Source of the DNA: an uncultured Eubacteriales bacterium
Lineage (GTDB): Bacteria > Bacillota > Clostridia > Oscillospirales > Acutalibacteraceae
DNA length: 51,329 nt
NCBI GenBank assembly: GCA_900315715.1
Contig: ONAH01000040.1
Span: forward strand, 1-51,329
Reading direction: 5' to 3'
The position numbers and the translations under genes were made by a program. Shown piece by piece: positions 1-51,329 of the stretch (its first letter is position 1; each line of letters starts with the position of its first letter). A model generated the notes under the pieces. It saw only the letters and a list, made by a program, of their open reading frames with translations, had not been told where the DNA came from and made no database searches.

Positions 1-83
1 TATACTTATAGCATTTACGTTAATATATGGAATAGTATCAATAATATCACTTGAATTTGTCGATAAGGACAAAAGATAAAAAT

Positions 84-134
84 AAAACACCGCATGGAAT
101 ACACAAACATTGTCTATTCCATGCGGTGTTTTTA
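84..134. terminator. Bidirectional rho-independent terminator hairpin
   Basis: Perfect 18-bp inverted repeat AAAACACCGCATGGAATA (84-101) / TATTCCATGCGGTGTTTT (115-132). An A-run lies upstream and a T-run downstream. It sits just past the minus-strand stop at 150-152. Confidence 0.7.
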
Positions 135-149
135 TTTATTAACAGTAGA

Positions 150-788
150 TTATTCGTCATCATCAATAAAAGAGCTGAAAATATCATCGTCATCATCGTC
201 GTCATCATCATCATAGTCGTCATCATCATCGTCGTCGTAGTCACCGTAGTCTTTTTTTAAATCTTCTTCCATCTTGGTGCATTTTTCCATAAGTTCTTCA
301 AAAAACTTTATGTTGCATTTTTCATATACGTTTTTAGGACTACTCTCTGTAAATATCAGCTTAAGGATACCGTCACCGTATTTTTTGTACTCTGATGCAG
401 GTGTATATATATTACGTCTTATAACTTCTAAACTTGGTTCCATATTAACACAGTCAACAAATATTTTATGACGTATTTCACCGTCGTCAAAATCCAACGT
501 AAAAATACCTCTGATAGCACCAGAGTTGATTCTGTGAAAAAATTCACTTAAGCGATACATTGCTTCGGTATCATCGGGTGATACACTAATAGGGCACAAG
601 GCAAAAACAAAGAAACCGTCATTTTTGACACGAATAATATAATCAATCTTATTGATTTTACTGCTGTTAAGAGAAAGATTAAAAAAAAACAAACCTTTTT
701 CGCTGTCTAAACTATACTTCCAGTCATCATTATCAAGAAATTCTGCGATTTTATTAAAAATCTTTATCGAATAATTGTTGTCATTCAT
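150..788 (-). CDS. Hypothetical protein with an extreme poly-Asp/Tyr C-terminal tail; a YbjN/T3SS-chaperone-like fold is only a guess
   Basis: Track ORF 150..884 trimmed to the ATG at 786-788 (MNDNNYSIK...), which has a GGAGAGG RBS 5 nt upstream. 212 aa. A globular N-terminal part is followed by DYGDYDDDDDDDYDDDDDDDDDDIFSSFIDDDE. Confidence 0.7.
   Translation of the reverse strand: MNDNNYSIKIFNKIAEFLDNDDWKYSLDSEKGLFFFNLSLNSSKINKIDYIIRVKNDGFFVFALCPISVSPDDTEAMYRLSEFFHRINSGAIRGIFTLDFDDGEIRHKIFVDCVNMEPSLEVIRRNIYTPASEYKKYGDGILKLIFTESSPKNVYEKCNIKFFEELMEKCTKMEEDLKKDYGDYDDDDDDDYDDDDDDDDDDIFSSFIDDDE
183..251 (-). repeat. Imperfect (GAT/GAC)n trinucleotide tract encoding the acidic tail
   Basis: 23 consecutive codons read directly: 19 Asp, 3 Tyr, 1 Gly. 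On the + strand it appears as ATC/GTC repeats. Confidence 0.85.
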
Positions 789-1019
789 AAATACCTCTCC
801 TTTTAAATTAATATTCAAAGCCAAGTAACCTATACATATGGTAAACGGAGTATACAGATAGCTGATTATCACAGTTACAAACACTGTGAAAAAAGTATAA
901 CAATAAATAATAGGTTTGTCAAGGAAAAATGAATAAAAAAACCAAAATACAATAGAATATAATGTAAATAATTATGATAAAAAGAACATTAAAGAGAGAA
1001 AGAGAGAATTACCATAATG

Positions 1020-1048
1020 TTGACATAATATATAGAAAATGTTATAAT
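1020..1048 (+). promoter_or_regulatory. Sigma-A type promoter for the P-loop/CYTH gene
   Basis: TTGACA (1020-1025), 17-nt spacer, TATAAT (1043-1048). It lies about 40 nt upstream of the ATG at 1090. Confidence 0.55.
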
Positions 1049-1089
1049 ATGATTAAAAGAATTATAAAAAAGATAAAAAGAGGTGCGTT

Positions 1090-2190
1090 ATGAGCAAAGA
1101 AATAACAAAGATAGTAATAACAGGCGGACCTTGTGCAGGAAAGTCAACAGCCATGAGTCGAATACAAAAATACTTTTCTGACTTAGGATACACAGTATTG
1201 TTTATATCAGAAACCGCCACAGAGTTAATAACAGGTGGAGTAGCACCGTGGACATGTGGAACAAATGCAGAATATCAGAAATGTCAGCTAATGCTTCAGT
1301 TAGAAAAGGAAAGAATATATGACTATGCAGCAAGTACTATGTCATCAGAAAAGATACTAATAGTATGTGATAGAGGAATTCTTGATAACAGAGCGTATAT
1401 GACAGCAGAGGAATTTGAAGAAACGATTAGCGGATTGTCTAAAAACAAGGTGGAGTTAAGAGATAATTATGATGCAGTATTTCATCTTGTGACAGCGGCA
1501 AAGGGAGCGGAAGAATTCTATACAACATCTAATAACTCTGCCCGAACAGAAACCGTTGAGCAGGCGGCAGAGATAGATAATAAGTTGATTTCAGCATGGA
1601 CGGGGCACCCTCATTTCAGAGTTATAGATAACCAAACCGATTTTGACGGCAAAATAAAGAGGTTGCTGTCAGAGATATCATCATTTTTAGGTGAGCCGGA
1701 GCCGTTTGAGATTGAGAGAAAATTTTTAATAGAATATCCGGATTTAAAGATATTGAATTCATTGGAAAACTGTCAGCGTGTAGAGATAATACAGACCTAT
1801 CTAGATTCAATTAACGGAGATGAAGTAAGGGTAAGACAAAGGGGAGAGAATGGACACTATATATATTTTCAAACGACAAAGCGAATGATAAGTGGATTAA
1901 AGCGGGTAGAGATAGAAAAGCGATTATCAAAAGACGAATACCTAACATTACTGATGAATGCAGATACAACGAAACGTCAAATCAGAAAAGACCGATATTG
2001 TTTAACCTATGACAATCAATACTTTGAGATTGATGTATATCCGTTTTGGGAAGACAAAGCAGTTTTGGAAATAGAACTAAGTGATGAAACCTCAGAGATA
2101 AATTTTCCTGAGTTTATACATGTAATAAAAGAAGTAACTGAAGATTATACTTATAAAAACGTTTCATTAGCAGAGAAAAAAGTACTGTGA
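1090..2190 (+). CDS. P-loop NTPase/kinase-like domain (AAA_28/NadR-RNK-like) fused to a CYTH (triphosphate tunnel metalloenzyme) domain
   Basis: Walker A ITGGPCAGKST near the N-terminus. The C-terminal half begins with the CYTH ExExK signature FEIERKFLI. RBS AAAGAGG precedes the ATG. Confidence 0.8.
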   Translation: MSKEITKIVITGGPCAGKSTAMSRIQKYFSDLGYTVLFISETATELITGGVAPWTCGTNAEYQKCQLMLQLEKERIYDYAASTMSSEKILIVCDRGILDNRAYMTAEEFEETISGLSKNKVELRDNYDAVFHLVTAAKGAEEFYTTSNNSARTETVEQAAEIDNKLISAWTGHPHFRVIDNQTDFDGKIKRLLSEISSFLGEPEPFEIERKFLIEYPDLKILNSLENCQRVEIIQTYLDSINGDEVRVRQRGENGHYIYFQTTKRMISGLKRVEIEKRLSKDEYLTLLMNADTTKRQIRKDRYCLTYDNQYFEIDVYPFWEDKAVLEIELSDETSEINFPEFIHVIKEVTEDYTYKNVSLAEKKVL

Positions 2191-2207
2191 AACGAAAAAC
2201 AAAAAAC

Positions 2208-2250
2208 CTGCATGAATACCGAAAAAGTTTTCATGTGGTTTTTTGTGTTT
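2208..2250 (+). terminator. Rho-independent terminator
   Basis: Stem CTGCATGAA / TTCATGTGG (with G-U pairs) followed by TTTTTTGTGTTTT, 18 nt after the stop at 2188-2190. Confidence 0.55.
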
Positions 2251-2619
2251 TAAATCAAAAATCAAAGCGTGATGAATTTTAAACCACTGTTAAGATACAA
2301 AAAAATATCTGCATAAAGCTGCTATAATATATCGTGTATTTTGTTTAAAGCAGAAATACTCTCAAATATTTTGGATCTTTTGAAGTAGGTAAAGTGTAAG
2401 ATAGCGTATAGTTTTTATAGAAGTCTATAACTCTATCATGGAATTTGGGAGAAAGTTTTTTGAAGCTTTGATTTATTTTATGCCTGACAAATAAGATAAT
2501 AGAATAATTAGAATAAATAGCAAAGTATTTTAGAAAACACGAATATAAAGCATATTTTTAGATTAATAAACATAATTCTGATCTTTTTCTAATTTTTGTT
2601 TAAATTTTAGTAATTCTTC

Positions 2620-2648
2620 TTGAAACTGTACTGATTTTGTTATATAAT
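2620..2648 (+). promoter_or_regulatory. Putative sigma-A promoter for oadG/oadB-like genes
   Basis: TTGAAA (2620-2625), 17-nt spacer, TATAAT (2643-2648). Confidence 0.45.
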
Positions 2649-2720
2649 ATATAATGTAAAATTTGGCGACTGAGTTGATAACAATTCGCCACAGTATAAA
2701 TATGGCAAGGAGTGAACGAA

Positions 2721-3119
2721 ATGTTAGAAAATCTGAAGCTTGGCTTCACCATTCTTCTGGCAGGTGTTGTGATCGTCTTTTGTGTTCTGATTTTGCTTAT
2801 TGGAATAATCAAGCTTTACAGTGAGCTTGTAGTTACAATACAGAACACATATAAGAAAAAGACGGCAAAGAAGAAGAAATCAGTCACGAGAGAAGACGTT
2901 GAGTCTCAGCCTGTAGTCAAACAGGAAGTGGTTACCGAAGCACCGGTTAAGTCAAACGATGATAGTGCAATACCTCTTGAGGTGATTGCAGCTATTGCGG
3001 CAGCAGTAGAGGTGGTGTTCGGTGAAGGCGCTGTGCAAATAAAATCGGTAAAAAGATCATCTAAAAGACGGTCAGCGTGGAAATCGGCCGGTGTGGCTGA
3101 AAATACCCGTTCTTTCTGA
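2721..3119 (+). CDS. OadG-family small membrane subunit of a Na+-translocating decarboxylase
   Basis: Start moved to the ATG at 2721, with AAGGAG at 2707-2712 and an 8-nt spacer. N-terminal TM LGFTILLAGVVIVFCVLILLIGII, a charged linker, and the C-terminal IPLEVIAAIAAAVEVVFG...IKSVKR typical of OadG-like proteins. Confidence 0.75.
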   Translation: MLENLKLGFTILLAGVVIVFCVLILLIGIIKLYSELVVTIQNTYKKKTAKKKKSVTREDVESQPVVKQEVVTEAPVKSNDDSAIPLEVIAAIAAAVEVVFGEGAVQIKSVKRSSKRRSAWKSAGVAENTRSF

Positions 3120-3144
3120 TTAAGACTAAAGGAGAAGTGGTATC

Positions 3145-4386
3145 GTGGATATTTTAACACAATTTTGGAATTCTGTCGTAGGAATAATTGAAGATTCTGC
3201 ATTCGGAACTCTTGACTGGCGTAATTATGTAATGATTCTAATATCATTTGTATTGATTTACCTTGCCATAAAAAAGCAGTATGAACCGCTTGTTCTGCTG
3301 CCAATCGCAGTAGGTATGTTACTTGTAAACCTTTGCCCTGCTATAGCATTGGGCGGTACAACGAATATGATTCCTTTTGATGAGTATGTCAAGGCTCACC
3401 CTGGGGAAACAATTAAGTATGCAATAACTGAACTCAACGGCATCAAGTATGTCAATGAACCACATTCCGGTGGATTGCTTTTCTATTTATATCAGGGTGT
3501 TAAGCTTGGAATATACCCTCCGCTTATATTTCTTGGTATTGGCGCTATGACCGACTTTGGTCCGCTTATTTCTAATCCTAAGAGTTTTATTTTGGGCGCG
3601 GCAGCTCAGATAGGTATTTTTATTACATTTATAGGCGCAATTATTTTGGGATTTACAACAAAAGAAGCCGGTGCAATCGGAATAATCGGAGGTGCTGACG
3701 GACCAACGGCAATATATGTAACGTCAATTCTTGCTCCCGATCTCTTAGGCCCGATTGCCGTTGCGGCATATTCTTATATGGCGCTTGTGCCGATTATTCA
3801 ACCGCCAATAATGAGGTTGCTTACTACAAAAAAGGAAAGACAGATAAAGATGACGCAGCTTCGCGGTGTATCAAAGCTTGAGAAAATTCTTTTCCCGATA
3901 ATAGTTACTGTTATTGTTGCTATTCTATTACCTGATGCTACAACTCTGGTGGGTATGCTGATGTTTGGAAACCTTATGAAAGAGTCAGGAGTTGTAGACA
4001 GAATTACCAATACTGCTAAAAATGAACTTATGAATATTATAACGATATTCCTTGGATTGTCTGTCGGATCAACAGCAACTGGTCAGATATTCCTTTCGTT
4101 AAGAACCATTGGCATAATATGCTTAGGTCTGTTTGCGTTCTGTATGGGAACATCGTTTGGTGTGCTTTTCGGTAAGATTATGTGCAAGGCAACAGGCGGT
4201 AAGGTTAACCCTCTCATAGGTTCGGCAGGTGTTTCGGCTGTTCCTATGGCTGCAAGAGTATCTCAGAAGGTTGGTCAGGAAGAGGATCCATCAAACTTCT
4301 TGCTTATGCATGCTATGGGTCCAAACGTTGCAGGTGTAGTTGGTTCTGCAGTTGCAGCAGGTGTACTTATAAGTATTCTTAAATAA
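3145..4386 (+). CDS. Na+-translocating decarboxylase beta subunit (OadB/GcdB/MmdB family)
   Basis: 413-aa polytopic membrane protein with the family-typical N-terminus ...DWRNYVMILISFVLIYLAIKKQYEPLVLLPIAVGMLLVNL and GGADGPTAIY. GTG start with AAAGGAG 10 nt upstream. Confidence 0.9.
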   Translation: MDILTQFWNSVVGIIEDSAFGTLDWRNYVMILISFVLIYLAIKKQYEPLVLLPIAVGMLLVNLCPAIALGGTTNMIPFDEYVKAHPGETIKYAITELNGIKYVNEPHSGGLLFYLYQGVKLGIYPPLIFLGIGAMTDFGPLISNPKSFILGAAAQIGIFITFIGAIILGFTTKEAGAIGIIGGADGPTAIYVTSILAPDLLGPIAVAAYSYMALVPIIQPPIMRLLTTKKERQIKMTQLRGVSKLEKILFPIIVTVIVAILLPDATTLVGMLMFGNLMKESGVVDRITNTAKNELMNIITIFLGLSVGSTATGQIFLSLRTIGIICLGLFAFCMGTSFGVLFGKIMCKATGGKVNPLIGSAGVSAVPMAARVSQKVGQEEDPSNFLLMHAMGPNVAGVVGSAVAAGVLISILK

Positions 4387-4392
4387 TTTGGG

Positions 4393-4431
4393 TGGCTTGG
4401 TACCGGCTGGTACCGGGCCATTTTTTATTTT
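4393..4431 (+). terminator. Strong rho-independent terminator
   Basis: 12-bp stem TGGCTTGGTACC / GGTACCGGGCCA, loop GGCT, then TTTTTTATTTT. It begins 7 nt after the oadB-like stop. Confidence 0.8.
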
Positions 4432-4532
4432 AAAAACAATTGTAATATATGGCAAGGAGATATATATGTAAATAAAAGGTAAAATAGTAGTAAACAATCA
4501 AGGCGAAAATCGGCGATTTTTATATAAAATGC

Positions 4533-4561
4533 TTGCATTTTAGTTATGTGTATGATATTAT
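4533..4561 (+). promoter_or_regulatory. Putative promoter of the kinase operon
   Basis: TTGCAT (4533-4538), 17-nt spacer, TATTAT (4556-4561). Confidence 0.35.
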
Positions 4562-4624
4562 TATCTTAATAATATGTTTCTCTTGTGGAAATGAATAATA
4601 GATTTTTATGCAACTTTATAAAAA

Positions 4625-7393
4625 ATGTTAATGAAAGGGAGCGTAAATGTGCCTAAGGATGAAAAGTATCCTCTTGCCTTGCCGAAAGGAACCATACTTG
4701 CAGGACAGTATGTTATCGAAAGAGTATTGGGACAGGGCGGTTTCGGAATTACATATAAAGCCAGTGATTATAAGAATAATAATAAGCCGGTAGCTATCAA
4801 GGAGTATTTTCCCGATACATTAGTTTACAGAGAGATGACAACGGTTATATCCTATCCCGGCGAACGAACAGAAAATTTTGATTATGGAAAACAAAGTTTT
4901 CTTGATGAAGCGGAAACACTTGCAAAATTTCTTGGAAACGATAACATAGTTCGTGTATATTCGTATTTTGAGGAGAACGGAACTGCATATTTTGCGATGG
5001 AATATGTAGAAGGAATACCTTTTGATAAATATCTTACCCAAAAAGGCGGAAGAATAGGGATAGATGAAGCAAAGAATATTCTAATACCGGTAATGGATGC
5101 TTTAGGCGCAGTGCATAGTACGGGTATCATACACCGTGATGTAACTCCGGATAATATTTATTTATCTAATGACGGACGTGTAATGCTGCTTGACTTCGGC
5201 GCTGCAAGATATAGCCTGGGCGATAAAAGCAGAAGCCTTGATGTTGTTTTGAAACATGGCTTTGCTCCAAAGGAACAGTATTCAAGGAGAGGTAAGCAGG
5301 GCCCATATACAGATGTTTATGCTTTGGGCGCAACTTTTTATTTTGCTCTTACTGGAAAAAGGCCTCCGGATTCTATTGAGAGAATGGACGAAGACGACCT
5401 CATACCGCCACATAACTTGGGCGTGAATATTACTGAGTATCAGGAGGAAGCAATTCTTAAGGCTTTGAATGTACAGCCTTCTGAGAGATTTCAGACAATG
5501 GCTGAGTTTAAGAGTGTACTGTTAAATGAGAATAGAGGCACCTTTGGAGGAGCAACAAATGTGATAAATTTCTCTACTCCTGCAACACAGTATCAACAGT
5601 CTCAACTACCTCAACAGCCTAAGCAACCTCAGTTTCAGCAGATGCAGCAGCCTCAGTGGAAGAATACACCTCCTATACCTCCGCAAGGATATCCAAATCA
5701 AATGCAGCAGAATATGCCCTACCAGAGTGATAACTCAGTAAATGAGTTGAAAAACGCTCTAATTAACACAGGTGCTGCGACTAAAAAAGCGTTAGTATCT
5801 GCTGCAGCAAACGTAAAAGGCAAGGTGGAATTGCAGAAACAGAAAAAGTCAAATTCTGCGCAGCCTCAGTATATGCCGCCGCAGAGTATGAGTCAGCCAA
5901 TGTATCAGGTACCTGGTTCGCTGCAAAATCCTGCATCTCAGCGAAATATATCTCAAATGCCGGTAGTGACAGGCACAAATATGCAACCTCCACAAAAACT
6001 CACGCTTGAGAAAAACAGTCCGGTACAACAGTCGCAACAATCACAAAATGATAATATACCTATGCGTACTATCGCTCCTCAACATACAGGAAATACAGGT
6101 TTAAATGTTTCCGGGGCTCCTGTACAACCGATACAGCCCATAAACAACGGTCAGATAACACCGCCGCCTGTCTATCAGACTCCTCAGAAACCTAAGAATA
6201 AAGGTTTGATTGTTGGAATTGCAGCAGCTTGTGTAGTAGTGGGTTTGACAGTTGCGTTGGCTGCAAATCATTCATCTAAGAAAGTAAAAGATGTTAATCA
6301 TAACAATATCAGCAGTTCTGTAACAGCTTCAAGCGAAATTTATAAAGACGAAGTATCTTCTTCAATAGAGTATAGCACTCCAATAAATAATGAGTCGGTA
6401 GTGTCGTCGAACAGTTCGTTTACAGCATCAAAGACTTCTTACAGTAAGAGTGAACTTCAGATTGTTGGCAATTCACCTGCAAATCTAAAAAACTATGGCT
6501 ACTATACCTCAGACGGTACAAATAAGTTTTGGGCAGATGAGGACGGTCATGCTTTAATGTCCAATATAAGCGGAAAGAAATATCTGTATCAAAATCAAAC
6601 TGGTATCTTTAATTGTTTATCGTATGTTGACGATATACTGTACTTTATATATGACGGTCAGGCTTATTCTATGGACATGTCAAGTGATTCGGATGCAGAG
6701 TTGATTTCGTCGTTGAAGAGCTACTCAAGTATTAATAAAATCTTTGTATCATCGGCATTTTTCTTTATATATCAGGATAATACACTTTACAGAATAAACA
6801 GAGAAACCGGTTTAATGGAACAATCTATAAAAATAGATTATGCAGACGACTTTACATTTTATGACGGTTGGCTATATTATATAGCCGATGATAATAATGG
6901 AGAATCAGCTATATTCAGAGTGTCCGAGAGTGATTTTACCGACTATGGAGAGTATTATCTACATAGAGAAGAAGGATACTATTCATCTCCTGTAATAGTT
7001 GACGGAGTATTGTATTCGTTTGTTATTATGGATGAAGAAACTGATATTCTATGTGCAAATCCAAAGCTGGACACATCTGATCTAAAAACTTGGAATATTA
7101 CAACATATACAAAAAAAGATTATGCTGTAAATTTAAACGTAATAGGTGACAATATATTCTTTGCTGTATATAAAGAAAACGATGATAGTTACAGCCTATA
7201 TCATTTTGTCAAGAAGTCAAGCAATACTTATACATGTAAGACGCTTACAGATGTGTCGGCGATGTATCCTGCGGTTAGTATGCAGGACAGTGATTATAAG
7301 GTAAATTATATGGCATATGACTCAGATAAAGATCAGTTTATTAACAAATTTATAATATACGATCATACAACAAATGCGCAGAAAGAATCTTAA
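4625..7393 (+). CDS. Hanks-type Ser/Thr protein kinase, single-pass membrane protein with a Gln/Pro-rich linker and a beta-propeller-like (DUF5050-like) ectodomain; no PASTA repeats
   Basis: Kinase motifs GQGGFG, VAIKEY, HRDVTPDN, DFGAAR, APKE. The Q/P-rich low-complexity segment spans about nt 5525-6200. TM GLIVGIAAACVVVGLTVALAA is at nt 6203-6268. The C-terminal region has repeated aromatic/Asp-Gly strands (ILYFIYDGQAY, TLYRINRETG, WLYYIADDNNGESAIFRV, VLYSFVIMDE). An alternative in-frame GTG start at 4649 has a GGGAG RBS. Confidence 0.9.
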   Translation: MLMKGSVNVPKDEKYPLALPKGTILAGQYVIERVLGQGGFGITYKASDYKNNNKPVAIKEYFPDTLVYREMTTVISYPGERTENFDYGKQSFLDEAETLAKFLGNDNIVRVYSYFEENGTAYFAMEYVEGIPFDKYLTQKGGRIGIDEAKNILIPVMDALGAVHSTGIIHRDVTPDNIYLSNDGRVMLLDFGAARYSLGDKSRSLDVVLKHGFAPKEQYSRRGKQGPYTDVYALGATFYFALTGKRPPDSIERMDEDDLIPPHNLGVNITEYQEEAILKALNVQPSERFQTMAEFKSVLLNENRGTFGGATNVINFSTPATQYQQSQLPQQPKQPQFQQMQQPQWKNTPPIPPQGYPNQMQQNMPYQSDNSVNELKNALINTGAATKKALVSAAANVKGKVELQKQKKSNSAQPQYMPPQSMSQPMYQVPGSLQNPASQRNISQMPVVTGTNMQPPQKLTLEKNSPVQQSQQSQNDNIPMRTIAPQHTGNTGLNVSGAPVQPIQPINNGQITPPPVYQTPQKPKNKGLIVGIAAACVVVGLTVALAANHSSKKVKDVNHNNISSSVTASSEIYKDEVSSSIEYSTPINNESVVSSNSSFTASKTSYSKSELQIVGNSPANLKNYGYYTSDGTNKFWADEDGHALMSNISGKKYLYQNQTGIFNCLSYVDDILYFIYDGQAYSMDMSSDSDAELISSLKSYSSINKIFVSSAFFFIYQDNTLYRINRETGLMEQSIKIDYADDFTFYDGWLYYIADDNNGESAIFRVSESDFTDYGEYYLHREEGYYSSPVIVDGVLYSFVIMDEETDILCANPKLDTSDLKTWNITTYTKKDYAVNLNVIGDNIFFAVYKENDDSYSLYHFVKKSSNTYTCKTLTDVSAMYPAVSMQDSDYKVNYMAYDSDKDQFINKFIIYDHTTNAQKES

Positions 7394-7405
7394 GGAGGAA
7401 TAATA

Positions 7406-8077
7406 ATGGCAATTCAGGAATGTGGAAACGGACATCTTTATGATACAGACCAGCATGCAAGGTGTCCGTATTGTCAGGGAGGCGGAAATCGAATTAACTT
7501 TGGAGGACCAAATTTTGGAGCTCCATCGTTTGGAGGTGTGAATAACAGTTCCGATATAGGCAAGACAGTCGGAGCAGGAGTACAGTTCCCACAACCAAGC
7601 TATCAGCCTCAGGAGGAAATAGGTGCGACTGTCGCTCCATCTGATTACAGAAACAGTCGCAGGGAAGACGATGCAGGTAAAACGGTTGGTGTATTCCAGA
7701 AAAACAAGCAGTTTGAGCCGGTTGTAGGTTGGATAGTATGTATCGAAGGAGCGAATAAAGGAAAGGATTACAGGTTATTTGCAAAGACAAACACTGTTGG
7801 CAGAACCGAGAAAAATGATATTTGCATAAAGGGAGATGATACGATTTCCAGAGAAAAGCATGCAAAAATTGATTATGACGAGAAGCATAATGGATATTAT
7901 CTTATTCCTGCAGAAGCAACAAATACAATATATATAAACGACAAACCTGTATATCAGCCTACTGAGCTATTACACTATGATGTAATAGAACTTGGAGAGG
8001 GCAAGTTTATCTTTATACCATTGTGTACAAAGCAGTTTGACTGGAATACAGGACTTGATACAGGTTTGAACATATGA
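7406..8077 (+). CDS. Zinc-ribbon plus FHA domain protein
   Basis: N-terminal CGNGH...CPYC, then a Gly/Pro-rich linker and a C-terminal FHA core (VGR...ISREKHA...TNTIYIN). AAGGAGG RBS. 12 nt after the kinase stop. Confidence 0.9.
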   Translation: MAIQECGNGHLYDTDQHARCPYCQGGGNRINFGGPNFGAPSFGGVNNSSDIGKTVGAGVQFPQPSYQPQEEIGATVAPSDYRNSRREDDAGKTVGVFQKNKQFEPVVGWIVCIEGANKGKDYRLFAKTNTVGRTEKNDICIKGDDTISREKHAKIDYDEKHNGYYLIPAEATNTIYINDKPVYQPTELLHYDVIELGEGKFIFIPLCTKQFDWNTGLDTGLNI

Positions 8078-8895
8078 TGTGGTTCAAAAGCAGAAAAAAG
8101 AAAAAAGATATTACTGTTGATCCTGCCCTCACTGTTTCAGACAAATTAAGATATAAGGTTGCGAATTTGCAGGGAGTTGGAGCAAGGCAGAGGCAAGAGG
8201 ATTCATTTACACTGATGAATGCTCTTGACGAAGCTCAGTATGACGAGTACGGACTGATGTTCGCAGTATGTGACGGTATGGGAGGCATGAAGGACGGAAA
8301 GCTTGCCAGCGAAACGGCCATTGCGAGTTTTAGACGTTTTTTTAGCGAAATGGACAGACGTGGAAGGATTGCCGAACAACTGAAGCAAAGTGTATTCACA
8401 GCGTCTGAGGAAGTAGAAAACCTGCTAGAAGGTGAAGGTGGAAGTACGGTTGTTGTTGGTATTATATATCATGAACAGCTCTATTTTGCAAGTGTTGGAG
8501 ACAGCTTTTTTTACTTGAAAAGAGACGGGAAACTCTATCGCCTTAATACAGAGCATAATGTTTGCCATGAACGTTATTTGGAGAATATAAGGGATGGTGT
8601 ATTTGATCCTTTGGAATGTCGTAATGATCCGGAAGCTTCGGCACTGTCACAGTTTTTGGGAATGAATGGACTAACAAAGGTAGATTGTTCGGTACGTCCT
8701 ATGCAACTGAGGAAAGGAGATGTCCTTTTGGCATGCTCTGATGGAGTAGGTGGTGTGCTGAGTGAATCAGAGATATTCAATGCATTATGTTACGAGTCAG
8801 GTGAGCAGGCATGTCGTGAGCTTGAACAGCGATTGATAGAACATTCAAAACCAAATCAAGATAACTATACTGCATTGTTAGTACAATGTCAGTAA
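8074..8895 (+). CDS. PP2C-family Ser/Thr protein phosphatase
   Basis: Motifs RQEDSF, FAVCDGMGG, ASVGDSFFY, ACSDGV, DNYTALLV. The start ATG overlaps the upstream stop (ATGA at 8074-8077). Confidence 0.9.
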   Translation: MMWFKSRKKKKDITVDPALTVSDKLRYKVANLQGVGARQRQEDSFTLMNALDEAQYDEYGLMFAVCDGMGGMKDGKLASETAIASFRRFFSEMDRRGRIAEQLKQSVFTASEEVENLLEGEGGSTVVVGIIYHEQLYFASVGDSFFYLKRDGKLYRLNTEHNVCHERYLENIRDGVFDPLECRNDPEASALSQFLGMNGLTKVDCSVRPMQLRKGDVLLACSDGVGGVLSESEIFNALCYESGEQACRELEQRLIEHSKPNQDNYTALLVQCQ

Positions 8896-8920
8896 ATAAA
8901 AAGAATGAGAGGAACATATT

Positions 8921-10297
8921 ATGAGAACAAAAATATTGCGAGTATCAACGTTGTTTTTGATGTCGCTTACGTTATTGTTTGCAAGTATTGCAGGTTCAAC
9001 GACGGCATACGCTTTTGACAATGACGTAAAAAGCGGTGTAGTACCGGTAGTATTCTATTTAAAGGGTGCAGAAGTTTATCTTACAGACGGAACTAACTAC
9101 CAGTTGTATCAAACGTTGGGCGACTGTGAGTGGAGCGGTGGATCAGGATTCTTTGTAGGTGACGGTTCGGGTTCGGCACAGTACATTGTTACAAACGCAC
9201 ATGTTGTAGAAGATTATGTAAATGCAAAAGAAGGCGAGCAGTTTGCTACTCTTTACGGATATACAGATGAGGGTTATGGCATAGTAATATATGCTACAAG
9301 CTGTGAACTCAGAGTGTATTATTCTCAGGATGATTATGAAGCAGCGTATGTAGATTGTATAGGAGATTCGGATAAGGTTGACTTAGCCGTACTCAGACTC
9401 AGAGATCCCACTAATAAACGACATACTCTATCGTTAATGGAAACAAATGAAAAAATGGTTGGTGACACCGTTTATACAGTAGGTTTTCCGGGAAATGCAG
9501 ATAATCAGTTTACAAGTGCAAGCCATTACGGTGTGAATGATGTTACTGTACATAAGGGTTCCATCACAAAGTTTGCAGTAAACGAAGGAAAAGGCGTAGA
9601 GAGAATCGCAGTAGACGCAACTATACAGCATGGAAACTCAGGCGGACCGCTTGTAACAGAGGACGGTAAGGTAATAGGTGTTAATACAAATGTTGAGTCA
9701 AATGTTAAGTATGGAACACAGGTAGAGGTTGACTATTACGCAATAAACTCAAATGAGATTATGAGATTCCTTGATAAGAATAACATTCCATATCAGAAAG
9801 CTACAGGCGGTATTAAATTAGACGGCAAGACTCTAGGAATAATAGGAGGTGCAGTTGTAGTAATAGGCGCAGTAGTTGCAGTAATAATAGTTATGAGCAA
9901 GAAAAAGGGTAATGGTATGCGTAATCCTAATATGCAGAGCGGAATGCCGGGCATGGCACCGGGCGGCAACCTCAGAGGTGTAGTTCGTTCAATGTCTGCA
10001 CAGCATAACGGGCAGACTTTCCCTGTTGGAAATGCACCGCTCATGATAGGCAGGGATCCAACAACATGTCAGATAGTGTTCGCAAAGGATACGACAGGTG
10101 TTAGCGGAAAGCACTGTACTGTTTACTTTGACGCTGCAGCCGGTAGCTTTACTTTGACAGATATCGGATCAACATATGGAACATACCTGAGCAACGGATT
10201 GAAACTAACTCCACATACTCCGGTAAGCATTAAGCCGGGCGATACATTCTGTGTCGGGGATAAGGCTAATATTCTTAAAGTGGAAGTGATGCAGTAA
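8921..10297 (+). CDS. Membrane-anchored trypsin-like (S1/Trypsin_2) serine protease with a C-terminal cytoplasmic FHA domain
   Basis: Signal peptide ...ASIAGSTTAYA. Triad motifs TNAHVV, DLAVLRL, GNSGGPL. TM LGIIGGAVVVIGAVVAVIIVM (nt 9833-9895) is followed by SKKKGNGMR. FHA core MIGR...VSGKHC...STYGTYLSNG. Confidence 0.9.
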   Translation: MRTKILRVSTLFLMSLTLLFASIAGSTTAYAFDNDVKSGVVPVVFYLKGAEVYLTDGTNYQLYQTLGDCEWSGGSGFFVGDGSGSAQYIVTNAHVVEDYVNAKEGEQFATLYGYTDEGYGIVIYATSCELRVYYSQDDYEAAYVDCIGDSDKVDLAVLRLRDPTNKRHTLSLMETNEKMVGDTVYTVGFPGNADNQFTSASHYGVNDVTVHKGSITKFAVNEGKGVERIAVDATIQHGNSGGPLVTEDGKVIGVNTNVESNVKYGTQVEVDYYAINSNEIMRFLDKNNIPYQKATGGIKLDGKTLGIIGGAVVVIGAVVAVIIVMSKKKGNGMRNPNMQSGMPGMAPGGNLRGVVRSMSAQHNGQTFPVGNAPLMIGRDPTTCQIVFAKDTTGVSGKHCTVYFDAAAGSFTLTDIGSTYGTYLSNGLKLTPHTPVSIKPGDTFCVGDKANILKVEVMQ

Positions 10298-11023
10298 ATG
10301 TTGTTTGATGTTTTTGAGTATTCAAACAAAGGCGGACGCAACTACAATGAAGATTCCATGGGATGCAGTTTTGGAGAAGACAGCGGAATATTTGTTGTTG
10401 CAGACGGATTAGGCGGTCACTCTTTAGGAGATTTAGCGTCTGATACTGCAGTGGAAGTATTGACGTTTGATGATTGGATAGATCGTGCAGAAGATGTGTC
10501 TGAATTACTTACGGCAAAGATTGCTGAGGCGAATAATGCAATAATAGAACTTCAAAAGAAGAATAATGTTGTAATGAAAACTACCGTAGCTGTTGTAGCA
10601 GTATATGGAGAGAATGCGGTATGGGCTAATGTAGGAGATTCAAGAGTCTATTTCATACATGATAATATGATACACTCCTATACCGATGATCATTCTGTTG
10701 CATACAAGAAGTATAAAGCAGGAGAGATTAGTCGTGAACAGCTTGCAACAGATGAAGATCAGTCACAACTGCTGAGGACGCTTGGAAGTGTAGAACGCAG
10801 TGAACCAACAGTTTATCAGGCTGATGTCCTGTTGAAGCCTGGAGATGCGTTTTTCATATGTTCTGACGGTGCATGGGAATTTCTATTAGATGAGGAGATT
10901 GTAATTGATTTTCTCAAAGCAGAGAATGCTAAGCATTGGGCTGAAATGCTATTAGTACGAATGATGGAACGAGTAAACGGCGGTAATGATAATTTGACTA
11001 TTATGACAGTTATATTAGGTTAA
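10298..11023 (+). CDS. PP2C-family Ser/Thr protein phosphatase (second copy)
   Basis: Motifs YNEDS, VVADGLGGH, ANVGDSRVY, ICSDGAWE, NDNLTIMTV. The ATG abuts the upstream TAA (TAAATG at 10295-10300). Confidence 0.9.
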   Translation: MLFDVFEYSNKGGRNYNEDSMGCSFGEDSGIFVVADGLGGHSLGDLASDTAVEVLTFDDWIDRAEDVSELLTAKIAEANNAIIELQKKNNVVMKTTVAVVAVYGENAVWANVGDSRVYFIHDNMIHSYTDDHSVAYKKYKAGEISREQLATDEDQSQLLRTLGSVERSEPTVYQADVLLKPGDAFFICSDGAWEFLLDEEIVIDFLKAENAKHWAEMLLVRMMERVNGGNDNLTIMTVILG

Positions 11024-11030
11024 TGAGATG

Positions 11031-11067
11031 AAGCCACGGGTTTAAAAATCCATGGCTTTATCTTTTG
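11031..11067 (+). terminator. Probable terminator of the kinase operon
   Basis: Stem AAGCCACGG / CCATGGCTT (one mismatch) followed by TATCTTTTG. It starts 8 nt after the stop. Confidence 0.5.
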
Positions 11068-11446
11068 ATTAATTTGTATATGGTTGATTGTTATATTAAA
11101 AGCAATTGTAGTGATTGTCAATAAATGACAAATTTGTTGTTAGAAAATAATAATATTGTATGATATAATAAATAATATATCAGTATAATATCGAATATAC
11201 AATATAGCTTATGAAGTTGCATGAGCTGTTAAGATTTTTGATAATTATAAGCAACAGGATAACAGATTGTACGTTTTAAAAATTATATACTTGACTATGG
11301 TATGAAAAGAGGGTGCTTACGGCATGTTGAAAAACAAATTGTCGCAAGCTGAACAGAAAAGTCTTTACGGTGCAGCCATTTTTTACAAGTATTTGTTTGC
11401 AGCGGCAGATAAGACACTCATACATGTACAAGAATAACATACAAAT

Positions 11447-11490
11447 GATTTCCCGAAGCTGTAACATTTGCTTCGGGAATCAGGTTTTGG
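11447..11490 (+). terminator. Hairpin (terminator or attenuator) in the leader of the PPP phosphatase gene
   Basis: 11-bp stem GATT(T)CCCGAAG / CTTCGGGAATC with one bulge and a 12-nt loop, then AGGTTTTGG. It ends about 25 nt before the RBS of 11512. Confidence 0.35.
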
Positions 11491-11511
11491 AAATAATAAC
11501 AGGAGGTAAAA

Positions 11512-12228
11512 ATGGCTACATATGTAATATCTGATATACATGGCATGTATGATAAGTTTACAGAAATGCTTGAAATAATTAACCTAAAAAACGATGACAC
11601 ACTATATATACTTGGAGATGTATTTGACAGAGGGCCTGAGCCGATAAAAGTATTACTAAAGCTTATGGAGATGCCAAATGTGAGAATGCTTCGTGGAAAC
11701 CATGAGGAAATGGCTCTAAAATGTCTGCCAACACTGTTAGAGGAGATAACAGAGATTTCGATTGCCGCACTTGACGATGTGTTTATAAACGATTTGCTTA
11801 TCTGGCAAATGAACGGAAATCAGTCAACACTTGATGAATTTTACATTTTGGAAAACGACACAAAGAATAAGGTTTTGGAATATCTCAGAAACACTATATT
11901 ATTTAAAGAATTGATAGTCAATGATACAGAGTATTTGCTGGTACATGCAGGACTGGGTAATTTTTCGCCTGATAAGGTATTAGGTACATATACGGTAAAT
12001 GAGCTTGTGTGGGAACGCGCAGATTATGAGAAACAGTATTTTGAAGATAAGTATCTTGTTACGGGACACACACCAACGCAGACAATAGATTGCTGTGAGA
12101 ACCCGGGCTACATATACCGCAACAAAAATCATATTGCGATAGACTGTGGAGCGTGTTTCAAAACTGGTAGACTTGCTGCAATTTGTCTTGAAACGGGAGA
12201 AGAATTCTATACGTCGGAAACAGAATAA
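11512..12228 (+). CDS. PPP-family metallophosphoesterase (PrpA/lambda-phosphatase-like Ser/Thr phosphatase)
   Basis: Motifs SDIHG, GDVFDRG, GNHEEM, VHAG, GHTP. AGGAGG RBS. Confidence 0.85.
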   Translation: MATYVISDIHGMYDKFTEMLEIINLKNDDTLYILGDVFDRGPEPIKVLLKLMEMPNVRMLRGNHEEMALKCLPTLLEEITEISIAALDDVFINDLLIWQMNGNQSTLDEFYILENDTKNKVLEYLRNTILFKELIVNDTEYLLVHAGLGNFSPDKVLGTYTVNELVWERADYEKQYFEDKYLVTGHTPTQTIDCCENPGYIYRNKNHIAIDCGACFKTGRLAAICLETGEEFYTSETE

Positions 12229-12235
12229 TAATAGA

Positions 12236-12270
12236 AAAGCTTGCCTGAATGAATGGCAAGCTTTATTATA
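12236..12270 (+). terminator. Rho-independent terminator
   Basis: Perfect 10-bp stem AAAGCTTGCC / GGCAAGCTTT, then ATTAT. Confidence 0.7.
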
Positions 12271-12382
12271 GCTTAGATAAAAATATTGTGAAGAATGTAA
12301 ATTTTTTGGTAAAATATATTTACATTTTGCGAAAATTGTGTTAAGATAAAGCCATAGTTTATATTAAAGGAGGAACTTGTTT

Positions 12383-13123
12383 ATGTTAAAAAAGTGTTTG
12401 GCGGAATTTTTGGGAACTGCGGTGCTAGTTACCTTCGGCTGCGGAGTTGCGGCTACTAACGGCTTAGGTGCAGGGTATGTAGGTATAGCTCTTGCATTCG
12501 GACTTGTTATTGTGGCTATGGCTTATTCTATCGGAAATGTATCAGGGTGTCATGTAAACCCTGCTGTTTCTACTGCGATGCTAATTAACGGCAAGCTTAC
12601 TCCGAAAGAATTTGCAGGATATGTAGTAAGTCAGTTCTTAGGAGCAACGTTTGGTGCGTTTATACTTTATGCAATGCTTGCAGGAACACCTTTCCTTAGT
12701 GAAAACGGAATGGGTACTAACGGTTATGGAAATTTATCTGCTACAAATATTACGGTAGTTGGTGCTTTTTTAGCAGAAGTGGTACTAACATTTGTATTTG
12801 TATTTGCAATTTGCGGCGTTACAAGCAAGGAGAAGTTCGGTAATCCGGCAGGTCTTGTAATAGGAGCGTCACTTATACTTGTGCATTTGTTTGGTTTGCC
12901 TCTTACGGGCACATCAGTAAATCCTGCAAGAAGCTTCGGTGCAGCATTTGTATCAATGATATTTGGTTGCAATAATGGTGCAGCAGCATTTGCACAGGTT
13001 TGGCTGTTTATTGTTGCTCCACTAATAGGCGGTGCACTTGCAGCTTGTGCATACAAATGGCTTGATCCTGAAAAAAAGCCTGTTCCTGCAAAAACTCCGG
13101 CAAAAACAAGTAAGAAAAAATAA
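12383..13123 (+). CDS. aqpZ: MIP-family channel, aquaporin Z-like
   Basis: Start moved to the ATG at 12383 (AAGGAGG 9 nt upstream). Two NPA boxes, HVNPAVS and SVNPARS, with a His in LVHLFGLPLTGTSVNPARS as in AqpZ. Lys/Pro-rich tail PEKKPVPAKTPAKTSKKK. Confidence 0.85.
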   Translation: MLKKCLAEFLGTAVLVTFGCGVAATNGLGAGYVGIALAFGLVIVAMAYSIGNVSGCHVNPAVSTAMLINGKLTPKEFAGYVVSQFLGATFGAFILYAMLAGTPFLSENGMGTNGYGNLSATNITVVGAFLAEVVLTFVFVFAICGVTSKEKFGNPAGLVIGASLILVHLFGLPLTGTSVNPARSFGAAFVSMIFGCNNGAAAFAQVWLFIVAPLIGGALAACAYKWLDPEKKPVPAKTPAKTSKKK

Positions 13124-13141
13124 GTCGATTAACATTCCCTG

Positions 13142-15091
13142 ATGAAAATCGGGGAATTGTTTGATATAAATAATTATTATGTAGGTATAGAAATGATTGG
13201 AAGAAATAATAACAATTGTTATTTAATGTCAGATGTTCAGTTTGAAGAAATGAAGGAGTTTTACAAAAAGCTTGGATACAGTCCGCTTCAGGTAAAGGTG
13301 TTATCAGAACGTTGTTTTGGAAACAAGATTGTTGCAAAGAAAAACTATCCGTACAATGATGATTGGTGTTTTTCATTACAGAATGATTTTGATATGCCGT
13401 TTCCAAGTAAGCTATTTAAAAATCTACCCTCTCAGTATGCTGTTAGATATTGTCCTCCTATGAGTGGTTCTGCAATAAATACAGAGATGTCTCAAATGCA
13501 GGCTAAATCACTAGTTTCTTGTGATATGTCTGCTCCGATTGGTCTGTCTGATTCTGCTGATTCGTCTGATATGCCGGATTTTTCTTTTTTAGATTCTGCT
13601 GAGACCGATGGTCATTTCACAGTATATAGAAAAAACAATGTAGGTCGAAGCAAAAAGATGAATTTGTTTGAAGATTCCGAAGCTATGACTGAGGGTGTTT
13701 CGGAGACTTTTAGTACAGCGGAAACTCATGTAAATGATGAAAACGAAACCCATAGTCCAATGGATAATCCGCAGGCGATTTTCTCTGCTAATGTGAACAC
13801 AGCTTCGTGGGATTATCTCAGAGGCAAGATAGAACAGAAGAGCTGTCCCGATAAGTCATTTGTGAGAGTTGAGGAGATAATCAATTCATATGTGTATGAT
13901 TTTCCGAAGCCGGAAAATGACGAATTATTCTCACTCTCAGCCGAAACAAGTAAGTGTGCATGGAATCCTGATGCAGAGCTTATGCTTGTTGGAATGAGGG
14001 CAAAAGAAGTAAATGTTGATGTTAAGCAAAATCTTGTGTTTCTGATAGATGTATCGGGAAGTATGGAAGATCAGTGGATATTAGTACAGATGTCACTTGC
14101 CGCTATAATAAGCAGAATGAAAGAAAACGATGTTCTGTCGATCATTACATATAGTAATAAAACTACTGTTGTAAAAACCGAACTAAACGGCGGCGATAAG
14201 GCAAAATGTGTAGATGCGTTAATATCGATAGAAGGAATAGGCGGCTGTACAAGGGGAAGCGAAGGACTTGAACAGGCATATAAATTCTTGCAGGATAAAT
14301 ATGACAAAAACGCAAATAACCGTGTCTTTATATTTACAGACGGTGATTTTAACTTTGGAATAACAAGTGAAGGCGAACTGAAAGATTTTATATACAAGAA
14401 GAGAGAAAGCGGGATTTATCTATCAATTGTGGGCTATGGATATGGTAACTTTAAGGATGATAAAATGGAAACGCTTGCATACAACGGTAACGGAAACTAC
14501 ACCTTTGTGTCAAATCCATACGATATCTATGACAACCTTTGCGATAAGCTTATCTCAAACCTTGTGACTGTTGCAAAGGATGTCAAAATATCAGTTGAAT
14601 TAAATCCGGTCTATGTCAGCAGTTACAGACTTATAGGATATGAATTCAGAGCACTGACTCAGCAGGAATTTCACGATACAAAGAAGGCAACAGACGGAAT
14701 AGGCTCAGGACATAATGTAGTTGCCCTAATAGAGTTTACAAGAGGAAAGGCACAGGAACAGTTCTCCTCACGATATGTTACAAGTAATGTAAAGGAACAT
14801 ACGGATGAGTTTGCGTTTATAGAGGTGCATTACAAATCTACTGATGATGAAAACCTTACAGCTACGAAGAGTATTTCGGTAAAGGAGATAGAGAATTCTC
14901 AAACGGATAACATCAAGATAGCACAGTTTTTAGCAGCGTTTGGTCTTTGCGTGATTGATTCAAAGTATAAGGGAAAAGCAGACAAAAATATGCTTTCTGA
15001 GATGCTAAGGGAATTTGAAAGAAGCGGAAAATACGATATGAATAAAAAATATTCGCACTTTGATGTTATAAGAAAATTTATTCAGCGATAA
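13142..15091 (+). CDS. von Willebrand factor A domain protein, YfbK-like (vWA plus DUF3520-like C-terminus), no signal peptide
   Basis: MIDAS motif LVFLIDVSGSM. An upstream vWA-associated segment NVNTASWDYLRGKI...VRVEEIINSY. C-terminal VKISVELNP...YRLIGYEFR. The start is uncertain: the ATG at 13142 has no RBS and lies in the loop of hairpin 13134-13157. In-frame ATGs further downstream (MIGRNNNN, MSDVQFEEM) are alternative starts. Confidence 0.75.
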   Translation: MKIGELFDINNYYVGIEMIGRNNNNCYLMSDVQFEEMKEFYKKLGYSPLQVKVLSERCFGNKIVAKKNYPYNDDWCFSLQNDFDMPFPSKLFKNLPSQYAVRYCPPMSGSAINTEMSQMQAKSLVSCDMSAPIGLSDSADSSDMPDFSFLDSAETDGHFTVYRKNNVGRSKKMNLFEDSEAMTEGVSETFSTAETHVNDENETHSPMDNPQAIFSANVNTASWDYLRGKIEQKSCPDKSFVRVEEIINSYVYDFPKPENDELFSLSAETSKCAWNPDAELMLVGMRAKEVNVDVKQNLVFLIDVSGSMEDQWILVQMSLAAIISRMKENDVLSIITYSNKTTVVKTELNGGDKAKCVDALISIEGIGGCTRGSEGLEQAYKFLQDKYDKNANNRVFIFTDGDFNFGITSEGELKDFIYKKRESGIYLSIVGYGYGNFKDDKMETLAYNGNGNYTFVSNPYDIYDNLCDKLISNLVTVAKDVKISVELNPVYVSSYRLIGYEFRALTQQEFHDTKKATDGIGSGHNVVALIEFTRGKAQEQFSSRYVTSNVKEHTDEFAFIEVHYKSTDDENLTATKSISVKEIENSQTDNIKIAQFLAAFGLCVIDSKYKGKADKNMLSEMLREFERSGKYDMNKKYSHFDVIRKFIQR

Positions 15092-15097
15092 TGAGTG

Positions 15098-15130
15098 TAC
15101 CGCCGTAAACAATTCGGCGGTATATATTTT
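15098..15130 (+). terminator. Rho-independent terminator
   Basis: 8-bp stem TACCGCCG / CGGCGGTA followed by TATATTTT. Confidence 0.7.
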
Positions 15131-15158
15131 CGGAATGATTACTTTTTAACGAAGAATC

Positions 15159-15187
15159 TTGACATTTGGGGAATGTAGTTATATAAT
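15159..15187 (+). promoter_or_regulatory. Consensus sigma-A promoter of ilvE
   Basis: TTGACA (15159-15164), 17-nt spacer, TATAAT (15182-15187). Confidence 0.65.
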
Positions 15188-15245
15188 TTACTTTATGAGG
15201 GTAAAGTTTCCCTGAATATTCTAATTGCATAAGGAGATGCATTTT

Positions 15246-16313
15246 ATGTTAGATATCAAAATCACCAAAACTACTGCTCCAAAAGAAAAGCCTGCAAAAG
15301 ACGCACCGCTTGGATTTGGTAAGATCTTCACAGATCATATGTTCATAATGAACTATACAGAGGGACAGGGCTGGCACGATCCAAGAATAGTACCGTTCCA
15401 GAATATTTCTCTTTCACCTGCTGCGATGGTTTATCACTATGGTCAAGAGATGTTTGAGGGTCTCAAGGCATATAAGGGTGATGATAACGAAGTATATCTT
15501 TTCAGACCTGATATGAATGCTAAGAGAACAAATAAAACAAACGAGCGTCTTTGTATTCCACAAATCCCGGAAGAGGATTTTATTCAGGCAGTAAAGGCAG
15601 TTGTTGATATTGACAGAGATTGGATTCCTACTGCTCCGGGAACATCACTATATATTCGTCCGTTTATCATAGCAACAGATGAGTTTTTGGGTGTTGCACC
15701 GTCAGAAACATATCTTTTCATGATTATCCTTTCTCCAAGTGGTGCTTACTATTCAAGCGGTCTTGCACCGGTAGGTATCTGGATAGAAGATGAGTATGTT
15801 CGTGCTGTAAGAGGCGGTATGGGATTTGCAAAGACAGGCGGTAACTATGCTGCAAGCCTTATCGGACAGGTAAAGGCACATAACGATAATTATTCACAGG
15901 TACTTTGGCTTGATGGTGTAGAGCGTAAGTATATTGAAGAAGTAGGTTCTATGAACATATTCTTTAAGATTGATGGCAAGGTAGTTACACCAATGCTTAA
16001 CGGAAGTATTCTTCCGGGTATTACAAGAGATTCTACAATAAAGCTTTGCAAGAACTGGGGTCTTGAGGTTGAGGAGCGCAGAATTTCTGTTGACGAACTT
16101 CTTGACGCACAGAAGAACGGAAAGCTTGAAGAGGTATTCGGCACAGGTACAGCTGCAGTTATTTCTCCTGTTGGAAAGCTTAGATTTGTTGATGATGTAA
16201 TGCTCATTAACAACGGAGAGATCGGACCACTCAGTCAGAAGCTCTATGATACTATGACAGGTATACAGTATGGTAAGCTTGATGATGAGTTTGGTTGGAG
16301 AGTTAAAGTTTAA
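15246..16313 (+). CDS. ilvE: Branched-chain amino acid aminotransferase
   Basis: Start moved to the ATG at 15246 (AAGGAG 9 nt upstream). Family-typical [38 protein letters not shown]. Confidence 0.9.
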
Positions 16314-16382
16314 TATAGTGTAACTCTTTTGTGATTGCCTGCATATAGTGTCTTTGAGATAAAGAATTATGAAGGTAAGAAT

Positions 16383-16616
16383 ATGAGTAAACATATAACT
16401 CTGACTGATGCCCCGACGGGTTCAAGATGTATGATTTGCGGTATTGAAGAAACTCTCAGCGTGAAACAGCGTCTTGCAGAACTTGGGTTTACAAATGGTG
16501 CGTTAGTAGATAAGCTATATACCGGTTCAAAGGGAAGCCCGATAGCCTTTCGTGTAAGCGGAGCGGTTATTGCAGTGCGTTCCGATGATGCAAAAAAAAT
16601 AATTGCTGAAATATAA
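16383..16616 (+). CDS. feoA: FeoA-family ferrous iron transport protein A
   Basis: 77 aa from the ATG at 16383. SH3-like FeoA pattern ...RLAELGFTNGALV...PIAFRVSGAVIAVRSDDAKKI. Confidence 0.85.
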   Translation: MSKHITLTDAPTGSRCMICGIEETLSVKQRLAELGFTNGALVDKLYTGSKGSPIAFRVSGAVIAVRSDDAKKIIAEI

Positions 16617-16617
16617 T

Positions 16618-16660
16618 AAAAGGACGTTTTTCCGTAAAGGAGAAGCGTCCTTTTTGTTTG
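16618..16660 (+). terminator. Intercistronic terminator-like hairpin between feoA and feoB
   Basis: Stem AAAGGACG / CGTCCTTT followed by TTTTTGTTTG. It lies immediately before the feoB RBS GAGGAGG. Confidence 0.4.
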
Positions 16661-16672
16661 AGGAGGCAGCTT

Positions 16673-18511
16673 ATGGCAGAAGTTAGCAAAGAATTCACAA
16701 TAGCACTTGCAGGAAACCCAAATGTCGGAAAAAGTACGGTATTTAACAATTTTACAGGATTACATCAGCATACAGGCAACTGGCCCGGAAAAACAGTAGA
16801 AAGCTCACAGGGAGAGTATATTTATAATAATTCAAAATATATAATCCAAGATCTACCGGGAACATATTCACTAACTCCAAATTCGGCAGAAGAACAGGTG
16901 ACATCAGATTATATTAAGTCAGGAGAATATGACGCTTTAGTAATAGTTCTTGACGCTACATGTATGGAAAGAAACATCAGGTTTGCCCTGAGTATAATCA
17001 GTTATGTGAAAAGCAAAGTTATACTATGTATAAATCTCATTGATGAAGCCGAAAAAAAGGGTATTAATATAGATGATAAGAAAATGTCAGAAATGCTTGG
17101 GGTACCGGTAATAAAAACGGCAGCAAGAAGCGGAAAGGGTACGGAAAACTTAAAGAAAGAAATAGAGATAATAAGCAACAGTTCCCAAGACACAGAAAAA
17201 ACAGAATTGTCTCGAAAAGATTTGACAGAATTATCCGATAAGATACTTGATGCTTGCTGTACATATAAGAGTGATAATACAGACAGGCGTGACAGACAAA
17301 TAGATAAAATACTACTGTCGAAGAGATTTGGAATTCCTGTTATGCTCATGATGCTTGCATGTGTATTCTGGATAACGATAGCAGGGGCAAATTTGCCATC
17401 AGAACTGCTGAATAAAGGATTTCGGTTATTAGGAGAGAAGCTTCGTATAGGTTTGTCAATAATCCATTGTCCTGATTTAGTTATTTCCGCAATGATAGAC
17501 GGAGTATATACCGCTTTGACATGGATAGTTTCGGTAATGTTGCCGCCTATGGCAATATTTTTTCCTTTGTTTACATTAATGGAGGATTCCGGATATCTTC
17601 CGCGTATAGCGTTCAATCTTGACACGATTTTCAGAAAAGCAAATGCACACGGCAAGCAATCGCTTACGATAGCTATGGGGTTTGGCTGTAATGCTTGCGG
17701 AGTAACAGGATGTAGGATAATAGACTCACCAAGAGAAAGGTTAATTGCGATTATTACAAACAGTCTTGTACCTTGTAACGGACGATTTCCAATGCTGATA
17801 GCGATAATCTCTATGTATTTTGTAGGGGCATCGCTTGGAGCAGCAGAAACTTTGGTGCAGTCGTTAATACTTTTGTTGTTGATAATGTTGAGTGTGGTGG
17901 TGACGCTGATATGCTCAAAGATACTGTCAAAAACCGTTCTGAAAGGCATGGAGTCATCGTTTATATTAGAGCTGCCGCCGTACAGACGTCCGCAGATAGG
18001 AAAGGTGATAATAAGATCAATATTTGACAGAACGATATTTGTATTGCTTCGTGCAATTTCAGCGGCAGCACCGGCAGGGCTTCTTATCTGGATACTTGCA
18101 AATATAAAAATAGGAGACAGCACGATACTGCTGCAAATAACTCAAATGCTTGATCCGATAGGTAGGGCATTGGGACTTGACGGTGCAATACTGTGTGCGT
18201 TTATACTTGGATTTCCTGCAAATGAGATAGTATTGCCGATAATTCTGATGATATATATGTCTGGGAGTACACTTACAGAAATTCCTGATCTTGTGCAGTT
18301 TAAAGAGATACTAACCGCTAACGGTTGGACGATTACAACAGCAATATGTATGTTGATATTTGCGTTATTTCATTTTCCTTGTTCAACAACTTGTATCACC
18401 ATATGGAAAGAAACACATAGTAAAAAATGGACACTGGTGTCAATTCTAGTACCGCTGATTGCAGGCGTAATACTCTGCTTGGCAGTAAATACCGTAACAA
18501 ATATACTATAA
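16673..18511 (+). CDS. feoB: Ferrous iron transporter FeoB (G domain plus permease)
   Basis: Start moved to the ATG at 16673. G1 motif GNPNVGKST, then DLPG, followed by a polytopic membrane domain. Confidence 0.9.
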   Translation: MAEVSKEFTIALAGNPNVGKSTVFNNFTGLHQHTGNWPGKTVESSQGEYIYNNSKYIIQDLPGTYSLTPNSAEEQVTSDYIKSGEYDALVIVLDATCMERNIRFALSIISYVKSKVILCINLIDEAEKKGINIDDKKMSEMLGVPVIKTAARSGKGTENLKKEIEIISNSSQDTEKTELSRKDLTELSDKILDACCTYKSDNTDRRDRQIDKILLSKRFGIPVMLMMLACVFWITIAGANLPSELLNKGFRLLGEKLRIGLSIIHCPDLVISAMIDGVYTALTWIVSVMLPPMAIFFPLFTLMEDSGYLPRIAFNLDTIFRKANAHGKQSLTIAMGFGCNACGVTGCRIIDSPRERLIAIITNSLVPCNGRFPMLIAIISMYFVGASLGAAETLVQSLILLLLIMLSVVVTLICSKILSKTVLKGMESSFILELPPYRRPQIGKVIIRSIFDRTIFVLLRAISAAAPAGLLIWILANIKIGDSTILLQITQMLDPIGRALGLDGAILCAFILGFPANEIVLPIILMIYMSGSTLTEIPDLVQFKEILTANGWTITTAICMLIFALFHFPCSTTCITIWKETHSKKWTLVSILVPLIAGVILCLAVNTVTNIL

Positions 18512-18520
18512 TGATGTTTG

Positions 18521-18556
18521 CCATACAGTAAATTGACATTTGCTGTATGGTATTTA
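18521..18556 (+). terminator. Rho-independent terminator
   Basis: Stem CCATACAG / CTGTATGG followed by TATTTAT. Confidence 0.6.
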
Positions 18557-18708
18557 TAATTATCCCTTTTTACAAAAAATTTTCTCTAAATTTGGGTATT
18601 TATTTTGTAATGAACTGTTGATTATATTTTATTTTGTGGTAAAATAATTTAAGAGGCTTTTATATTAAATAATTGCGTATATATATTTTGATCGAAGGGA
18701 TCATGTTT

Positions 18709-19596
18709 ATGGATGCAGTTCATCAGTTTTTTGAGACTTTTCTTGCCGTAATCAGAACATTTCGCTTTAAAGACGCAGTAGATATTACGGCAATAGCTTT
18801 AATAATATATTACCTTATCAAGCTTGTTAAAGAAACACGTGCAGTTCAGCTTGTAAAGGGTATTCTTGTACTAATAGTTCTTTATGGAATAGCGTTTGTT
18901 TTTCAGTTGACGATGCTTACTGCAATGCTCAGTAAATTTTTTGAATTTGCTGTACTGGTACTGTTTATAGTATTTCAGCCTGAAATACGTAAGGTACTTG
19001 AACAGCTTGGACGAAGTAATTATACATATAAAAGACTGCGAAAGGTATTTACAGAATCAGACACTGCGTCCGATATACTTAGACAAAAGAGAAATATAGC
19101 TGTTTTTGTAGATGCAATAATGCAGCTTCACGAAAAGAAAACAGGTGCACTTATTGTGTTTGAAAGAACTACTATGCTGGGTGATATAGCATATACAGGT
19201 ACAACACTGAACGCTTCGCCGTCTGTTATGCTGATAGGAAATATATTTTATAACAAAGCTCCGTTGCATGACGGTGCAATGATTGTGCGTGACTTTAATA
19301 TCTATGCGGCAGGCTGCATACTTCCGCTTACTCATAATGAGGGTGTAGATGATAATCTTGGTACAAGACATCGTGCAGCATTGGGCATGAGTGAGGAGTC
19401 AGATGCAGTAATAGTTGTTGTTTCGGAGGAAACAGGTTCAGTATCGATAGCACTTAACGGAGAGCTTACCAGAGATTATACAAGAGAAACTCTAACTAAT
19501 CAATTACATAAGCTTCTTATCGCAGATGAGGAGGAACAGTCAGAAAAGTTTTCGTTCCGCCCTGCTTCGAGAAAGGAGAAGAAAAAGAATGAGTGA
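18709..19596 (+). CDS. cdaA: Diadenylate cyclase CdaA (membrane-anchored DAC domain)
   Basis: Three N-terminal TM segments. DAC motifs GALIV, PLHDGAMIV, GTRHRAALG, VVVSEETG. The ATG at 18709 is 8 nt after GAAGGGA; the ATG at 18703 is also possible. Confidence 0.9.
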   Translation: MDAVHQFFETFLAVIRTFRFKDAVDITAIALIIYYLIKLVKETRAVQLVKGILVLIVLYGIAFVFQLTMLTAMLSKFFEFAVLVLFIVFQPEIRKVLEQLGRSNYTYKRLRKVFTESDTASDILRQKRNIAVFVDAIMQLHEKKTGALIVFERTTMLGDIAYTGTTLNASPSVMLIGNIFYNKAPLHDGAMIVRDFNIYAAGCILPLTHNEGVDDNLGTRHRAALGMSEESDAVIVVVSEETGSVSIALNGELTRDYTRETLTNQLHKLLIADEEEQSEKFSFRPASRKEKKKNE

Positions 19597-20974
19597 CGAA
19601 AAGAAGAAAAAGATAAAACTAAAAAAAAGAAAAACTACGTTGTCATCTCTTTTTAATGATAACAGATTTTTAATGATATTTTCACTGGTTATGGCGTTTA
19701 TAATATGGGTAGGAGTATCTGCCGACAGCGGTGAAACAGGAAATTATCCTATTACGGATATACCGGTGGTGATGGATCTTTCAGAAGACGCAGAAAACGA
19801 TAATCTCAATGTTGTATCAATCGACGGAGTCCCGGTAGATGAATTTACGGCGACAGTACGTGTAAAGGGAAACAATGTTACAGTAGGTTCTTTGACAAAA
19901 TCAGATATTCAAGTATATGGAGCTAATCTTGGAAACATCGTAACATCAGGTACATATACAGTTACGTTGCTTGCAAAACAGGTTGGAATTAAGAATAATT
20001 ATGATATAGTTTCGCTTAATCCTTCTGAAGTAACGGTTGTGGTAGATAGAAATATTATAAAAGAGTTTACCTTGGAAAGTATGATCGAAGCGTCAGCACC
20101 ATCTGATTACTACAAGGGAAATCCTGATTTTTCTGTAAAGACGGTATCGGTATCAGGTCCTGAACAGAGTGTTCAGAAGGTGGCTAAGGCTGTGGTGTCA
20201 TATAAAGCAGAGAAGGAACTGACTTCAACTACCGTCCTTAAAGGCTTACATGTGGATCTGTTAGATGAGAACGGAGATGTTATTGAAGACGATGCACTTA
20301 CAACAGATCCGGTAGAAGTAGATGTGACAATTCCTGTGTTGGTGAAGAAGAAAGTACCTGTTACGCTGATATGTGAGAACAAGCCTGAGGGACTAAACAT
20401 GGATGAGTTCGTGTCTATTGAACCGTCTGAAATAGAGATAGCCGGAAGTTCAGATGTAATAGATACTGTAAGCAGTATTAATATAGGACCATTGAATTTC
20501 AATGAGTTATCGTATGGAAAGGCACTTTTGGATTATGAAGTGACTATGCCTGAAGGTATAAGAAATCTTAACAATATTGAAAAAGCTATGGTGAAGTTTG
20601 ATTATACAAAGTTTTCAGTTAGGTCATTTACTGTAACTTCATTTAAATTTGAAAATGTTCCGGAAGGACTGGTTGCAGAATATTCACCATACAGTAATGT
20701 TATAGTTAGGGTGATAGGGCCTAAGAATGAAATTTCAGACATGACTTCATCCGATATATTATCGGTGATAGATCTTACAGGTGAAACTATCGGAAATACT
20801 GACGTAAACCTGAATATTTCTGTATTAAATCATCCATCATGCTGGGTATATGGTTCATATCAGCTAAATGTTACTGTAAGCGATGCGTCCACGGTTTCGT
20901 CACAGTCAAATACGGATACGTCGTCTAACCGGAATAACAGTAGCAGAACAGACGATACGGATAGAATAGAATAA
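19589..20974 (+). CDS. cdaR: CdaR / YbbR-domain regulator of CdaA
   Basis: The ATG at 19589 overlaps the cdaA stop by 8 nt. Lys-rich N-terminus, one TM, repeated YbbR-like beta-rich modules, Ser/Thr-rich tail. Confidence 0.85.
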   Translation: MSDEKKKKIKLKKRKTTLSSLFNDNRFLMIFSLVMAFIIWVGVSADSGETGNYPITDIPVVMDLSEDAENDNLNVVSIDGVPVDEFTATVRVKGNNVTVGSLTKSDIQVYGANLGNIVTSGTYTVTLLAKQVGIKNNYDIVSLNPSEVTVVVDRNIIKEFTLESMIEASAPSDYYKGNPDFSVKTVSVSGPEQSVQKVAKAVVSYKAEKELTSTTVLKGLHVDLLDENGDVIEDDALTTDPVEVDVTIPVLVKKKVPVTLICENKPEGLNMDEFVSIEPSEIEIAGSSDVIDTVSSINIGPLNFNELSYGKALLDYEVTMPEGIRNLNNIEKAMVKFDYTKFSVRSFTVTSFKFENVPEGLVAEYSPYSNVIVRVIGPKNEISDMTSSDILSVIDLTGETIGNTDVNLNISVLNHPSCWVYGSYQLNVTVSDASTVSSQSNTDTSSNRNNSSRTDDTDRIE

Positions 20975-20981
20975 CGGAAAG

Positions 20982-21016
20982 TGCCGACAGAAAGAATAGT
21001 CTGTCGGCATATTTCT
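20982..21016 (+). terminator. Rho-independent terminator
   Basis: Perfect 9-bp stem TGCCGACAG / CTGTCGGCA followed by TATTTCT. Confidence 0.75.
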
Positions 21017-21208
21017 ATAAAAATAGAAATAATATGTAAAAATACGGATAAAAATGCAAAAAAATTATGTTTTATGTGTTGCAATTTTTGTCAAGTGGTG
21101 ATACAATAATATAATTATAAAGATTTACTATTAAGCAATTACATCAACAGTGTCTCAAAAATGCATATATTCTTACAGTAATCAGTAAATGCAGAAAGGA
21201 AGGACATA

Positions 21209-23245
21209 ATGAAGATATGGAAAGCTTTATCTCCAAATCGTGAGAAAGTAATTGAACTTGCAAAAAAGTATAACTTAAGTACGATGTCCGCAATGCTTTT
21301 AGAGGAGAAGAAATTCCCCGATGATGAAAGCATAGAACAGTTTCTTTCGGATACACCAATATTTGAGGATCCATTTTTGATTACGGATATGGATAAGGCA
21401 GTGGCAACGGTTAGAACTTCCATACAAAACGGAGAAAAAATATGTGTGTATGGTGACTATGATGCAGACGGAGTAACCTCAACTGCATTGATGTACTCTT
21501 TTCTAAAAAGCAGGGGTGCAGATGTAATTTACTATATTCCGGCAAGAGAAACCGAAGGGTATGGACTTAATAATAATGCAGTTGATTATTTGTATTCACA
21601 AGGGATAAAGCTTATTGTAACGGTAGATAATGGAGTTTCAGCGTATGAACAGGTAGAGCGCGCGAATTTTTACGAAATGAAGGTGGTTGTTACAGACCAC
21701 CACGCACCGCCAAAAGTATTACCTGATGCTTATGCTGTTGTAGATCCACACAGAAAAGATGATACAAGTTCGTTCAAGCATTTTTCCGGAGTAGGTATTG
21801 CGTTTAAGTTTGCGATAGCTTATGACGGGGAAGATGTAGATATTACAAGTTTATTGGATCAATACGCTGATTTAGCTGCAATAGGTACTGTCGGAGATAT
21901 TGTAAGCCTTACAGGTGAAAACAGAGTTCTTGTTAAAGAAGGACTTAAACGTATAAATGCAAAAACAAGGCTTGGAATATCGTCACTTATAGAGGCTTCA
22001 GGCTTGAGGAAGGATGAGATAAAGTCTGGAGATATATCTTTTACGATTTGTCCAAGAATAAATGCAGGCGGAAGAATGGACTTATCACAGAAGTCGGTTC
22101 GTTTGCTTATTACTGAAGATAAAGCAGAGGCAGATGAGATTTCAAAGGAGCTTCATGAAGATAATACAGAGCGCCAGAGAATAGAGAAAGAAATTCTTGA
22201 AGAGGTTGAAAACACCCTTCTGAATGACGATAACGTAAGATATCGCAAGATTCTTGTAATAGCGGGAAAGGGCTGGCATCAAGGTGTAATAGGAATAGTA
22301 GCGGCAAGAATTAAAGACAGATACGGCAAACCAGTAATAATAATAACATATGATGACGAAAAAGCTAAAGGTTCAGGCAGAAGTATAGAGGGATTTCCGA
22401 TGTGTGACGCAGTGGAGTATTGTAAGTCGCTGCTAACAATATACGGAGGACATCCGATGGCTGCAGGAATGTCGCTGCCTACTGAAAATATCGACGAGTT
22501 CCGTGAAAAAATAAATGAGTATGCAGATAAGCTTACAAATACATTTTATCCGAATATTGAACTTGCTTGTAAGCTTATCCCGTCGAAGGTTACAATACCA
22601 ATGGTAGAAAGCTTATCCCAACTTGAACCATATGGAACCGGGAACCCTACTCCGGTGTTTGGGATGTATGATGTTAATTTAATAAGGATAACACCTTTAT
22701 CTGAAGGAAAGCATACAAAACTCACATTGGAAAGTCAACAGAAGTATTTTGATGCTTTGTATTTTAATATGCCGACAGAAAAACTATCATATATAGTTGG
22801 CGATAAAGTAAATATAGCAGTAACTGCAGGAATAAATGAGTATAACTCTATGAAGAGTATTTCATATATAATAAAAGATATTTGCTTTAGTCAGTCCGAT
22901 AACGAAGCACATCTGAAAAGCAGTACATATTTTGATGAGCTTATTTGCGGAAAGAAACCGGATGAAGCAATGAGAAAAATTCTTATGCCAAGCAGAGATG
23001 AATGTGCTGTTGTATATAGATATATAAAAAAGAATAACGGGTTCAAATATTCCGCTGAAGCACTACATAATAGAGTTTCAGATACGTCGATAAGCTATGG
23101 AAAGCTGTGTGTAATAATCACTGCATTTAAAGAGCTAAGACTTATTGAAGCAAGTGATAATTTTACTGCATTAGAGATAAGTCTTGTTAACAGACCACCG
23201 AAGGTAGATATTCTTTCGGCACCTATTATCAGAAAGCTTTTATAA
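21209..23245 (+). CDS. recJ: Single-stranded-DNA-specific exonuclease RecJ (DHH/DHHA1)
   Basis: Motifs GDYDADGVTS, VTVDNG, VVTDHH, GGHPMAAG. Confidence 0.9.
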   Translation: MKIWKALSPNREKVIELAKKYNLSTMSAMLLEEKKFPDDESIEQFLSDTPIFEDPFLITDMDKAVATVRTSIQNGEKICVYGDYDADGVTSTALMYSFLKSRGADVIYYIPARETEGYGLNNNAVDYLYSQGIKLIVTVDNGVSAYEQVERANFYEMKVVVTDHHAPPKVLPDAYAVVDPHRKDDTSSFKHFSGVGIAFKFAIAYDGEDVDITSLLDQYADLAAIGTVGDIVSLTGENRVLVKEGLKRINAKTRLGISSLIEASGLRKDEIKSGDISFTICPRINAGGRMDLSQKSVRLLITEDKAEADEISKELHEDNTERQRIEKEILEEVENTLLNDDNVRYRKILVIAGKGWHQGVIGIVAARIKDRYGKPVIIITYDDEKAKGSGRSIEGFPMCDAVEYCKSLLTIYGGHPMAAGMSLPTENIDEFREKINEYADKLTNTFYPNIELACKLIPSKVTIPMVESLSQLEPYGTGNPTPVFGMYDVNLIRITPLSEGKHTKLTLESQQKYFDALYFNMPTEKLSYIVGDKVNIAVTAGINEYNSMKSISYIIKDICFSQSDNEAHLKSSTYFDELICGKKPDEAMRKILMPSRDECAVVYRYIKKNNGFKYSAEALHNRVSDTSISYGKLCVIITAFKELRLIEASDNFTALEISLVNRPPKVDILSAPIIRKLL

Positions 23246-23293
23246 GTAGCGGTTAAGATATAGATAAAGTTTTAAGGAAAGGTGTGTTTTTCT

Positions 23294-25501
23294 ATGGCTG
23301 CATTCAGGAAATACTATCAGGATTATGAAGAGTTGTGTGAACTTCTCGACAAGAGTCCTAACGACTATGATCGTGAGAAAATAGAGCGTGCATATAGACT
23401 TGCAGAGAAGATGCACGGAGATCAGAGAAGAGTTTCCGGAGTTCCATATATACTGCACCCAACATCGGTTGCGTGTATAATTGTAGATTTGGGAATGGAT
23501 ACTGATTCGGTAGTTGCCGCACTCTTGCACGATGTAGTGGAGGATACTCCGGTAACACTTGAAGAAGTGGAGCAGATGTTTGGCAAGGACGTTGCAAATC
23601 TTGTCAACGGTGTAACAAAGATAAGCAAGATAGCATACACATCAAGAGAAGAACGACAAGCGGAAAATGTCAGAAAAATGCTTATGGCAATGTCTGATGA
23701 TATTCGTGTAATAATAATTAAACTAGCAGACCGTCTGCATAATATGCGTACGATAGATTGTATGCGTGAGCAGAAAAGACGTGATATTGCTCTTGAAACA
23801 ATGGAGGTATTCGCACCTATTGCCCACAGACTTGGTATAAAGGCAATTAAGGACGAAATGGAGGATCTCTCACTCCAGTATCTTGACCCGATTGGATACA
23901 GTGAGATAGAAAATCATCTGAAGAATCTTGACGGAAAAGCTTTTATAGATAAGATAATGGACAGAATTTCCAAAAAGGTTTCCGAGTATGTAAGCGACGC
24001 TGTCGTCAGCGGAAGAGTCAAGAGTATAAACGGTATTTACAAAAAACTCATTATTCAGGGAAAAAACCTTGAGGAGATATATGACATTTACGCAGTAAGA
24101 GTAATAGTAGATACGGTTACCGACTGTTATGCAGTGCTTGGAATGATACACGAAATGTATCCGCCTATTCCTAACAGATTTAAGGACTATATTTCCACAC
24201 CAAAGCCGAATCTATATCGTTCTCTGCATACAACCGTAATCAGTGAAGACGGAGTACGTTTTGAGGTACAGATTCGTACAAAAGAAATGCACCAGACCGC
24301 CGAATACGGAATTGCCGCACATTGGAAGTATAAGCTGGGTATGAACGGCAAGAATTCAATGGACGAACAGCTTGCGTGGATCAGACAGATGCTTGAAAAC
24401 CAGGCAGACAATCACGATCCCGCAAGATTAATAAAGGATATAAAGACAGATTTATCATCAGATGAGGTATTTGTATATACTCCAAAAGGGAAGCTAATAA
24501 ATCTTCCTCTTGGCTCAACGGTAATAGATGTTGCATATGCAATACATAGTCAGGTAGGAAATACAATGGTAGGAGCAAAAGCGAATTACAGAATTGTACC
24601 TATTGACTATGTAGTAAAAACAGGCGATATAATAGAGATTATCAAGGGCAAAGAGGGAACAGTAGGACCTAGTCGTGACTGGTTGAAGATAGTAAAAACA
24701 AGCAGCGCACGTAATAAGATCAGACAGTGGTTTAAGCGTGAAAAGCGTGAGGAAAACATAACTCTTGGCAAGGCTGAGTTTGAGCGTGAGTGTAAGAAGA
24801 ATGAGTTTGAGCTTACAGAACAGGAACTTGAAGCTATGATGGAGCCGATACTCAGAAAGAAAAACATTCCGTCAATGGAGCATTTTTATGCATCGATCAG
24901 CTATGGTGGAACGGTTCTCTGGAAACTAATGCCGAGAATCAAGGAAGAATATGCTAAGGTAGAAGAGGAACGCAAGAAGGCACTTGGCATAGAAGATGAA
25001 TATGTTGTTCCGATCGTAGAGCAGAAGTCACAGCCGAAGAAATCAAAGAGCGGAGTCATTATAGACGGAATGGACGATGTTGATATAAAGTTTGCAAAGT
25101 GTTGTACACCACTTCCGGGAGATGAAATAATAGCATTTATCACAAAGGGACATGGTATATCAGTTCACAAGTGTGATTGTAGGAATGTTCCTGAGAATAT
25201 AGATGAATGTGAGACTCCCGACAGATGGATAAAGGCCAGATGGTCAGAAGCGATAGACAGCTCATTTATTACAGTAATTGAGATACACTCATATGACAGA
25301 ACAGGTCTTGTAGCAGATCTTGCAGGACAGCTTGGAAATATGAGAATAAACATTCACAATATGAGTTCGAAGATAGTTCCCGGAAATATAGCAGTAGTTA
25401 CATTTAATATAACGGTCAGAGATAAATCACATCTAAGAGATATTATTTCAAGACTGATGGCAGTAAGAGGCGTTATATCTGTTGAGCGTACAAAGGGGTG
25501 A
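23294..25501 (+). CDS. relA: Bifunctional (p)ppGpp synthetase/hydrolase (RelA/SpoT homologue)
   Basis: HD hydrolase HDVVEDT, a synthetase core (YRSLHTTV), and TGS and ACT-like C-terminal regions. ATG at 23294 within track ORF 23282. Confidence 0.9.
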   Translation: MAAFRKYYQDYEELCELLDKSPNDYDREKIERAYRLAEKMHGDQRRVSGVPYILHPTSVACIIVDLGMDTDSVVAALLHDVVEDTPVTLEEVEQMFGKDVANLVNGVTKISKIAYTSREERQAENVRKMLMAMSDDIRVIIIKLADRLHNMRTIDCMREQKRRDIALETMEVFAPIAHRLGIKAIKDEMEDLSLQYLDPIGYSEIENHLKNLDGKAFIDKIMDRISKKVSEYVSDAVVSGRVKSINGIYKKLIIQGKNLEEIYDIYAVRVIVDTVTDCYAVLGMIHEMYPPIPNRFKDYISTPKPNLYRSLHTTVISEDGVRFEVQIRTKEMHQTAEYGIAAHWKYKLGMNGKNSMDEQLAWIRQMLENQADNHDPARLIKDIKTDLSSDEVFVYTPKGKLINLPLGSTVIDVAYAIHSQVGNTMVGAKANYRIVPIDYVVKTGDIIEIIKGKEGTVGPSRDWLKIVKTSSARNKIRQWFKREKREENITLGKAEFERECKKNEFELTEQELEAMMEPILRKKNIPSMEHFYASISYGGTVLWKLMPRIKEEYAKVEEERKKALGIEDEYVVPIVEQKSQPKKSKSGVIIDGMDDVDIKFAKCCTPLPGDEIIAFITKGHGISVHKCDCRNVPENIDECETPDRWIKARWSEAIDSSFITVIEIHSYDRTGLVADLAGQLGNMRINIHNMSSKIVPGNIAVVTFNITVRDKSHLRDIISRLMAVRGVISVERTKG

Positions 25502-25509
25502 GGTTTCGG

Positions 25510-25962
25510 GTGAGAGCAGTAATACAAAGGGTTTCATCAGCAAGCGTAAAGGTTGAAGGTGAAATAAAAGGCGCAGTTCAAAACGGTATGCTTGTACTTC
25601 TTGGAGTACATGAAACCGATACTGAAAAAGATGCAGAAAAGCTTGCAGCGAAAATATCTTCACTGAGGATTTTTACAGATGAAAACGACAAGATGAACCT
25701 TTCACTCTCAGATATAGACGGGAAAGTGCTTGTAATATCGAACTTCACATTGTATGGTGATTGTAGTCATGGTAGGCGGCCGAGTTTTATCTCGGCTGCT
25801 CGCCCTGAAAAAGCAGAACCGTTATATGAGTATTTCTGTGACAGACTGTTGAAATCAGGAGTGTCCGAAGTACAGATGGGTGTGTTTGGTGCAGATATGA
25901 AGGTTGAGTTGTTAAACGATGGACCTGTTACACTTGTTATTGACAGCAATACACTTGCATAA
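25510..25962 (+). CDS. dtd: D-aminoacyl-tRNA deacylase
   Basis: GTG at 25510 gives the canonical N-terminus (M)RAVIQRV. SNFTLYGD and GRRPSF motifs are present. Confidence 0.9.
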   Translation: MRAVIQRVSSASVKVEGEIKGAVQNGMLVLLGVHETDTEKDAEKLAAKISSLRIFTDENDKMNLSLSDIDGKVLVISNFTLYGDCSHGRRPSFISAARPEKAEPLYEYFCDRLLKSGVSEVQMGVFGADMKVELLNDGPVTLVIDSNTLA

Positions 25963-25979
25963 GCTTGGAGGTGCTGAGA

Positions 25980-26636
25980 TTGATAGATACAAAAATAATA
26001 ATGCTAGGAGAGCTTGCCGCAAATTGCTATATTATCACAGATAAAGCAACAGGAGAAAGCGCAGTAATAGATCCGGGCAGTTTTACCGCAAGATTAAACT
26101 ATCTTCTTGAAGAATTAAGCTACGATAAAATAAAATACATATTGTTAACTCATGCCCATTTCGACCATATAGAGGGTGTGAATCAAATAATAAAATATAC
26201 GAACGGAAAAGCAAAGGTAGCTGTTGGCAGAGAGGATATTCCTCTGCTGAGTGACTCTATGAAAAACCTTGCGTTTCCGTTTTCTATGACAACTCTTGAT
26301 CCGATAAGATGCGACATTCCATTGGATGATAACGATAGGATAAAGCTTGGTGAGAGCGAAATAACTGTAATTACAACTCCCGGTCATACAAAGGGATCTG
26401 TGTGTTTTTTGTGCGGCGATAGCCTTTATACAGGAGATACTCTGTTTAAAGGATCAGCAGGAAGAACGGATTTTCCGGGTGGCAGCTATGAGCAACTAAA
26501 GAAATCTTTGAAAAAATTGGCTGCATTAGAGGGTGACTACAAAGTTTATCCCGGTCATGACAGATCAACAACATTACAGCGCGAAAGAGAGAGTAATTAT
26601 TATATAACCGGAGAAGATTATGACAGTATATATTAA
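25980..26636 (+). CDS. MBL-fold metallo-hydrolase (glyoxalase II-like)
   Basis: THAHFDH motif, then TPGHTKGS and GDTLF. TTG at 25980 follows GGAGGTG; the ATG at 26001 is an alternative. Confidence 0.8.
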   Translation: MIDTKIIMLGELAANCYIITDKATGESAVIDPGSFTARLNYLLEELSYDKIKYILLTHAHFDHIEGVNQIIKYTNGKAKVAVGREDIPLLSDSMKNLAFPFSMTTLDPIRCDIPLDDNDRIKLGESEITVITTPGHTKGSVCFLCGDSLYTGDTLFKGSAGRTDFPGGSYEQLKKSLKKLAALEGDYKVYPGHDRSTTLQRERESNYYITGEDYDSIY

Positions 26637-28086
26637 AAACCATAAGTTCCATTATGAGATAGAAAACCTGGTGAGACTGTTTTTTCCTAATGCAAAGATA
26701 GAAATTGTGTTTGATGTTCCCGAAAAACTGTCTTCGCCTTATATATATACAGAATACGTTGATAATGATGAAGAATGTACGATAAATATTGATATATTTA
26801 TTGATAAATATACTGATAATTTTTCGAAATCATTTAATAAAGCCGTGTATGCTGATGCTGAACTTCAAATGGCTATAATGCTGTATGAAATACTTGTTAG
26901 ATTCACGGGTATTGAACAGCCATGGGGATTGCTTACAGGTGTCAGACCGGTAAAGCTTTTCAGGCGGCTAATGCAGGAGGGCGGTTTTGATTATGCTGTC
27001 GATAAATTCAAAGATGAGTTTAAGGTAAGTGATGAGAAAATTGCACTGACGACAGAAACCGAAAAAAATGAGAGAAGAATACTTGAACTCTCCTCAGACA
27101 AGTCGTTTAGTTTATATATTTCCATACCGTTTTGTCCAAGCAGGTGCAGTTACTGTTCTTTTGTGTCAGCCTCTGTGGAAAGAACGTCGCATCTGATAGA
27201 ACCGTATGTTGATTTACTGTGCAGTGAACTTGAGGAAACTGCCATATATGCAAAGAATATAGGTTTAAAGCTAGAGTCGGTTTATATGGGAGGAGGAACG
27301 CCTACAACGTTGTCTGCAAGCCAGATGAAGAAGGTGTTATGTACAGTAAGGGATAAGTTTGATTTGTCAACATGCCGTGAGTTTACAGTTGAAGCAGGTC
27401 GGCCGGATACTATTACTTCGGAGAAGCTTGAAGCAATTTCAAACTGTGGCGTAGATAGAATAAGTATAAACCCTCAGACACTTAACGACAGTGTATTGAA
27501 AACAATAGGCAGACGTCACACCGCACAGGAGGCAATAGACGCATTTAAGCTTGCAAGGTCTTTTGGATTTAGTCATATAAACACAGATTTGATAGTAGGT
27601 TTGCCGGGAGATACAGTAGAGAGTTTTAAGTCAACGCTTGACAGGATAACAGAACTTGAGCCGGAGAGTATCACAGTACATACACTGTCAATGAAGCGTG
27701 CGTCAACGCTTACCATGGACGGAAAAAACCTTGATAAAAAAGAAGCACGAGTTGCTTGTGAAATGCTCACTTATGCCACAGAGAAACTTCATGCCTGTGG
27801 GTATTCACCTTACTATTTATACAGACAGAGCAGAATGGTAGGCAATCTTGAGAATACAGGCTGGTCAAAGAGAGGCAAAGAGGGAATATATAACGTATAT
27901 ATTATGGACGAAACACATACGATACTTGCCTGCGGAGCAGGAGCGGTAAGCAAGCTAAAGAATAATAAAAAGGATTGTCTGGAGCGAATATTTAACTTCA
28001 AATATCCATACGAATATATAGATAGATTTAATGAAATATCCGAACGGAAAAAGAGGATAGGAACTTTCTATGATGAATATAACTAA
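26620..28086 (+). CDS. hemZ: Radical SAM coproporphyrinogen-III oxidase-like protein (HemN/HemZ family)
   Basis: CxxxCxxC cluster motif CPSRCSYCSF, GGGTPT, and a HemZ-like N-terminal extension. It overlaps the upstream gene by 17 nt. Confidence 0.75.
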   Translation: MTVYIKNHKFHYEIENLVRLFFPNAKIEIVFDVPEKLSSPYIYTEYVDNDEECTINIDIFIDKYTDNFSKSFNKAVYADAELQMAIMLYEILVRFTGIEQPWGLLTGVRPVKLFRRLMQEGGFDYAVDKFKDEFKVSDEKIALTTETEKNERRILELSSDKSFSLYISIPFCPSRCSYCSFVSASVERTSHLIEPYVDLLCSELEETAIYAKNIGLKLESVYMGGGTPTTLSASQMKKVLCTVRDKFDLSTCREFTVEAGRPDTITSEKLEAISNCGVDRISINPQTLNDSVLKTIGRRHTAQEAIDAFKLARSFGFSHINTDLIVGLPGDTVESFKSTLDRITELEPESITVHTLSMKRASTLTMDGKNLDKKEARVACEMLTYATEKLHACGYSPYYLYRQSRMVGNLENTGWSKRGKEGIYNVYIMDETHTILACGAGAVSKLKNNKKDCLERIFNFKYPYEYIDRFNEISERKKRIGTFYDEYN

Positions 28087-29041
28087 TTCTTACAGACGGT
28101 ATGCTCTGACCTTGAGGGAGATTAATGACTATGCAAAGCAAGATCCTCAAGGGTTTGTAGAAATGTCAGAAAATGCGTACAGAAGCGATATTAAAGAAAT
28201 TGCAAGAAGTATTGTTGATGATAAAGAGAAGTGTCGAGTTATTTTGCTTGCAGGCCCTTCAGCCTCAGGAAAAACCACTACCGCAAAAATGCTGAATGAA
28301 GAATTTGAAAAAATAGGTTGTGGTTCAGAGATAGTATCAATGGATAACTTTTATCTTGGAGAAAGAAGTGTACCGAAAACAGAAGACGGTAAGCCTGACT
28401 TTGAAACTGTTCATGCGTTGAATATCCCACAAATAGAGCAGTGCATATCAAATTTGCTGGAATATGGCTGGGCAGATATAGCGCAGTTTGATTTTGCATC
28501 AAGTACACCTCTTGAGACAACTACAAGAATAAATCTGCATAATGATTCAATAGCAATTATTGAGGGAATACACGCACTAAACCCGATTTTTACAGAGCAT
28601 ATACGTTCAAAGTCAGGATTAAAAAAGATATACATTAGCGTAAAGCAGGGTATAAGAAAAACACCTGATACAGGGTATATGCTAACTGCGGCAGAACTAA
28701 GACTGATGAGGCGAATTGTACGTGACTGCAAGTTCAGAGGCAGTAATGCAGAGCATACAATGGGAATGTGGGAGAATGTACTGTTAGGTGAGAAAAAGTA
28801 TATTACCCCATATAAGTACGCAGGAGATATAACAATAAATTCACTTCATATCTATGAGCCGTGTGTAATAGCAGCGAAAACAATACCATACATGAGTAAG
28901 GTTGAAAAAAACAATCCTGAATATGACTATGCACAGTTTTTGATAGCACAAGCGGAGAGGTTTTGCAGTATAGACGAGAGTTTAGTTCCCGAGGATTCTT
29001 TGCTCAGAGAATTCTTAGGAAATGGTAAATATAGGTACTGA
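28070..29041 (+). CDS. Uridine kinase/PRK-family P-loop nucleoside kinase-like protein
   Basis: Walker A GPSASGKTT and IIEGIHALNP. It overlaps the hemZ-like stop by 17 nt. Confidence 0.7.
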   Translation: MMNITNSYRRYALTLREINDYAKQDPQGFVEMSENAYRSDIKEIARSIVDDKEKCRVILLAGPSASGKTTTAKMLNEEFEKIGCGSEIVSMDNFYLGERSVPKTEDGKPDFETVHALNIPQIEQCISNLLEYGWADIAQFDFASSTPLETTTRINLHNDSIAIIEGIHALNPIFTEHIRSKSGLKKIYISVKQGIRKTPDTGYMLTAAELRLMRRIVRDCKFRGSNAEHTMGMWENVLLGEKKYITPYKYAGDITINSLHIYEPCVIAAKTIPYMSKVEKNNPEYDYAQFLIAQAERFCSIDESLVPEDSLLREFLGNGKYRY

Positions 29042-29209
29042 TATTAGTGACTATTTTAAATAGTAGAGAATTGGTAAAATTATGCAAACTGATGATTTAC
29101 AAAAATTAAAAAAATTATACTATATTTTATACTTGGAAAGTGATATAATACTATCGTATTTTTGAAAAATACAAAAATACAAAATTAGTAGAATAGGGAG
29201 GAATAAAAA

Positions 29210-29665
29210 ATGAGTTTATTTGATGACGTAATTGTAAATGTTGCAGCTGCTGTTGACGAGGTAAACAAGAAAACATCGGAGATAGTTGACAGATCAAAGG
29301 TAAGAATATCTTCGGCAGAACTTAGAAATAAGATATCGGCTCAGTTTGAAACACTTGGAAGATATGTATATGATACGACGGTAGCAGGTACAACAGATCA
29401 GACAGTAGTAGAGCAGTATGTAACAGAGATAACAACACTTATAAATGAGTTAAAGAGTCTTCAGGAGTCACTTGTAACATCAAGCGGCAAGATCATCTGC
29501 CCGAAGTGTAACTGTACGAATTCTTCTGACAGCCTTTTCTGCAAGAGATGCGGAAACACATTGGACTTTGCTAATATTTATACAGCAAAGTACCCCGTAA
29601 CACAGCCTGACGAGGTAACGTCATCTGAGGAAGCAGCTCCTGAATCAGAGAACGAAAACGCATAA
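29210..29665 (+). CDS. Zinc-ribbon domain protein of unknown function
   Basis: Coiled-coil-like N-terminal part, then CPKC...CKRCG. GGGAGG RBS. Confidence 0.7.
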   Translation: MSLFDDVIVNVAAAVDEVNKKTSEIVDRSKVRISSAELRNKISAQFETLGRYVYDTTVAGTTDQTVVEQYVTEITTLINELKSLQESLVTSSGKIICPKCNCTNSSDSLFCKRCGNTLDFANIYTAKYPVTQPDEVTSSEEAAPESENENA

Positions 29666-29688
29666 TTTTTTATTAATGGGTTGAATAG

Positions 29689-29725
29689 GTAATACGCCAG
29701 CATGAATTGCGGCGTATTACTTTTT
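29689..29725 (+). terminator. Rho-independent terminator
   Basis: Perfect 10-bp stem GTAATACGCC / GGCGTATTAC followed by TTTTT. Confidence 0.8.
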
Positions 29726-29763
29726 GAGTAAATGAGAATAAAAAGTTGAAAAGAGGAGATCCT

Positions 29764-31500
29764 TTGAAAAAAATTAAGGTGAAGAGCAAAGCGGCAAACA
29801 AACAAAGCTTTATGCTTGGTGCTACGATTATGACTTTCTGTCTGTTGATAGTAAAAATAATCGGAATGTTGTATAAGGTTAGCTTATCAAATTTGTACGG
29901 TGCAGTTGGAGCAGGACTGCTTGGAAATGCTTACGAGCTTTATATTCCGTTGTTTACACTAGCAACGGCAGGATTTCCGATAGCGGTTTCGAGAATGGTA
30001 TCTGAGAGTATGTCATCCGGAAGATATAAGGACGTGCGGCGTATCAAAGATGTTGCGATACCGTTTTTTGTAATAGCAGGTACAATAGCATTACTGCTGA
30101 TGGTGCTTTTCAGCTTTTTCTATGTAAGATTGATAGATGCACCAGGCTCTTTCGTAGCAATATTGGTGCTTGCCCCGGCAATATTCTTTGGTTGTCTTGT
30201 ATCGGCATACAGAGGATATTACGAGGGTATGAGGAACATGGTTCCAACCTCAGTGTCAGAGATAGTAGAGGCTTTTGTAAAGCTTATAGTAGGTTATTCC
30301 TTCGCAGCGTTTGTAATGAAATACGGTTCACAGTTGTTTGGAATAAATGATAACTACACCCTCATAAAGTGGTCGGTAGCAGCGGCTATTTCGGGAATAA
30401 CGCTTGGATCATTTTTCAGTTTTTTATATATATGGTTAAGGTTTAAAAGAGAGGGCGACGGAATAACAGCGGAGATGCTCAAGAATTCTCCCCGTCCAAA
30501 AACAAAAAAGGAAACATTTCGTATATTACTGCGTACAGCAATACCGATAGGTCTTGGAGCTTTAATAATGAGTATAGCAGGAACGGTTGACGCTGCACTG
30601 ATACAAAGACGTCTTATAACGATGATGGAGAGAACTCCGGAACTTTTGCTAATGCAGTATCCCGGATTGATACCGGATGATATATTGCAACGTGAAAAAG
30701 TACATACTTACCTTTGGGGCTGTTATAATTATGCACTTACAATAATGAATCTGGTAGTTACGGTAACACAGGCATTTGGTACAACTGCACTTCCAAATGT
30801 AACAAATGCATTTATGAAGGGCAATAAAGAGTATTTAAGACAAAGCATAGAAACAGTAATGAGAGTAACATTTGTGTTTACAATTCCCGCAGGTCTTGGT
30901 CTTACAGTGTTAGCAAACCCAATAATGCACCTGATATACGGATATAAACCGGATGTAGATGTTTCTGTTGAAATACTTAGATTAATGGGTATAGCAGTAA
31001 TCGTATTTGCTGCGGCAACTCCAATGTGTAGTATGCTTCAAGCTATTGGCAGAATAGATATGCCACTCAAACTGTACGCAATAGGAATGGTTATTAAGGT
31101 AGTGTCAAATTATATATTTGTTGGAATACCTCAGATAAACGTACAGGGAGGTAGTATAGGTACACTGTTATGCTATACTTTTGTAATGATAGTATCAGTG
31201 TATGTACTTGTTAAGGAAACGAAAATAGTGCCGGATTTTAGAGTTGTTGTGATAAAACCTGCCGTTTCGGCAATAATATGTATTATGGCATCGGGATTTC
31301 TTTACAAGATGTTGTCAGGTATGATGAACCCGAACAGAACAAATGCACTTATAATAATAGTAGCTTGTGTGATAGTTGCGTGTGTAATATATGTTCTTTT
31401 CCTGTTGATTCTTAGAGCAATTACCAAAGATGATCTTTTGATGATGCCTAAAGGTAACAAAATTGTTACAGTTCTTGAAAAATATCGTCTTATAAGGTAA
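29764..31500 (+). CDS. MOP-superfamily polysaccharide/lipid II flippase-like protein (YabM/SpoVB-like)
   Basis: Polytopic membrane protein in the position of yabM upstream of mazG. TTG at 29764 lies 5 nt after AGAGGAG. Confidence 0.8.
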   Translation: MKKIKVKSKAANKQSFMLGATIMTFCLLIVKIIGMLYKVSLSNLYGAVGAGLLGNAYELYIPLFTLATAGFPIAVSRMVSESMSSGRYKDVRRIKDVAIPFFVIAGTIALLLMVLFSFFYVRLIDAPGSFVAILVLAPAIFFGCLVSAYRGYYEGMRNMVPTSVSEIVEAFVKLIVGYSFAAFVMKYGSQLFGINDNYTLIKWSVAAAISGITLGSFFSFLYIWLRFKREGDGITAEMLKNSPRPKTKKETFRILLRTAIPIGLGALIMSIAGTVDAALIQRRLITMMERTPELLLMQYPGLIPDDILQREKVHTYLWGCYNYALTIMNLVVTVTQAFGTTALPNVTNAFMKGNKEYLRQSIETVMRVTFVFTIPAGLGLTVLANPIMHLIYGYKPDVDVSVEILRLMGIAVIVFAAATPMCSMLQAIGRIDMPLKLYAIGMVIKVVSNYIFVGIPQINVQGGSIGTLLCYTFVMIVSVYVLVKETKIVPDFRVVVIKPAVSAIICIMASGFLYKMLSGMMNPNRTNALIIIVACVIVACVIYVLFLLILRAITKDDLLMMPKGNKIVTVLEKYRLIR

Positions 31501-31551
31501 AATATGTATTGTTTAATGTGAATAGTTATGATTTGTTAACTGGAGAGAAAA

Positions 31552-32346
31552 ATGGATTTTAAATTTAAGGATAGATATGATTTTGACGATCTGGTTGAGA
31601 TAGTAAGGTGTCTGAGGCAGCCCGACGGTTGTCCTTGGGATAAGGTTCAGACACATAAAACAATCAGGCAGGATTTTATAGAAGAAACATATGAGGTAAT
31701 AGAAGCCATAGATAATGAAGATACGGAGCTTCTCAGAGAAGAACTTGGAGATGTTCTTTTGCAGGTGGTTTTTCATGCACAGATAGAGAGAGAGAAGTCT
31801 GTATTTGATATAAATGATGTTGCAAATGATGTATGTCAGAAACTAATTATCAGACACCCTCACGTATTTGGAGATGTAAACGCAGATACAACAGAAAAGG
31901 TGCTTGATAACTGGGATAAAATAAAAATGCAGACAAAATCTCAGAGCACATTGTCAGAAAGTATGGATAGTATAGCAAGGTCGTTGCCATCGCTAATGCG
32001 TGCAACAAAGATGCAGAAGAAAGCACGAAAAGCAGGATTTGATTTCGAAAACGTTGACGACGCTATCGAAAAGGTATATGAGGAGTTGTCTGAGGTAAAG
32101 GAAGCCATAAAAAGTTCCGACGAAAAGGCAAAAGCTGAGGAGATAGGCGATTTACTTTTCTCAGTGGTGAATGTTGCAAGGTTTGCAGAAGTAGATAGTG
32201 AAAAGGCATTATATGATGCATGTGATAAATTTCTTGCCCGATTTACTGCTATGGAGAAGATGGCTAATGAGGACGGAAAAGAATTAAGCGAAATGACGCT
32301 TGCAGAGCTTGAAGCATTATGGAATAAGATAAAAGCATTATCATAA
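31552..32346 (+). CDS. mazG: Nucleoside triphosphate pyrophosphohydrolase MazG
   Basis: DGCPWDKVQTH, EETYEVIEAI and EELGDVLLQV, with a second MazG repeat (EEIGDLLFSVVN). Confidence 0.9.
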   Translation: MDFKFKDRYDFDDLVEIVRCLRQPDGCPWDKVQTHKTIRQDFIEETYEVIEAIDNEDTELLREELGDVLLQVVFHAQIEREKSVFDINDVANDVCQKLIIRHPHVFGDVNADTTEKVLDNWDKIKMQTKSQSTLSESMDSIARSLPSLMRATKMQKKARKAGFDFENVDDAIEKVYEELSEVKEAIKSSDEKAKAEEIGDLLFSVVNVARFAEVDSEKALYDACDKFLARFTAMEKMANEDGKELSEMTLAELEALWNKIKALS

Positions 32347-32405
32347 GATAATGTTAGCTTATAATACACAACAATACTGTTTTTCAGTAAGACGGAGGAT
32401 TATTT

Positions 32406-32687
32406 ATGAATAAAAGCGATTTGATCTCTGTTGTTGCAGAGAAAAACGAACTAACAAAGAAAGATGCAGAAAAGATCGTAACAATGGTATTTGATACGAT
32501 AGTCGATGCAGTAGCAGCAGGAGAAAAGGTACAGCTTGTTGGTTTTGGTACATTTGAGCAGAAGATTCGCAAGGAGAGAACAGGAGTAGATCCAAGGACA
32601 CATCAGTCAATAACTATACCCGAAGCAAAGGTTCCGTCCTTTAAGGCAGGAAAAGCATTCAAGGATATTGTGGATAGTAAAGAATAA
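32406..32687 (+). CDS. hup: HU-family DNA-binding protein
   Basis: MNKSDLI...GFGTFE...R.GVDPRT...IPEAKVPSFKAGK. Confidence 0.9.
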   Translation: MNKSDLISVVAEKNELTKKDAEKIVTMVFDTIVDAVAAGEKVQLVGFGTFEQKIRKERTGVDPRTHQSITIPEAKVPSFKAGKAFKDIVDSKE

Positions 32688-32692
32688 TCATA

Positions 32693-32734
32693 AGGGTGCA
32701 GACTGGTATTTCAGACTGTCACCCTAATTTTTTT
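32693..32734 (+). terminator. Rho-independent terminator
   Basis: Stem AGGGTGCAGACTG / CAGACTGTCACCCT (one mismatch) followed by AATTTTTTT. Confidence 0.65.
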
Positions 32735-32745
32735 GAGGTGAAACA

Positions 32746-32988
32746 ATGCGTTTAGATAAGTATTTAAAGGTGTCAAGAATAATAAAACGCAGAACAGTTG
32801 CAAATGAAGCATGTGATGCAGGTAGAGTTCTTGTCAACGATAAAATAGAACGTGCGTCCTACACAGTTAAGGTGGGAGATATAATAGAGGTTCAGCTTGG
32901 AGCAAAGCCATTTAGAGCAGAAGTGTTAAGCATAAATGAATATGCAAAAAAGGACGAAGCACCAATGATGTATAAGGTGATTAACTGA
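32746..32988 (+). CDS. yabO: S4-domain RNA-binding protein (YabO/Hsp15-like)
   Basis: MRLDKYLKVSRIIKRR...A...GRV.VN, in the conserved position after mazG/hup. Confidence 0.85.
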   Translation: MRLDKYLKVSRIIKRRTVANEACDAGRVLVNDKIERASYTVKVGDIIEVQLGAKPFRAEVLSINEYAKKDEAPMMYKVIN

Positions 32989-33017
32989 AAATAAATAATT
33001 CTGAATAAAGAAGTAGA

Positions 33018-33054
33018 GCTGTCACATACAAAAAAGGTGACAGCCTTATTTTCT
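33018..33054 (+). terminator. Rho-independent terminator
   Basis: Stem GCTGTCAC / GTGACAGC followed by CTTATTTTCT. Confidence 0.7.
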
Positions 33055-33121
33055 CTGTGATATTGCAATAAGAAGGATTGTATGATAAAATTTATGAGAA
33101 TTAGAGTATGGCGGTGATTTT

Positions 33122-34582
33122 GTGAGAAGAATACTATCACTTATTGTATTAGTAAGTGTTTTTTTGAGTATGCCTGTTTATGCAGAGGAAACATATAATT
33201 ATGTTGAGATAATAGATTCTGTAATATGCTATAAAAGTGACGACAATGAAGCTGTAATCATTGATGATAAACTGTTGGAGAATATCGGAGTAAATGTATA
33301 TGACTGGTATGCTTTTTGTGCAGGAAGATTAGGCAGAGATGAGCGCTTTAAAGATTATTTAAACGGGATAAATGCATATATTACGAATAATGATTATATT
33401 AACACTATTGACTATGAACGACTTGCACTTGTATTGACAGCTTGTGGTGAGGATATATCAGGTAACGAAGTATTAAACAAGGCTGTATTTGAGGGCTTTA
33501 GCTGTAATAATTTGTCGGAAAAGATAGTAAATCATCTGATATTTGCTCTTCTTGTTTTGGACACTGAATTTTACGAAATCCCAAACACCGCTGATCTTAC
33601 AAGAAGAGCTTTAATATCGGAAATACTAAGCAGGCAGTTGGATTCGGGTGCAGTGTATATGATGAATAAGACGACGCCTGAAACCGATCTTACCGCAATG
33701 ATGATAACTTCACTTTTCCCGTATATGAACAGCAGAGAAGAATTTTTATACACAGATACAAACGGGGTTGAGAAAAAAACAACAGTAAGAGAGGCTGTCG
33801 AAAAAGGTTTATGCTACTTATCATCAGCACAAGACGAAAACGGTGCTATGATAAACTGGGGTAAGCCAAGCTGTGAAACTACTGCTCAGACAATAGTTGC
33901 CTTATGTACGCTGGGAATAGATATAGAGAAAGATGAACGGTTTATAAAAAACGGAAATACACTTATGGACGGCTTAATGAGCTATAAGCTTGAAAGCGGT
34001 GGATTTGCACATTCGTTTGAAGGTCTTGGAAAAGCTGACGGATATGCTTCAACACAAGGTATGTATGCTGTAATATCATATTTAAGGAGCAAAAACGGAT
34101 ACAGAAATCTATTTGATATGAGAGAGGAGCAAGATAACAATCTATTTGATAATATTAATGCTCTTGAAAATGCAATAGAAATGCTTGATACATCAGATAT
34201 ACCACAGGCGAAAAGGCTATTGGAAAAGTATTCTCAGATACCCTTGACAGAGAGAATGTACGTTAGAAATTTCTGCAAACTTGACGATACTCTAAAGACC
34301 AATGATATAGAGAACACAGCAGACTATATTGCCGATGATATGACAGCTTCTAACTATAAAGACCGACATTTGATTGACATTACAGTTCAAAGAATACCTG
34401 TATCCGAAGAGTATATTGACGAAGCAAACAGTACGTTCAGTATACTTGAAGATAGTCATGTAGAGAATAATGCAAACGGCAAAATGAGTGTATTACAGAT
34501 AACGTCAGTTTGTTGTGTTGGAGTGTTAGCAGTATGTGTGATAATATTTAATCATACCTACTTAAAAAGGAACAAAAGATGA
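33122..34582 (+). CDS. Secreted, C-terminally membrane-anchored alpha/alpha-toroid protein (prenyltransferase/terpene-cyclase-like repeats)
   Basis: Signal peptide ...VFLSMPVYA. Repeats of the Q..(D/E).G(G/A) type: QLDSGAVYM, AQDENGAMINWG, YKLESGGFAHS. C-terminal TM VLQITSVCCVGVLAVCVIIF followed by KRNKR. GTG start with a weak RBS. Confidence 0.7.
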   Translation: MRRILSLIVLVSVFLSMPVYAEETYNYVEIIDSVICYKSDDNEAVIIDDKLLENIGVNVYDWYAFCAGRLGRDERFKDYLNGINAYITNNDYINTIDYERLALVLTACGEDISGNEVLNKAVFEGFSCNNLSEKIVNHLIFALLVLDTEFYEIPNTADLTRRALISEILSRQLDSGAVYMMNKTTPETDLTAMMITSLFPYMNSREEFLYTDTNGVEKKTTVREAVEKGLCYLSSAQDENGAMINWGKPSCETTAQTIVALCTLGIDIEKDERFIKNGNTLMDGLMSYKLESGGFAHSFEGLGKADGYASTQGMYAVISYLRSKNGYRNLFDMREEQDNNLFDNINALENAIEMLDTSDIPQAKRLLEKYSQIPLTERMYVRNFCKLDDTLKTNDIENTADYIADDMTASNYKDRHLIDITVQRIPVSEEYIDEANSTFSILEDSHVENNANGKMSVLQITSVCCVGVLAVCVIIFNHTYLKRNKR

Positions 34583-35127
34583 AGAAGAATATAATAGCTA
34601 TTGCTGCAGCAGTTATTCTGCTGACTATACTGATATGTACTCTTGATATCCAGACTCCCGAACAGTATTATTCTGAAAAGGGGGACGAAATATTATCTGA
34701 CAGTTTTACGGTAACAATGTCAGTGGATTGTTTGGTATTAGCGAATAATCCGGCTCTTTTAGAAAAAACAGAGAAACAAAATTCCACACTACCCGAAAAT
34801 GGAATAATAATTCCCGAAACACAGTGTATTATACATAGGGGAGATACAGTATTTAACGTACTGACGAATTCTTTGAAGAAAAACAAGATTCAGTATGATT
34901 ACAGCGGAGGGGACGGTTTGAGTGCTGTCTATGTTAAAGGAATAAATAATCTGTATGAGCATGACTTTGGAGATTTGTCAGGTTGGATGTACAGCGTAAA
35001 TGGTGATTTTCCTCAGGTATCATGTTCTGATTATGTATTAGATGACGGAGATGTAATTTGCTGGAAATACAGTTGTGATTTAGGACGTGATATAGGGGAT
35101 AATTATTACAAAAATAAAAAAGAATAA
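34579..35127 (+). CDS. DUF4430 (transcobalamin-like C-terminal domain) protein with an N-terminal membrane anchor
   Basis: ATGA overlap with the upstream stop (34579-34582). Motifs GDTVFNVL and GWMYSVNGDFP...DYVLDDGDVICWKYS. Confidence 0.8.
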   Translation: MKKNIIAIAAAVILLTILICTLDIQTPEQYYSEKGDEILSDSFTVTMSVDCLVLANNPALLEKTEKQNSTLPENGIIIPETQCIIHRGDTVFNVLTNSLKKNKIQYDYSGGDGLSAVYVKGINNLYEHDFGDLSGWMYSVNGDFPQVSCSDYVLDDGDVICWKYSCDLGRDIGDNYYKNKKE

Positions 35128-35142
35128 ATTTTTAAAAAACTA

Positions 35143-35171
35143 TTGACAAACGATTTTAGTTGTAGTATAAT
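35143..35171 (+). promoter_or_regulatory. Consensus sigma-A promoter of tRNA-Val
   Basis: TTGACA (35143-35148), 17-nt spacer, TATAAT (35166-35171). It lies 30 nt upstream of the tRNA. Confidence 0.7.
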
Positions 35172-35200
35172 ACATATTGTCGTCAAGAGATACGACAAAC

Positions 35201-35276
35201 GGGAGCATAGCTCAGCTGGGAGAGCATCTGCCTTACAAGCAGAGGGTCACAGGTTCGAGCCCTGTTGTTCCCACCA
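35201..35276 (+). tRNA. tRNA-Val (anticodon TAC), CCA encoded
   Basis: Cloverleaf read by hand. Acceptor GGGAGCA/TGTTCCC, D arm GCTC-AGCTGGGA-GAGC, anticodon stem TCTGC/GCAGA with loop CTTACAA, T arm ACAGG-TTCGAGC-CCTGT, discriminator A plus CCA. Confidence 0.95.
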
Positions 35277-35277
35277 A

Positions 35278-35313
35278 ATACCCTTCGGTTTATCCGAAGG
35301 GTATTTTTTTTTT
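35278..35313 (+). terminator. Rho-independent terminator
   Basis: 11-bp stem ATACCCTTCGG / CCGAAGGGTAT followed by a run of 10 T. Confidence 0.85.
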
Positions 35314-35458
35314 AGATTAATCAAAGTTGTAATATTTTAGCTGTAAATGAACTATTGTTTTATTTTTTGTAGTGTGATATAATTAGTGTATATTGGCAAT
35401 TTATAACCTTTTATACGGCTGATGATAATATAAAATCAATAAGCAGAGGAATGATAAT

Positions 35459-35953
35459 ATGAGTAAAGATAATGCTAAAAAGGGAAAACGTGAGGAGCAA
35501 ATACGCAAACTTAGAGAAAAACGAGAGATATGTTTTGCAGTATTATTTGAGATGACTTTTTCTGATGAAACAGTAGAACAAATACTTGAGAAAGCATACC
35601 AGGTAAAGCTTCTTGATAAACTGTACTCTGATGATAAAGACTTAGCGGATGAAGAAGAGATAATCCCTGAAACAGATGAATTTATTATAGATATATTAGA
35701 GTCATACTCAGATCATAAAGATGAGATAGATGATGAAATAAAATCTCATATTAAAGGCTGGACGATAGAACGTTTGTCAAGAGTAACACTAAGTGTACTG
35801 CGTTTTGCGATAACAGAGTTAAAATACGGCACAACATCTGAGAAGATAGTAATAAATGAAGCAGTTGAGTTGTCTAAGAAGTACTCAACGCCACAAGATG
35901 CACGTTTTGTAAACGGAGTTTTAGGATCTGTTGTAAGAAAGACCGAAGAGTGA
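35459..35953 (+). CDS. nusB: Transcription antitermination factor NusB
   Basis: C-terminal NusB signature ...ERLSRVTLSVLRFAITEL...INEAVELSKKYS....FVNGVLG. Lys/Glu-rich N-terminal extension. Confidence 0.85.
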   Translation: MSKDNAKKGKREEQIRKLREKREICFAVLFEMTFSDETVEQILEKAYQVKLLDKLYSDDKDLADEEEIIPETDEFIIDILESYSDHKDEIDDEIKSHIKGWTIERLSRVTLSVLRFAITELKYGTTSEKIVINEAVELSKKYSTPQDARFVNGVLGSVVRKTEE

Positions 35954-35957
35954 TATT

Positions 35958-36914
35958 ATGAGAAATGCAGAATGTACGCTTGGAATTGATACAAGCAACT
36001 ATACAACCTCTGTTGCTCTTTACAATTATGATGACGACAAATTGTATCAGAACCGCAGACTTTTGCCTGTCGAAAAAGGGAAGTGCGGACTGCGTCAAAG
36101 CGATGCGGTGTTTCATCATACTCAGCAGCTGTATGAAATAATGGATGAGCTTTACAGAGAGCTTGATTTTACACCGATAATTAAAGCGATAGGTGTTTCC
36201 TCACGTCCCAGAGACAGAGAAAACTCATATATGCCGTGTTTTACGGTCGGAATGAATGTTGCACATGTACTGGGAACGATACTGTCTGTACCGGTGTATG
36301 AATTTTCACATCAGATGGGGCATATAGCTGCGGCTGTTTATTCTGCTGACAGTAAAAATCTTTATAATGATAAGTTCCTTGCATTTCATGTTTCAGGTGG
36401 AACTACCGAGGCAGTGATAGTTTCACCCGATAATGGTGTACTAAGAGTTAGCGATATTGTCGGAAAAACGCTTGATCTCCACGCAGGTCAGGCGATAGAC
36501 CGGATAGGAGTAGAAATGGGGCTGTCTTTCCCATGTGGAAAAGAACTTGAGAAACTTGCATTGAAGTGCGAAAAAAGGGTTACGGTTAGGCCTTGTATAA
36601 AGGGTATGGACTGTTGTTTGTCAGGCTTGCAGAATATATGCGAGAATATGCTCAGACAGAAAACTGATACTTCAGAAATAGCCCTGACTTGTCTGATGTT
36701 TATAGAAAAAACACTTGAAAAGATGTGTAAATCAATCTTGGAAAAGTACGGCGAAATGCCTGTTCTGTTTGCAGGCGGAGTAATGTCAAATTCGATAATT
36801 CGTGGGGAATTATCCGGAAAACTTGACTGCGTATTTGCCTCAGCACAGTTGTCATCAGATAATGCCTGCGGAACGGCATTACTTGCATACGATGTCTATG
36901 GAGGAAAAAAGTAA
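35958..36914 (+). CDS. Kae1/TsaD-like ASKHA-fold protein (peptidase M22 / glycoprotease family paralogue)
   Basis: LGIDTSNYTTSVAL, metal-binding HQMGH, HVSGGTTE, AGGVMSN. Confidence 0.75.
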   Translation: MRNAECTLGIDTSNYTTSVALYNYDDDKLYQNRRLLPVEKGKCGLRQSDAVFHHTQQLYEIMDELYRELDFTPIIKAIGVSSRPRDRENSYMPCFTVGMNVAHVLGTILSVPVYEFSHQMGHIAAAVYSADSKNLYNDKFLAFHVSGGTTEAVIVSPDNGVLRVSDIVGKTLDLHAGQAIDRIGVEMGLSFPCGKELEKLALKCEKRVTVRPCIKGMDCCLSGLQNICENMLRQKTDTSEIALTCLMFIEKTLEKMCKSILEKYGEMPVLFAGGVMSNSIIRGELSGKLDCVFASAQLSSDNACGTALLAYDVYGGKK

Positions 36915-38126
36915 ATGGCAAATAATTTTGTTTTAACGGTATCACAGTTAAACAATTATATTAAGTCACAGCTTGACAGTGATTTAAAGCTAAAGGGTAT
37001 ATTTGTAAAGGGTGAAATATCAAACTTTAAACGCAACTATTCAGGTCATTTGTATTTTTCTCTGAAAGATAAAGACAGTGTAGTAAATGTTGTAATGTTT
37101 AGAGGATTTGCAGAGCGTTTGAGGTTTGAGCCTGAAAATGGGTTGAAGGTTATTTTGTCGGGTAATGTGACTGTCTATACACCGGCAGGGCAGTACCAAA
37201 TACAAGGTATGAGTATGCAGCCTGACGGAATAGGTGCATTATCTCTTGCATATGAACAGCTAAAAGAAAAGCTGGAGAAAGAAGGTTTGTTTGACGTCAG
37301 CCATAAACGTTCGCTGCCGATAGCACCTAAAAAGATAGGAGTAATAACATCAGCAACCGGTGCTGTAATTCAGGACATAAAAAATGTAGTATCAAGACGA
37401 TATCCGCTTGCTGAGATAGTGCTTTGTCCTGTTGCGGTTCAGGGAGAAACAGCACCGCCCCAGCTTATTGCCGCACTAAAGCTGTTTAATTCTATGGAAG
37501 ATGTTGATGTAATAATAATTGGCAGAGGCGGAGGATCGCTTGAGGATTTGTACTGCTTTAACGATGAACAGCTAATCAGGCAGATATATGCATCAAAGAT
37601 ACCGGTTATTTCTGCGGTCGGTCATGAAACAGACTATACATTGTGTGATTTTGTTGCAGACAGACGTGCTCCGACACCTTCTGCTGCAGCAGAAATTGCC
37701 GTACCGGATCGCATCGAACTGATAAACAGTCTTATGCTTGATTACAGGATAATATCAGGCTGCGTTGATGATAAGATAAAAAAAGAATATCAAGGATTGG
37801 ATATTATTTCGGACAAAATAAAACTACTGAGTTCTGCGGGACGTTTTGAAAAAGAAAAAAATGCGATAGAAACGCTGTCCGAAAGAATTCATACAATTAT
37901 AAGCAATAGAATAAACAGCGAAAAAACCGATTTGAATTTCATGTCAGAAAAGATAGAGGCACTCAGCCCAATGCGATTATTGCACAGGGGTTACAGCGTA
38001 GTTCAGAAAAACAGCAATACAATATCGTCAGTAACGCAAGTTTTATCTGGAGATAAGCTAACGATAAAGGTGTCTGACGGAATGATAGAATGTTGTGTTG
38101 AAAATATAAATAATAACGGAGAATAA
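36915..38126 (+). CDS. xseA: Exodeoxyribonuclease VII large subunit
   Basis: OB-fold N-terminus VSQLNNYIK...GEISNFK.. SGHLYFSLKD, then GRGGGS.EDL..FN. The ATG abuts the upstream TAA. Confidence 0.9.
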   Translation: MANNFVLTVSQLNNYIKSQLDSDLKLKGIFVKGEISNFKRNYSGHLYFSLKDKDSVVNVVMFRGFAERLRFEPENGLKVILSGNVTVYTPAGQYQIQGMSMQPDGIGALSLAYEQLKEKLEKEGLFDVSHKRSLPIAPKKIGVITSATGAVIQDIKNVVSRRYPLAEIVLCPVAVQGETAPPQLIAALKLFNSMEDVDVIIIGRGGGSLEDLYCFNDEQLIRQIYASKIPVISAVGHETDYTLCDFVADRRAPTPSAAAEIAVPDRIELINSLMLDYRIISGCVDDKIKKEYQGLDIISDKIKLLSSAGRFEKEKNAIETLSERIHTIISNRINSEKTDLNFMSEKIEALSPMRLLHRGYSVVQKNSNTISSVTQVLSGDKLTIKVSDGMIECCVENINNNGE

Positions 38127-38130
38127 AACT

Positions 38131-38331
38131 ATGAATGAATATACCACATATGAAGAGGCAAAAAAACGCCTTGAAGAGATATCTGTAAAGCTGAGTAATT
38201 CTGATATTAGCCTTGATATGGCAATAAATCTTTACGAAGAAGCTTCAAAGCTCACAGCGTTTTGCTATGAGAAGCTTAGAAGTGCAGAGCTTAAGTTTTC
38301 CCAGGTATCTCTTGCGTCCACGGAGGAATAA
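38131..38331 (+). CDS. xseB: Exodeoxyribonuclease VII small subunit
   Basis: 66 aa, with YEEAKKRLEEI...L....SLD.A..LYEE. Confidence 0.9.
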   Translation: MNEYTTYEEAKKRLEEISVKLSNSDISLDMAINLYEEASKLTAFCYEKLRSAELKFSQVSLASTEE

Positions 38332-38334
38332 ATT

Positions 38335-39207
38335 ATGGACAACAAGTATATCTCTATTATAGAAGAGTTTTTGCCGACGCTGCTCCCGAATGAGGATTGT
38401 TATGAGAAGGTTGTTACACAGGCTATGAAGTATAGTTTGCTTGCACCCGGAAAGAGGATACGTCCGACATTACTGCTTGCGTTTTGTGAGGCGTGTTCCG
38501 GAAACGTGTACAACGCCCTTCCGTATGCGTGTGCAGTTGAGATGATACATTCTTATTCGCTTATACATGACGATCTGCCATGTATGGACGATGACGATTT
38601 AAGAAGGGGCAGACCGTCTAATCATATAGTTTTTGGTGAAGATATTGCTTTGCTTGCAGGAGATGCTCTCCAAACGCTTGCTTTTGAGAGTATGCTGAGT
38701 GAAGAAGCCTTATCGAAAACAGGAATAAACGGAGCAAAAGCTGCAGGAATACTTGCCCGTGCAGCGGGTGCAAACGGCATGGTAGGAGGTCAGACGATAG
38801 ACCTTACTACGGAAGGAAAATCCCCTTCGCTTGAGATAATAAAGGATATGTATTCAAAAAAGACAGGACGTCTGATAAAAGCCCCATGTGTGATGGGCTG
38901 CGTACTTGCAGGTGCAGATGAGAGGAAAATATCTGCGGCGGAAGGTTTTGCCGAAAACATAGGTCTTGCTTTCCAGATAGTAGATGATATATTGGATATT
39001 GTGTCTGATACGAATACATTAGGAAAGCCTGTCGGAAGTGACAAGGAAAACGGCAAAGTCAATTATGTAACTATACTTGGAATTGAACAATCAAGAAAAA
39101 AAGTCGAAGAACTGACAAATGCGGCTATAAGAAAACTGGACGCTTTTGAAAACGATACAGAATTTTTGCGTACACTTGCAGCAGAACTGGCTGCCCGTAT
39201 TTACTAA
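38335..39207 (+). CDS. ispA: Farnesyl diphosphate synthase (polyprenyl synthetase)
   Basis: First DDxxD LIHDDLPCMDDDDLRRG and second FQIVDDILD. Confidence 0.9.
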   Translation: MDNKYISIIEEFLPTLLPNEDCYEKVVTQAMKYSLLAPGKRIRPTLLLAFCEACSGNVYNALPYACAVEMIHSYSLIHDDLPCMDDDDLRRGRPSNHIVFGEDIALLAGDALQTLAFESMLSEEALSKTGINGAKAAGILARAAGANGMVGGQTIDLTTEGKSPSLEIIKDMYSKKTGRLIKAPCVMGCVLAGADERKISAAEGFAENIGLAFQIVDDILDIVSDTNTLGKPVGSDKENGKVNYVTILGIEQSRKKVEELTNAAIRKLDAFENDTEFLRTLAAELAARIY

Positions 39208-39223
39208 AAAGGAATGACATGAT

Positions 39224-41080
39224 TTGAATAGTTCTGAATACGAATATTTAGATAAAATAAATTCGCCGTCTGATTTAAAGAAGCTCAGTATAGAAGAGCT
39301 GAATATTCTATGTGAGGAAATAAGAGATAAACTGATAAAGACCGTATCGAAAAACGGAGGACATCTTTCTCCGAACTTAGGTACGGTAGAGCTAACGGTA
39401 GCGATGCACTATGTTTATAATACACCGAATGATAAAATAGTATGGGACGTAGGTCATCAGTCATATACTCACAAGATACTTACAGGAAGAAAAGACAGGC
39501 TTGATACAATAAGAAAAAAAGGCGGATTATCGGGATTTCCAAAGAGGAGTGAGAGCCCGTATGACGCATTTAACGTAGGGCACAGCAGTACGTCTATTTC
39601 TGCTGCATACGGAATAGCCAGAGCCAGGGCTATTAAAGGAGAAAAGGGCAGAACCATTGCTGTGATAGGTGACGGAGCACTGACAGGCGGACTTGCATAT
39701 GAGGGATTGAATAATGCAGGAAGATCCAACAAAAACTTTACTGTAATATTAAACGACAACAAGATGTCGATATCACGAAATGTAGGATCAATTGCGAAGT
39801 ATCTGACTCATATAAGAATACGTCCCGGATATATAAAAATCAAGAAGATAGTAGAAAAAATACTGATCCATACACCTGTAATAGGCAATCCATTGAGAAA
39901 GCTATTGCTTCATTCAAAGTCAAAGCTTAGAATATCGGTATATAGAAATACGATATTTGAGGATCTTGGATTTGTGTATTACGGCCCGGTTGACGGGCAT
40001 GATATAGGAAAGCTGATAGACGCATTAAACGCCTCAAAAAACGTAAATCAGGCGGTAATAATCCATGTCGTTACGACAAAGGGCAAGGGTTATCATTTTG
40101 CAGAAGAGGATCCCAGATCATATCATGGGATATCAAGTTTTGATATAGAAAGCGGAGAGCCGATAAGTTCTAAGAAAGGCTTTTCGGCACGTTTCGGAGA
40201 AATTCTCTGTGATATTGCAAAAAAGGATAAGCGTATTTGTGCCATAACTGCAGCAATGAAGCTTGGTACAGGACTTGCAAAGTTTTCGCACGATTACAAA
40301 GAGCGTTTTTTTGATGTTGGAATAGCAGAAGAACACGCAGTAACATTTGCCGCGGGCCTTGCAACAGAGAACATGATACCTGTATTTGCTGTATATTCAT
40401 CGTTTTTGCAGCGTGCATACGATCAGATAATACATGATGCAGCAGCCCAGGAAATCCATATGGTTCTTGCAATAGACCGTGCAGGAATAGTAGGAGAGGA
40501 CGGAGAAACACATCAGGGTGTATTTGACGTAGCAATGCTTAGCAGTATTCCGAATGTAACGATATACTCACCGTGTTATTTTGACGAACTTGGGGACGCT
40601 ATGAACAAAGCGATATATAAACATAGCGGCATAGTAGCAATACGCTACCCCAGAGGAGGACAGCCGTATCGTCCGAACGATTATAAAACAGGAGAAGTAT
40701 ATTCTGTTTATGGAACAGGAAAAGATGCAGTAATAGTAACGTACGGAAGGATATTTGCAAATGCTAGTAATGCAAAGGAAATACTTGAAGAAAAGGGAAA
40801 GAAAATTACAATTCTAAAGCTAAACAGGATACATCCGATAAGCAAAGAAGCAGTAAAAATATGCAGTGAATTTAAGCGTGTGTATTTCTTTGAAGAAGGA
40901 ATGGAAAATGGCGGAGTAGGAGATAAATTCCGCTGTATGCTTGACGATGAGGGCTACACAGGCAGTTATGAACTAACGGCAATAAAAGATAAATTTGTAC
41001 CGCAGTCAACGGTAGATGAGGCGCTGTCAGAATTGTGCCTTGATTGCGCAGGTATAGTAAATAAATTAACATGGAACTAA
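39224..41080 (+). CDS. dxs: 1-deoxy-D-xylulose-5-phosphate synthase
   Basis: GGHLSPNLG, WDVGHQSY.HK, GDGALTGG, and a transketolase-like C-terminus. TTG start. Confidence 0.9.
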   Translation: MNSSEYEYLDKINSPSDLKKLSIEELNILCEEIRDKLIKTVSKNGGHLSPNLGTVELTVAMHYVYNTPNDKIVWDVGHQSYTHKILTGRKDRLDTIRKKGGLSGFPKRSESPYDAFNVGHSSTSISAAYGIARARAIKGEKGRTIAVIGDGALTGGLAYEGLNNAGRSNKNFTVILNDNKMSISRNVGSIAKYLTHIRIRPGYIKIKKIVEKILIHTPVIGNPLRKLLLHSKSKLRISVYRNTIFEDLGFVYYGPVDGHDIGKLIDALNASKNVNQAVIIHVVTTKGKGYHFAEEDPRSYHGISSFDIESGEPISSKKGFSARFGEILCDIAKKDKRICAITAAMKLGTGLAKFSHDYKERFFDVGIAEEHAVTFAAGLATENMIPVFAVYSSFLQRAYDQIIHDAAAQEIHMVLAIDRAGIVGEDGETHQGVFDVAMLSSIPNVTIYSPCYFDELGDAMNKAIYKHSGIVAIRYPRGGQPYRPNDYKTGEVYSVYGTGKDAVIVTYGRIFANASNAKEILEEKGKKITILKLNRIHPISKEAVKICSEFKRVYFFEEGMENGGVGDKFRCMLDDEGYTGSYELTAIKDKFVPQSTVDEALSELCLDCAGIVNKLTWN

Positions 41081-41089
41081 GGTGATTTT

Positions 41090-41917
41090 TTGGCAAAGAA
41101 AAAGAGACTTGATATACTGCTTTTTGAGCAAGGTTATGCCGAAAGCAGAGAAAAAGCCAAGGCTATAATAATGTCAGGAATAGTATATGTTGATAATCAG
41201 AAATCCGACAAACCCGGCACATCGTATCCGGAAGATTGTAAGATAGAGGTCAGAGGCAGCACGTTGAAATACGTAAGCCGTGGTGGATTAAAGCTTGAGA
41301 AAGCGATAGAAGTATTTGATATTGACCTTACAGACGCAGTAACGATGGATATAGGAGCATCGACGGGTGGATTTACTGATTGTATGCTTCAGAACGGTGC
41401 AAAAAAAGTATATTCGATAGATGTAGGGTATGGACAGCTTGCGTGGAAACTCAGACAAGATGAACGGGTAGTAAATTTAGAGGATACAAATTTTCGATAT
41501 GTAACAGAAGAACAGATAACAGATCCGATAGATTTTTTCAGTGTAGATGTTTCTTTTATTTCACTCAAGCTGATACTTCCAAATGCAAGGAAGTTTTTAA
41601 AGAATGATTGTACAGCTGTATGTTTAATCAAACCGCAATTTGAGGCGGGACGTGAGAATGTAGGTAAAAACGGAGTAGTTCGTGATCCAAAGGTACATTG
41701 TGAGGTTATTGGAAATATAATAGAGTTTTGTCTTGAAAACGGCTTTACGGTACTTGGATTGGACTATTCTCCTGTAAAGGGACCGGCAGGAAACATAGAG
41801 TATTTAATGTACATTAAGAAGAGCGATGAACCTGTGTCAATGTTACAAACAGACGCTGATACAGTCGTAAGTATATCGCATGAAAAACTGGATAAAAACA
41901 GTGGTGAAATTCAATGA
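41090..41917 (+). CDS. tlyA: TlyA-family rRNA 2'-O-methyltransferase (S4 plus FtsJ)
   Basis: KKRLDILL...G.A.SREKAK, VSRGG.KLE, DIGASTGGFTD. TTG start 5 nt after AAGGTG. Confidence 0.85.
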   Translation: MAKKKRLDILLFEQGYAESREKAKAIIMSGIVYVDNQKSDKPGTSYPEDCKIEVRGSTLKYVSRGGLKLEKAIEVFDIDLTDAVTMDIGASTGGFTDCMLQNGAKKVYSIDVGYGQLAWKLRQDERVVNLEDTNFRYVTEEQITDPIDFFSVDVSFISLKLILPNARKFLKNDCTAVCLIKPQFEAGRENVGKNGVVRDPKVHCEVIGNIIEFCLENGFTVLGLDYSPVKGPAGNIEYLMYIKKSDEPVSMLQTDADTVVSISHEKLDKNSGEIQ

Positions 41918-42771
41918 GAATAGCGGTAATGCCAAATTCGGATAAAGAGATGGCAATAGAAAATGCACAGCGTATCATAAAGATATTATCTGAATATGAT
42001 ACCTGCTTTTCTATGCCTGCTGATTTTTCAAGCGAAATAAATGCAAAGAATGTTTCATTTTACAGCAATCATTCGGAAACGGTTGCAAACTCTGATATAG
42101 TAATAGCGATAGGCGGGGACGGTACGATTATCCATATTGCAAAACACGCAGCTGAGTATGATAAGCCAATACTTGGAGTGAACTGCGGCAGGGTAGGATT
42201 TGTAGCAAATCTTGAACCTGCACAGCTTGACCTTCTGCCAAATCTGCTTAATGAAAATTACACTATTGATGAAAGAATGCTTTTTGAGGTAGATCTTGAA
42301 AGAGCTGGCAATCACGAAACATTGTATGCACTCAACGATGTAACCGTTACAAGAGGATCACTCTCAACAATGGTTGAGCTTGATGTATTGTTGAACGGAG
42401 AGTTCATAAACAGTTATAGAGCGGACGGAATAATAATTGCCACTCCGACAGGTTCAACAGCATATTCACTTTCTGCAGGCGGTCCGGTAATTGAACCGCA
42501 CATGAAATGCATACTGCTAACTCCGATATGTCCGCACTCACTTTTTTCACGGTCGGTTCTTTTTTCAGACGATTCACAGGTAAGTATATGTCATCACGAA
42601 GGATATATCAGAGAATTATATGCGACAATAGACGGGATACGATCATATAAGCTGGAAATAGGAGATCAAGTAACGATAAAACGATCGCTTCAGACAGTAC
42701 GGTTTATAAAGCTTACAAATAAGAATTTTTACAGAATATTAAGCGATAAACTCAATGAGAGGAGGCACTGA
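41914..42771 (+). CDS. nadK: NAD kinase
   Basis: IAIGGDGTIIH, NDV, ADGIIIATPTGSTAYSLSAGGP. ATGA overlap with tlyA. Confidence 0.9.
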   Translation: MRIAVMPNSDKEMAIENAQRIIKILSEYDTCFSMPADFSSEINAKNVSFYSNHSETVANSDIVIAIGGDGTIIHIAKHAAEYDKPILGVNCGRVGFVANLEPAQLDLLPNLLNENYTIDERMLFEVDLERAGNHETLYALNDVTVTRGSLSTMVELDVLLNGEFINSYRADGIIIATPTGSTAYSLSAGGPVIEPHMKCILLTPICPHSLFSRSVLFSDDSQVSICHHEGYIRELYATIDGIRSYKLEIGDQVTIKRSLQTVRFIKLTNKNFYRILSDKLNERRH

Positions 42772-42773
42772 GT

Positions 42774-43235
42774 TTGAAAAGAGGCAGACACGCAAGAATA
42801 ATAGACCTCATACAGAGAAAACCGATATCAACTCAGGAAGAACTTCTAAAGGAACTTCGTTTAATGGGAGATAATGTAACACAGGCAACGGTTTCAAGAG
42901 ATATTAAGGAGTTAAAATTAATCAAGACGCTTTCTGATGACGGCAAACATATATATGCGCTGTCATCTGCTCAGAAGTCGGATATAGGTTCCAGTCTGGA
43001 TTCGCTTTTTTCAACATCGGTTATATCCGTTGCAAATGCACAAAACATTGTTGTAATTAAAACAATACCGGGAATGGCTCAAGCTGTATGCGCCTCAATA
43101 GATGCCTCACAGTTAATAGGAATAGTGGGTTCAATAGCAGGAGAGGATACGATATTTCTTGTGACTGAAACAACAGATGCGGCAGTACATACCGTATCTG
43201 CGCTGAAATTGAGTTCAATATATGACAAAAAATAG
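42774..43235 (+). CDS. argR: Arginine repressor
   Basis: RHARIIDLI......TQEEL...L...G..VTQATVSRDIKEL and C-terminal GTIAGDDT-like SIAGEDTIF. TTG start 9 nt after GAGGAGG. Confidence 0.9.
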   Translation: MKRGRHARIIDLIQRKPISTQEELLKELRLMGDNVTQATVSRDIKELKLIKTLSDDGKHIYALSSAQKSDIGSSLDSLFSTSVISVANAQNIVVIKTIPGMAQAVCASIDASQLIGIVGSIAGEDTIFLVTETTDAAVHTVSALKLSSIYDKK

Positions 43236-43247
43236 CAAGGTGATAAA

Positions 43248-44906
43248 ATGCTTTCAAATATATACATAGAGAATGTTGCTGTAATCGAAAAAGCAAGTAT
43301 AGATTTTGACAACTCTTTTAACGTGCTAACGGGTGAAACCGGTGCAGGCAAATCAATAATAATTGACTCCATAAATGCAATTATGGGACAGAGAATGTCG
43401 AAGGAATTAATACGCTCAGGCTCACAGTCATCATTCATAAGTGCAACCTTTACAAATGTATCGCAAACAGCTAAGACTGCGTTTGAAGAGTGCGGATATG
43501 AGGCAGAGGACGATATGTTTATTCTGCAAAGACAGATATCACTATCAGGAAAAAACTCCTGCAAGATAAACGGACGTCCTGCACCGCTGTCTGTTTTTAA
43601 AAAGGTAAGCGGATGTCTTGTCAACATTTACGGACAAAACGAGGGTTATGACTTTATGACGGCAGACAGCCATATACGATATATTGACGCAATAGGTGAT
43701 TATGAGGAACTGATAAAAGACTATAAAGTCAAATTCATTGCGTACACGCAGATAAGAAGAAAGATAATTGCGCTCAATGATAATATTCAAGATCGGGCAA
43801 GAAAAATTGACCTTCTTAAATATCAGATTTCGGAAATAGACCAAGCAGACCTTCACGACGGAGAGTTTGAGGAGTTGGAGGAACAGAGATCACTATTGAT
43901 AAATAGTGAGAAAATCCGCACAGGTTTAATGTTTGTTCACGCACTACTTGCAGGAGATGAGGAAGAGGGAGTTGTGTCGATTTTAGATACAGTTAATGAT
44001 ACACTGAGTGATATATCTCAGACATACACACCTCTTGGAGAAGTAACAAACAGAATACAGTCAGCGTATGAGGAACTTAAAGATTGTCAATATGAGATAA
44101 GTGATTTTCTTGACGAGATAGATATGGATCCCGATGAGCTTGCAGAGATAGAGGAAAGATACGAGCTGATAAAGTCTTTAAGCAGAAAATACGGCAATAC
44201 AATAAAGGAAATCCTGGAATACTGTGAGAAAGCAAGACAAGAGCTTGATACTCTTCTGGAGTTTGATATGAACAAAGAAAAGCTCATGGAGCAGTTTCAG
44301 ACAGCAAAGCAGGAATTGGTTGAGGCAGCGAAAAGGCTTACTGAGAAACGTACCGTTACAGCAGAGCAGTTCTCAAAGTCAGTAATGGAGGAGATGCGTT
44401 ATCTTGATATGCCGAATGTAGTAATGGTTCCGCAGGTAACAAAGTGTGAATACAGTGAAAACGGCTGTGATAGAGTAGAGCTTTTGATTTCTGCAAATCC
44501 AGGTGAAGAGCCTAAGCCTTTGACAAAGATAGCTTCGGGCGGTGAGCTGTCAAGAATTATGCTTGCCGTAAAAACAATAATAGCAGAGAAGGACGAAATA
44601 GCTACTTTGATATTTGACGAAATAGATACAGGTATCAGTGGATCGGCAGCGTCAAAGGTAGGCAAAAAACTTCGTCAACTGTCACAAACACATCAAGTAT
44701 TGTGTATAACACATCAAGCGCAAATAGCAGCCCTTGCGGATACACATCTGTTTATAAGCAAGAGTGTATCAGAGGGAAGAACATATACAAAGATCAGACA
44801 ACTTGATTTTGAAGAGAGAAAGTATGAGCTGTCAAGAATAATTGACGGCGATTCGCCTTCAGAGTTGTCACTCAAGCACGCAGAAGAAATGCTTAATTCA
44901 AAATAA
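43248..44906 (+). CDS. recN: DNA repair protein RecN
   Basis: Walker A TGETGAGKS, a long coiled coil, signature SGGELSR, Walker B LIFDEIDTG. Confidence 0.9.
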   Translation: MLSNIYIENVAVIEKASIDFDNSFNVLTGETGAGKSIIIDSINAIMGQRMSKELIRSGSQSSFISATFTNVSQTAKTAFEECGYEAEDDMFILQRQISLSGKNSCKINGRPAPLSVFKKVSGCLVNIYGQNEGYDFMTADSHIRYIDAIGDYEELIKDYKVKFIAYTQIRRKIIALNDNIQDRARKIDLLKYQISEIDQADLHDGEFEELEEQRSLLINSEKIRTGLMFVHALLAGDEEEGVVSILDTVNDTLSDISQTYTPLGEVTNRIQSAYEELKDCQYEISDFLDEIDMDPDELAEIEERYELIKSLSRKYGNTIKEILEYCEKARQELDTLLEFDMNKEKLMEQFQTAKQELVEAAKRLTEKRTVTAEQFSKSVMEEMRYLDMPNVVMVPQVTKCEYSENGCDRVELLISANPGEEPKPLTKIASGGELSRIMLAVKTIIAEKDEIATLIFDEIDTGISGSAASKVGKKLRQLSQTHQVLCITHQAQIAALADTHLFISKSVSEGRTYTKIRQLDFEERKYELSRIIDGDSPSELSLKHAEEMLNSK

Positions 44907-44921
44907 AGGAGTATTGCAAGA

Positions 44922-46127
44922 ATGAAAATACCTTTTTCACCGCCTGATATAGGTCAGGCAGAGATAGACGCAGTAGTAGAAACACTCAAATCATCGTGGA
45001 TAACGACCGGCCCGAAAACAGAGCAGCTATCGCAGAAAGTAGCACAGTGTTGTCACGTTCCGTATGCAGCATGTATGAACAGTGCAACAGCGTGCCATGA
45101 GATGTCGTTAAGACTTCTTGGAATAGGCTCAGGAGATGAAGTTATAGTACCTGCATATACATATACTGCATCAGCAAGCGTTATTGAACATGTAGGTGCT
45201 GTACCCGTAATAGTAGATGTAGAGAAGGGTACGTTCCATATTTCATATGAAGAAGTACTAAAAGCTATAACTCCAAAAACAAAAGCGATAGTAGCAGTTG
45301 ACCTTGGCGGAGTGCTTTGCGATTATGACAAGCTGCTTGAGATTGCAGAAAGTAAGAAGGATATTTTTACTCCGTCAAACGATATTCAGAAAGCAATAGG
45401 CAGGATTGCTGTTATTGCAGACGGTGCACATTCGTTCTTGGCAGAAAGAAAAGACGGAAAACGTTCAGGAGAACTTGCAGATTTTACGAGTTTTTCATTC
45501 CATGCAGTAAAGAATTTTACTACTGCAGAGGGCGGAGCACTTGCATGGAAGCCTATCAAAGGATTTGACGGCAAGGATATAAAAAAAACACTGGCCCTTC
45601 TTGCCTGTCACGGACAGGACAGAGGTTTTAAACCTGATGGAGAAAAACCATTCTGGGAGTATGATATAGTTTATACAGGATATAAGCACAACATGACAGA
45701 CATTCTTGCTTCAATCGGATTAGTACAGATAGACAGGGCAGATGAGATACTCTCAAAACGCAGATATATTGTAGATCGCTATAACAAGGCTTTTTCGGAG
45801 ATAGAAGGAGTTGAGATACTCAATCATTTCGATACAATAGGATCAAGTATGCATTTGTATATGGTACGATTTTCTGACAAGGGAGAAGACTTCCGAAATG
45901 AGTTTATGGACAGAATGCTTGCAAAAGGAGTTGCAACAAATGTACATTACAAGCCATTGCCGCTTCATACTGCCTATAAAAAACTTGGATTTGATATTTC
46001 GGAATACCCTAATGCTTACGAGATGTATAAAAATGAGGTATCGTTACCTTTGTTTACACTGCTAACAGATGAGCAGATAGATTATATTATAGAAAAATTT
46101 AAAGAAACCTGCAAAGAAATGCTATAA
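44922..46127 (+). CDS. DegT/DnrJ/EryC1/StrS-family PLP-dependent aminotransferase
   Basis: FSPPDIG..E......L.S.WITTGP, then SFHAVKN with the catalytic Lys. Confidence 0.85.
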   Translation: MKIPFSPPDIGQAEIDAVVETLKSSWITTGPKTEQLSQKVAQCCHVPYAACMNSATACHEMSLRLLGIGSGDEVIVPAYTYTASASVIEHVGAVPVIVDVEKGTFHISYEEVLKAITPKTKAIVAVDLGGVLCDYDKLLEIAESKKDIFTPSNDIQKAIGRIAVIADGAHSFLAERKDGKRSGELADFTSFSFHAVKNFTTAEGGALAWKPIKGFDGKDIKKTLALLACHGQDRGFKPDGEKPFWEYDIVYTGYKHNMTDILASIGLVQIDRADEILSKRRYIVDRYNKAFSEIEGVEILNHFDTIGSSMHLYMVRFSDKGEDFRNEFMDRMLAKGVATNVHYKPLPLHTAYKKLGFDISEYPNAYEMYKNEVSLPLFTLLTDEQIDYIIEKFKETCKEML

Positions 46128-46271
46128 AAAGACAAAATATCAATATAAATTCAATAATAAAAGTAACATTATTGAAAATTTTATTGACGAAAAAAATCTT
46201 ATATGATACTATATTTGAGTAAAATTATATATACTCATAGAATTGATGAGTTATTTAGGAGGATAAGAATT

Positions 46272-47105
46272 ATGACAAAAATGAAAAGAATTCTTGCCGT
46301 AGTTTTAGCAGCAGTAATGTGTTTTGCAATAGTGGGCTGTGACAAGAAGAATGATGTTGATTCTGCGACAGAATCAGTTGTAAATTCAACTTCACAGACA
46401 ACAGCAGCAACAAACGATAATGCAGACAACAAGACGACAACATCAGGTACACTTGTAATGGCAACAAATGCTTCTTTCCCGCCATATGAGTACTACGAGA
46501 ACGAGAAGATAGTAGGAATTGACGCAGAAGTAGCAGAGCTTATTGCACAGAAGCTTGGAATGACACTTGAGATCAAGGACATGGAGTTTGGATCAATAAT
46601 CGGTGCAGTACAGACAGGAACAGTAGATATGGGAATGGCAGGAATGACAGTTACAGAGGATCGTCTTGTAACAGTAGATTTTTCTGATACATATGCTACT
46701 GCAGTACAAGTAATCATCGTAAAGGAAGGCAGCGAGATCAAAACAGCAGATGATCTTGAGGGTAAGAAAATTGGTGTTCAGGAGAACACAACAGGCGATA
46801 TCTATGTAACAGGAGATTTTGGTGAGGAAAGTGTAAAGAGATACAGCAAAGGTAACGATGCAGTAGCAGCACTTTCAGCAGGTATCATCGATGCAGTTGT
46901 AATTGATAACGAGCCGGCAAAGAATTATGTTGAAGCTAACGACGGATTGAAGGTTCTTGATACATCTTATGCAGATGAGGAGTATGCAATAGCTATCCGT
47001 AAGGATAACACAGATCTTAAAGATAAGATCAACGCAGCACTTGCAGAGCTTAAGGCAGACGGAACACTTGATTCAATCGTAGCAAAATACATTCCCGAAA
47101 ACTAA
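46272..47105 (+). CDS. Amino-acid ABC transporter substrate-binding lipoprotein (family 3)
   Basis: The ATG at 46272 lies 8 nt after TAGGAGGA. Lipobox AIVGC, Thr/Asn-rich linker, then FPPYEY, GIDAEVA, GMAGMTVTEDR. Confidence 0.85.
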   Translation: MTKMKRILAVVLAAVMCFAIVGCDKKNDVDSATESVVNSTSQTTAATNDNADNKTTTSGTLVMATNASFPPYEYYENEKIVGIDAEVAELIAQKLGMTLEIKDMEFGSIIGAVQTGTVDMGMAGMTVTEDRLVTVDFSDTYATAVQVIIVKEGSEIKTADDLEGKKIGVQENTTGDIYVTGDFGEESVKRYSKGNDAVAALSAGIIDAVVIDNEPAKNYVEANDGLKVLDTSYADEEYAIAIRKDNTDLKDKINAALAELKADGTLDSIVAKYIPEN

Positions 47106-47143
47106 TGCAGTCTATTCTGCATATTGAATAATAATACAAAATG

Positions 47144-47173
47144 ACGGGGCTACAAAAATGTAGTCCCGTTTTG
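47144..47173 (+). terminator. Intercistronic hairpin (partial terminator or mRNA stabiliser) after the binding-protein gene
   Basis: 11-bp stem ACGGGGCTACA / TGTAGTCCCGT (one G-U pair), loop AAAA, then TTTTGG. Confidence 0.45.
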
Positions 47174-47191
47174 GCAGAAGGAGAAAAACAG

Positions 47192-47917
47192 ATGAATTTT
47201 GCAATGATGAGCGGTTTTGATGAGTGGTTTTCAAAATTCAAAGACCGTTTTATAAATGATTTCATTACCGATAACCGCTGGAAATATCTCTGGAACGGTT
47301 TAGGGGTAACGATGAAAATAACACTTGGTGCGTTGGTACTGGGAATTCTGCTTGGATTTCTGGTTGCGGCAATTAGATCAACACATGATAAAACAGGTAA
47401 ACTACGTGTTCTCAATGTGATATGTCGCATATATCTTACGGTAATCAGAGGAACACCTGTTGTAGTACAGCTTTTGATAACATACTTTGTAATTCTTGCA
47501 CCATTAGGAATTAATGAGATAGTAGTAGCGATATGTGCATTTGGAATAAACTCAGGTGCATATGTAGCAGAGATTGTCAGAGCAGGAATAATGTCAATAG
47601 ACAACGGACAGTTTGAGGCAGGACGTTCGCTGGGATTTAACTATGCACAGACAATGTATATAATAATACTTCCTCAGGCTTTCAAAAATATTCTTCCGGC
47701 ACTCTGTAACGAATTTATCGTACTTTTGAAAGAAACTTCAGTAGCAGGTTATGTTGCACTTCAGGATCTAACAAAGGGCGGAGATATAATCAGAGGAAGA
47801 ACCTTTGATGCATTCCTGCCGTTAATAGCAGTTGCACTAATATATCTTGTAATAGTAATGATACTTACAAGACTTGTATCTATACTGGAAAGGAAGTTGA
47901 GAAACAGTGACCACTAA
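47192..47917 (+). CDS. Amino-acid ABC transporter permease (HisM/GlnP-like)
   Basis: The ATG at 47192 follows GAAGGAG. EAA-loop-like FEAGRSLGF and IILPQAFKN. Confidence 0.85.
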
Positions 47918-48680
47918 AAACGATTCTATTGCAGAAGTTAAGGATAAGGAATGTCTTATAGAGGTTAATAATCTTGAAAAACACTACGGCGACATTCATG
48001 CGCTGGACGGTATAAATACAAAGATATACAAGGGTGAGGTTGTAGTAATAATCGGACCGTCAGGATCCGGAAAGTCAACATTTTTGCGTTCGTTAAATCT
48101 GCTTGAACTTCCGACAGGAGGAGAGATTATTTTTGAAGGCGTGAATATGCTGGATAAATCTGTTGATATCAATAAACACCGTCAGAAAATGGGTATGGTG
48201 TTCCAGCACTTCAACTTGTTTCCGCATATGACAATAATGAGAAATATTACAGTAGCACCGATAAAGCTTTTAGGGCTTTCAAAGGAAGAAGCAGAAAAGC
48301 GTGCCATTGAACTTCTTGGGAAAGTGGGCCTTGCTGACAGAGCAAATTCATTTCCGGCGCAGTTAAGCGGCGGTCAGAAACAGCGAATAGCGATAGTACG
48401 TGCATTATGTATGCAGCCTGATGTAATGCTGTTTGATGAGCCTACATCAGCACTTGATCCCGAAATGGTAGGAGAAGTGCTTGAGGTAATGAAGTCGCTT
48501 GCATGTGCAGGAATGACAATGGCGGTAGTAACACACGAAATGGGATTTGCAAGAGAGGTTGCCGACAGAGTAATATTCATGGCAGACGGAAAAATTCTTG
48601 AAATTGGTACTCCCGATGAAATATTCACTGCACCAAAAACAGATAAAGCAAAGCAATTTCTGGCAAGTGTTCTGAAATAA
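47907..48680 (+). CDS. Amino-acid ABC transporter ATP-binding protein
   Basis: Walker [10 protein letters not shown], signature LSGGQKQR, Walker [12 protein letters not shown]. The GTG start overlaps the permease end by 11 nt. Confidence 0.9.
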
Positions 48681-48701
48681 TAAAATTAGAAGGTTTTGAA
48701 T

Positions 48702-49508
48702 ATGGGTTACGAAATAATAGCGCTTGATATTGACGGTACACTTACCGATAGTCATAGGGAGTTAACTCCACGAACGATAAATACACTTATTGAAGCACAA
48801 AAGCGTGGCAAAAAAGTTATACTTGCTTCAGGCAGACATAACTGCGGAATGAGAAGTATTGCAGAAACGCTGAAGCTTGATGAGTATGAAGGTTACATAA
48901 TGGCTTTTAACGGCGGTAAGATTATCAATGCATCAACAAATGAGGTTATCTACTCAGTTAATTTTCCACGAAAGTATATAGCAAGTGTTCTTGACAGTAT
49001 AAAAGGATCTGGACTTACTGTAATAACTTATGATGATGAAAAGATAATAATGGATAAGACTGAAAACGAATATACCTATATTGAAGCAAAAATAGTCAAT
49101 ATGGAGTACAAGAAAGTTGATGATATTTTAAGCTACGTTGATTTTGAGATAAATAAAATGCTACTTGTAGGTGATCCGAAGGTAATAAACGAATACGAAA
49201 GAATACTTGTTGATAAGTTTAAGGGATATTTTGACGTATTTAAGAGCTGTCCTTTCTTTCTGGAAATAATGCCATTTGGAGTAAACAAGGGTGCAAGTCT
49301 ATCACGATTTTTGCCTGAAATAGGTTATACAAGGGAAAACCTTATAGCTTGTGGTGATAGCTACAACGATATGACAATGATAGGATATGCAGGTCTTGGA
49401 GTATGTATGAAAAACGGTGAGAAGGACGTAAAGAAGATAGCAGATGTTATTGCAGAAAGCAACGATGATGACGGAGTTGCAAAGATTGTAGAACAATATA
49501 TGTTATAG
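48702..49508 (+). CDS. Cof-type HAD-IIB hydrolase
   Basis: Motif I ALDIDGTL, SGR, GDSYNDMTM. The ATG at 48702 lies 8 nt after AGAAGG. The stop is TAG. Confidence 0.85.
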   Translation: MGYEIIALDIDGTLTDSHRELTPRTINTLIEAQKRGKKVILASGRHNCGMRSIAETLKLDEYEGYIMAFNGGKIINASTNEVIYSVNFPRKYIASVLDSIKGSGLTVITYDDEKIIMDKTENEYTYIEAKIVNMEYKKVDDILSYVDFEINKMLLVGDPKVINEYERILVDKFKGYFDVFKSCPFFLEIMPFGVNKGASLSRFLPEIGYTRENLIACGDSYNDMTMIGYAGLGVCMKNGEKDVKKIADVIAESNDDDGVAKIVEQYML

Positions 49509-49514
49509 TAAAAA

Positions 49515-49546
49515 AAGACATTCGATATCATTCGGGTGTCTTTTTG
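49515..49546 (+). terminator. Rho-independent terminator
   Basis: 11-bp stem AAGACATTCGA / TCGGGTGTCTT (with G-U pairs) running into TTTTTG. Confidence 0.7.
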
Positions 49547-49615
49547 TCTTATTGAAAATGTATCAGAATAATGATATAATAATATTATGTATTACTATTG
49601 GCAGGAGAAAAGATT

Positions 49616-50542
49616 ATGGTAAAAGTTGACCTTATTACAGGATTTTTAGGTTCGGGAAAAACAACGTTTATAAAAAAGTATGCAGATTATCTTATTCATC
49701 GTGGAAACAAAATAGGTATACTAGAAAACGATTACGGCGCTGTAAATGTCGATACAATGTTGCTGCAGGAGCTTGAGGGAGATAATTGTATTATTGAGTC
49801 TGTTGCAGGTGCTTGTGACGCAGACTGCCATAGAAGAAGGTTTAAAACAAAGTTGATTGCCCTTGGTATGCTTGGACTTGACAGGGTAATAATTGAGCCT
49901 TCCGGAATATTTGATGTAGACGAATTTTTTGATGTGCTTTTTGAAGAACCTCTTGACAATTGGTATGAGCGTGGCAGTGTTATTTCCATAGTAGACGCAG
50001 ATCTCTCAAGTAGATTATCGAAACAGTCGGAATATTTGTTAGCTTCTCAATGTGCTAATGCAGGAGTAGTAATATTAAGCAAGATTGCAAATGCTGAGAA
50101 TAAGGATATTACATACACAATTTCTCAGATAAATAGTGCAATGAGGAATATTGGCTGTAAAAGACAGATAACAGATGAAATCATTGTGAAACCGTGGGAT
50201 ACACTTTCTGATGATGATTTTGAGAAAATAGCTGAAAGCGGTTGTGTTACAGAAAATTTTGTCAAGACATTGAACGAAGATAACAGGTATAGTTCTTTTT
50301 ATTATATGAATAAACCGTTTGACAGTAACACAATTTGTAGAATTTGCAGAGAAATCTTCAAGAATGAGCAGGGAGTATTCAGAATAAAGGGATTTGTTAA
50401 AGAAAATGACGCATTTAGGCAGATAAATGCAGTTAGGAATAATATTGAACTGAAACCAATAAACAACGGTCAGAAGATAATTATAGTAATAGGAGAAAAC
50501 ATGGAGAAGGAGAGGATAGACAGATATTTTGTGATTGATTGA
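49616..50542 (+). CDS. COG0523/CobW-like G3E-family GTPase with a non-canonical metal motif
   Basis: The ATG at 49616 lies 8 nt after AGGAG. P-loop GFLGSGKTT, ENDYGAVNVD, IIEPSGIFD, and a CobW_C-like FRIKGFV. The usual GCxCC position reads AGACDADCH. Confidence 0.8.
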   Translation: MVKVDLITGFLGSGKTTFIKKYADYLIHRGNKIGILENDYGAVNVDTMLLQELEGDNCIIESVAGACDADCHRRRFKTKLIALGMLGLDRVIIEPSGIFDVDEFFDVLFEEPLDNWYERGSVISIVDADLSSRLSKQSEYLLASQCANAGVVILSKIANAENKDITYTISQINSAMRNIGCKRQITDEIIVKPWDTLSDDDFEKIAESGCVTENFVKTLNEDNRYSSFYYMNKPFDSNTICRICREIFKNEQGVFRIKGFVKENDAFRQINAVRNNIELKPINNGQKIIIVIGENMEKERIDRYFVID

Positions 50543-50587
50543 CATATTTTTGGAATTATGGTACCATAAAAGAAAGGAGAAATTGAA

Positions 50588-51217
50588 ATGGAAAAGATAA
50601 AAAAATACTGTTTGCCAGGTATGATATAGGGGCTTGCGATTTTCTATGGTGTTTTGATATTTGCTGGAATAATATGGATTTTTACAAATGCAACATATGA
50701 CAAGAATGGTATTTCGGATTTATGCATACGTTTAGTTTTTGCATTTGTGTTCATGTTATCGGATATATTATTTTATCATCTTTCTTACGGAAAAAGTGCA
50801 AAGATATATGATAAGAGAGTAAAGTATTTTAGAGATCAGGGAGTATTAGATCTATTAAAGTCGGATTTCAGTAACGGAGTACAACTATTTGGTGGTGATC
50901 TTACAGTTGGCAAAATGTTTTTGTTTGGAAAAAATACTGGTATGATAGTAATGTTTCAAGAGATAACCCGTTTTTTTATACATGTTCACACAACCGAATA
51001 TGAATCAGGGAGAACCCCAACAAAAAAATTTGAATTAAAGTTTGTTGCAGGTAATAAACATTATGTTCTCTGTAAAATTCCAAACAAAAATATGAATACA
51101 TCTGAGTGGAATCAGTTTTGTAATTTTATTAGTCTAAAAAATCCAAATATCATATTAGATCAGCACATGGAAATGACAAGAAGCTGTGTTGACGATACTG
51201 TGTCAAATGATGATTGA
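50588..51217 (+). pseudogene. Hypothetical membrane protein gene interrupted by an in-frame TAG at codon 14
   Basis: AAAGGAG RBS plus the ATG at 50588 gives MEKIKKYCLPGMI, then TAG (50627-50629). The same frame continues into track ORF 50654..51217. The N-terminus is paralogous to the next gene, which has Leu at the TAG position. Confidence 0.55.
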
Positions 51218-51245
51218 TGTATTACATTACGGTTAAGGTGTAGAT

Positions 51246-51329
51246 ATGAAAGAGATAAGACAGTATTGTGTACCGAGTAAGTTTCTTGGTATAGTTGCAT
51301 TTCCGGTGCTTTCAGTATTGGCGGTAATA
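51246..51329 (+). CDS. Hypothetical membrane protein, 5' fragment truncated by the window end; paralogue of 50588..51217
   Basis: The ATG at 51246 lies 6 nt after AAGGTG. MKEIRQYCVPSKFLGIVAFPVLSVLAVI aligns with MEKIKKYCLPGMI*GLAIFYGVLIFAGI. Confidence 0.5.
   Translation, partial: MKEIRQYCVPSKFLGIVAFPVLSVLAVI

Follow-up and report, generated by a model that had tools for sequence, protein, structure and literature searches.

A putative five-gene operon for membrane-associated phosphothreonine signalling with an HtrA-like ectoprotease in gut and rumen Clostridia

Why would a Hanks-type kinase, two FHA domains, two PP2C phosphatases and an outward-facing protease be encoded side by side in an uncultured member of the Acutalibacteraceae (Clostridia)? 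We examined this question in a 51,329-nt stretch of contig ONAH01000040.1 (hereafter the window), where the sequence is best explained by five genes that form one operon for phosphothreonine signalling at the membrane, a module of the PpkA/PP2C/FHA kind. An ORF check recovered all five plus-strand genes where the first-pass annotation had placed them, together with its four junctions of 12, −4, 25 and 0 nt. These comprise a gap containing GGAGGA ahead of ATG 7406, an ATGA overlap (8074–8077), a gap in which GAGAGGAA precedes ATG 8921, and a TAAATG abutment (10295–10300), with ribosome-binding sites at two of the junctions. Pfam profiles return Pkinase, FHA, PP2C, Trypsin_2 plus FHA, and PP2C_2 for the five products, in line with the domains first read from the sequence.

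The boundaries of the unit, which the first-pass annotation described as a strong terminator on one side and a hairpin on the other, were both confirmed by folding and terminator scans. On the 5′ side, a predicted intrinsic terminator (4390–4433, plus strand) has a 15-pair stem (4390–4423, 7 GC pairs) followed by the T-run TTTTATTTT; it also closes the upstream oxaloacetate-decarboxylase genes. On the 3′ side, a terminator-like plus-strand hairpin with a U-rich tract after it (11025–11068) would close the unit (−21.6 kcal/mol, z = −4.65), and 0/200 shuffles fold as well as its stem-loop (11025–11064). Inside the operon, the plus strand holds only two weak 5-pair terminator-like sites (5352 and 10133); the eight such sites found in the 9-kb scanned stretch are within chance expectation (5.2 ± 2.9). 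The surrounding window is housekeeping chromosome, with genes such as those for MurJ-like, CdaA and RelA proteins and no mobile elements, and GC content is similar in operon and window (0.399 and 0.378).

The first gene (4625–7393, plus strand, as are all features below) encodes a predicted single-pass transmembrane Hanks kinase of PpkA type (922 aa; Pkinase, E = 3.6e-31). Its true start is probably GTG 4649, because AAAGGGAG lies 7 nt 5′ of this codon and kinase homologues start MxxDExYPLALP. The best PDB match is the N-terminal domain of PpkA (5hnv, E = 1e-50, 176 bits), compared with E = 3e-23 and 86 bits for StkP, and on sequence comparison the kinase is specifically PpkA-like, the type used in the threonine-phosphorylation pathway of type VI secretion (T6SS). 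The earlier statement that its catalytic motifs are intact holds for K59, E95, D172, N177 and D190 (β3 Lys, αC Glu, HRD Asp, Asn and DFG), but not for the catalytic-loop Lys, which is replaced by Thr (HRDVT174PDN), as it is in about 79/82 cluster kinases; PpkA likewise lacks this Lys. PpkA is an active kinase, and by analogy we assume that this one is as well. Its activation loop (DKSRSLDV) contains Ser and no Thr, and FHA docking sites must therefore lie elsewhere.

The remainder of the kinase is predicted to reach across the membrane. A disordered, Gln/Pro-rich cytoplasmic juxtamembrane linker (aa 305–525, 5537–6199; 41 Q and 31 P in 280 aa of this region, modelled pLDDT about 30) leads to a transmembrane helix (aa 527–548, 6203–6268; hydropathy peak 2.71, model helix 531–546), and a stalk rich in Ser (about 55 residues) separates this helix from an all-beta, propeller-like extracellular domain (aa 605–920, 6437–7384) modelled with pLDDT about 90 as roughly seven four-stranded repeats. 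The ectodomain has no direct Pfam match, and DUF5050, listed in the first-pass annotation among the profiles to be run, does not match the kinase even at E ≤ 1; what survives is a distant, transitive relationship through ectodomain relatives, 5/38 of which match DUF5050. The homologous ectodomain of locus L057 matches it at 38 bits. These 38 representatives were the only relatives among 1.84e9 proteins.

The second gene (7406–8077) encodes a putative cytoplasmic Zn-ribbon-FHA adaptor (223 aa; FHA, E = 2e-12), whose N-terminal C6-x3-H10-x9-C20-x2-C23 pattern is followed by a linker and a GarA/OdhI-like FHA domain (aa about 106–210). The C/H/C/C pattern is kept in most of 56 homologues, and no Pfam zinc-ribbon model matched within the first 100 aa. 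Three linker motifs, IGK-T54-VGA, IGA-T75-VAP and AGK-T93-VGV (7565–7684), are candidate phospho-acceptor and FHA-docking sites. The pattern G[KASR]T[VI][AGDSM], set post hoc from the sequences in which it was counted, has a frequency of 9.2 per 1000 aa in the 56 Zn-ribbon-FHA proteins and of 0.05 in 1176 other ORFs, an enrichment of about 180-fold over background. At least one copy is present in 43/56 adaptors (typically two or three, maximum six); the strict motif is missing from the other 13, and Negativibacillus-type loci have loose versions only. GarA and OdhI are the best alignment partners of the adaptor FHA, and one Thr motif precedes this domain by about 15 residues, a likeness to the self-binding switch of GarA, although the motifs here read G-K/A-T-V, not ETTS, and a Zn-ribbon is present. 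In the mycobacterial transporter Rv1747 (FHA-linker-FHA), a disordered linker with multiple Thr combined with FHA allows multivalent clustering, and the adaptor shares this combination. Unlike GarA/OdhI and Rv1747, it has no link to metabolic enzymes or an ABC transporter.

The fourth gene (8921–10297) encodes a putative type I membrane protein in which protease and FHA domain lie on opposite sides of the membrane (458 aa; Trypsin_2, 7.3e-23; FHA, 2.2e-13). A signal peptide (aa 1–31, AYA|FD) precedes an HtrA-like domain (aa 32–300; triad H94, D154, S240), a transmembrane helix (aa 305–327) and an FHA domain (aa 352–458), and hydropathy places the protease outside and the FHA inside. The AF2 model (mean pLDDT 77.9) has HtrA1, DegS and Deg1 as best fold matches. 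Fold, triad and extracytoplasmic active site are those of the HtrA/DegP/DegS (S1C) proteases, among which DegS is signal-activated, but no PDZ domain was found, the anchor is a C-terminal helix behind a cleavable signal peptide rather than an N-terminal one, and the sole accessory domain is the FHA across the membrane; MarP and mycosin MycP are topological analogues. Across 20 homologues the triad and the phosphate-contacting FHA residues R378, S395 and H398 are invariant. Both FHA domains had been credited with GR, SxxH and Asn. The adaptor, aligned to GarA/OdhI, retains all three, but the protease FHA has GR and SxxH with Tyr for the canonical Asn (STYGT). This Asn reads the peptide backbone; Tyr or Phe occupies its position in 20/20 aligned protease homologues, and His does in the FHA of NIPP1.

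The two phosphatases belong to distinct paralogue families, and the duplication of both FHA and PP2C modules seen in the window extends across the family. PP2C-A (8074–8895, 273 aa; PP2C, E = 2.2e-10) is a PPM phosphatase whose N-terminus is polybasic (MMWFKSRKKKK); variant loci have in place of this segment a hydrophobic stretch predicted to be a membrane helix. PP2C-B (10298–11023, 241 aa; PP2C_2, E = 2.1e-14) is predicted to be soluble and Stp1-like, with Stp1 as best PDB match (2pk0, E = 7e-24) and an NCBIfam Stp1/IreP score of 157 bits, under the cut-off of 230. In family alignments both keep their metal-binding motifs, as proposed: RQEDS, DGMGG, GDS, SDG and QDN in PP2C-A, and NEDS, DGLGGH, GDSR, SDG and NDN in PP2C-B.

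The arrangement of the five components is far beyond chance. The full set is present in each of 54 species-representative genomes, which come from Ruminococcus, Lachnospiraceae, Oscillospiraceae, Negativibacillus and Allofournierella and include one Binatia MAG, so that co-occurrence is clearly not confined to very close relatives, and the order kinase-FHA-PP2C-protease-PP2C (K-Z-A-P-B) recurs in 32 loci. About 15 further loci are ordered F-Z-A-B-P-K-K, other permutations exist, many loci have a tandem kinase pair, and an independent A-P-F-K-K cluster is present in the Binatia MAG (L074). Median intergenic gaps are 1–22 nt and identities co-vary (r = 0.72–0.96). These data uphold the view that the genes make up a single compact and conserved unit for phospho-signalling, in which an ectoprotease, anchored in the membrane and bearing a cytoplasmic FHA, is the dedicated partner. 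In Clostridia the module is patchy, not universal: a search of 185,579 species genomes gave 193 matching stretches. Protease-FHA copies without signalling neighbours exist in at least five or six genomes (L008, L013, L026, L028, L042, L048), and two loci (L010, L015) have a degenerate PP2C-B and no adjacent kinase. A vWA-TM-FHA gene, absent from the window, comes after PP2C-B in 21 Lachnospiraceae loci, and variant loci carry a DUF805-FHA membrane protein; FHA-tailed membrane proteins are therefore a recurring theme.

A full-text literature search turned up no characterised orthologue or description of the five-gene module, consistent with the first-pass annotation, whose list of known kinase/FHA/PP2C contexts was nevertheless too narrow: vWA-linked modules exist as well, in Sulfolobus (ArnA/ArnB), Deinococcus (DRA0331–0334) and new T7SS variants of Bacillota. 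The T6SS PpkA/PppA/Fha1(TagH) pathway of Pseudomonas, Serratia and Agrobacterium shares by far the closest kinase domain, the Lys-less HRD-x-S/T-x-D-N loop, a single-pass kinase with an extracytoplasmic sensor, a dedicated FHA protein and PP2C in the locus and, we infer, the logic by which phosphothreonine recruits FHA for membrane complex assembly. It differs in its Gram-negative host, ours being Gram-positive with no T6SS gene in the window or within 10 kb of related loci, in the vWA domain of PpkA where the propeller stands here, and in its PppA, to which neither of our two PP2C paralogues is specifically similar; the adaptor with Zn-ribbon and repeated Thr motifs and the FHA domains fused to ectoproteins (protease, vWA) are further differences. 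Sulfolobus ArnA has the same adaptor architecture, an N-terminal zinc ribbon and a C-terminal FHA (5a8i is among the PDB FHA matches), and acts in a phosphothreonine-dependent, phosphatase-reversed complex (ArnA/ArnB/ArnC,D/PP2A) whose vWA partner, ArnB, has a counterpart in Lachnospiraceae versions of the module. Arn is an archaeal system of the cytoplasm that controls archaellum and pili, with a PPP-type phosphatase instead of PP2C and no protease, whereas the vWA partner of the module lies outside the cell and carries an FHA tail of its own. DRA0331–0334 of D. radiodurans form the same kind of operon (vWA, STPK, FHA, FHA-PP2C) with push-pull regulation via FHA docking, but without a protease or FHA-tailed ectoproteins.

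These features suggest a kinase-gated, phosphothreonine-dependent assembly that would drive extracellular proteolysis. An extracellular cue would be read through the propeller-like ectodomain, and the kinase would phosphorylate the repeated G-K/A-T-V threonines in the adaptor linker and perhaps also sites in the long disordered linker of the kinase itself. The FHA tail of the HtrA-like ectoprotease, and likewise that of the vWA ectoprotein in Lachnospiraceae, would dock on these sites, clustering or positioning the ectodomains beside the kinase. HtrA-type protease domains act as trimers, and because the domain is of this trimeric type and has no PDZ regulator here, clustering driven from inside is the likeliest switch of surface proteolysis. 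The marks would be erased by soluble PP2C-B and by PP2C-A, the latter located at the membrane or close to it. Weighing against this model are the adaptors without the Thr motif, the Tyr-for-Asn protease FHA, the Lys-less kinase loop, the orphan protease-FHA copies and the loci without an adjacent kinase.

The sequence leaves the direction of information flow unconstrained, and proteolysis could instead be input or negative feedback rather than output, which we consider unlikely. The ectoprotease would then act before the kinase or on the kinase itself, for example by making the kinase's ligand or shedding the kinase ectodomain, and the FHA tail would only hold the protease beside the phosphorylated kinase-adaptor complex. 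The kinase ectodomain differs among loci (propeller, TPR, CarboxypepD_reg-like) while the protease is constant, which fits a common processing enzyme for different sensors; the Ser-rich stalk would be an accessible cleavage target; and DegS-type HtrA proteases, represented among the best fold matches, are signal-initiating enzymes. However, no cleavage site is evident in the sequence, and the same orphan copies and kinase-less loci argue against such a role.

Cell-envelope or division homeostasis, analogous to the actinobacterial fhaA-fhaB-pstP-rodA-pbpA-pknA-pknB operon, appears quite unlikely. On this view, envelope biogenesis would be under the control of the adaptor and phosphatases, and the protease would serve HtrA-like quality control with its FHA only for localisation, for example to the septum. 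That operon likewise combines two FHA proteins with a PP2C and with Hanks kinases that span the membrane, one or two in number, as in our loci with tandem kinases; mycobacterial PstP is membrane-anchored, as PP2C-A of variant loci is predicted to be; FhaB/FipA is the best NCBIfam FHA match of both adaptor and protease FHA, far under the model cut-off; and the MurJ-like, CdaA and RelA neighbourhood would suit this role. Yet the kinase resembles PpkA and not PknB, the wall synthases are replaced by a second PP2C and an ectoprotease, the module is patchy in Clostridia, and RodA/FtsW, PBP and PASTA are absent from the window and not recurrent within 10 kb of 74 loci.

That the module regulates a secretion or surface-assembly machine whose own genes lie elsewhere in the genome, for example a T7SS variant with a MycP-like protease, seems very unlikely. 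The protease shares its topology (signal peptide, ectoprotease, C-terminal TM helix) with mycosin MycP, and the kinase is of the T6SS-gating type. T7SSc–j clusters of Bacillota often encode a membrane kinase, PPM phosphatase, FHA and vWA proteins (PMC11217815), a comparable set of Hanks kinase type with push-pull regulation via FHA docking. These sets lack a protease and FHA-tailed ectoproteins and adjoin EssC-like ATPase and WXG100 genes, whereas the window showed no gene for an FtsK/EssC-like ATPase, WXG100 or any other secretion component, and families of this sort are not recurrent within 10 kb of related loci. An anti-phage or conflict system, with the kinase sensing infection and the protease as effector, is highly improbable: PADLOC matches of the kinase (PD-T4-6, mad6) and trypsin (RT-Protease_XI, LmuA) domains are to generic domains, the defining partner genes of those systems are absent, NCBIfam MAD6 scores 131 against a cut-off of 460, the protease domain is predicted to be extracellular, and the setting is housekeeping, free of mobile elements and near the window's GC content.

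Gram-negative bacteria switch on type VI secretion with modules of the PpkA/PP2C/FHA kind. The reading that we favor, a kinase-gated assembly acting on surface proteolysis, has in our judgement about an even chance of being right; it would place such a module, held together across dozens of rumen and gut Clostridia species, in a Gram-positive host and tie it to a different output.

A known kind of signalling system, in which kinases, FHA proteins and PP2C phosphatases are combined, occurs here in a new version that is widespread in rumen and gut Clostridia. Five plus-strand genes encode a kinase (4625–7393, 922 aa), a putative Zn-ribbon-FHA adaptor (7406–8077, 223 aa), a first phosphatase, PP2C-A (8074–8895, 273 aa), a membrane-anchored protease with a cytoplasmic FHA domain (8921–10297, 458 aa) and a second phosphatase, PP2C-B (10298–11023, 241 aa). 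An ORF and sequence check places all five genes and their four junctions exactly where the first-pass annotation had put them, and Pfam profiles agree with its domain assignments (Pkinase, FHA, PP2C, Trypsin_2 plus FHA, and PP2C_2). The kinase and adaptor genes are separated by 12 nt that include a ribosome-binding site (TAA, GGAGGAATAATA, ATG), the adaptor and PP2C-A genes share an ATGA overlap (8074–8077), a 25-nt gap containing GAGAGGAA precedes the protease gene, and the protease and PP2C-B genes abut in TAAATG (10295–10300). The proposed flanking terminator and downstream hairpin are both borne out: the oxaloacetate-decarboxylase beta-subunit gene upstream closes with a 15-pair terminator (4390–4423) followed by a T-run, and the hairpin 3′ of the operon (11025–11064) folds at −21.6 kcal/mol (z = −4.65, with no shuffle folding as well). 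Inside the operon the plus strand carries only two minimal 5-pair terminator-like sites, and the count of such sites over the scanned stretch is no more than chance predicts. A sigma-70 scan found no convincing plus-strand promoter in the 190-nt AT-rich leader (4434–4624), where the pair TTGCAT and TATGAT was rejected for its spacer of only 12 nt. Rfam gave no match in the operon or its surroundings, the 490-nt downstream gap included. Translation of the kinase probably starts at GTG 4649 rather than at ATG 4625, since the ribosome-binding site AAAGGGAG (4634–4641) lies 7 nt upstream of the former and homologues begin MxxDExYPLALP.

The remainder of the window is housekeeping (RelA/SpoT, RecJ, CdaA, DXS, RecN and exonuclease VII). 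The second-messenger genes CdaA, with a YbbR-domain (CdaR-like) partner, and RelA/SpoT lie at 18673–25501, with RecJ between them (21209–23245), and a tRNA gene is present at 35201–35273. Directly upstream of the operon are the gamma- and beta-subunit genes of the sodium-pump oxaloacetate decarboxylase (2712–4386), a synteny found only in the closest relative, locus L001. A calcineurin-like Metallophos gene (11512–12228) lies 490 nt downstream and gives weak matches to ApaH and PrpA/B-type Ser/Thr phosphatases; it follows the operon in only two related loci (L002 and L003) and could be either a third phosphatase tied to the module or local synteny. The AT-rich stretch before it (11069–11511, about 440 nt) contains several promoter-like sites, no plus-strand ORF of at least 60 aa and no Rfam match, and may be an untranslated leader or regulatory region of the metallophosphatase gene. 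Two genes downstream of the operon is a YfbK-like vWA protein (13142–15091; vWF_A, VWA and YfbK_C, no FHA). Elsewhere, vWA proteins accompany kinase/FHA/PP2C modules.

The module is conserved far beyond close relatives of the source organism. We tabulated with phmmer the best 80 of 193 stretches that contain a protease relative among species-representative genomes. All five components are present in 54 loci, with median intergenic gaps of 1–22 nt, and identities to the window proteins co-vary (r 0.72–0.96) down to 29–47% identity; co-occurrence is therefore not confined to close relatives. Thirty-two loci keep the gene order seen in the window (kinase, adaptor, PP2C-A, protease, PP2C-B), and some of them have a second kinase or one more FHA gene. 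Ten more have adaptor, PP2C-A, protease and PP2C-B; contig ends truncate some of these, in others the kinase is divided between two ORFs, and three lack an adjacent kinase. About 15 Oscillospirales, including the isolate Negativibacillus massiliensis, carry the order FHA, adaptor, PP2C-A, PP2C-B, protease, kinase, kinase, while Roseburia and Robinsoniella show a third. These results support the identity and conservation of the unit as first annotated, with corrections of detail at the kinase catalytic loop, the protease FHA domain and the kinase ectodomain.

Related loci also extend, rearrange or reduce the set. In 21 Lachnospiraceae loci PP2C-B is followed by a sixth recurrent gene, absent from the window, for a secreted vWA protein with a TM helix and a cytoplasmic FHA domain; examples are L041:12378–14360 and L045:7434–9158, plus 19 other Lachnospiraceae-type loci, and its type differs from that of the vWA protein at 13142–15091. 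The re-ordered loci open with a DUF805 membrane protein fused to FHA. In N. massiliensis (L065:6673–15768; also L060–L072) this gene precedes those for the adaptor, PP2C-A, PP2C-B and protease-FHA, and the last two genes encode a 359-aa kinase without the hydrophobic C-terminal part and a 1188-aa kinase with a zinc-ribbon-like CPYC...CPRC at its start. The recurring theme, judged from predicted domains and topology, is that FHA-tailed membrane proteins are grouped with two PP2Cs, a PpkA-type kinase and an FHA adaptor rich in Thr. We found no further recurrent gene family within 10 kb of the related loci. A Binatia MAG of a distant phylum (L074:4798–10366) carries PP2C, protease-FHA, FHA, kinase and kinase genes, its protease being 37% identical to the window's; the theme has either arisen there independently or been laterally transferred. 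The protease-FHA gene stands alone in nine loci, of which at least five or six have flanks long enough to be real orphans; in L008, L013, L026, L028, L042 and L048 the protease-TM-FHA gene has neither a kinase nor an FHA or PP2C gene beside it. Five Ruminococcus-type MAGs (L008, L010, L011, L013 and L055) also encode a conserved secreted protein of ~300 aa close to the protease gene, and where inspected its gene lies on the opposite strand. A sub-variant without an adjacent kinase and with a degenerate PP2C-B that has lost DGLGG occurs at L010:8356–11983 and L015:7552–11355.

By sequence, the kinase is PpkA-type. Its Pkinase match is strong (3.6e-31, 108.9 bits vs a gathering cut-off of 31.7), and its closest solved structure is the PpkA kinase domain (5hnv, E 1e-50, 176 bits, residues 19–299); the next-best PDB match is StkP (3e-23), with StkP, PknB and PknA at 75–86 bits. 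A lysine in the catalytic loop (HRDxKxxN) is typical of Ser/Thr kinases. The catalytic motifs had been described as intact, which holds for the beta3 Lys, alphaC Glu, HRD Asp, Asn and DFG (GQGGFG, VAIK59, E95, HRD172, N177 and D190FG are nearly invariant across the family) but not for this lysine: the loop reads HRDVT174PDN, with Thr in its place, and Thr, Ser or Ala occupies the position in about 79/82 kinases of related clusters. PpkA likewise lacks the lysine (HRDISLDN), which together with the 5hnv match underlies the assignment. Pseudokinases are judged by three residues, the beta3 Lys, HRD Asp and DFG Asp (PMC12599244); since all three are kept here, that reading is ruled out. Ser is present in the activation loop but Thr is not, and the FHA docking sites must therefore be elsewhere.

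Outside the catalytic domain, the kinase family varies in its ectodomain. Hydropathy and an AlphaFold model of the full-length protein, with database homologues in the alignment, give a cytoplasmic kinase domain (aa 1–300), a Gln/Pro-rich disordered linker (aa 305–525, pLDDT about 30), one TM helix (aa 527–548), a Ser-rich stalk and an all-beta ectodomain (aa 605–920, pLDDT about 90) of about seven four-stranded repeats, a predicted fold that appears propeller-like. Pfam finds no VWA match in this ectodomain and indeed no match at all, DUF5050 (PF16472) being absent even at E ≤ 1, and a homologue search with the ectodomain alone returned nothing. The suggestion of DUF5050 in the first-pass annotation therefore fails as a direct match and stands only transitively: an exhaustive search of 1.84 billion representatives yielded only 38 ectodomain relatives (21 of them kinases), 5/38 match DUF5050 above threshold, and the ectodomain of related locus L057 matches both the window ectodomain (phmmer, 1.5e-13) and DUF5050 (38.3 bits vs a cut-off of 27). 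Ectodomains are interchangeable among cluster kinases; for example, the kinase at L041:3394–8374 has TPR repeats and a CarboxypepD_reg-like domain instead of the propeller despite a kinase domain about 70% identical to the window's.

The adaptor combines a candidate phosphothreonine reader with recurrent threonine motifs. Its FHA domain (Pfam 2e-12, 47.8 bits) is GarA/OdhI-like, and VGR, SREKH and TN align to GarA/OdhI with all canonical residues kept. The N-terminal consensus MAxxEC.NGHxYD......CPYC, with candidate C/H/C/C ligands spaced C-x3-H-x9-C-x2-C, is kept in most of 56 homologues, and no Pfam zinc-ribbon model matches it. Between the two, the linker holds three Thr motifs (IGK-T54-VGA, IGA-T75-VAP and AGK-T93-VGV). 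The pattern G[KASR]T[VI][AGDSM], which was defined post hoc from the same sequences, is very strongly enriched, at 9.2 per 1000 aa in adaptors across loci vs 0.05 per 1000 aa in 1176 other ORFs. Some adaptors carry five or six near-perfect repeats of the motif, e.g., LDYGATVMPQGF, and those of L010 and L015 have 3–5 near-perfect repeats of LDYGATV(A/M)PQG(Y/F).

The two phosphatases are separate paralogue families (Pfam PP2C, 2.2e-10, for PP2C-A; PP2C_2, 2.1e-14, for PP2C-B). As first noted for DG(M/L)GG and the downstream Asp motifs, both keep the metal-binding set (xED, DGxGG, GDS, xDG and xDN), which is conserved among 63–65 homologues of each. Both score below the cut-off of 230 for the Stp1/IreP equivalog NF033484 of NCBIfam (PP2C-B 156.8 bits, PP2C-A 106.5 bits). 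Hydropathy gives no hydrophobic segment in the adaptor or in either phosphatase, and PP2C-B is predicted to be Stp1-like and soluble. PP2C-A has a polybasic N-terminus (MxWFKKKKK); in variant loci the protein begins instead with a hydrophobic stretch, interpreted as a transmembrane helix. This suggests that PP2C-A acts at the membrane.

The component that sets this module apart is the protease, which matches both Trypsin_2 (7.3e-23) and FHA (2.2e-13, 50.9 bits). Hydropathy gives a signal peptide ending in AYA (before FD), an extracellular protease domain (aa 32–300), a TM helix (aa 305–327) followed by KKK, and a cytoplasmic FHA domain (aa 352–458). Foldseek retrieves HtrA1, DegS and Deg1 at E about 1e-12, with a TM-score of about 0.7 normalised to the target, and the His94-Asp154-Ser240 triad is invariant among homologues. 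The protease thus appears HtrA/DegS/Deg1-like in sequence and predicted fold, sharing the chymotrypsin fold and His-Asp-Ser triad of HtrA/DegP (S1C) proteases. However, Pfam finds no PDZ domain, the TM helix and FHA domain occupying the C-terminal side, and NCBIfam degP_htrA_DO scores 66.9 vs a cut-off of 416; by the PDZ criterion and NCBIfam cut-offs the protein is outside the HtrA family. Its FHA domain had been thought to keep the same GR...S..H...N residues as that of the adaptor. In the adaptor all are present; in the protease Gly-Arg and Ser-x-x-His are kept (G377, R378, S395 and H398 are invariant), but Tyr or Phe takes the place of the canonical Asn in 20/20 aligned homologues. In the same match list and alignment the NIPP1 FHA domain has His at this position; the protease FHA domain is a candidate phosphothreonine reader. 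Protease-FHA proteins are common: 925 clusters at 90% identity reach E ≤ 1e-5, and the best 120 of these all contain Trypsin_2 and FHA and bear generic names at most. Neither a Trypsin/HtrA-TM-FHA protein nor the operon is described in the full-text literature searched, a corpus that mostly leaves out subscription journals.

From this composition we infer, tentatively and as the most parsimonious interpretation, a mechanism in which proteolysis is controlled from the inside out. The kinase would sense an outside cue through its propeller ectodomain and phosphorylate the Thr motifs of the adaptor, perhaps together with its own disordered linker. Through their FHA tails the ectoproteins would dock on the phosphothreonine sites, so that their ectodomains are clustered or positioned, and the two PP2Cs would reset the phosphorylation state. 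The active form of HtrA-type protease domains is a trimer, and PDZ-bearing members such as DegS are regulated via PDZ. Because this protease lacks PDZ and its sole accessory domain, FHA, is across the membrane, we prefer a reading in which its oligomeric state or location is controlled from the cytoplasm. In a bolder and less probable form of this reading, clustering on the adaptor as a multivalent hub would switch on the HtrA-like protease and, in Lachnospiraceae, the vWA adhesin-like protein too. If true, the module would represent a Gram-positive derivative of the T6SS PpkA/Fha/PppA switch and a general device for assembling surface enzymes, with the first bacterial FHA domain that relays phosphorylation state across the membrane to an exo-enzyme.

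Other readings place the protease or the whole module differently. The extracellular protease domain might act on the kinase itself or on the kinase ligand, which we consider rather unlikely. That the operon serves the envelope or division, like FhaA/FhaB/PstP, is an improbable alternative: it would have a counterpart in the actinobacterial cluster fhaA-fhaB-pstP-rodA-pbpA-pknA-pknB, but the operon lacks RodA/FtsW, PBP (PbpA) and PASTA, no RodA/PBP recurs within 10 kb of related loci, and NCBIfam PknB_PASTA_kin scores 147 on the kinase vs a cut-off of 450. The likeness to PpkA raises the possibility of a regulatory arm for a secretion machine encoded elsewhere, to which we give little credence. 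A defence system is scarcely credible, since PADLOC and NCBIfam give only generic domain matches far below system cut-offs.

In its proposed logic the module resembles the T6SS threonine-phosphorylation pathway, which likewise has a PpkA kinase with a partner FHA protein and PP2C at the same locus. However, the host here is Gram-positive and no T6SS gene was seen in the 51,329-nt window, so the module lies outside that pathway's defining context; T6SS or T7SS linkage in cis is rejected for the window and for ±10 kb of related loci, where no component of either recurs. The PpkA of P. aeruginosa has a periplasmic vWA domain, unlike the all-beta, propeller-like ectodomain predicted here. With its FHA and a putative zinc ribbon, recognised by residue pattern, the adaptor may have the architecture of ArnA, and ArnA is a weak FHA match to the protease FHA in the PDB (E 1.3e-3); ArnB, Deinococcus DRA0331–0334 and the kinase/PPM/FHA/vWA sets of T7SS variants in Bacillota are echoed by the Lachnospiraceae vWA partner. 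A defence system is scarcely credible, since PADLOC and NCBIfam give only generic domain matches far below system cut-offs.

Modules of Hanks kinases, FHA proteins and PP2Cs are known switches of wall synthesis, type VI secretion and archaeal motility. The operon adds to these another version, widely conserved among Clostridia abundant in rumen and gut, whose fixed partner is a surface protease with its own candidate phosphothreonine reader on the cytoplasmic side, and it gives functional context to hundreds of database proteins that are unnamed or called "trypsin-like peptidase domain-containing protein". If inside-out control of the protease is true, a PpkA-type switch has been re-used outside Gram-negative secretion systems, T54, T75 and T93 are candidate phosphosites, and R378 and S240 are the residues for point mutants. 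The module would then provide a route by which surface proteolysis is controlled from within the cell, with adhesins, cell-wall enzymes, host or feed proteins and signalling peptides as possible targets.
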